A DNA stretch of 32,000 nt from Gemmata obscuriglobus (lineage in GTDB: Bacteria > Planctomycetota > Planctomycetia > Gemmatales > Gemmataceae). Both the position numbers and the translations under genes were made by a program. The notes below the pieces were generated by a model. It was not told the DNA's origin. It searched no databases and saw only the letters and a program-made list of their open reading frames with translations. Positions 1 through 32,000 of this stretch are shown here, piece by piece. The first letter of the stretch is position 1, and every line of letters begins with the position of its first letter. The stretch spans positions 8,520,001 to 8,552,000 of the forward strand of contig NZ_CP042911.1 of assembly GCF_008065095.1 (NCBI RefSeq). The letters run 5' to 3'.

Positions 1-1
1 C

Positions 2-904
2 GCCTACGCCGCTGACATCAAGAAGCTGAACGACGCCCACGCCGAGGCCGTGAAGGCGCTCAAGGACGGCAGCGCCGAGGAGCTGAAGAAGCTCACCGAC
101 AAGTACGCGGCCGACTCGAAGAAGCTGACCGACGACTACGCCGCGGCGGTGGCGAAACTCAAGGACGAGCACGCGACCGCCCTCCGCACCGAGCAGGACA
201 AGACGGAAGCCGAGAAGAAAAAAGCCGCAGCGCGCGAGATCGAGTTCCAAAAGCAGCTCGGGAGCGCCGTCACCCCGGGGCAGGTGATGGACCTCTGGAT
301 ACCGATCCTCGCCGACCTGCGCCGGGCGTCGGACGCCGGCCCGGCGCTCGCGGCGGCGCAGAAGACGATCGCGAGTTCGTCCCCGGATTCCGAGGACGCG
401 GCAAAAGGGCAAACAGTTGCCGGCCTGGCGTACCTGATCCGGGGCGAACTGGCGAGCGCGCGGGAGATGTTCCAGGCGGCTCGGCGCAGCCCCGCGCACA
501 AGGCGGCAGCGGGCAAGCCGTGGGCCGTCGCCGCCGACACCGGGCTGGACGCGGTCACGGACCCGGCGGCGGCGTTCCGCCGGCCCGTGGTGCTCCCGCC
601 GGTGGACCTTCGCGCCGCAGCCGGTTCGCTCAACACCGGCATCGCGGCGTACAAGGGCGGTCGGTATGACGCGGCCGTGAGCGCCCTGCTGGACGCCGTG
701 AAGCACAACCCGGCGGACCCGGTGGCGTGGTACTTCCTGGGCGCCGCGCGGTGGGCGCGGGGCGACGAAGAGCAGGCGAAAAAGGACTTCGCGCAAGGGG
801 CCGAGCGCGAGAAGGTGTCGACCGCCCCGAACAGCACGACGAGCGACGCGCTGTCGCCGCTCCAGGGGGCGGCCCGTGACGCCATCGACCGCGTTCGCCC
901 GTAA
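2..904 (+). CDS. Hypothetical protein, 5'-truncated by the window edge. Lys/Ala/Asp-rich coiled-coil-like repeats followed by a TPR-like C-terminus.
   Basis: The frame is open from nt 2; the 'M' at 50 in the ORF track is an internal GTG. The motif KKL(N/T)D..A recurs (AYAADIKKLNDAHAEAV / KKLTDKYAADS / KKLTDDYAAAV). The C-terminal segment YKGGRYDAAVSALLDAVKHNPADPVAWYFLGAARWARGDEEQAKKDF looks like a TPR. Third-position GC is high. Stop TAA at 902-904. Confidence 0.6.
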   Translation, partial: AYAADIKKLNDAHAEAVKALKDGSAEELKKLTDKYAADSKKLTDDYAAAVAKLKDEHATALRTEQDKTEAEKKKAAAREIEFQKQLGSAVTPGQVMDLWIPILADLRRASDAGPALAAAQKTIASSSPDSEDAAKGQTVAGLAYLIRGELASAREMFQAARRSPAHKAAAGKPWAVAADTGLDAVTDPAAAFRRPVVLPPVDLRAAAGSLNTGIAAYKGGRYDAAVSALLDAVKHNPADPVAWYFLGAARWARGDEEQAKKDFAQGAEREKVSTAPNSTTSDALSPLQGAARDAIDRVRP

Positions 905-920
905 GCGACGGAACGAGATG

Positions 921-970
921 GCGACGGGCACGGGCCGGCACCTCGCGAGGTGCCGGCCCGTGCCCGTCGC
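921..970. terminator. Perfect 50-nt palindrome between convergent genes; candidate bidirectional terminator.
   Basis: gcgacgggcacgggccggcacctcg / cgaggtgccggcccgtgcccgtcgc are exact reverse complements. It is followed by gcgTTTgc on the + strand. It lies between the stop at 904 (+) and the stop at 1046 (-). Confidence 0.5.
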
Positions 971-1045
971 GCGTTTGCTCAAAACGCAGTCGTGGCCGCC
1001 TGTCGCCGTGTTGTACCGATGGCGACCGGCCAACCGCCGGGTGCG

Positions 1046-2902
1046 TTACCGCCAGTCGAACAGCGTCAATGCGAGCGCCGCGTTCGGTTCGGCTCGGTCC
1101 GAAGCGAAGACCGTTTTTGCCCCCCGGCCGTCTGCCCTCACCACACCGACCCGCCAACCGACACTCAACAATTCTCCGAACTGACGGTGGGAGTACAGGA
1201 ACCCGACGCGCGCCCCGTCGGGCGACCAGCGCACTCCGAACGGGTCGTTGGCGACATCCGCGCTACCGGGTTCGGACGCGACAACCGTGTGCGTGTTCCG
1301 CGCGAGGTCGAGAACGGCCACCCGAACCCCCGGCATGTGAACCGTTTCCTTTCCATCTTTGACCGGGTGCGTGGTTCCGTACTGGTACGCGACCCGCTTC
1401 CCGTCCGGTGACAGCGCGGCGCACACCACCGACATCAATGGTTCGGCGGCCTCCTTGGACGGACACAGCACCTCACTCGTCTTGCCGTCCGCAGAGACTT
1501 TGCACAACACCCCGCGGGTGCTGTACTCAAGGTTAAAATTAATCGAATGTTCGTCTCGGATCGTCAGGAACCACGTGCCGTCGGGAGCCCAGTCCACAAC
1601 CCGGTGATACTTTGGCACGTTCAGGGCGGTTGTTCTCCCCGCGCCCAAGTCGATCCGCACGTGCTCGTAGCCCTGGGGGCCGATCAGAGGTTGTGTGAAC
1701 CGGAATCCGACCGCCTTCTTCCCGTCCGGCGACCATGCCGTGATGTACGGCACCCCGCCCGCCGCGAACAGCGCCTCGTCCCCCTTCGCTGCCTTCACCG
1801 GAGCGACCACCGGAGGCGCCCCCGGGCTGAGCAGGTACAGCCCCTTGCGGGTATTGAGTGGGAGCCGGCCGTCCGGCGCGGCCCGCCCGCACGGGCCCAA
1901 CGGTTGCGCCAGGATCGCACTTAGCCCGCTTGTCGAAGAGAGCTTGGTTGCAGCCGTATGCCTCAACTCAACCCCTGCCCCGGCGTCCGCCTCCGTCACC
2001 CGCGCCACCTCGGTGCCGTCCGCCTTCAGCAACCGCACGTGCCCGGCGAACCCCAGCACCAGCCGCGACTCGTCCGCCGGACGCGGGGCCGGCGCGACCG
2101 CCGGGGCCGGCCCGGGCCGATCCGCGCCCAGGCCCAGCGTCACCCCGACCAGCAGCACACACGCGGCCAGCTTCCATTTCAGCGCAGATCCTTGCGACAT
2201 GATCCCCTCCGTCAGTTCCGTGACGCTTGCGGATGGGTACTCGGAAACCGGCGGCAGCGAGACCGCGTCGGGCGCCACCGCACCGAGCCCCACGGCCAGA
2301 GCCGTGGGCTCCACGCCCCGGCGCCGGAGCCGCTCGGCGAGCAACCGGCGGGCAGCCGAGAGCCGGCTGTACACGGTCCCGACCGGCACACCGAGCTGAC
2401 GCGCCACCGCCGGCTGGGACTCGCCCCGCAGGTCGCACGCGACCACCAGGGCGCGGTACCGCTCGGGCAACTCGGCCACCGCCGCGGCCACCGCCGCGCG
2501 GGTGTCGAAGTCCGGCTCCTGCTCGGGCCGCGCGCGGTCGGGCGGGGAACCCGTCAGCGACTCCCGCGCGGCCCGCCGGGCCGACCGCCGTCGGGCCGCC
2601 CGCGCGGTGTTCACCGCCACCCCGAACAGCCACCCGCCCACCGTGTCCGGCGAGTCCAGTTCACTGGCCCGCCGGGCCAGCACTAGAAACGTGGCCTGGA
2701 ACGCGTCCTCGGCGTCGTGCCGGTGACCCGTCACCCGCCGGCACACCGCCAGTACCGTCGGCCCGTGCCGCCGCACCAACTGGGCGAACGCGTCCGGGTC
2801 CCCGGTGCCCGCGAACCGGGCGACCAGTTCGCCGTCGGTCGCGTCCGCCCGGGCCGCCCGCCGCGCCCGGTTGACCGCCCCGGTCAGTACGCTCTGCGAC
2901 AT
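1046..2902 (-). CDS. ECF (sigma-70 family) sigma factor fused to a transmembrane helix and a C-terminal TolB/WD40-like beta-propeller.
   Basis: ATG at 2902 (MSQSVLTG...) with GGAGG 7 nt upstream. Region 2/4-like sequence: DAEDAFQATFLVLARR ... ELPERYRALVVACDLRGESQPAVARQLGVPVGTVYSRLSAARRLL. TM segment LKWKLAACVLLVGVTLGLGA. The C-terminus has repeated 'WSPDG / LSPDGKRVAY / WAPDG' propeller-blade motifs. The 60 codons upstream in the ORF track are Arg/Pro/Gly-rich and were discarded. Confidence 0.85.
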   Translation of the reverse strand: MSQSVLTGAVNRARRAARADATDGELVARFAGTGDPDAFAQLVRRHGPTVLAVCRRVTGHRHDAEDAFQATFLVLARRASELDSPDTVGGWLFGVAVNTARAARRRSARRAARESLTGSPPDRARPEQEPDFDTRAAVAAAVAELPERYRALVVACDLRGESQPAVARQLGVPVGTVYSRLSAARRLLAERLRRRGVEPTALAVGLGAVAPDAVSLPPVSEYPSASVTELTEGIMSQGSALKWKLAACVLLVGVTLGLGADRPGPAPAVAPAPRPADESRLVLGFAGHVRLLKADGTEVARVTEADAGAGVELRHTAATKLSSTSGLSAILAQPLGPCGRAAPDGRLPLNTRKGLYLLSPGAPPVVAPVKAAKGDEALFAAGGVPYITAWSPDGKKAVGFRFTQPLIGPQGYEHVRIDLGAGRTTALNVPKYHRVVDWAPDGTWFLTIRDEHSINFNLEYSTRGVLCKVSADGKTSEVLCPSKEAAEPLMSVVCAALSPDGKRVAYQYGTTHPVKDGKETVHMPGVRVAVLDLARNTHTVVASEPGSADVANDPFGVRWSPDGARVGFLYSHRQFGELLSVGWRVGVVRADGRGAKTVFASDRAEPNAALALTLFDWR

Positions 2903-3107
2903 TCCGTTGCCTCCGCGGGCCGGTGTCGTGCCCGCCCACCCTGATACTGGCGCCGCACCGCCCGACCCTTCGCCGAAGTGGAGGAAAAATCTCCGAACGC
3001 GGAGCCGGGGCGGACCCTGAACCGAAAGGGTACCCGGCCGGGCCGGGCGCCCGCCAGTGGAGGTGTGCGGAGGGCGACACAAGGTCGGAGCGAAAGGCGG
3101 CGGGCGG

Positions 3108-3233
3108 CTAACGGTCCGCCCCGGCGCGCTTCAGCCGCTCTTCGAGCACCGGGACGAGTTCGTCGGGCGTGTGGCTCTTGGCAACGAGCTTACTGGTCGG
3201 GGCCAGGAGCCAGTACGCGGGCACCCAGGACAC
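3108..3233 (-). pseudogene. C-terminal remnant of a thioredoxin-fold (TlpA/redoxin-like) protein, read in frame with the truncated IS3 orfB.
   Basis: The tail ...VPAYWLLAPTSKLVAKSHTPDELVPVLEERLKRAGADR* resembles the last strand and helix of TlpA-like redoxins (iPt.fLid.dGkiv.....eeL...l..ll). No N-terminal part or CxxC motif is present. The junction position is uncertain by about 15 nt. Confidence 0.4.
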
Positions 3234-3859
3234 CCCCCTCGTCACCCGGGCCACGAAGTTCACGCTGCACGCGTGCCCGTTCGCCGCCAGCTCGGCGTGG
3301 ATGCGTGGGCCCCCGTACCGGGCCTTCACCTGGGCGTGAATGGCCTTCACCTCTTCGGTCAACTCCTCGCGTCGGACCTCGGCGGCACTGGGCTCCCGCG
3401 ACCGCCACGCGTAGAACCCGGACCGCGACACCCCCAGCACCCGGCACATCAACGCGATGGGCCACGCGGCCTTGCGTTCCTCGATCCCGGCGAAGGTCAG
3501 TTCATCTGGGTGACGAAGAACGCCGTGGCTTTGTTGAGGATGTCGCGCTCCATCTCCAGTCGCTTGACGTCGGCCCGGAGTTGTCGCAGCTCTTCTTCGA
3601 CCGGGGTCAGGTGCCCCGATCCCGGGAACGCCTCGGCACCCTTCTTGAGGACCCCCTTCTTCCCGTCGTGGAGCCGGTTCTCGGTGACCCCGAGGCGGCG
3701 TGCCACCTCGGCCACGGAGAGCTTCTGCTCGGTAATCATCGGACGGCTGAGAGCTTGAACTCCGCCGTGTACACCTTACGCTTGCCAGCCATCGGTGTGT
3801 CTCCTTCTGCTCAGAGTTTACACCGCTTTCCCACTGTCCACCATTCGTGGGGAACTTCA
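3234..3859 (-). mobile_element. IS3-family insertion sequence fragment. The left end, orfA and the first ~85 codons of orfB are present; the DDE catalytic domain and the right end are missing.
   Basis: IS3-type left terminal sequence TGAAGTTCCCCACGAATGGTGGACAG (reverse complement of 3834-3859). orfA product is MAGKRKVYTAEFKLSAVR/MITEQKLSVAEVARRLGV...LRQLRADVKRLEMERDILNKATAFF. The orfB start in the -1 frame is WPIALMCRVLGVSRSGFYAWRSR...ARYGGPRIHAELAANGH..., then the similarity stops. Confidence 0.75.
3497..3792 (-). pseudogene. IS3 orfA (HTH transposase subunit) with a frameshift after codon 18.
   Basis: ATG at 3792 gives MAGKRKVYTAEFKLSAVR and then TGA. The rest (MITEQKLSVAEV..., ORF 3497-3739) is in another frame. 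The sequence gccgtccgATGatt needs one extra base to give the canonical ...SAVRMITEQ... Confidence 0.7.
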
Positions 3860-4068
3860 CTCTGTTCGGCGATCGTCCCACCCATCTCGTTCACTTGAAC
3901 GATCCGCCGGCCCGGGGCGGCCAGCTTTGTTTGCCCCTGCCACTCGACCGTGACCGTGTCGGGGGCGGTGGGGACGAAGGTGGCGCCGGGAGTGCCGTCG
4001 GGCACCACGCGGTCTTCGAGGGCTCCCATCCGGAGGGTGGTCGGGAGAATCCGGCGAGGAGAGGGCAT
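3860..4068 (-). pseudogene. N-terminal stub of a secreted planctomycete-type protein, cut by the IS3 end.
   Basis: MPSPRRILPTTLRMGALEDRVVPDGTPGATFVPTAPDTVTVEWQGQTKLAAPGRRIVQVNEMGGTIAEQ carries the 'LEDRxVP' N-terminal motif common in planctomycete exported proteins. The reading frame runs straight into the IS3 terminal repeat at 3859. Confidence 0.45.
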
Positions 4069-4149
4069 GGACGAACCTCATGGAGCAGGAGGAAAAGAAA
4101 CCTGCCAACAGCGCGCGGACTCGCCCACACGCCTGGCACACGTCATGTG

Positions 4150-4370
4150 CCAGTGGATATGGCCTCAACAGTTTATAGTGTTTTTATGTATACTATTTTA
4201 CCGCGGCGTGCGCTGTCGGTTGCGGCGTCTGCGGCGTTGGCCCTGACGGTGATCGAATGGGCGACATGTAAAGGCTTGGCGGGTGCGGCTCAATCGCAAA
4301 ATATGCCGAATCGGCGATTAGACATAATTAATATTATATCTAATAATTGAATGATTGTGAGATTTTATCG
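4150..4370. other. AT-rich island in an otherwise high-GC context.
   Basis: Examples: gtttatagtgtttttatgtatactatttta and gattagacataattaatattatatctaataattgaatgattgtgagatttta. It contains the TAATATTA palindrome. The only ORF across it (ATG 4160 to TGA 4350) uses A/T-ending codons that are atypical for this genome. Confidence 0.5.
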
Positions 4371-4608
4371 CCTCCGCGCCTGGCAGGCGCCCGACCGAAC
4401 TCTATCCCGCCATTGGCCCGCGGGCGGCGACGCTCCATTCACCGTGGCACACCCACCGAATCTCGACAATTCAACAAACTTCCCTGGACCGCCGGCCGCG
4501 TTCATGGCATGAGCGCACGCATAGCACACGACAGATAGCCCGCGTCCGGGGAGTCCTTCGCGGGGGCGACCCTGCCCCCCCACCGTCGCGGGCACACGGG
4601 GGCGTGCG

Positions 4609-5271
4609 ATGAGATCGGCTCTGTCCCGGCTGGCCCCGCTGGTCAGTCTCGGGTTCGTGGTCGCGCCCGGGTGCCAGTCCGCGAAGCCGCCGGAACCGCG
4701 CGGCTCGCAGCCACAAGCGGACCTTCAACCCGTACAGCTCGACTACGTCGACTCGGACGCATTTGACCTGCTGTTCGAAACGAGCCTGCGCAACGGGCCG
4801 CCGGTAGTCGTGATCCAAACCGGATACGGTAAGCCCGAGTGGGGCGCGCGGTTGAACGCGTGGATCGCGGCCTGGAACCTGGGGCGCGGGGGCGCCGCCC
4901 GGGCGCGCGGGCAGATCCCGGGCACACCGACGGTGGTCGTGGACGGCGACAGCATCCGCGAGTTCCGGCTCCTGGTGGACGGGCTGATGGGCCGGGTCGA
5001 GGAGTCGGCCCGGACCGGCACCCGGTGGTGGGAGGAGAGGCACATGCGCGAGCGGCGCGTCGCCCTGTTGCGCCCCTACAACCTCCGGTTCCACCTCGAC
5101 CCCGGGGGGCGCATCCAACTCGTCCTCTTCCACGAGGCGCACGCGGCAAAGTACGAGGGCACCGTTCGCGCGCTGTTCGACCCGGCCGGCGGTGAAGCCC
5201 TGGAGTGGGCGCCCGGTTACAGTTGCTCCCGGAGCAAACAGCGGACGACGAGCGCAACAGGGGCGGAGTGA
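4609..5271 (+). CDS. Hypothetical lipoprotein.
   Basis: ATG at 4609. Signal peptide plus lipobox: MRSALSRLAPLVSLGFVVAPGC. The composition is balanced, unlike the Arg/Pro-rich antisense ORFs. A strong terminator hairpin lies 16 nt after the stop. I did not recognise a family. Confidence 0.7.
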   Translation: MRSALSRLAPLVSLGFVVAPGCQSAKPPEPRGSQPQADLQPVQLDYVDSDAFDLLFETSLRNGPPVVVIQTGYGKPEWGARLNAWIAAWNLGRGGAARARGQIPGTPTVVVDGDSIREFRLLVDGLMGRVEESARTGTRWWEERHMRERRVALLRPYNLRFHLDPGGRIQLVLFHEAHAAKYEGTVRALFDPAGGEALEWAPGYSCSRSKQRTTSATGAE

Positions 5272-5286
5272 GCAGCAACCAAAGCC

Positions 5287-5333
5287 GAAGCGCGGCACGG
5301 AGAGCCCCCTCTCCGTGCCGCGCTTCTGTTTTA
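5287..5333. terminator. Rho-independent-type bidirectional terminator between convergent genes.
   Basis: 18-bp perfect stem gaagcgcggcacggagag / ctctccgtgccgcgcttc with a cccc loop. TGTTTT follows on the + strand. GGCTTTGGTT follows on the - strand. Confidence 0.7.
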
Positions 5334-5347
5334 AGTTCGTAGGCGGT

Positions 5348-5809
5348 TCAGCACACGCAGCAGGCGATCGGGGTGCCGCCCATCATCAGGCAGCAGGTGC
5401 AGCCGGCCTTCATGCAGCCCATGACGCAGTCGCAGCACGCCTGGATCATGGCGCAGCACGCGGCGTCGCCGCTGGTGCAGGTGACGCAGCACCCGTTGGC
5501 GGTCATCTCGCACTTGCACATCGCCATCGTCATGTTGCAGCAGCACACGGTCATGCCGTTCATCGTGCAGCACAGCGAGCACATGCCCCCGGCCATCATC
5601 GCGCACAGGTTCTGCATCATCGTGCACGCCGCCGGGTCGTCGCACTCGCACGTCATCTTCATCCCGCCGGCGCACTTCTCCACCTTCATCATGCACCGCG
5701 GCACCATCACCATGTTCGCAGTCGTGGGCATCGCGTTCGTGCCCATCGGCATCGCCGCCGAGCCCATTCCGGTCATCGCAGCGCGGTCCATCATCATTGC
5801 GGTAGTCAT
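5348..5809 (-). CDS. 153-aa Cys/Met-rich protein: a metallothionein-like domain with a Met-only N-terminal tract. No family recognised.
   Basis: ATG at 5809 with GGAG at a 6-nt spacer (cagacGGAGctaaacATG); TGA at 5348-5350. By my count it has 29 Cys and 31 Met of 153 residues, with no His, Phe, Tyr or Trp. All Cys codons are TGC, and nearly every third codon position is G/C, which fits this genome's bias. The codon-register antisense has A/T-rich third positions. The ORF fits exactly between the terminator at 5287-5333 and an AT-rich upstream region. Confidence 0.7.
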   Translation of the reverse strand: MTTAMMMDRAAMTGMGSAAMPMGTNAMPTTANMVMVPRCMMKVEKCAGGMKMTCECDDPAACTMMQNLCAMMAGGMCSLCCTMNGMTVCCCNMTMAMCKCEMTANGCCVTCTSGDAACCAMIQACCDCVMGCMKAGCTCCLMMGGTPIACCVC

Positions 5810-6023
5810 GTTTAGCTCCGTCTGAGGGACAAAGTTACGGTCGGCTTCCCTCCGTCCCGACCGCTCGATTTCAAGCAAATTACACCACTTCAGCTTCGAA
5901 ACACGCAAAAGCGCATTACCGCAGTTGCTTTTCTCCGGCGCGAGGTTAGAATTCGAGTAGATACACTACTAAGTTAACTATTCTAGTGATCAATCGCTGA
6001 CGAATTCCGACTGAGGACCACTC
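5810..6023. promoter_or_regulatory. Divergent, relatively AT-rich intergenic region upstream of the Cys/Met-rich gene and a small + strand ORF.
   Basis: The stretch 5945-6010 (ttagaattcgagtagatacactactaagttaactattctagtgatcaatcgctgacgaattccgactgag) contains two GAATTC(C)GA repeats 53 bp apart, a central GTTAAC, and a CACTA-N15-TAGTG dyad. No known operator was recognised. Confidence 0.3.
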
Positions 6024-6245
6024 ATGTCCGCGCACCGCTTCCTCGAACACCTCCCGAATGCCGCACCCGTGTCGCCCGTTATGTTGGCGGCCCCTTCGTG
6101 TGCGTTCGTGCCGTGTCCGGTGTTCGCGGCGATGCCGGTGGGTCAGCAGACTCACGTTCAAGCGATTTATCAACTCGCCGCGGAACGCACCCGCGAGCAA
6201 CTCCGCCGCCGTCGCCCCTGGCCGCCTCTGTTCTCTGCAAACTGA
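6024..6245 (+). CDS. Small hypothetical protein (73 aa).
   Basis: ATG at 6024 preceded by GAGGA at a 6-nt spacer. GC3 is moderately high. A hairpin follows at 6263-6305. No recognisable domain, so it could be spurious. Confidence 0.3.
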   Translation: MSAHRFLEHLPNAAPVSPVMLAAPSCAFVPCPVFAAMPVGQQTHVQAIYQLAAERTREQLRRRRPWPPLFSAN

Positions 6246-6262
6246 TTGCCGGCGACACACGC

Positions 6263-6305
6263 CACCCGACCGATCCGGCGAATCATTTGCTGGATCGGTC
6301 GGGTG
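6263..6305 (+). terminator. 14-bp perfect hairpin downstream of the small ORF; candidate terminator.
   Basis: cacccgaccgatcc / ggatcggtcgggtg with a 15-nt loop, followed by ATTTCGTT. Confidence 0.4.
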
Positions 6306-6384
6306 ATTTCGTTGAACGCAAATTACCCGCGCCGGTGCCCCGGCGCCTATCAGCAAACCGGGGTTGCGCCCCACTCTGTCAGCA

Positions 6385-7350
6385 TCACAACGGTGATAGG
6401 TGCGGTGAACGAAACGGCGGTGCCTCTTCCCCGCCGGCTTCGGAACACAGGAACCCGTAAGCGGCGAACACGAGCCCGACGTGGTGGTGCCAGCCGTGCC
6501 AAGTCCGGCCTTCGAAGTGATCCAACCCCAACGCGTTCCGCAGCCAATCGAACCGTAACACCGCGCCAGCGACGGCACCGGCGGACTCGCTCCGGACCGA
6601 CCCGCCGAGCGCCTGAAGCCCTTCCTGGAAACCAGGGTCTTCGAGGTAACCGGGCTCTCCGGTGACCGCCGGCACTTCCCCTTCGCCGCGCAACTCGTCG
6701 AGCAGCCGCAGCGCGATCTCGGCTTTGGACGCGGGTTGCCGGGCGTCCACCGGGACCGCCGTGCCCGCACCGTGTTCGCGGAGCCACGCCGCCGGCAGGT
6801 AGAGCCGCGCCGTGAGCGGGAAGTACCCCGCCGGACCGACCTGCGTTACGAACACCCCCACCTGGCAGTTGATCTTTTTGCCCAGCGCTCGGGCGAACTG
6901 CGGTTGCACCCCGACCGAGTGCCGCCCCTTCTTGGCGAACGCGCCGTCGTGAATCACCCACACCGCGCCCGAATCGGCTCGCACCGCGAGCGTGCGCCGG
7001 ACCGCGGCGAACAGCCGCGATGCGTCCCACGGGCTGTGGCTGACAAAGTGCTGGAGCGCTTGTGCCAAGTTCGCTTCGGTCGTGATGACCCGCCCGGCCG
7101 CGGCGGCGATCGACTCGACGTTCTTGCGATCGGACGGTTCGAGCAACCCGCGGAGGTACACGCGGAAGCGCAGGAACTGGTCGGCGCGCTGGAACGTCAC
7201 GCGAAAGCGGGCCGCGTACTCCTCGAACCGCGTCTGCCACCCGTCGCGAAGGGTGAGGCCGGACGCCGGGTCGTTCGGGCGTTCGCGTTCCTCGTCCTGG
7301 TGGGCCAAAATCGTGTCTCCACGGGCGGTGGGCAACCAGAGAGGAAGCAA
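6385..7350 (-). CDS. IS701-family (DDE) transposase-like protein, shortened and probably degenerate.
   Basis: Family motifs present: RVYLRGLLEPSDRKNVESIA; WVIHDGAFAKKGRHSVGVQPQFARALGKKINCQVGV; GLDHFEGRTWHGWHHHVGLVFAAYGFL. It is only 321 aa, and the TTG start in the ORF track is uncertain. The spacing between the 'GEPGY' (expected aDagYG) and 'LDHFEGR' blocks is about 50 aa, shorter than I expect for this family. Confidence 0.65.
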   Translation of the reverse strand: MLPLWLPTARGDTILAHQDEERERPNDPASGLTLRDGWQTRFEEYAARFRVTFQRADQFLRFRVYLRGLLEPSDRKNVESIAAAAGRVITTEANLAQALQHFVSHSPWDASRLFAAVRRTLAVRADSGAVWVIHDGAFAKKGRHSVGVQPQFARALGKKINCQVGVFVTQVGPAGYFPLTARLYLPAAWLREHGAGTAVPVDARQPASKAEIALRLLDELRGEGEVPAVTGEPGYLEDPGFQEGLQALGGSVRSESAGAVAGAVLRFDWLRNALGLDHFEGRTWHGWHHHVGLVFAAYGFLCSEAGGEEAPPFRSPHLSPL

Positions 7351-7691
7351 TCGTCCCGAATGATTTCTTAATTAATCGATTTAGTCGTGAATTGGAATCA
7401 AAAAGGTGCCTCGGTCCCTGGGTTGGACCGTCTCGCGAGCCCACTTCGTCAAGTCGCAGCCCAGCAACATGACAACAACACGGTGATGCTTGTGGTGTCA
7501 CAAGATGTTAATTGGAATTAGTTTGCGTCAATTCAAGCGATGAGGGCCGCTTCTTGACCTGACGGAGTAGTCCACTGCACGGAATGGATGCGGTGGTTCC
7601 CGATTGAAATACATCATCGCAGTCATCATCTTAGTGCGATAGAAGGTGAGCCGCTCATCTGGCTCCAGTGACCTCTTCTCGGAGGGATTCC

Positions 7692-8609
7692 ATGACTGTT
7701 CGCATTCGGCGTGGTTTCACGCTGATCGAGTTGCTGGTGGTGATCGCGATCATCGCGATTCTGATCGGGCTCCTGCTACCAGCGGTCCAGAAGGTTCGCG
7801 AGGCGGCGGCGCGGCTTCAGTGCCAGAACAACCTCAAGCAGATCGGGCTGGCGGCGCACAACTTCCACGACAGCTACCAGTTCCTGCCGCCGGCGTTCAT
7901 CGGGGACAACTCCGAGGCCCTTGACGGCTGGGCCACGTGGGGCGCGCTGCTGCTGCCGTACATCGAGCAAACCGCCCAGTACAACTTGTGGGACATCCGC
8001 TACCTCGCGTCCCAGCAACCGCTCGCCGCGGTGCAGACGCAGGTCAAGATTTACCTGTGCCCGTCGCGCCCCGCGCCCGTGCTGAGCGTGAGCGATTTCC
8101 GGCCCGAGGGTGCCGCGCTCACCGACTACGCGGCGAGTTTCGGCACCCACGCCGCGTACACGTCCTCCACGGGCGCGATCATCCCGAACCTGCCTTACGT
8201 CGCGACCGACTCCGGCGGCCGTGTGTACGTCACCAAGTGGTCGAGCCAGACCAACTTCGGCAGCGTCACGGACGGCGCCAGCAACACCACAATGTTCGGC
8301 GAAAAGTCGATCCGCCCGAACTCGCTGCGCGGCAAGAACGAGGACCGCAGCGTGTTCGGCGGGAACCGCAACAACATCCGCCGCATGATGGGCACGAGCA
8401 GCGTGAACGGCGACGTGCGCCCGCTGCTGCCGCCCGACAACCAGAACCTCCCGTTCGCGAACAGCAGCTTCGGCGGCCCGCACCCGGGCGTCACCAACTT
8501 CGTGTTCGTGGACGGCAGCGTCCGCTCGCTGCGGATCAGCACCCCGGTGAACGTGCTGACCGCCCTGGTCACGCGGGCCGGCAGTGAAGTGGTGTCGAAC
8601 GATTACTAG
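7692..8609 (+). CDS. DUF1559 / H-X9-DG protein with a prepilin-type N-terminal cleavage/methylation domain.
   Basis: ATG at 7692 with GGAGGG at a 5-nt spacer. N-terminus: [55 protein letters not shown]-terminal H-X9-DG motif: [20 protein letters not shown]. Confidence 0.9.
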
Positions 8610-8625
8610 CCGCGAGGGGACGACG

Positions 8626-9039
8626 ATGAGCACAGACATACGACTCGCTCGCGCGCTCGCCCTGGCACTGGTTCCGGCTCTCGCCGCGGGCTGCACGCGG
8701 GGCGAGGGCGGGCACCCGACGGCGGGGCAGGTGGTCTGGTCCGGCGGCCAACTCGGCGGGCACTTCGTCGAGGTGACGCGGGTCGACGACCTGAGCGTGC
8801 GCGGGTTCGGAACGATCGGCCCGGACGGGCGCTTCGCGCTGGAGCGGTTGGTGGACGGCAAGACGGTTCCGGGCCTCCCGCCGGGCGAGTACCAGGCGCG
8901 GCTGATCCTGACCGACGAGGGGGACGGGCAAGCGAAGAAGCCGAACGTGCCTGCCCGCTACCTGGACCAGAAGACCGCCGGCTGGCGGGTCACGGTGCCC
9001 GCGCCCGGGGACGTGACGCTGACCGTGGCCCCGAAATGA
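8626..9039 (+). CDS. Small lipoprotein, carboxypeptidase-regulatory-like; a typical DUF1559 partner.
   Basis: ATG at 8626 after GAGGGGA. Lipobox: ALALVPALAAGC. It lies 16 nt after the DUF1559 stop. The all-beta-looking sequence has GQVVWSGG...GRFALE...GEYQARL. Confidence 0.7.
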   Translation: MSTDIRLARALALALVPALAAGCTRGEGGHPTAGQVVWSGGQLGGHFVEVTRVDDLSVRGFGTIGPDGRFALERLVDGKTVPGLPPGEYQARLILTDEGDGQAKKPNVPARYLDQKTAGWRVTVPAPGDVTLTVAPK

Positions 9040-9196
9040 CGAGCCACGCGGTTCGCCCCGCCCCGGATCGGGTGGCGAGGGGAGAGGCGCTGCCCGGCCC
9101 GCCGGTTTCGGACGGGCGAGGGGTCGTGGGAGAGCGACCCTACGCGGGCGGGTGCGAACCGCGTCAGTCACCATCGAACACCGAGGAAACAATACC

Positions 9197-11788
9197 GTGA
9201 ACCGGTTCCGACTGATCCCACTCGCGATGCTGGTGCTGGCGTTTTCGGCCACCGCCCGCGCCGCGGACCCGGACGCCGCGAAGGTGGAGTTCTTCGAGAA
9301 GAAGGTGCGCCCGATCCTGGCGGGGCACTGTTACGGGTGCCACTCGGCCGACACCAAGCCGGCCGGCGGGCTGCGGGTGGACGACCGCAACGGGCTGCTG
9401 TCCGGCGGCAACACCGGCCCGTCCGTCGTGCCCGGCGCGCCCGAGAAGAGCCTGCTCATCACCCGCGTCACCACCAAGAACGAGAAGCGGCGCATGCCCA
9501 GCGAGGGCGAAGCGCTGTCCGAGGAGCAGGTGGGCGTGCTGCGCCAGTGGATCAAGGACGGCGCCGCGTGGCCGGCGGTCCGGGTGCCGGCCTCGCTGGG
9601 CCAGGCGAAACCCGAGTACGAGAAGCTCAAGAAGGAGCACTGGGCGTTCCGGCCGCTCGCCGAGCCCACAGCACCCGCAGTCAAAGACGCGGCGTGGGCG
9701 CGGGGCGCCGTGGACCGGTTCATCCTCGCCGCGCTCGAGGCGAAGGGGCTGAAGCCGGTCGGCGACGCGGACAAGGTGGCGCTGCTCCGGCGCGTGACGT
9801 TCGACCTCACCGGGCTGCCGCCCACGCCCGCCGAGATCGACGCGTTCCTGAAAGACGAATCGCCCACGGCGTTCGAGAAGGTGGTGGACCGCCTTCTGGC
9901 GTCGCCCCAGTTCGGCGAGCGCTGGGGGCGGCACTGGCTGGACGTGGCCCGGTACGGCGAGAGCACCGGCCCGAGCCGCAACATCCCGTACCCGCACGCG
10001 TGGCGGTATCGCGACTACGTGATAGACGCGGTGAACGCCGACGTGCCGTTCGACCGGTTCGTCCGCGAGCAGGTCGCCGGCGACCTGTTGCCCGCAAAGG
10101 ACGACGCCGAGCGGAACCGGCTGCTCACCGCGACCGGGTTCCTGGCGCTGGGCGTGAAGGACGTGAACCAGCGGTTCAAGGTCCGGTTCGTGATGGACAA
10201 CGTGGACGAGCAGGTGGACGCGGTCACCCGCTCGGTGCTCGGGCTGACGGTGAGCTGTGCGCGGTGCCACGACCACAAGTTCGACCCGGTGCCGATGGTC
10301 GATTACTACGCGCTGGCCGGCATCTTCACCAGCACCGAGAACGCGTCCGGGCTGCGGAACCAGATGGGCGGCGCCGGGCTGGCGTACTACGTCCCGGCGA
10401 ACCTCGTGCGGCTGACCGGTGATCTGCCGCCGGCGGACCCCGAGAAGGTCGCCAAACTGACCGCCGAAGTGGCAGAAGCGAAGAAGGCCTGGGACGCGAT
10501 CCGCGGCACCCCCGAGGGCCTCAAACCGGCCCCGAACGGCCAGCCGACGCAGCGCCCGTACCGGCTCAAGTACGAAGCGCTCCAGGGCGAGTTGAACGCG
10601 CTCACCGACCCGGCGGCACGCGGGCTGGCGGCGCACGGCGCGCGGGACGCGACAACAGTTGCCGACACCGAGCTGCGCGTCCGCGGCGAGGCGGAAAAGC
10701 TCGGGCCGGTGGTGCCGCGCGGGTTCCTGACCGCGTTCGAGGTGCCCGGGGCGGCGAAGGTGAACCCGAAGCAGAGCGGGCGCCTGGAACTGGCCCAGTG
10801 GCTCACCAGTTCGGGTAACCCGCTGGCCCCGCGGGTGGCGGTGAACCGCGTGTGGCAGCACCTGTTCGGCACCGGGCTCGTGAACACCGTTGACAACTTC
10901 GGGGTGACCGGGGCGGCCCCGTCGCACCCCGAACTGCTCGACCACCTCGCCCGGCAGTTCCTCGCGGACGGGTGGAGTACGAAGAAGCTGGTGCGGCACC
11001 TGGTCCTGAGCCGGACGTACCGGCTCAGCTCGGATGCGACCGCGGCGCACCGGGCCGCGGACCCCGACAACCGGCTGCTGTGGCGCCACGCGCCGCGGCG
11101 GCTGAGCGCCGAGGAGCTGCGGGACGCGGCGCTGGCCGCGGCCGGCGCCCTGGACCCGAAGCGCCCGGACGGGTCGCCCGCGACCGCGCTGCGGATGGTC
11201 GAAATGCGGGACAACGGCCCCGAGTCCAACGCGATCCACGAGAGGGCCGACGCCGCGACCTACCGGAGCGTCTACCTGCCGCTGTTGCGTGGCGTAACGC
11301 CGCACGCGCTGGAGGCGTTCGACCCGGTGGACCAGACACTGGTCAGCGGCACCCGTGACACCACCACCGTGCCCGCCCAGGCGCTGTTCCTGCTCAACTC
11401 CCCCTTCGTGCGCAAGCAGGCCCTGGTGTTCGCCGAGCGGCTCCTCAAGGACCGCGACGCGGCCGACGCCGACCGCGTTCGCGCGGCGTACCGGTTGAGC
11501 GTCGGCCGCGAGCCGACCGACGCGGAGGTCGACCGGGCGCGGGCGTTCGTGGGGGCTTACGAGTCCGAGTACCGCAAGAACCCGCCGAAGGTGGTCAAGG
11601 CGCCGGCTCCGAAGAAGGGACCCGCACCGAAGAAGGTCGATGACCCGGCCCAGGACCCGGACCAGATCGACCAGACCAGCGAGACCGTCACCGAGGACGT
11701 GGTTCAGGCGAAGGACCCGCGCACCGCCGCCTGGATGGCGTTCACACAAGCCCTCCTCGCCAGCGCCGAGTTCCGCTACGTGAAGTGA
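9197..11788 (+). CDS. PSCyt1/PSCyt2(DUF1549)/PSD1(DUF1553) protein (planctomycete cytochrome-c-domain family).
   Basis: Probable GTG start at 9197 (GAGGAAA 7 nt upstream), giving a signal peptide VNRFRLIPLAMLVLAFSATARA. Motifs: CYGCHS; RRVTFDLTGLPPTPAEIDAFLKDESPTAFEKVVDRLLASPQFGERWGRHWLDVARY; CARCHDHKFDPV. Confidence 0.9.
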   Translation: MNRFRLIPLAMLVLAFSATARAADPDAAKVEFFEKKVRPILAGHCYGCHSADTKPAGGLRVDDRNGLLSGGNTGPSVVPGAPEKSLLITRVTTKNEKRRMPSEGEALSEEQVGVLRQWIKDGAAWPAVRVPASLGQAKPEYEKLKKEHWAFRPLAEPTAPAVKDAAWARGAVDRFILAALEAKGLKPVGDADKVALLRRVTFDLTGLPPTPAEIDAFLKDESPTAFEKVVDRLLASPQFGERWGRHWLDVARYGESTGPSRNIPYPHAWRYRDYVIDAVNADVPFDRFVREQVAGDLLPAKDDAERNRLLTATGFLALGVKDVNQRFKVRFVMDNVDEQVDAVTRSVLGLTVSCARCHDHKFDPVPMVDYYALAGIFTSTENASGLRNQMGGAGLAYYVPANLVRLTGDLPPADPEKVAKLTAEVAEAKKAWDAIRGTPEGLKPAPNGQPTQRPYRLKYEALQGELNALTDPAARGLAAHGARDATTVADTELRVRGEAEKLGPVVPRGFLTAFEVPGAAKVNPKQSGRLELAQWLTSSGNPLAPRVAVNRVWQHLFGTGLVNTVDNFGVTGAAPSHPELLDHLARQFLADGWSTKKLVRHLVLSRTYRLSSDATAAHRAADPDNRLLWRHAPRRLSAEELRDAALAAAGALDPKRPDGSPATALRMVEMRDNGPESNAIHERADAATYRSVYLPLLRGVTPHALEAFDPVDQTLVSGTRDTTTVPAQALFLLNSPFVRKQALVFAERLLKDRDAADADRVRAAYRLSVGREPTDAEVDRARAFVGAYESEYRKNPPKVVKAPAPKKGPAPKKVDDPAQDPDQIDQTSETVTEDVVQAKDPRTAAWMAFTQALLASAEFRYVK

Positions 11789-11833
11789 CCGGCTCGTCGG
11801 CCCTGGATCGACACCGGGGCCGACGCCGAAAAC

Positions 11834-11863
11834 CACCAACACCAAACACCAAACACCAAACAC
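11834..11863 (+). repeat. CACCAA(A) heptamer microsatellite in the PSD1-DUF1501 intercistronic spacer.
   Basis: caccaa caccaaa caccaaa caccaaa cac lies immediately upstream of the ATG at 11868. Confidence 0.85.
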
Positions 11864-11867
11864 TCCC

Positions 11868-13232
11868 ATGCACCAGTTCCCGTCCGTGTCACGCCGCAGC
11901 GTGTTGAAATCCGCCAGCGCCGGGTTCGGCTACCTCGCGCTGGCGGGGCTGTTGGGCGAGCAGGCTCGCGCGGCCGAGAAGGCCGCCCCCAAACCTCTTG
12001 GGCCGAAGGCACCGCACTTCCCGGCCAAGGCGAAGCGGCTCATCTTCGTCCACATGAACGGGGCGATGTCGCACCACGACACGTTCGACTACAAGCCGCA
12101 ACTGGTGAAGGACAACGGCAAGCCGGGGCCGGGCGGCGGGGTGCTCACCGCGTCTAAGTTCAAGTGGCAGCAGTACGGGGGCACGGGGTCGTGGTTCTCC
12201 GAACTGCTCCCGAACCTGGCCAAGCACGCGGACAGCATGACATGGCTCCGCGGGCTCCACACCGACACCCCGGCGCACCCGCAGGCGGTGGTGCAGTTGC
12301 ACACCGGCAGCGCGAACGCCGCGCTCACCCGGCCCAGCCTGGGCGCGTGGCTCCTGTACGGGCTGGGCACCGAGAACCAGGACCTGCCCGGGTACGTGAC
12401 CGTCAACCCGCCGCCCAACTTCGGCGGCGCGGTGAACTACGGCAGCGCGTTCCTGCCGGCCCACTTCCAGGGCACCCGCCTCACCGACCGGGGGCACCTG
12501 CCGAACCTCCGCGCCACCGCCGCGAGCGACTTGCAGCGCAAGCAACTGGACCTGATCCAGGGGATGAACCGGGACCTCGCCGCGGCCCCCGGGGCGCCGG
12601 ACGCGGTGGACGGGGTGATCGAGTCGTTCGAGCTGGCGTTCCAGATGCAGGGGAAGGTGCCGGAGCTGCTCGACATCTCGAAGGAGCCCAAGAAGGTGCT
12701 TGAGGCGTATGGGGTGACGGACGGGCCGGCGGGGGCGTTCGCGCGGCAGTGCGTGATGGCCCGGCGGTTGAGCGAGGCGGGCGTGCGGTTCGTGGAGATC
12801 TGCCAGCCCGGGTGGGACCACCACAACAACCTGCACAAGGGGCTCATCGACCGGTGCGGGTCGGTGGACCGGCCGACCGCGGCGCTGCTCGCGGACCTCG
12901 GCGCGCGCGGGCTGCTGGACGACACGCTGGTGCTGTTCGGGAGCGAGTTCGGACGGCTCCCCACGTCCCAAGGGCAGGACGGGCGGGACCACAACATCAC
13001 CGGGTACCCGATGTTCCTCGTCGGCGCGGGGGTGAAGCCGGGCGTCACCTACGGCGCCACCGACGAGTACGGGATCAAGGCGGTGGAAGGGCGGATGCAC
13101 ACCACCGACCTGCACGCCACGCTGCTCGCGCTCATGGGGCTGGACCACGAGAAGTTGACCTACAAGTACGCCGGCCGCGACTTCCGGCTCACCGACGTGA
13201 AGGGCAACGTGGTCAAAGAGATCTTCGCCTGA
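11868..13232 (+). CDS. DUF1501 (sulfatase-fold) protein with a Tat-type signal.
   Basis: N-terminus: MHQFPSVSRRSVLKSASAGFGYLALAG. Also WDHHN and GSEFGRLP...GRDHN motifs. The pairing downstream of a DUF1553 gene is canonical. Confidence 0.9.
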   Translation: MHQFPSVSRRSVLKSASAGFGYLALAGLLGEQARAAEKAAPKPLGPKAPHFPAKAKRLIFVHMNGAMSHHDTFDYKPQLVKDNGKPGPGGGVLTASKFKWQQYGGTGSWFSELLPNLAKHADSMTWLRGLHTDTPAHPQAVVQLHTGSANAALTRPSLGAWLLYGLGTENQDLPGYVTVNPPPNFGGAVNYGSAFLPAHFQGTRLTDRGHLPNLRATAASDLQRKQLDLIQGMNRDLAAAPGAPDAVDGVIESFELAFQMQGKVPELLDISKEPKKVLEAYGVTDGPAGAFARQCVMARRLSEAGVRFVEICQPGWDHHNNLHKGLIDRCGSVDRPTAALLADLGARGLLDDTLVLFGSEFGRLPTSQGQDGRDHNITGYPMFLVGAGVKPGVTYGATDEYGIKAVEGRMHTTDLHATLLALMGLDHEKLTYKYAGRDFRLTDVKGNVVKEIFA

Positions 13233-13240
13233 TTCGCGTT

Positions 13241-13273
13241 GGAACGCGCCCGGCATTCGGCCGGGCGCGTTCC
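13241..13273. terminator. 14-bp perfect hairpin between convergent genes.
   Basis: ggaacgcgcccggc / gccgggcgcgttcc with loop attcg, 9 nt after the DUF1501 stop. Confidence 0.55.
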
Positions 13274-13364
13274 GAGCGGCAAGGTTGCCCCAGAAGTGAA
13301 CCGACACCCCCACACTCGCGACCGGCCATTGTGCCGCAGTGTGGGGCGACGGCGTCCGGGAACG

Positions 13365-14048
13365 TCAGTCTTCGCCGCCCGCCACCCACTCGAACAGCAT
13401 CCCGAGTGCGGGGGGAATGACCGCGAAAGCCAGCGTTGCCCCAATCGCGCCAGCCAATCCCAAGCCAAGCCCGACCGCCGGGACGCCCCACGCCGCGACG
13501 AGCGCCCCGCCGGTCAATCCCAAGCCGGTGGACGCCGTCGTGAACCGCCAGTAATCGCCACCCAGTTCCCGCAGCCTCGCGTCCAACCCGCGGAACAGGC
13601 ACGCCCCCCACGCCGCGCCGCCGACTGCGGCCAGTGCCGCGACTGCCCACGGCGCCCCGGCACGCTCGACGATCGGTCCCCACAACTGCGCGGTCCCGCC
13701 TCCGCCGGCCAAGGCCCCGAACAAACTACCGACGACGAACCCGTACCGCCGCCGGGCCGATTCCCACCGCGCTCGCTCGGCGTCCTCTCGCGCCCCCTCT
13801 GCGGCGACCCGCGCGCCGAAGGAACCGTAAACCTCCCGGCCGTGGTTGGGAAGGGCAACGGCCGGTCCGGGTTCGACGCGGCGCACAATCAGCCCCGTGT
13901 TGTCACCGCCGACCACGACGACCTCGGACCCGGTCTCGACGTACCCGCCTTCCGAGCGGGCGTCGTGTCGGGTTCCGCCGATTCGGACCACCCCCTGCGG
14001 GCGGAGCGCGGTCATCGCCGTCCCACTGTCACCGATGCGCACCGCCAC
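13365..14048 (-). CDS. NfeD-like OB-fold domain protein with a C-terminal Gly/Ala-rich membrane region.
   Basis: GTG at 14048 after GAGGGG. The N-terminus GTAMTALRPQGVVRIGGTRHDARSEGGYVETGSEVVVVGGDNTGLIVRRV matches the NfeD C-terminal OB-fold pattern. The C-terminal half has several hydrophobic GxxxG-rich segments (GFVVGSLFGALAGGGG; WAVAALAAVGGAAWGACLF; GLGLTGGALVAAWGVPAVGLGLGLAGAIGATLAFAVI). Confidence 0.6.
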   Translation of the reverse strand: MAVRIGDSGTAMTALRPQGVVRIGGTRHDARSEGGYVETGSEVVVVGGDNTGLIVRRVEPGPAVALPNHGREVYGSFGARVAAEGAREDAERARWESARRRYGFVVGSLFGALAGGGGTAQLWGPIVERAGAPWAVAALAAVGGAAWGACLFRGLDARLRELGGDYWRFTTASTGLGLTGGALVAAWGVPAVGLGLGLAGAIGATLAFAVIPPALGMLFEWVAGGED

Positions 14049-14179
14049 GACCGCCCCTCTGCCTTCTGTGGTTTAAGGACCCCGTTCAGCGGCCCAGCCG
14101 CGATTCCAGTGTGCGGTGACAACCTGCAATCCGTTTCACGTCGATGGGTCCGGTGCCGCGCCAGGTTCAGCTTTTCACG

Positions 14180-14447
14180 TCACTCCTTGCCCAAAAGCAA
14201 GTCTACCACCCAACACCCGCCGGCGTACGGGGTTTCGCTGTAGCTGTGGTTCATCACCTCGATAGAGCCGCACCCCGGCGCCCTTGAGCGGGGCCGTCAG
14301 AATTGGCATCCGCTCAAAGCCGCTCGCGGCGTCGGTTCGTTCCCCGAGCTGCGGGCTCCCGCCCGGTGCTTTGCGCAGCATTTCCCGGCTATTCGGATGG
14401 TGCGACGAGCGCACGGATACGCGCCATTTCGCGGTGCAGCCGGGCAA
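14180..14447 (-). pseudogene. Frameshifted C-terminal remnant of a paralog of the 19214-19975 gene.
   Basis: In one frame, FERMPILTAPLKGAG aligns with FEHMPILADALQDAG of the intact gene. In the next frame, CGSIEVMNHSYSETPYAGGCWVVDLLLGKE* aligns without gaps with CESGRVLDHCRGPAPHARGCWVIDLVLGKE*. The switch lies in a G4 run (plus strand gcaccccggcg, ~14270-14279). Further upstream the similarity (MARIRALVAP vs ADVRALANH) is in a third frame. Confidence 0.55.
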
Positions 14448-14593
14448 CCGCTCTCATCCGCGTCACGGGCACAGATTCCGTTTATTTGCAGTCGCCCCAC
14501 CTTACCCAACTGGCGAAGTCGTCGCGAGCGCGGGTAAAATTAGGTACTTTAAATAGGCTCTCCCGCATTCAATCCTACCGAGAGTGAAGCACC

Positions 14594-17500
14594 GTGAAGC
14601 CGTCACAGCTTAACGGGCGCCGGGCCGCGTTCGCGCTGCTCGCCGCGCTCGTGTTCAGTTTTCCGGGCATCGCCAAGTCCGAAGAGGATGACGCCAAGAA
14701 AGAGATCGCGGACGTTCAGAAGCAGATCGATCTGCTTCAAAAGAAGCTGGACGCGCTGCGCAAGGGCGAGCCGCCCGCCCCGGCGCCTAACGCGATCCCC
14801 GAAACCGCAATCGCCAAGATGACGTGGCGCAACATCGGCCCCGCGAACATGGGCGGGCGCATCACCGCGCTGGCGGTCGTGGAGAGCGACCCGAACACCT
14901 ACTACGTTGCCACCGCGAGCGGCGGGCTGCTCAAAACCGTCAACAACGGCACCACCTTCAGCTTCGTGTTCGAGAAGGAGGCGACGGTCTCCATCGGTGA
15001 CGTGGCGGTCGCGCCGAGCGACCCGAACGTCGTGTACGTCGGCACCGGCGAGCACAACCCGCGCAACTCCGTGTCCTACGGCGACGGGGTTTACAAGAGC
15101 ACCGACGCCGGGAAGACCTGGCAGAACGTCGGGCTGAAGAAGTCGTTCTCGGTCGGGCGGATCGTCGTTCACCCCAAAGACCCCAACACGGTGTACGTCG
15201 CCGCGATGGGCCGCGTGTGGGGGCCGAACGAGGAGCGCGGCGTCTTCAAGACCGCGGACGGCGGGAAGACGTGGCAGAAGGTGCTGTACGTCGACGACCG
15301 GACCGGGGCCATCGAGCTGCGCATGGACCCGACCGACCCCAACGTGCTGCTCGCGGGGCTGTGGGAGCGGAAGCGGGACGAGTTCGACGGGTTCTTCGGC
15401 CAGGGGCCGTGGCCCGGCCCGGACCAGTACGGGCCGATCGTCGCGCACGGCCCGGGGGGCGGGCTGTTCAAAACCGCGGACGCCGGGAAGACCTGGAAGA
15501 AGCTCACCGGCGAGAAGGCCGCCCCCGGGTTGCCCACCGCGAAGACCGGCCGCATCGGGCTGGACTACTCGCGCAAGACGAAGGGGCTCGTGTACGCGAT
15601 CATCGACACCGAGAACATCGGCAAGGGGCGTCCGGTGCTCACGGTGTACATGGGCGTCTCCGGCGAGGGCGAGAAGGAAGGGGCGAAGGTCACCGCGGTC
15701 GTCGAGGACGGCCCCGCCGCGAAAGCCGGGTTGAAAGAGGGGGACCTCATCACCGCGATCGACGGCAAGAAGGTCGCCAGTTACGACGAGGTGCTCGACT
15801 TCCTGACGAGCAAGAAGCCCGACGACGTGGTGAAGCTCACCGTGGTCCGTGCGAAGGGCAAAGCGAGTGACAAGAAGGACGCGAAAGCGGAAACCGAAAC
15901 GCTCACCGTCGAGCTGAAGCTCGCGGCCCGGCCCAGCACCCCCGAGCCGAAGAAGGGCGGGTTCCAGCCGAAGGGCGGCCAGCAGACGCTCTCCCCCGGC
16001 GGCCTGGCGGTCGAGGTCGCGGGCTTCGACGCGCCGGTGAAGGTCGCGGACGTGCCGAAGGACGGCGCCGCGGCCAAGGCCGGGGTGAAGGCCGGCATGA
16101 CCATCGTGGCCGTTGAAGGAACGGACACGCCGGACTTCCGCGCGTACCGCACCGAGCTGCGCGTCGGCGGGAAGGTCGAGAACCCGCGGCAGGCCGGCGA
16201 CAAGGTGAAGGTGTCGTTCCAGGAGGGCGACAAGAAGCCCTTCGAGGTGACACTCGCGCTCGCGGCGGCCGAAACGCGGTTCCAGGGGGGCGGCGGGGGC
16301 GGCGGGCGCCCGACTGCCCCGTCGGCCCGGCCGTTCATCATGCAGACGCAGGTGGGCGGGCAGCAGGCGAACGTTCAGAACAACCAGGGCAAGGACGGCT
16401 ACCAGACCGGCGGCGTGTTCGTGTCGAAGGACAACGGCGACACCTGGACCCGCGTCAACAGCCTCAACCCGCGCCCGTTCTACTTCTCGAACGTCCGCGT
16501 CGACCCGACCGACGACAAAACCGTTTACGTCCTCGGCGACACCGTGCTGTGGCGCAGCACCGACGGCGGGAACCGGTTCGCCAGCGCGCAGGCGAGCACC
16601 GTCCACCCGGACCACCACGCCCTCTGGATCGACCCGCGGGACAGCCGGCACATGATCCTGGGCTGCGACGGCGGGTTCTACTCCACCTACGACCGCGGCG
16701 CCACCTGGGACCACCTGAACGTGCTGGCGCTGGGGCAGTTCTACCACGTCGCGGTGGACACCCGGAAGCCGTACCGGGTGTACGGCGGGTTGCAGGACAA
16801 CGGGAGCTGGGGCGGGCCGTCGCGCACGCTCCGCGGCACCGGCCCGGCGAACGAGGACTGGCAGTACCTCCGCGGCGGCGACGGGTTCGTGTGCCGCGTG
16901 GACCCGAACGACCCCGACGTGGTCTACTCGGAGAGCCAGAACGGCGCCATCGGCTGGATCAACCTGAAGACCGGCGAGCAGAAGGGCACCCGCCCGCGCC
17001 CGGTCAAGCCGGGCGAGGCGCTGCGGTTCAACTGGAACACGCCGTTCATCCTGTCGGCCCACAACTCCGGCATCTTCTACTGTGGCGCGCAGTACGTGTT
17101 CCGCTCGGTGAACCGCGGGGAGAACCTGAAGGCCGTCAGCCCCGATCTGACGCGCACCAAACAGGGCTCGATGACGGCGCTCGCCGAGAGCCCCAAGAGC
17201 GCGGACGTGCTGTGGGCCGGCACCGACGACGGCAACCTGTGGGTGACGCGGGACGGCGGCGGGAACTGGACCAACGCGCTGGAGGCCCTCAAGAAGGCCG
17301 GGCTGCCGGGGCCGCGGTGCGTCAGCGCGATCGAGCCCGGGCGCACGAAAGAAGGGCTGTGCTACGTGGCCCTCGACGGGCACCGCTCCGACGACGACAA
17401 GCCGTACCTCTTCGTGACCGAGGACTACGGCGCGACCTGGAAGAGCGTTACGGGGAACCTTCCGGCGTTCGGTTCGACGCGGGTGATCCGCGAGGACATC

Positions 17501-18181
17501 ACGGCGCCCGAGATCCTGTACTGCGGCACCGAGTTCGGTATTTGGGTGTCGGTCAACCGCGGCGCGAGCTGGGCGAAGCTGAACAGCAACCTGCCCACCG
17601 TGGCGGTTCATGAGGTCGCGCAGCCCACGACCGCGAGCGAGATCGTGGTCGCGACGCACGGCCGGAGCGTGTGGGTGCTGGACGTGGCGAGCCTGCGTCA
17701 GATGAAGCCCGAGGCGCTCGCGGCCCCGGCCACCCTGTTCGCGCCGGCGCCGGTGACGCGGTGGCAGTTCGGGCCGGGCAGCTTCCCGTACTCGCGGGAC
17801 GTGCGCAAGTTCTACGGCACTAACCCGGCCCCCGGCGGCAGCATCGAGTACCTGCTCACCAAACCCGCGAAGGACGTGAGCCTGAAGGTCCTCGACGTGA
17901 ACAACAAGGTGGTGCGCGAGTTCCGCGGCCCGCCCGCGGCGGCCGGGTTCCACAAGCTCACGTGGGCGCCGCCGCGGGCCGGCGCGTACCGCGTCGTTCT
18001 GACCGCAGACGGTAAGGAGTACGCGCAGATGGCGGTGGTCGAGAACGACCCGAACGCGGACCCGAAGGCGGTCATCACGGACGCCCCGCAACCGGTTCCC
18101 GGCGGGGACGCCGACGGCGACGAGGAAGAGGAGGAGTTGAGGAAGGAAGTGGCGCCGTTCATCCCGAAGGCACGGGACTGA
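14594..18181 (+). CDS. Sortilin/VPS10-like BNR (Asp-box) repeat beta-propeller protein with two inserted PDZ domains; secreted.
   Basis: GTG at 14594 with signal peptide MKPSQLNGRRAAFALLAALVFSFPGIA. At least 8 Asp-box motifs: STDAGKTWQ, TADGGKTWQ, TADAGKTWK, SKDNGDTWT, TYDRGATWD, TRDGGGNWT, TEDYGATWK, SVNRGASWA. PDZ-like segments: GAKVTAVVEDGPAAKAGLKEGDLITAIDGKKV and VKVADVPKDGAAAKAGVKAGMTIVAVEG. Confidence 0.9.
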   Translation: MKPSQLNGRRAAFALLAALVFSFPGIAKSEEDDAKKEIADVQKQIDLLQKKLDALRKGEPPAPAPNAIPETAIAKMTWRNIGPANMGGRITALAVVESDPNTYYVATASGGLLKTVNNGTTFSFVFEKEATVSIGDVAVAPSDPNVVYVGTGEHNPRNSVSYGDGVYKSTDAGKTWQNVGLKKSFSVGRIVVHPKDPNTVYVAAMGRVWGPNEERGVFKTADGGKTWQKVLYVDDRTGAIELRMDPTDPNVLLAGLWERKRDEFDGFFGQGPWPGPDQYGPIVAHGPGGGLFKTADAGKTWKKLTGEKAAPGLPTAKTGRIGLDYSRKTKGLVYAIIDTENIGKGRPVLTVYMGVSGEGEKEGAKVTAVVEDGPAAKAGLKEGDLITAIDGKKVASYDEVLDFLTSKKPDDVVKLTVVRAKGKASDKKDAKAETETLTVELKLAARPSTPEPKKGGFQPKGGQQTLSPGGLAVEVAGFDAPVKVADVPKDGAAAKAGVKAGMTIVAVEGTDTPDFRAYRTELRVGGKVENPRQAGDKVKVSFQEGDKKPFEVTLALAAAETRFQGGGGGGGRPTAPSARPFIMQTQVGGQQANVQNNQGKDGYQTGGVFVSKDNGDTWTRVNSLNPRPFYFSNVRVDPTDDKTVYVLGDTVLWRSTDGGNRFASAQASTVHPDHHALWIDPRDSRHMILGCDGGFYSTYDRGATWDHLNVLALGQFYHVAVDTRKPYRVYGGLQDNGSWGGPSRTLRGTGPANEDWQYLRGGDGFVCRVDPNDPDVVYSESQNGAIGWINLKTGEQKGTRPRPVKPGEALRFNWNTPFILSAHNSGIFYCGAQYVFRSVNRGENLKAVSPDLTRTKQGSMTALAESPKSADVLWAGTDDGNLWVTRDGGGNWTNALEALKKAGLPGPRCVSAIEPGRTKEGLCYVALDGHRSDDDKPYLFVTEDYGATWKSVTGNLPAFGSTRVIREDITAPEILYCGTEFGIWVSVNRGASWAKLNSNLPTVAVHEVAQPTTASEIVVATHGRSVWVLDVASLRQMKPEALAAPATLFAPAPVTRWQFGPGSFPYSRDVRKFYGTNPAPGGSIEYLLTKPAKDVSLKVLDVNNKVVREFRGPPAAAGFHKLTWAPPRAGAYRVVLTADGKEYAQMAVVENDPNADPKAVITDAPQPVPGGDADGDEEEEELRKEVAPFIPKARD

Positions 18182-18186
18182 GACGA

Positions 18187-18308
18187 GCGAAGGCGTGTTC
18201 ACCGCAGAGGGCACGGGAGGGCGCAGAGAGGGAGCCAGGGGAGAAGTTCAACTCTCCTGGCTCCCTCTCTGCGCCCTCTCGTGCCCTCTGCGGTGAACAC
18301 GCCTTCGC
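18187..18308. repeat. 122-nt near-perfect palindrome (about 57-bp stem, 8-nt loop) that fills the convergent intergenic gap.
   Basis: The left arm gcgaaggcgtgttcaccgcagagggcacgGgagggcgcagagagggagccagg... is the reverse complement of the right arm except for one position (18216 G opposite 18279 T, a G-U pair in + sense RNA). Loop aagttcaa at 18244-18251. It starts 6 nt after the sortilin-like stop and ends 3 nt before the yebC stop. Confidence 0.85.
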
Positions 18309-18311
18309 CTT

Positions 18312-19049
18312 CTACTCGGCCATTTCGTCCGTGATGATGGCGTCGGTGAAGACGTTCTGGACGTCGTCGTGGTCGTCCAGCGCGTCCATGAACCGGACCA
18401 CCTTCTTGCCGGTCTCCACGTCGATCTCTTTGGGCGCCTTCGCCAGGAACTTCACCTCGGCCTCGAACGTCTCGAGGTTGGCGGCCTTGAGCGCCTCCAG
18501 CACCGCCGAGAACTTGGACGGGTCGCAGGTGATCTCGAACGCGTCGCCCTCGCGCTTCATGTCGTCGGCGCCGGCCTCCAGCGCCACGCCCATGATCGCG
18601 TCCTCGTCCTTGAACTTGGTCGCGTCGATGGCGAAGAACCCCTTGCGGTCGAACAGGTACAGGGCGCTGTTCGGCTTGCCCGGCTCCGTGTTGGCCCGCT
18701 CGAAGATCTTCTTGATCTCGCCGTTGGTGCGGTTCCGGTTGTCGGTCATCACTTCCACCAGCACCGCGACCCCGTTCGTCATGCCCTCGTACAGGATCTC
18801 GTCGAAGGTGACCCCTTCCAGCTCGCCGGTGCCGCGCTTGATGGCCCGCTCGATGTTGTCCTTGGGCATCGACACGGACCGGGCCTTGTCGATGGCGTAC
18901 CGGAGCGGCAGGTTCATCGTGGGGTCGCCGCCACCGTTCTTGGCCGCGATGATGATGTACCGGCTGAGCTTGCTGAACAGCTTGCCGCGCTTCGCGTCCA
19001 CCACCGCCTTGTGGCGCATGATGTTCTTCGCGTGACTGTGGCCTGCCAT
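18312..19049 (-). CDS. yebC: YebC/PmpR-family transcriptional regulator (DUF28).
   Basis: ATG at 19049: MAGHSHAKNIMRHKAVVDAKRGKLFSKLSRYIIIAAKNGGGDPTMNLPLRYAIDKARSVSMPKDNIERAIKRGTGE... is the canonical YebC N-terminus. 245 aa. The upstream extension in the ORF track is Arg/Gly/Pro-rich and was discarded. Confidence 0.95.
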   Translation of the reverse strand: MAGHSHAKNIMRHKAVVDAKRGKLFSKLSRYIIIAAKNGGGDPTMNLPLRYAIDKARSVSMPKDNIERAIKRGTGELEGVTFDEILYEGMTNGVAVLVEVMTDNRNRTNGEIKKIFERANTEPGKPNSALYLFDRKGFFAIDATKFKDEDAIMGVALEAGADDMKREGDAFEITCDPSKFSAVLEALKAANLETFEAEVKFLAKAPKEIDVETGKKVVRFMDALDDHDDVQNVFTDAIITDEMAE

Positions 19050-19213
19050 GTCTCCAAAACCTCTCGGGAACGGGTGGTGCAACCAGTATAGCAGTCGGCC
19101 CGGGGCGTGGCGTCCGCGCCCGCCGGGTGGTACGATCACGGCACCCACAGCGGGCGGCCACAATTGCGCCCCGAGAACAAAAAAGCCCGGCCGCGTTGGC
19201 GCGAGGTGAGCGT

Positions 19214-19975
19214 ATGACCGAAGCCGACTGGCTGGCGTGCCGCGAGCCCGCGCCGATGCTCGACGCGCTGGGCGACCTCGCCAGCCCGCGGAAGCTGCGC
19301 CTGTTCGCGTGCGCGTGCTGCCGCCGGCTGGAGGCGCCGCTCCCGCACCTCTGGAACCCCGCGACGCTGGACGTCGCGGAACGGTTCGCCGACGGGCACG
19401 TCTCGAGCGACGAGCTGCGCGACGCCTGGCGGCGGGTCGGCGAAGACCTGCACACCGCTCACCGCCGTATCGAACTCGAAACCCGCAGCGGGACCCGGCA
19501 GCCGAAAGACGCGCACGCGTCCGCACTGCTGGAGGCCCAGTACTCGGCCCTGCGCGAACTCAGCACGGCGGTCGCCTTGATCATCAGCCGCGGGGGCCTC
19601 GGGCGGGACGCGGCGCAAGCGGCGCGTGGCGCGGCGCAAGCGGCCGCGCTCCGCAGCACCCTCAGCGGCTGGCCGGTGCGCGCCGCCGGGGCGGACGCGG
19701 GTTGTGCCGAACAGGTCGCGCAGGCGGAACTCGTGCGCGACCTGTTCGCGGACCGGTTCTGGTTCGTCGTGCCCGATCCCGCGTGGCTTACGGCCGACGT
19801 GCGGGCGCTGGCGAACCACATCTACGACGGGCACGCGTTCGAGCACATGCCGATTCTGGCCGATGCGCTTCAAGACGCCGGGTGCGAGAGCGGCCGGGTC
19901 CTCGACCACTGCCGCGGCCCGGCGCCGCACGCCCGCGGGTGCTGGGTGATCGATCTGGTGCTGGGCAAGGAGTAG
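19214..19975 (+). CDS. Conserved hypothetical protein with a Cys-containing N-terminal motif and a C-terminal '...GCWVIDLVLGKE' motif.
   Basis: ATG at 19214 after GAGGTGAG. N-terminus: MTEADWLACREPAPMLDALGDLASPRKLRLFACACCRR. C-terminus: HAFEHMPILADALQDAGCESGRVLDHCRGPAPHARGCWVIDLVLGKE*. A decayed paralog lies at ~14180-14450. I know of no assigned function. Confidence 0.75.
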   Translation: MTEADWLACREPAPMLDALGDLASPRKLRLFACACCRRLEAPLPHLWNPATLDVAERFADGHVSSDELRDAWRRVGEDLHTAHRRIELETRSGTRQPKDAHASALLEAQYSALRELSTAVALIISRGGLGRDAAQAARGAAQAAALRSTLSGWPVRAAGADAGCAEQVAQAELVRDLFADRFWFVVPDPAWLTADVRALANHIYDGHAFEHMPILADALQDAGCESGRVLDHCRGPAPHARGCWVIDLVLGKE

Positions 19976-20153
19976 AGCGCGGGCGGGTTCCGAGCGGAAA
20001 CCCCGTGCGTCGGTCCGGTTGGTTGGGGCTGGTTGTTGTGGCCCGGCTGCACTTGGCCCCGCGAACAGCCACAACCGCTCCGAGGTCGCACTCAACCACA
20101 GGCGCTGGAGTATCAAGCGATGACTTACTTTGCCACGATTCATCTCGCGTTGA

Positions 20154-20222
20154 GAACCAGTGGCGGAAAGAAGCCGCGGGCCTGGCTTTTCCAGGCGCGC
20201 GGCTTCTTTCCGCCACTGGTTC
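20154..20222. repeat. 69-nt palindrome (about 32-bp stem, one mismatch) in a convergent intergenic region.
   Basis: gaaccagtggcggaaagaagccgcg g gcctgg ctttt ccaggc g cgcggcttctttccgccactggttc. It is unrelated in sequence to the 18187-18308 palindrome. No adjacent T-run on either strand. Confidence 0.8.
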
Positions 20223-20252
20223 CGGAGGCGGTCGACACTGCTCAGTTCGTTT

Positions 20253-21716
20253 TTAGATGATCTGTTTGATCGGCTCGGCCCCTTCAACGCCGACCAGCTT
20301 CTGGTCGAGCCCGCCGTAGAAGTACGTGAGCTTGTTCGGGTCCAGCCCCATCTGGTGCAGCACGGTGGCGTGCAGGTTCTTGACGTGGAACCGGTCGTCC
20401 ACCGCGAAGTTGCCCAACTCGTCCGTCGTCCCCACGCTCACGCCGCCCTTGATCCCGCCGCCGGCCAGCCACGAGGTGAACCCGTAGGCGTTGTGGTCGC
20501 GGCCGGTGCCCTGGGCGTACTCCGCGGTCGGTTGGCGGCCGAACTCGCCGCTCCAGATCACGACGGTGCTGTCCAGCAGCCCGCGGCGCTTCAGGTCGGT
20601 GAGCAGCCCGGCGATCGGCTTGTCCGTCGCGCCGGCGTGCAGCGAGTGGTTCTTCACCAGGTCGCCGTGCGCGTCCCAGTTGTGGTCGTTGTGGTTGCCG
20701 CCGGAGTAGATCTGGATGAACCGCACGCCGCGCTCCACCAGCCGCCGGGCCAGCAGGCACTTCCGGCCGAAGTCTTCCGTCTTCTTGTCGTCCATCCCGT
20801 ACAGCTTCTTCGTCTCCTCGGTCTCCTTGGCGAAGTCGACGGCCTCGGGGGCGTGCTCCTGCATCTTGTACGCCAGCTCGTAGCTCGCGATGCGGGCCAC
20901 CAGCTCGCTGTTGTCCTGGCGCGCCGCGAGGTGCTCCTGGTTCTTCTCCTTGAGCCGGTCGAGCAGGTCCCGCTGCTGCGCGCGGGTCATCCCCTCGGCC
21001 ACGGCGAGGTCGTGGATCGGGGTCTTGTCGGCGCGGATCTGCACGCCCTGGTACGCGGCCGGCATGTACCCGCTGGACCAGTTCTTCGGGCCGTTGATCG
21101 GGCCGCCGCTGTGGTCGAGCATTACCACGAAGCCGGGCAGGTTCTCGTTCACGCTCCCCAGGCCGTAGGTGACCCAGCTCCCGAGGCACGGGCTGCCGGA
21201 CAGGAGCCGCCCGCTGTTCATCATGAGCAGGCCGGACCCGTGGATCGGCGACTCGGCGTACATGGAGTGGATGAACGCGATGTCGTCCACGCACTGCCCC
21301 ACGTTGGGGAACAGGTCGCTGACCCGTTTGCCGCACTTGCCGTAGTTCTTGAACGCGTACTTCGGCCCGACGACGCGGCCGGTGTTCTTGTGCCCGCCGC
21401 GGCCGAACGTCTTCACCGGGATGGTTTTCCCGTCGAGCCGGGCCAGTTCGGGCTTCTCGTCGAACGTGTCGACCTGGCTCGGCCCGCCGTACATGAACAG
21501 GAAGATGACGGCCTTCGCCTTGGCCGGGTACATCGGGGCCTTGGGCGCCATCGGGTTCGTGAACGTGGTGCCCGCGGACTTCGGCGCCTCGTTCGCCAGC
21601 AGCCTGTCGTTGTGGAACAGCCCGGTAAGGCCGAGCGCGCCGAACCCGGCCCCGGTCTCCCACAGGAGCTCGCGGCGCGTCCGGCGGCAGAACTGGTCGG
21701 CGTCGTTATTGTGCAT
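20253..21716 (-). CDS. DUF1501 (sulfatase-fold) protein with a Tat-type signal.
   Basis: ATG at 21716 with GAGG upstream. N-terminus: MHNNDADQFCRRTRRELLWETGAGFGALGL. Motifs: NHNDHNWDAHG, SGEFGRQP...GRDHN. The longer 651-aa ORF in the track runs through the vapC locus in another frame and was rejected. Confidence 0.9.
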   Translation of the reverse strand: MHNNDADQFCRRTRRELLWETGAGFGALGLTGLFHNDRLLANEAPKSAGTTFTNPMAPKAPMYPAKAKAVIFLFMYGGPSQVDTFDEKPELARLDGKTIPVKTFGRGGHKNTGRVVGPKYAFKNYGKCGKRVSDLFPNVGQCVDDIAFIHSMYAESPIHGSGLLMMNSGRLLSGSPCLGSWVTYGLGSVNENLPGFVVMLDHSGGPINGPKNWSSGYMPAAYQGVQIRADKTPIHDLAVAEGMTRAQQRDLLDRLKEKNQEHLAARQDNSELVARIASYELAYKMQEHAPEAVDFAKETEETKKLYGMDDKKTEDFGRKCLLARRLVERGVRFIQIYSGGNHNDHNWDAHGDLVKNHSLHAGATDKPIAGLLTDLKRRGLLDSTVVIWSGEFGRQPTAEYAQGTGRDHNAYGFTSWLAGGGIKGGVSVGTTDELGNFAVDDRFHVKNLHATVLHQMGLDPNKLTYFYGGLDQKLVGVEGAEPIKQII

Positions 21717-21736
21717 GGCGTGAGCCTCGGTTTCGG

Positions 21737-22156
21737 TTAGTTCCACACGTCGAAGGTGAGCCCGGGCACCTGAGCGTAATCGCGGGCATTTCGGGTCGCG
21801 AGCGTGGCCCCGTGGACAACACAGATCGCGGCGATACGGAGGTCGTTCGTTCCAACGCGGATCTTGGCCGCTCGCCACTGACGCACCAGCGCATCGGCCG
21901 CGGCGGTGTACGGCAGAAGCGCGAACGGGACTATAACCGTCAGGCTTTCCTGCAAGCGTCCGAATGCGAATTCTAAACTCATTCGCCCTTTGCCGGCTTC
22001 GGCCTGTCGCACGGCGTTCAACCAGCCACGAACGACTTCCCCCGCAACGACGATCGGGACAAACCGTTCGGCGGGAGCAACGGCACCGAGCCGTCGCTCG
22101 TACACCGCGTTGCCGGCGAAGAGTTCCGTCAGCACGTCGGTGTCGAGTGCCGTCAT
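21737..22156 (-). CDS. vapC: PIN-domain toxin (VapC family).
   Basis: MTALDTDVLTELF... (acidic residue near the N-terminus), ...VAGEVVRGW..., ...GTNDLRIAAICVVHGATLATRNARDY... is the typical PIN layout. 139 aa. A 4-nt ATGA overlap joins it to the upstream small gene. Confidence 0.85.
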   Translation of the reverse strand: MTALDTDVLTELFAGNAVYERRLGAVAPAERFVPIVVAGEVVRGWLNAVRQAEAGKGRMSLEFAFGRLQESLTVIVPFALLPYTAAADALVRQWRAAKIRVGTNDLRIAAICVVHGATLATRNARDYAQVPGLTFDVWN

Positions 22157-22431
22157 TCCGGAAACTCCGCAGCCTTCTGGGCGTCGCGCTCCCGGTAGAT
22201 CTCGTCACACAACTCGCGCCAAGCTTGAGCCTTATCGGGCGACTCGTCAGGAGCGGGCGGCGGGACCGTCACCAGCACCACCTCGCCCGCAGTCATACGG
22301 CTTTGGAGCTGGGCTGTGACGGCCGACACCGCCTGCTCCTTGGTCGCGCCCTCGGACGCAACTCGTGGGTCCCCGAGCACGCTCGCCGTGAACGTGCCGT
22401 TGGACTGCGTCACAAAAATCGGGAACGTCAT
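22153..22431 (-). CDS. Putative cognate antitoxin (VapB position); fold not recognised with certainty.
   Basis: ATG at 22431 with AGGAGGG at a 6-nt spacer. 92 aa: MTFPIFVTQSNGTFTASVLGDPRVASEGATKEQAVSAVTAQLQSRM... Its stop overlaps the vapC start (ATGA at 22153-22156). The assignment rests on position and size only. Confidence 0.6.
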   Translation of the reverse strand: MTFPIFVTQSNGTFTASVLGDPRVASEGATKEQAVSAVTAQLQSRMTAGEVVLVTVPPPAPDESPDKAQAWRELCDEIYRERDAQKAAEFPE

Positions 22432-22467
22432 GCGCGGCCCTCCTGTTCGCATCGTAACAGGTGCGGC

Positions 22468-25017
22468 TCAGTCCAGGTAAACGAACTCGTTGGCGTTCAG
22501 GCACAGCAAGGCGTACCGCGTGAGCGCCTGGGCGTCACTCAGCTTGTGCTTCTCCTTCAACTGGGCGATGAACGCGGCGTCCGCCTTCACCTCGTCCGCC
22601 GACGGCACCCGCCCGGTGGTGAGGCGCACCGCGCGGGCGATCTGGGCCGCCACGTTGTCGGGCGCCTCCTTCTGGAGCCGCTTCGCGAACGCCTCGGCCT
22701 GCTCGTTAGCGAACTCGCCGTTGAGCAGCCCGAGCGACTGCGTCGGCACCGTGGTCACGTACCGCACCGGGCAGCTCGAGTCCGGGTCCGGCTGGTCGAA
22801 CCCGACCAGGATCGGCACCCGCAGCGACCGCTTGACGTGCGCGTACACGCTGCGCCGGTTCCCTTCGTCCGGCGGCGACGTGGGCCACCCCTGGCCCGGC
22901 ACGGACTGGCCCGCCAGCACCTCCTTCGGGATCTTCGGGTAGGTGCTCGGGCCGCCCATCTTCAGGTTCAGCGCGCCGCTCACCGCCAGGATCGAGTCCC
23001 GCACCTCCTCGCCCGACAGGCGCCGCATGTTGAACCGCCACAGGAGGTTGTTCGCGGGGTCCGCCTTCAGGTTGCCGGCGTCGGCCCGGGCCGACAGTTG
23101 GTACACGCTCGACATCATGATGAGCTTGTGGAGCCGCTTCAGCTTCCACTCGCCGCCCGTCAGCTCCTGAGCGAGCCAGTCGAGCAGCTCGGGGTGCGTG
23201 GGGGCCGAGCCGAGCTTGCCGAAGTCGTTGGCGCTGTCCACGATCCCGCGGCCGAAGTGGTACTGCCACACCCGGTTCACCATCACCCGGGCGGTGAGCG
23301 GGTTGTCCTTCGACGCGATCCAGTTCGCCAGCACGGTGCGCCGGCCGCTCGACTTCTGGCCCGGCTTGGGCGGCGCGATCTCGGGCTCCGGCAGCCCCAG
23401 CACCTCCGGGAACCCGGGCTTCACTTCCTTGCCCTTCGCCTGCGGCGAGCCGCGCACCAGAATGTGCGTGGTGGGCGGGGTCCGTTCGCAGTTGTTGACC
23501 GACAGCGCGAGCTGCTGGCCCGCCGGGCGGGTCCGCTTTTCCAGCTCCGCGCGCTCGCCCTTGAGCGCCGCGTACCCGTCCTTCACCGCCCCCTTCAGGG
23601 CCGGGACCACCTTCCGCTCGATCACCTGCGGCCGGTCGGGTCCCTCGGAGGCGCGCTGGTCCTCGGCGGGCAGCGTCTTGATGACGTTCTCCTCGATCTC
23701 CTCCATCAGCTTCTTGATCTCGGCCGCCCGGGCCATGCGCTTCTTGAGGTCCTCCTCGTACTTCGCGCGCTGCTCCGGCGGGGTGATGTCCGAAAGGCTG
23801 TTCGCGGACCGCACGTCCCGGTTCTCGGAGTACGGCTTGATGTCCCGGAAGAACGCGACCAGCTTGTAGTAGTCGGCGGCCGGGATCGGGTCCGCCTTGT
23901 GGTCGTGGCACCGGGCGCAGTTGAAGGTGGTGCCCAGGAACCCCTGGCCCACCGTGGACACGATGTCGTCGTACCCGTCGAACACGGCCAGCAGCGGGTC
24001 GGCCGGCTCGTCGTCCCAGATGCCGAGCCGGTAGAACCCGGTCGCGATCACCGCGTCGGGGTTGTAGCCCGGCACCTCGTCCCCCGCGAGCTGCTCCTTC
24101 ACGAACTGGTCGTACGGCTTGTCGTCGTTGAAACTCTTGATGACGTAGTCGCGGTACCGCCACGCGAACGGCTTCGGGCCGTCGCGCTCGTACCCGTTGG
24201 TCTCCGCGAACCGCACCACGTCGAGCCAGTGCCGGCCCCACTTCTCGCCGTAGTGCGGGGAGGCCAGCAGCCGGTCGATCAGCTTCTCGTAGGCGTCGGG
24301 CGACCGGTCCGCGACGAACGCGTCCACCTCTTCCGGGGACGGCGGCAGCCCGGTGAGGTCGTACGCGGCGCGGCGGATTAGCGCCGCCTTCTCCGCGGGC
24401 GCGACCGGCTTCAGCCCCTTCGCTTCGAGCTTCGCCAGCACGAACGCGTCGATCGGCGTCTTCACCCACCCCGCGTCCTTCACCGCCGGCACGGCCGGGC
24501 GCGTGACGGGCTGGTAGGCCCAGTACTTCTTGGCCTCTTCGGTGACGACGCCCTTGTGCGCGGCCTTCTCGGCGCCGCCGAGCCGGTCCGCCGGGACCGG
24601 CAGCCCGTCCTTCACCCACTTCTCGATGGTCGCGATGTCCTTGTCGGGCATCTTGCCCTTCGGGGGCATCTTGGCCGCGTCGTCCTTGTAGTGGATCGTC
24701 TTGAGCAGCAGGCTGTCCGCGGGCGCTTTGAGATCGACCGCCGGGCCGCTCTCCCCGCCGGCGAGCACGCCCTTGCGGGTGGCGAGGTTGAACTCGCCCT
24801 TCAGCTTCGCCGGGTCGGCGCCGTGGCACTTGAGGCAGTGCTGCGTGAGCACCGGCAGCACCTCCTTCTCGTAGAAGCTCACCTGCGCGGCGGTGAACTT
24901 CGGCGCGGGCTCGGCCGCCTTGTCGTCGGCCGCGCGGGAGCGGAACCCGCCGGCGAACGCGACCAGCGCCGCGGCGAAGCCGGTGAGCGCGAGCGTGCGT
25001 GAGATGCGTGAGGTCAT
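22468..25017 (-). CDS. PSCyt1/PSCyt2(DUF1549)/PSD1(DUF1553) protein.
   Basis: ATG at 25017 with signal peptide MTSRISRTLALTGFAAALVAFAGG. Motifs: CLKCHG; RRAAYDLTGLPPSPEEVDAFVADRSPDAYEKLIDRLLASPHYGEKWGRHWLDVVRF; CARCHDHKADPI. Confidence 0.9.
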   Translation of the reverse strand: MTSRISRTLALTGFAAALVAFAGGFRSRAADDKAAEPAPKFTAAQVSFYEKEVLPVLTQHCLKCHGADPAKLKGEFNLATRKGVLAGGESGPAVDLKAPADSLLLKTIHYKDDAAKMPPKGKMPDKDIATIEKWVKDGLPVPADRLGGAEKAAHKGVVTEEAKKYWAYQPVTRPAVPAVKDAGWVKTPIDAFVLAKLEAKGLKPVAPAEKAALIRRAAYDLTGLPPSPEEVDAFVADRSPDAYEKLIDRLLASPHYGEKWGRHWLDVVRFAETNGYERDGPKPFAWRYRDYVIKSFNDDKPYDQFVKEQLAGDEVPGYNPDAVIATGFYRLGIWDDEPADPLLAVFDGYDDIVSTVGQGFLGTTFNCARCHDHKADPIPAADYYKLVAFFRDIKPYSENRDVRSANSLSDITPPEQRAKYEEDLKKRMARAAEIKKLMEEIEENVIKTLPAEDQRASEGPDRPQVIERKVVPALKGAVKDGYAALKGERAELEKRTRPAGQQLALSVNNCERTPPTTHILVRGSPQAKGKEVKPGFPEVLGLPEPEIAPPKPGQKSSGRRTVLANWIASKDNPLTARVMVNRVWQYHFGRGIVDSANDFGKLGSAPTHPELLDWLAQELTGGEWKLKRLHKLIMMSSVYQLSARADAGNLKADPANNLLWRFNMRRLSGEEVRDSILAVSGALNLKMGGPSTYPKIPKEVLAGQSVPGQGWPTSPPDEGNRRSVYAHVKRSLRVPILVGFDQPDPDSSCPVRYVTTVPTQSLGLLNGEFANEQAEAFAKRLQKEAPDNVAAQIARAVRLTTGRVPSADEVKADAAFIAQLKEKHKLSDAQALTRYALLCLNANEFVYLD

Positions 25018-25208
25018 GGCGTGGGTCCGGCAGGCGGGGGGCGATTGCGTAATCGGTGGGTCGGTCGCGCCGGGGAGGGGCACTCTCTCGGTTATTCTCG
25101 GGGGCGCCGCCCGGGCCGCACAGGGCGACTCGGGCGGCACGCTCTTGGGTTTTCAGTGGCGGCACCGCGGGCCGCCCGGGGCGCGGGCGGCACACGGTCC
25201 CAATCGGC

Positions 25209-28200
25209 TCACGGCGTTTCGACGGTCACCGCCACCACGATCGGGGCGGAGCGGTCGGAGCCCTTTACGAGTTCGATCGTCTTCACCACCGCGTCCGGGC
25301 GGTTCGGGGTCACGCTCAGGTAGCGGACCTGCTGCCCGCCCCGCAGGGTGAACGCGAGCTTCGACCCCGGCACGTCGAACTTGCCGATGTAGTCGGCGAA
25401 GTGGACCCCGTCGCGGAGCGCGTGGTCTTCGGTCTTGCCGTCGTCGTAGGTGAGCCGCACGGTCATGCTCACCGGGCCGTTCCGCGCCGGCTGCTGGGCC
25501 GCCCACCCGCCCACGCCGCTCAGCAGGTGGACCGCCTTCGCCTTGCCGTTGAACGGCAGCGACACGCTCTTGGGCATTTTCGGCGGCACGACGCCGTTCG
25601 GCCCGTTCAGCAGGACGACGTTCTTCACCTTGTCGCCCTGCGGGTCCACCAGCACGAACGGCACGCCGTCGAACGTCTTGGGCTTCCAGTCCGGGAACAC
25701 GAGCCGCTCCGCGGTGCCGCCGGCGTCGAAGAACATGTCCTTCGTGCTGACCACCGTCGCCGCCTTGTCCAGCGGCAGCGGGACGTACTTGCCCTTCTGC
25801 CCCAGGAACTCCAGCAGGTCGGTCAGCTCCTCGGGCTTCATCACCTTCTCGAAGCCCTCGGGCATGAGCGACTTGTCGGTCTCCCGCATGCTCACGACGT
25901 CGGTCTTCGCGAACTGGTGCCGCTTGGCCTCGGCGTCGATCAGTTCCACCGACGTTCCGGTTTGTGCCCCCAGGATGCCGATCACGGTGCGGTCGTCGAC
26001 CGTCGTCAGGCGGTACAGCTTGAAGTTGCCCTCCACGCTGCGGGACGGGTCGAGGATCGCGATCATCAGCTCCTCGCGCGGGTGGACGCCGAACCCGGTG
26101 AGTTCCGGCCCGATGGCGGTCCCCTCGCTGCCGTGCTTGTGGCACTTCGCGCAGTGCGCGACGAACATCTTCTTGCCGTTCTCGACGTTCCCGGTCCGCA
26201 CGAGCGCCGTCTTCAGCTCCTCGATCACCTTCTGCCGGTCGGCGTTCGGGAGCCCGCCGCCCAGTTCGAGGATCTTGCGGGCACGCGCGCCGATCTCCTT
26301 GTCGGGGTGCGACGCGAGCGCCTGCCGCTGGTCGAGCGCCAGCAGGTCGAACCGCAGTTGCCCCTTCTCGACGGCGTCGAGGAACGCCTTCGTGGAGTCG
26401 GTCTTCGCGAGCACCAGTTGCAGCGCCGCGGACCGCACCCCGACCGGCAGGTCTTTCAGCTTCGCGACCACCGCGACCGTCGCGCCCTTGGCTTTAGATT
26501 GTCCGAGCGCCTCGAAGATTCCGCCGGCCAGCGCCGGTGAGGCGTCCGCGGTCACCGCCGCGAGCAACTTGGCCGCGGCCTCGTCGTCGCTCGGGCGGAA
26601 CTCGATCACCTGCTGCGCCGCGGCGACGCGGTCGGCGTCCTTCGCGCTGGCGTCGGCGAGGGTGGCGAACGCGGCCTTCGTGAGTTCCGCGAGCTGGGCC
26701 TCGATGCCCTTCACGCCCCACGTTGAGGCGAGCTTGACCAGCCGCCCGCGCGACGCCGCCGGGAGCGTGCCGAGTAACTTCCCGACGGCCTCCTCTTCGG
26801 CCGCGGTGAGTGCGGCGGCGCGGCCCGCGGGCCACCCGGCGGCAAGCCCGGCCACGATCCGCTCGGCCACCGCCGGCTTCGCCCGCGCCGCCGCCGCCAG
26901 CACGCCCGGCAGCCCGGCGGCGTCGGAGTCGGCCAGCGCGCGGGCGGCGGTCTCCACCAGCGGCAGCAGTGCCGCCCGGTCGGGCAGGTCGGCCGCGCCG
27001 GCTAGGAGCGCCCGCGAGTGCCGCGCGACCGCGGCCAGCAGCGCCGGCGAGTTCGCGTCGGCGTCCCCGGTGGCCGCCACCAGCCGGGGCAGCGCGAACG
27101 CCGAACCCGTGCCACCTTGCGGCAGCTCCGCCAGCGCCAGGAGCCCGGCCCGGCGCACCTTCGCGTCGGCGTCGGCGAGGGCCGATGCGGGGATCTGCGC
27201 GAACCACTTGTCCTCGCGCGGGAGCACCGCGAACGCGGCCGTCCGCACCGGCGCCGACGGGTGGGCCAGTGCCGCGAGGACCGCCTTCGCCGCGTCCTCG
27301 TTCTTGCCGTCGAGCGCGCCGAGCGCCGCCAGCGTGTGGAGCGCGTGGACCGCGCCCGGGTTGTTGCCGGTCTCGTCAACGGACTTGTCGCCCAGCGCCT
27401 TGATGAGCGCCCCGACGGTTTCGGGCGTCGCGCTCGCCGCCAGGAGCCGCTGGGCGTGCAGCCGCCACGTCATGTTCGGGTGCTTCAGCGCCGCCACCAG
27501 CTTTTCGGGCGTCGCGCCCTTCAGCGTGAACGGCTTCTCGTCCTTCGCCTTGGTGTACACGACGCGGTAGATGCGGCCGTGGACCTTGTCGCGCAGCTCG
27601 GTCTCGTAGGCGTTCCCCTTGCCGTTCCGGAAGCCCGCGGGGGTCGGGTTGTGCTGCACGATGAACGCGTACCAGTCCACGACCCACACGTGCCCGTCCG
27701 GGCCGACCTGCGCGTCGATCGGGGCGCACCACTCGTCGTCGCTCGCGACTAGGTTCCAGCCGTACTTGCCCCGGAAGCTCATCCCCGCCGGCTGAAGGGT
27801 CATGGTCGCCGTCAGGTGCCCGGTCGGTTCCGAGATGAACGCGGTCCGGTTCCAGTACTCGCGCGGGTAGGTGCGGGCGGTGTACACCGCGATGTTCGAC
27901 GCCGCGGTGAACCCGCCGTGCCAGTCCACCTGCCGCACCTTCTCGGTGATCGGCTCGATGTGGTTGTCGGCCGCGATGTTTTGCAGCACGGTGGGCGCGA
28001 GGCCCTTCACCTTCTCGTAGTAGCGGTTCGGGATCGGCATGTGGACCAGCGGGCACCCGTTCGCGGTGCTGCCGAACAGCTCACCGCTCTCGTCGAAGCA
28101 CAGGCCCCAGGTGTTGTTGTTCGTGCTGCGGAGGAACTCGAGCTTGGTCACCTTCAGCGGCGCGTCCGCGGCGCCGGCGGGCTCCACCTTGAACCGGTAG

Positions 28201-29546
28201 AACCCCTGGCGGAAGTTGTGCCGCTCGCCGCCGACCGTGCCGTTGAAGCCGGCGTACCCGACGGCCCCGTACACCCAGTTGTCGAACCCGTAGCGCAGGT
28301 TGCTCGGGCCGGCGTGGGTGTCGCCGGTGCTCCACCCGCGGAACAACTCCTGGCGCACGTCGGCTTTGCCGTCGCCGTCGGTGTCCTTCAGGAACAGCGT
28401 GACCGGCGCCTGGTGGACGATCAACCCGCCCGCGTAGGGCAACAGGCTGGTCGCGATGCTCAGCTTGTCCGCGAACGTGGTCACCTTGTCCGCGACGCCG
28501 TCGCCGTCGGCGTCCTCGCACACCACGATCTTGTCGCGGCCCTGCCCGGCGGGCTGCATCTCGTTCGGGTAGTCCACCGTCACCGACACGAACAGCCGCC
28601 CCTGCTCGTCCCAGGTGGTTGCGATCGGCTTACCGCCCAGCTCCTTTTCGGTGACAAACACCTTGACCTGGAAGTCCACCGGCGTGCTGATGTGCTTCAG
28701 GCTCTCCTCGACAGATAGCGGCTTCTGCATCTTCGAGAGCGGGCCGCCGCGCTCGCCCCGGGCCGGGTAGAACGGCACCTTCGCGTCCACGTACTCGAAC
28801 GGCTTCACGTCCTTCGGGAGTTTCGTCATTTCGGGGGCGTCGAAGTAGGCCCCCACCGCCGCCGGGTCCTGCTTCACCGCCCACCGCAGCCCGCGCTCGA
28901 GGAGGTTGTGGAACCCCTCGTGGCTCCAGGTGCGGGCGTCGTGGCCCCACGCGGTGTAGAACACGCGGCCCCGGCCCTGCTCGCGGACCCACGTCCACGG
29001 CTCCTTCAGGTCGCCCTCGGCGCGCACCTCCAGCACCGTGCGGCCCTTCTCGTTGTGCTTCGTGTGGACGTACGTCTCGTCCCAACTGCTGAAGCTCTTG
29101 AACCCCTGCATGATCGGGTGGTCGGCCTTAACGGTCTCGGTGCGGAACGTCCCGGTGCCGTGGCTGCGGAACTGCGCCCCGACCAGCGCGACGTACTTCG
29201 GCGAGTTCAGGAAGCAGTAGCTCGCGCAGTGAACCGGCACGAACCCCTTGCCGCCCTCCACGTACTCCAGCAGGGCCTTCTCCTGCTCCTCGGAGATCTT
29301 CGTGTGGTTGGCGTAGATCATGAGCGCGTCGTACCCGCCGAGCGTCTTGGCGTTCAGGTCGTCGAGCTTGTCGGTGTAGGTCAGCTCGATGCCGCGCGCG
29401 GCGAACACCGGGTGGAGCTGCTTGAAGCGGTCCGTGGGCCGGTGCCCTGCGGTGTCGCCCAGGAACAGCACCTTCAGTTTCGCGGGTTCGGCCGCGAACG
29501 CCGGCGCTGCGAACGTCAGCGCGATCAGAGAGAGTAAGACACGCAT
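25209..29546 (-). CDS. Giant multidomain protein (1445 aa): ThuA-like N-terminus, PVC-type putative membrane-bound dehydrogenase beta-propeller, HEAT repeats, cytochrome c (CxxCH), and a C-terminal beta domain.
   Basis: ATG at 29546 after GGAG, signal peptide MRVLLSLIALTFAAPAFA. ThuA-like motifs: LKVLFLGDTAGHRP ... FVPVHCASYCF ... VFYTAWGHD. Propeller region with DGDGVADK / DTDGDGKAD. Long Ala/Leu HEAT-like region. Heme motif FVAHCAKCHKHGSEGTAIGPELTG. Confidence 0.85.
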   Translation of the reverse strand: MRVLLSLIALTFAAPAFAAEPAKLKVLFLGDTAGHRPTDRFKQLHPVFAARGIELTYTDKLDDLNAKTLGGYDALMIYANHTKISEEQEKALLEYVEGGKGFVPVHCASYCFLNSPKYVALVGAQFRSHGTGTFRTETVKADHPIMQGFKSFSSWDETYVHTKHNEKGRTVLEVRAEGDLKEPWTWVREQGRGRVFYTAWGHDARTWSHEGFHNLLERGLRWAVKQDPAAVGAYFDAPEMTKLPKDVKPFEYVDAKVPFYPARGERGGPLSKMQKPLSVEESLKHISTPVDFQVKVFVTEKELGGKPIATTWDEQGRLFVSVTVDYPNEMQPAGQGRDKIVVCEDADGDGVADKVTTFADKLSIATSLLPYAGGLIVHQAPVTLFLKDTDGDGKADVRQELFRGWSTGDTHAGPSNLRYGFDNWVYGAVGYAGFNGTVGGERHNFRQGFYRFKVEPAGAADAPLKVTKLEFLRSTNNNTWGLCFDESGELFGSTANGCPLVHMPIPNRYYEKVKGLAPTVLQNIAADNHIEPITEKVRQVDWHGGFTAASNIAVYTARTYPREYWNRTAFISEPTGHLTATMTLQPAGMSFRGKYGWNLVASDDEWCAPIDAQVGPDGHVWVVDWYAFIVQHNPTPAGFRNGKGNAYETELRDKVHGRIYRVVYTKAKDEKPFTLKGATPEKLVAALKHPNMTWRLHAQRLLAASATPETVGALIKALGDKSVDETGNNPGAVHALHTLAALGALDGKNEDAAKAVLAALAHPSAPVRTAAFAVLPREDKWFAQIPASALADADAKVRRAGLLALAELPQGGTGSAFALPRLVAATGDADANSPALLAAVARHSRALLAGAADLPDRAALLPLVETAARALADSDAAGLPGVLAAAARAKPAVAERIVAGLAAGWPAGRAAALTAAEEEAVGKLLGTLPAASRGRLVKLASTWGVKGIEAQLAELTKAAFATLADASAKDADRVAAAQQVIEFRPSDDEAAAKLLAAVTADASPALAGGIFEALGQSKAKGATVAVVAKLKDLPVGVRSAALQLVLAKTDSTKAFLDAVEKGQLRFDLLALDQRQALASHPDKEIGARARKILELGGGLPNADRQKVIEELKTALVRTGNVENGKKMFVAHCAKCHKHGSEGTAIGPELTGFGVHPREELMIAILDPSRSVEGNFKLYRLTTVDDRTVIGILGAQTGTSVELIDAEAKRHQFAKTDVVSMRETDKSLMPEGFEKVMKPEELTDLLEFLGQKGKYVPLPLDKAATVVSTKDMFFDAGGTAERLVFPDWKPKTFDGVPFVLVDPQGDKVKNVVLLNGPNGVVPPKMPKSVSLPFNGKAKAVHLLSGVGGWAAQQPARNGPVSMTVRLTYDDGKTEDHALRDGVHFADYIGKFDVPGSKLAFTLRGGQQVRYLSVTPNRPDAVVKTIELVKGSDRSAPIVVAVTVETP

Positions 29547-29654
29547 GGCTGCTCCAAGCGAGAGAGAGAGCAATAGCCGCAAATGAGCACAACGAGCCCA
29601 AAAGGCAGGGAACCAGGGACAGAGTAGATTAACAGGATTCAACGGGATCGAACA

Positions 29655-29695
29655 ACAAGGCAGGCCCGCCCGGGCCGCACCGGCCTTGCCTGTTC
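29655..29695 (-). terminator. GC-rich hairpin downstream of the ROK gene; candidate terminator.
   Basis: On the minus strand, caggcaaggccggtgcggcccgggcgggcctgccttg is followed by TTGTTGTTCG. The stem is imperfect (bulged). Confidence 0.35.
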
Positions 29696-29775
29696 TGCCG
29701 GCTCCGCAAATCTCTTTGCTCTTGGTTTCCTCTTGTGTCCTTTGTACTTCTTTGTGGCCACTCGATCTTCCGTCT

Positions 29776-30942
29776 TTACACCAGTTCCGGTGCTACCGAA
29801 TCGGTCAGGTGCTGGATGATCCCGGCGACGGCCCCCTGCCGCTTGCTCCCCTTCGCACGCACAATGGTGCAGTCCGCGAACGACGGCGGCAGCGCCCGCT
29901 CACGCGCCCGCCCGACCACCGTGCCAAAGAGGGCCTCGTCGATTTCAAACAGGGGCGTGTGGATGAACACCGTTGCCGGGTTGAACAGGTTGATCACCGC
30001 CGCCAGGCCGACCGCCACGAACCCCGCCACTTCGCGCAGCTCCGCGCTGAGGTCCACAGATCCGGACCGCGCGAGGTCGATCACCTCGTCGACGTTCACC
30101 GTGCGGCCGAGCTTTTGCGACGCGAGCCACGCCAGCGCGGAGTCGCTGGCAACGGTTTCGAGGCACCCGGTGTTACCGCACCCGCACCGCCGCCCGCCCA
30201 CCGGCACCGCGGTGAAGTGCCCGATCTCGCCCGCTAGGCCCGACCGTCCTTTCAACAGACGCCCGCCGCTCATGATCCCTAAACCGACGCCGGCGCCAAC
30301 GTCCAACAGTGCAAAATCGTCGAGCCCCTTGGCGAGCCCGTAGTGCCGCTCGGCGAGGCACAGGGCGTGCGACTCCTGGAGCACCGTACATTCGATCCCG
30401 AGCCGCTCGGCCAAATCCGCTGCGGGGCAGTGGTTGTTGGTGATCGCCACGTTGGGCGACAGCACCCCGCACCCCTTGCGGTAGTCGACCAGCCCCGGGA
30501 GGCTCACGCCGAGGCCGAGCGTGGTCACCCCGGGCCGGGCCATGAACGTTCGCGCCGCGCGGGTGAGCGCGTCGATCAGTTCGGGGTAGGTCGCCGGCGT
30601 CGGTACGGTCAGCGTGTCGTCGCGGAGCGCCCCGTCGAGCCCCGTGGACACCACCTCGCAGTGGCAGACATCGATCGCGACACCGAGCACCTGCGCGGAG
30701 GTGGTCGCGAGTCTCAGTTTCGGGGCGGGGCGGCCCCGCGTGAGTTCCGGCGCGTCCGTCGCTTCGATCAGCCCGGCCTTCAGCAGCGACTCAACCGCTT
30801 TGGAAACGGTCGGCGCGCTCAGCCCGCTCTCCCGTGCCACTTCCGCCCGCGAGAGGGAGCCGCGGGACTGGATGACGCGCAGCACCTGTCGCTCGTTCAG
30901 TTTCCCGACCAACGCGGGGCGAATCGTGGTGATCGCGGACAT
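29776..30942 (-). CDS. ROK-family transcriptional regulator (NagC/XylR-like).
   Basis: ATG at 30942 (GAAGG upstream). N-terminal wHTH: LSRAEVARESGLSAPTVSKAVESLLKAGLI. ROK zinc signature: GGRRCGCGNTGCLETVAS. Glycine-rich sugar-kinase fold motifs: LGVAIDV, GVGLGIM. Confidence 0.9.
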   Translation of the reverse strand: MSAITTIRPALVGKLNERQVLRVIQSRGSLSRAEVARESGLSAPTVSKAVESLLKAGLIEATDAPELTRGRPAPKLRLATTSAQVLGVAIDVCHCEVVSTGLDGALRDDTLTVPTPATYPELIDALTRAARTFMARPGVTTLGLGVSLPGLVDYRKGCGVLSPNVAITNNHCPAADLAERLGIECTVLQESHALCLAERHYGLAKGLDDFALLDVGAGVGLGIMSGGRLLKGRSGLAGEIGHFTAVPVGGRRCGCGNTGCLETVASDSALAWLASQKLGRTVNVDEVIDLARSGSVDLSAELREVAGFVAVGLAAVINLFNPATVFIHTPLFEIDEALFGTVVGRARERALPPSFADCTIVRAKGSKRQGAVAGIIQHLTDSVAPELV

Positions 30943-31202
30943 CCTTCGCGCGTCCCGTCTGTGTGTGTTGATGGACAAGGTACACGAACCATAACTGTTT
31001 GTAAAGAGGCTTTAGTAAATCTGGCTTAGAAATGGACCGCACCCGCCCAGGTGCCATAAACACGGCGAAAAGGAACGGATTCTGTCGTGTGAAATTTAGG
31101 TCTTGTCGGCAGATCGCCGTGTGAGTGGACAGTTGTGTCGGGTTTGGATCGTTCTTGACGAGGCGGATACGGACGGGCTGTCCACTTCCCAAAGGAGAGC
31201 GG

Positions 31203-31248
31203 CAAAACGCCCGCGGCGGTCGCTCTTCCAGAGAAGAGCAACCGCCGC
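31203..31248 (-). terminator. Candidate rho-independent terminator of csrA.
   Basis: On the minus strand, a 16-bp stem with one mismatch (gcggcggttgctcttc tctg gaagagcgaccgccgc) is followed by gggcgTTTTgcc, 33 nt after the csrA stop. Confidence 0.5.
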
Positions 31249-31280
31249 AAGGGAGCGTTCGGACGAGCGAACCGAGTCCG

Positions 31281-31490
31281 TCAAGAGACGGTCGGCACGT
31301 TCGGTTGTCCGGCGGCGTCAGCACGCTGCTTTTGTTGTTCCAGGGGCAGTAACTCCTGCCGGTAGATGGGCACGTCCCGCGGGGCCTCGATTCCGAGCCG
31401 AATCTTGCCGCGATCGATGTCAACGACCGTGATGCAGATGTTGTCGCCGATGAAGATCTTTTCACCCAGTTTGCGACTGAGAACGAGCAT
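31281..31490 (-). CDS. csrA: Carbon storage regulator CsrA.
   Basis: ATG at 31490 with GGAGGGA upstream. MLVLSRKLGEKIFIGDNICITVVDIDRGKIRLGIEAPRDVPIYRQEL is the canonical CsrA core. 69 aa with a short Gln/Ala/Pro tail. Confidence 0.9.
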   Translation of the reverse strand: MLVLSRKLGEKIFIGDNICITVVDIDRGKIRLGIEAPRDVPIYRQELLPLEQQKQRADAAGQPNVPTVS

Positions 31491-31893
31491 GGGTCGCGTC
31501 CCTCCGTTGTGCGTCACTCGTCCGTAAAACGCTCCCCAATTCTACGTCATGATTCTGCAGGGGGTTGCGGCGCACTACGAATTGGCGTTTCGACACCTGG
31601 GGGCACCGAGCGCACCGCCGTCATAATGGGTGCAGCACACACCGATACGTATGAACACCGGGCGCGGCCCGCATTGAGAGCCGAATCGCGTCAAACCGTC
31701 CCGTTGAGTCGGCGATCGGGCCGGGGTTCACAGACCGTGGTGCCGCGACCCGCAAAATTCTTCCGACCAAACCGCAGCGGACACGTTGGCGAGGAGTCAC
31801 TAGCTCGGAAACTCAAGCCCAACCGAATCTCGATTTGCCATTCGGCTCATGTGGCGATTTACAGAAAGTGACGGAAACGGACAGAAACGGCCA

Positions 31894-31932
31894 GCAAAAA
31901 CATTAGCAGACCGTCGAAACGGTCTGCTAATG
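31894..31932 (-). terminator. Rho-independent terminator for a minus-strand gene lying beyond the right edge of the window.
   Basis: 14-bp perfect stem cattagcagaccgt / acggtctgctaatg with a 4-nt loop. On the minus strand it is followed by TTTTTGCTGG. A short open frame enters from the window edge and ends near 31937-31965. Confidence 0.6.
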
Positions 31933-32000
31933 CGAATCAATTGGTATTAATCAGCCGCACTTACCTCAACTTCGGAATGCAGCGGGTTGTGGGAGGCACG

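Follow-up and report, generated by a model that had tools for sequence, protein, structure and literature searches.

Bacterial copper-storage proteins of the Csp type carry about 13–19 Cys residues and little Met, and Csp3 genes are not embedded in a metal operon. The metallothionein SmtA has about 56 aa and a zinc-finger-like fold that uses His, and smtA is divergent from its regulator gene smtB. In plants, sulfur-rich seed storage proteins (Brazil-nut 2S albumin, the 10-kDa and 18-kDa delta-zeins and sunflower SFA8) are compact, secretory proteins with about 20–30% sulfur amino acids; their high Met and Cys content serves as a sulfur reserve, and it is composition that is selected rather than a catalytic site. 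The Met motifs of CopA/PcoA/PcoC, CusF, CueO and Ctr1 act in the periplasm or outside the cell, and Met and Cys side chains oxidise easily and can be repaired by enzymes. To our knowledge, storage of sulfur amino acids has not been established as the role of any bacterial protein. Csp1 and Csp3 are folded, Cys-lined cytosolic copper stores with Met and His at the entry, Met contributing at the copper entry end, and MymT has a mass of 4.9 kDa (PMC7558416). Archaea have a protein-based form of iron–sulfur storage, IssA (PMC5524996).

Here we describe a planctomycete gene family, starting from one gene in a window (the whole 32,000-nucleotide stretch of DNA analysed) of Gemmata obscuriglobus. The gene and its ribosome-binding site are as follows:

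5348–5809, minus strand: coding sequence of the sulfur-rich protein (153 aa, 29 Cys, 31 Met, 15.8 kDa, pI 5.1), assigned from its open reading frame, composition, a strand test and homologues
5816–5819, minus strand: ribosome-binding site GGAG with a 6-nt spacer to the ATG, read from the sequence

The frame runs from an ATG at 5809–5807 to a TGA at 5350–5348, and GGAG-like sites occupy the equivalent place in most homologous loci in an alignment of upstream regions. Cys and Met make up 39.2% of the 153 residues, sulfur accounts for 12% of the protein mass, and His, Phe, Tyr and Trp are absent. Thirteen other window genes have mean contents of 1.0% Cys and 1.1% Met; at these rates, the binomial chance of finding at least 60 Cys or Met in 153 residues is about 1e-58. 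All 29 Cys codons are TGC, and GC at codon positions 1, 2 and 3 is 0.40, 0.58 and 0.96. The protein contains six CC pairs, one CCC, five CxC motifs (CEC, CKC, CDC, CTC and CVC) and several CxxC, together with MxM at positions 5, 20 and 33 and MxxM at position 12. A first-pass annotation, made from the sequence alone, had read the start, stop, GGAG and spacer in the same way, and our counts agree with its 29 Cys, 31 Met, lack of His and aromatic residues, sulfur fraction of about 39%, inventory of Cys motifs, G/C-rich third positions and uniform use of TGC. The exception was its count of 12 Met in residues 1–38, which we recounted as 11.

An overlapping plus-strand ORF (5373–5825) also has GC-rich third positions and shows the more usual GC1>GC2 pattern, so the coding strand had to be tested. 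The Cys/Met frame is open from the assigned start to the stop in all 83 homologous loci, with a coding length of 132–188 codons in 81 of them, whereas the antisense frame contains at least one stop in 54. Per-site differences in the core are 0.23, 0.18 and 0.31 at sense positions 1, 2 and 3. Taken together, the open sense frame, the antisense stops and the position-wise differences identify the minus-strand gene as the real one: it is conserved and under purifying selection, as the initial choice of strand had assumed, and the antisense stops led us to reject a plus-strand gene at 5373–5825.

Although first described as an orphan, the protein has relatives that group into at least 749 clusters at 90% identity and come from 169 species-level genomes. 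Almost all of these genomes carry the label Gemmataceae, Isosphaeraceae or unclassified Planctomycetota, and every relative is unnamed. The earlier remark that the architecture was not recognised still holds, and the protein fits no characterised family: searches of Pfam, NCBIfam and PDB sequences returned no match for the single protein (in Pfam, at E up to 10), for 24 family members or for the family profile. Metallothionein matches were absent among the 24 members at E up to 1, and the family profile found no metallothionein chain in the PDB. A literature search covering Cys-rich proteins, Met-rich proteins and metallothioneins of Planctomycetes or Gemmata, sulfur storage proteins in general and accession numbers returned no description of the family. 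Three large proteins with multi-stretch matches (P0201, P0233 and P0266) are Ig-like/OmpA repeat proteins and probably represent compositional false positives.

Structure prediction divides the protein into a tail and a duplicated core:

5705–5809, minus strand: N-terminal tail (residues 1–35), rich in Met, Gly, Pro and Thr and predicted to be disordered, with MxM/MxxM runs and a conserved MMM(D/E)R start
5522–5698, minus strand: core repeat 1 (residues 38–96), predicted beta-hairpin, helix, beta-hairpin with AlphaFold2 pLDDT >90
5351–5521, minus strand: core repeat 2 (residues 97–153), beta-hairpin, helix, beta-hairpin in the AlphaFold2 model

AlphaFold2 assigned a pLDDT <50 to residues 1–30 and >90 to the core, an alpha/beta domain of some 118 aa with an internal duplication, (beta-beta-alpha-beta-beta) x2, modelled as an eight-stranded sheet with two helices; this core confidence is a prediction, not proof of folding in the metal-free state. 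The two halves of the core are homologous according to hhalign (probability 96.6%, E = 5e-10), and a Foldseek search against the PDB and viral models gave no significant match (best PDB TM-score 0.29). A two-part layout, with a Met-rich tail bearing MxM/MxxM runs and a Cys-rich body, had been proposed at first pass and is upheld here, whereas the Gly-containing breaks that were taken to divide the body into segments are modelled as beta-hairpin turns, not linkers. The Tuwongella orthologue (GMBLW1_16720) is classed by SignalP as "OTHER", that is, without a signal peptide (PMC8567305 supplement), and went undetected in a proteome, although its tryptic peptides are poor detection targets.

Relatives of the core domain vary widely in sulfur content. 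Those of normal composition have 6–9 Cys and 0–5 Met (P0161, P0192, P0207 and P0180), Cys-extreme relatives have 32–34 Cys and 1–2 Met (P0197 and P0123; the extreme case has 34 Cys and 1 Met), and Met-extreme relatives have 10 Cys and 48 Met (P0218) or 5 Cys and 36 Met (P0245). A metagenome scan for the genomic context of the Met-extreme relatives returned almost solely the mixed type. The Cys and Met residues of the core sit where relatives of ordinary composition have Leu, Val, Ile, Phe, Ala or Ser, and they alternate within single alignment columns (column 81, 68% Cys and 22% Met; column 132, 55% Met and 42% Cys). Met-richness of the tail accompanies Met-richness of the domain, and the His content over 81 homologues is 0.15%. 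Because one domain exists in normal, Cys-extreme and Met-extreme versions, the target of selection seems to be total sulfur or soft-ligand content rather than one fixed site. Distant relatives are of ordinary composition, and so is the ancestral fold. Within the Gemmataceae/Isosphaeraceae clade, conservation reaches 95% or more at 16–17 Cys and about 10 Met positions, and about six Cys are kept even in relatives of ordinary composition.

Of the described systems, Csp1 and Csp3 (PDB 5FJE and 5NQO) are similar in being small proteins of predefined fold whose core residues are replaced by Cys, and Csp3 is likewise cytosolic, without a signal peptide and encoded outside a metal operon. However, Csps are Cys-lined four-helix bundles with little Met, in contrast to the predicted fold and the roughly 20% Met found here, the neighbours of the family gene are sulfur-metabolism genes, and no Pfam or PDB sequence, profile or structural match connects the protein to the Csp1/Csp3 (DUF326) family. 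With SmtA/BmtA (PDB 1JJD) and MymT it shares high Cys content, CC, CxC and CxxC motifs and a lack of aromatics, and the sulfur-rich gene is paired with a small divergent gene, as smtA is with smtB. Unlike these proteins, it is 153 aa long, contains no His, is 20% Met and is predicted to be rigid without metal; it matches neither the Pfam model Metallothio_Pro nor the pattern of a protein of about 50–60 aa with a zinc-finger-like Cys/His metal cluster. Even a broad definition of metallothionein is only partly satisfied: the Cys content, motifs and scarcity of aromatics fit, whereas a mass below about 10 kDa and a metal-dependent structure do not, since the protein has 15.8 kDa and a predicted regular fold that is common to ordinary-composition relatives. 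The first-pass label of an oversized metallothionein is therefore apt for composition and fails as a family identity. Plant sulfur-rich seed proteins are also compact, with unusually high Met and/or Cys as their main property, but they show no homology, belong to a different, secretory cell biology and have a lower proportion of sulfur amino acids than the 39% seen here. The likeness to the Met motifs of CopA/PcoA/PcoC, CusF, CueO and Ctr1 concerns the tail, where MxM, MxxM and MGM clusters occur in a flexible, Gly/Pro-rich segment (11 Met in the first 38 residues, predicted to be disordered). As a pattern this fits, but the protein has no export signal, judging by SignalP on the Tuwongella orthologue, and tail composition tracks domain composition across relatives.

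The sulfur genes that adjoin the family gene differ by lineage and include those for a sulfate ABC transporter, cystathionine beta-synthase, cystathionine gamma-synthase/lyase, cysteine dioxygenase and sulfonate uptake. In one locus (L085) cysPTWA lies 63 bp from the family gene, in another (L084) CDO_I and NAD_binding_9 genes stand on either side of it, and in the Frigoriglobus locus an Rrf2 gene, a gamma-glutamyl transpeptidase gene and an ssu-like cluster are nearby. Cystathionine gamma-synthase/lyase (NF005871, 552 bits), cystathionine beta-synthase (TIGR01137), CysW, Sbp, SsuA and EgtB score above curated cut-offs, and the neighbouring CDO_I reaches 66 bits. Among the 84 loci of at least 8 kb, 23 have a core sulfur gene, 24 have an Rrf2 gene and 38 have either, an enrichment that is not a formal statistic because the loci are phylogenetically related and because planctomycetes are very rich in sulfatases and in certain other neighbour families. 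Within the window, no sulfur gene lies near the sulfur-rich gene. The neighbouring Rrf2 proteins score best against CymR rather than IscR, though below threshold, and some carry a three-Cys motif of the cluster-binding kind.

Around the gene in the window we found further elements:

5287–5326, both strands: bidirectional terminator-like hairpin with an 18-bp stem (13 G–C pairs), scoring on both strands
5924–5992, minus strand: conserved blocks in the divergent intergenic region, from an alignment of 22 upstream regions
6024–6245, plus strand: divergent small ORF of 73 aa, with the pattern M..HRF.E.L ... AFVPCP ... QQ..VQEIYRLAAERTREQL ... FSxN, conserved beside the sulfur-rich gene
6263–6305, plus strand: terminator-like hairpin with 20 pairs, just past the small ORF
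6385–7350, minus strand: IS701-family (DDE_5) transposase-like gene, 321 aa, shortened

The hairpin at 5287–5326, where a terminator had earlier been placed at 5287–5333, separates the sulfur-rich gene from a convergent plus-strand gene at 4609–5271. In the alignment of upstream regions the conserved blocks read ACTAA..AT.GT.AACTT.AT.GT (5960–5992), AATTCTAAC (5945–5953) and AAAAGCAAC (5924–5932), and they probably form a shared promoter or operator; a sigma-70 consensus scan of the upstream region gave no promoter match and an Rfam scan no credible RNA element. At a permissive tblastn cut-off, the small ORF was recovered in 35 of 83 loci (about 30 with E <0.01), on the opposite strand and <600 bp upstream. 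It has seven database homologues and a GC3 of only 0.72, matches nothing in Pfam or NCBIfam, and is modelled by AlphaFold2 with one confident helix at 39–62 that gives no functional clue.

The IS701-like gene matches PF13546 (120 bits) and NF033540 (214 bits; cut-off 150), with the best NF033540 stretch covering model positions 1–205 of 363, but a complete catalytic core, terminal inverted repeats and signs of mobility are lacking, and the region expected to hold the second catalytic Asp is not conserved. It is found on the same strand and at similar spacing in 24 of 83 loci, with 40–65% identity and codon-position differences of 0.33, 0.31 and 0.52. This single gene, syntenic in about 25 loci that represent six or more genera, replaces the earlier picture of a stand-alone cassette among IS debris: its orthologous position at such identity across genera means that the arrangement is old and inherited, not a recent insertion, and indicates a gene that would no longer be mobile, probably a relic or a domesticated gene. 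A mobile unit made up of this gene, its small-ORF neighbour and the sulfur-rich gene was rejected because no terminal inverted repeats were found around the three.

The protein belongs to no annotated family, and no relative of its structure has been solved. Because its gene often has sulfur-uptake and Cys/Met genes beside it, a sulfur amino-acid reserve is more likely than a classical metallothionein. Of the three roles suggested at first pass, sulfur storage is thus the one favoured by context, and a modified-peptide precursor is unlikely. We tentatively propose that the protein is a cytoplasmic, compactly folded reserve or buffer of Cys and Met, an idea that we hold to be quite plausible but not yet probable. 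Consistent with this idea, extreme Met and Cys content appears to be selected as a bulk property (39% sulfur residues here; from 34 Cys and 1 Met to 10 Cys and 48 Met among relatives), and the sulfur or Rrf2 neighbours in 38 of 84 loci are indirect evidence for the predicted accumulation in sulfur plenty and mobilisation on starvation. The protein would be made when sulfur or cysteine is plentiful, possibly through an Rrf2 (CymR-like) regulator that acts at the conserved blocks upstream of the gene. Each chain of 15.8 kDa would lock away 29 Cys and 31 Met, with the stable fold limiting thiol reactivity. On sulfur shortage the protein would be degraded, the disordered tail being a plausible entry point for proteases, and the freed Cys and Met could be interconverted by the transsulfuration enzymes encoded nearby. 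Against a reserve, conservation of 16–17 Cys and about 10 Met positions at 95% or more is tighter than a pure bulk-composition model implies and would fit fixed ligands, and the CC/CxC/CxxC motifs, the absence of His and aromatics and the MxM-rich tail number among the classic signs of thiolate/thioether metal binding.

These same features speak for a soft-metal sink or store like Csp3 or a metallothionein, in which Cys thiolates and Met thioethers in the interior and at the surface of the alpha/beta domain would coordinate numerous Cu(I) ions (or Ag, Cd, Zn or As(III)) and the Met-rich tail would capture Cu(I) and hand it over. The 19% Cys and the fixed Cys positions suit such a role, the MGMPGMNMG tails of Met-extreme relatives resemble known Cu(I) Met motifs, and Csp1 and Csp3 provide a precedent for a folded cytosolic store (PMC7558416). 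Yet across about 100 loci no gene for a Cu, Zn or Cd sensor, pump or chaperone is a recurrent neighbour (a crude check that included a regex scan), in line with the first-pass remark that no metal genes lie nearby, and the neighbours are instead sulfur-metabolism genes. A range from near-zero Met to near-zero Cys on one scaffold is hard to square with a defined cluster geometry, the ancestral fold is of ordinary composition, and homology to metallothionein or Csp families is lacking; we regard a metal store as the main rival, possible if somewhat unlikely. A sacrificial redox buffer, with Met and Cys scavenging such oxidants as H2O2, HOCl or peroxynitrite and being recycled by methionine sulfoxide reductases and thioredoxin, would accommodate Cys-rich and Met-rich variants equally well, both residues being easily oxidised and repairable, and would suit the frequent Rrf2 neighbours, as the Rrf2 family includes redox and NO sensors. 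It is nonetheless improbable: msrA/msrB, thioredoxin and peroxiredoxin genes do not recur beside the family gene, buried core positions are as sulfur-enriched as exposed ones, which a scavenger would not need, and the sulfur-uptake and transsulfuration neighbours are left unexplained.

Still less probable is a carrier of iron–sulfur clusters or of sulfane sulfur (persulfide or polysulfide) for cofactor assembly under IscR-like Rrf2 control. The three-Cys motif in some neighbouring Rrf2 proteins, the six or so Cys conserved in ordinary-composition relatives and the archaeal precedent of IssA (PMC5524996) speak for such a carrier, but ferredoxin-type CxxCxxC...CP motifs are absent, no isc, suf or nif genes were seen near the family gene, Met-extreme relatives could not work in this way, and the neighbouring Rrf2 proteins lean, below threshold, towards CymR. 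We give hardly any credence to a ribosomally synthesised, modified peptide (RiPP) precursor or to the lack of a minus-strand gene. Cys-rich precursors exist for some modified peptides, but no peptide-modifying enzyme (of the radical-SAM, YcaO or lanthionine-synthetase type) is among the recurrent neighbour families, and there is no leader–core organisation: the entire 118-aa body is conserved and, by prediction, confidently folded. As for the strand, the normal-looking GC1>GC2 of the plus-strand ORF is outweighed by antisense stops in most homologues and a sense frame that is never broken.

Returning to the sulfur reserve, the full combination would be a first bacterial sulfur amino-acid storage protein, built on an unseen duplicated alpha/beta fold whose hydrophobic positions have turned to Cys and Met, wired to sulfate uptake, transsulfuration, cysteine dioxygenase and Rrf2, and accompanied by a domesticated IS701 gene and a small partner protein; as a joint claim, this is conceivable but doubtful. 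A sulfur reserve would add a protein-based sulfur store to the bacterial reserves cyanophycin, polyphosphate and PHB, and would explain how large-genome planctomycetes of peat, soil and freshwater buffer fluctuating sulfur and toxic free cysteine. A metal store would instead represent a third structural solution for cytosolic thiolate clusters, beside metallothioneins and Csp bundles. On either reading, one fold tolerates replacement of about 40–50% of its residues by Cys, Met or both, a natural protein-design experiment, and the family, still without annotation in some 170 species-level genomes, offers a clean target for structural work and for inclusion in Pfam.

The Cys-rich YTV cell-wall proteins of planctomycetes, which come from cell-wall preparations, are a different thing from this family. 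In one clade, a 220-aa secreted protein without a family match is conserved downstream of the family gene.

Re-reading the minus strand recovered the ATG, the TGA and the GGAG with a six-base spacer that the first-pass annotation had assigned to the sulfur-rich gene, and a direct count confirmed its 29 Cys and 31 Met among 153 residues, with no His, Phe, Tyr or Trp. Its only slip on observation was the number of Met in residues 1–38, which is 11 rather than 12. The terminator it had placed behind the gene was also found, as a hairpin common to this gene and the convergent gene at 4609–5271. The features of this region are:

5348–5809, minus strand: sulfur-rich coding sequence (ATG 5809–5807, TGA 5350–5348)
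5819–5816, minus strand: GGAG, six bases ahead of the sulfur-rich ATG
5287–5326, both strands: 18-bp hairpin 3' of the sulfur-rich stop, scoring as a terminator either way
5373–5825, plus strand: antisense shadow ORF rich in Ile, His and Gln, with G/C third positions as in the sulfur-rich gene
5192–5815, plus strand: antisense shadow ORF rich in Ala and His, in the exact reverse-complement frame of the sulfur-rich gene

The product (15.8 kDa, pI 5.1, 12.2% sulfur by mass) contains six CC pairs, one CCC, five CxC and several CxxC motifs, and all 29 Cys codons are TGC. Because mean Cys and Met contents are only 1.0% and 1.1% across the 13 other genes of the window, chance is excluded as the source of this composition (binomial P ~1e-58). 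The genome is 68% G+C, with long ORFs in several frames, and the GC content of the sulfur-rich gene by codon position (0.40/0.58/0.96) follows an odd GC1<GC2 order owing to its many ATG and TGC codons. Given that the plus-strand ORF 5373–5825 shares the GC-rich third positions and follows the commoner order, GC1>GC2, an evolutionary test of strand was needed; with so normal-looking a pattern, this shadow ORF could itself be miscalled as a gene. Across 83 homologous loci, the Cys/Met frame was open from its assigned start to its stop codon in every case (132–188 codons in 81 of them), whereas the plus-strand frame carried at least one stop in 54, essentially excluding a wrong-strand artefact. 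Differences per site in the core were 0.23/0.18/0.31 at sense positions 1/2/3, and GGAG-like sites preceded the start in most loci. The minus-strand sulfur-rich gene is real.

The description of this gene as an orphan was not borne out. When 5.8 billion proteins were searched (clusters at 90% identity, E ≤0.01), relatives of the window protein formed at least 749 clusters. The best 120 of these share 58–81% identity and are nearly all 147–181 aa long (three are shorter fragments); every one of the 120 is named hypothetical, with no Pfam domain. Scanned exhaustively with HMMER, 1.84 billion representatives yielded only 165 clusters at 50% identity, and the family is therefore compact. Among 185,579 species, each represented by a single genome, 169 stretches were found to encode a relative; the top match is Gemmata algarum JC673 (98%). 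Relatives occur in Frigoriglobus, Limnoglobus, Tuwongella, Zavarzinella, Urbifossiella, Fimbriiglobus and Singulisphaera, in many Gemmataceae and Isosphaeraceae MAGs and in one Pirellulales MAG, and several genomes hold two or three paralogues. Planctomycete-type copies also lie on contigs in MAGs labelled Sphingobium, Alcaligenaceae and Gammaproteobacteria (loci L028, L041 and L061), which are probably mis-binned. In keeping with the first-pass annotation, which had not recognized the architecture, homology and HMM searches matched no already characterised family: the single protein, 24 members and the family profile gave no match in Pfam, NCBIfam or PDB sequences, and our literature searches found the family described nowhere.

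An AlphaFold2 model built from a 72-sequence alignment (mean pLDDT 82, pTM 0.71) predicts that residues 1–30 are disordered and that the remainder forms a confident core (pLDDT >90) with the topology strand–strand–helix–strand–strand, two times over. The halves (42–92 and 99–152) share 40% identity and align with an hhalign probability of 96.6% (E = 5e-10); on this evidence, a ~55-aa unit is duplicated within the domain. Conserved non-sulfur residues occupy positions that look structural in the model: Gly or Asn-Gly between paired strands (G49, N84-G85, G106, G136), CDD and TSGD ahead of the two helices, and Gln at the equivalent place in both helices (Q66, Q123). Because they sit between paired strands, the Gly residues that had been read as breaks between segments are instead turns in the predicted structure. 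Foldseek returned no structural match from either the PDB, where the best TM-score was 0.29, or a set of viral models, and the AlphaFold2 model shows what would be a novel fold.

Distant relatives keep the motifs of this scaffold (VPRC, E.., GG, QNL, NG, TS.D, N.TP.C) with an ordinary composition, carrying Leu, Val, Ile, Phe, Ala or Ser at the Cys and Met positions of the window protein. Cys and Met were tallied in representative relatives (P-numbers).

Cys and Met in the 120-aa domain of 50%-identity representatives
Ordinary type (P0161, P0192, P0207, P0180): 6–9 Cys, 0–5 Met
Cys-extreme type (P0197, P0200, P0123): 32–34 Cys, 1–4 Met
Met-extreme type (P0218): 10 Cys, 48 Met
Met-extreme type (P0245): 5 Cys, 36 Met
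Mixed type (window protein and close relatives): ~29 Cys, ~20 Met

The highest Cys count on the scaffold, 34, comes with 1 Met, and a Met-rich tail is present only where the domain is Met-rich. In the close family, Cys and Met swap inside single alignment columns (column 81: C 68%, M 22%; column 132: M 55%, C 42%), an exchange of three base changes. These data show that Cys and Met are partly interchangeable over evolutionary time and that composition has been driven to a sulfur extreme. Such a pattern suggests that an existing fold came under selection for its overall content of sulfur or soft ligands, and not for a single defined metal site; the 16–17 Cys and ~10 Met positions that are at least 95% conserved in the Gemmataceae/Isosphaeraceae clade argue against such bulk selection.

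Flanking ORFs from the 83 loci were clustered, and the recurrent ones were named by curated models.

Recurrent neighbours of the sulfur-rich gene, with supporting model and loci (L-numbers)
Cystathionine gamma-synthase/lyase (NF005871, 552 bits): L004, L060, L077, L078, L081
Cystathionine beta-synthase (TIGR01137): L004, L026, L060, L077
Sulfate permease CysT/CysW (TIGR02140): L014, L023, L032, L041, L059
Sulfate-binding protein Sbp (NF008022): L014, L032, L059
Aliphatic sulfonate binding protein (SsuA family): L001, L016
EgtB (TIGR03440): L023, L067
Cysteine dioxygenase (PF05995, 66 bits): 5 loci
FAD/NAD(P)-binding partner (sub-threshold only): 6 loci
Sulfatases (sub-threshold only): 9 loci

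The gamma-synthase/lyase gene lies at only 28–78 bp in L060 and L081, and the Frigoriglobus locus has a sulfatase, an Rrf2 regulator, a gamma-glutamyl transpeptidase and an ssu-like transporter/monooxygenase cluster nearby. Independently fetched loci with precomputed Pfam calls agreed: an entire cysPTWA operon lies 63 bp downstream in L085, and in L084 the sulfur-rich gene is flanked by CDO_I and NAD_binding_9, one to each side. When seed proteins were searched against the 84 loci of at least 8 kb, we recovered Rrf2 genes in 24, cysteine dioxygenase in 9, cystathionine beta-synthase in 8, CysT/W in 7, and gamma-synthase/lyase and Sbp in 5 each; 23 of the 84 have a core sulfur gene, and 38 have either a core sulfur gene or Rrf2. 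The Rrf2 genes (in L021, L026, L029, L036, L040, L047, L060, L081, L124, L153 and L161, among others) lie ~0.2–1 kb from the sulfur-rich gene. Their products exceed the cut-off for the superfamily model only, with a best sub-threshold match that is mostly CymR, the repressor of cysteine metabolism, and fall into two groups, the first carrying a C-x(7-10)-C-x5-C motif and the second lacking Cys. Assuming the usual one sulfate ABC transporter operon per genome, we estimate that finding such a transporter within 8 kb in at least 7 loci from ~9-Mb genomes is far above expectation, the kinship of loci being ignored. Taken together, these data show that the sulfur-rich gene accompanies Rrf2 regulators and genes for sulfur assimilation and cysteine/methionine homeostasis. 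A crude check for copper, zinc or cadmium pumps, chaperones or sensors found none recurrent at the loci.

The window protein is cytoplasmic: its N terminus has no signal-peptide features, and a published proteome table (PMC8567305 supplement) gives the SignalP call "OTHER" for GMBLW1_16720 (VTS00950.1), the Tuwongella orthologue. The orthologue is absent from the detected proteins in that table, which carries little weight because tryptic digestion yields lengthy peptides loaded with Cys and Met. We tentatively propose a role as a sulfur amino-acid reserve or buffer, the reading that best accounts for these facts together. The protein would be synthesized when sulfur or cysteine is plentiful and broken down when sulfur is short; transsulfuration enzymes encoded next to its gene would turn the freed Cys and Met into one another, and cysteine dioxygenase would remove any excess. 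The main rival, a Csp3-like or metallothionein-like store of Cu(I) or another soft metal, draws on the Cys/Met motifs, the tail with its Met motifs, the lack of His and aromatics and the tight conservation of many Cys, but the genomic context and the span of relatives from Cys-only to Met-only speak against it, and we regard it as doubtful. A redox scavenger is improbable and an Fe–S or sulfane-sulfur carrier highly improbable; a modified-peptide precursor, proposed earlier, is essentially excluded.

Like metallothioneins, copper storage proteins (Csp) and plant sulfur-rich storage proteins, the window protein is defined by its load of sulfur ligands, yet it belongs to none of these families. 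It differs from both SmtA/BmtA and Csp in sequence models, size, His usage and fold, and has no homology with the plant proteins. Among Cys/Met-loaded sequestering proteins, we rate it as a new family with a predicted new fold. The family occurs widely but carries no annotation; its composition is extreme, its predicted fold has no analogue, and its linkage to sulfur metabolism yields predictions open to direct test.

The remaining window genes belong to typical planctomycete families (DUF1559, a sortilin/PDZ protein, ThuA/DUF7133, ROK); none is related to metals or sulfur, and the reported absence of metal genes nearby thus holds. Three larger features are:

9023–13232, plus strand: PSCyt1/PSCyt2/PSD1 (DUF1549/DUF1553) and DUF1501 pair
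20253–25152, minus strand: a second such pair
1046–3130, minus strand: 694-aa ECF sigma fusion with ECF-type sigma-70 regions 2 and 4

PSCyt/DUF1553 and DUF1501-like pairs recur near the sulfur-rich gene in 15–17 loci, probably as background synteny because these families are very abundant in planctomycetes. The ECF sigma fusion, whose C-terminal part weakly matches WD40-like (PD40) repeats, shows no synteny with the sulfur-rich gene in other genomes. Elsewhere, a ~220-aa secreted protein (motif GPFHP.NVTG....HC.(V/I).E.GL.P; no credible Pfam or NCBIfam match) is encoded 60–1450 bp downstream on the same strand, in an apparent operon (L033, L035, L048, L049, L056, L064, L065, L068, L070, L073, L079). 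These loci belong to one clade, in which the sulfur-rich proteins have Lys-rich C-terminal extensions.

Upstream of the sulfur-rich gene lie:

6385–7350, minus strand: IS701-family (DDE_5) gene
6024–6245, plus strand: small divergent ORF (73 aa), between the IS701-like and sulfur-rich genes
6263–6305, plus strand: terminator-like hairpin of the small ORF
5960–5992, 5945–5953 and 5924–5932: conserved blocks of the 214-bp divergent intergenic region

This setting had been read as IS debris, but it reflects no recent event: an IS701-like homologue of 40–65% identity lies on the same strand at a near-constant distance in 24 of the 83 loci (genera including Frigoriglobus, Tuwongella, Limnoglobus, Zavarzinella and Urbifossiella), and was seen again in independently fetched loci. 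The gene is shortened (best stretch, model positions 1–205 of 363), the region of the second catalytic Asp is not conserved, no flanking inverted repeats were found, and codon differences are 0.33/0.31/0.52. From these sequence features, it is probably immobilised and looks like a possibly domesticated transposase.

With a permissive cut-off, tblastn placed the small ORF within 600 bp upstream of the sulfur-rich gene in 35 of the 83 loci (~30 with E <0.01), including loci that lack the IS701-like gene. Conserved features are the start, an AFVPCP motif, a helix (EIYRLAAERTREQL) and an FSxN end, and the pI is ~12 in Tuwongella. GC3 reaches just 0.72, and Cys is encoded by TGT where the genome otherwise uses TGC. 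It matches no family in Pfam or NCBIfam, is modelled as a single confident helix and could be a regulator or partner protein. The 214-bp intergenic region has no Rfam match, and a scan for sigma-70 consensus sequences found none. A 17-nt inverted repeat (94% complementary) has one copy in the tail-coding part of the sulfur-rich gene (5742–5758) and the other in the small ORF (6126–6142). Each copy, read on the sense strand of its own gene, encodes AAMP(M/V)G, so the two mRNAs would not pair, and the repeat may reflect chance or an old gene conversion.
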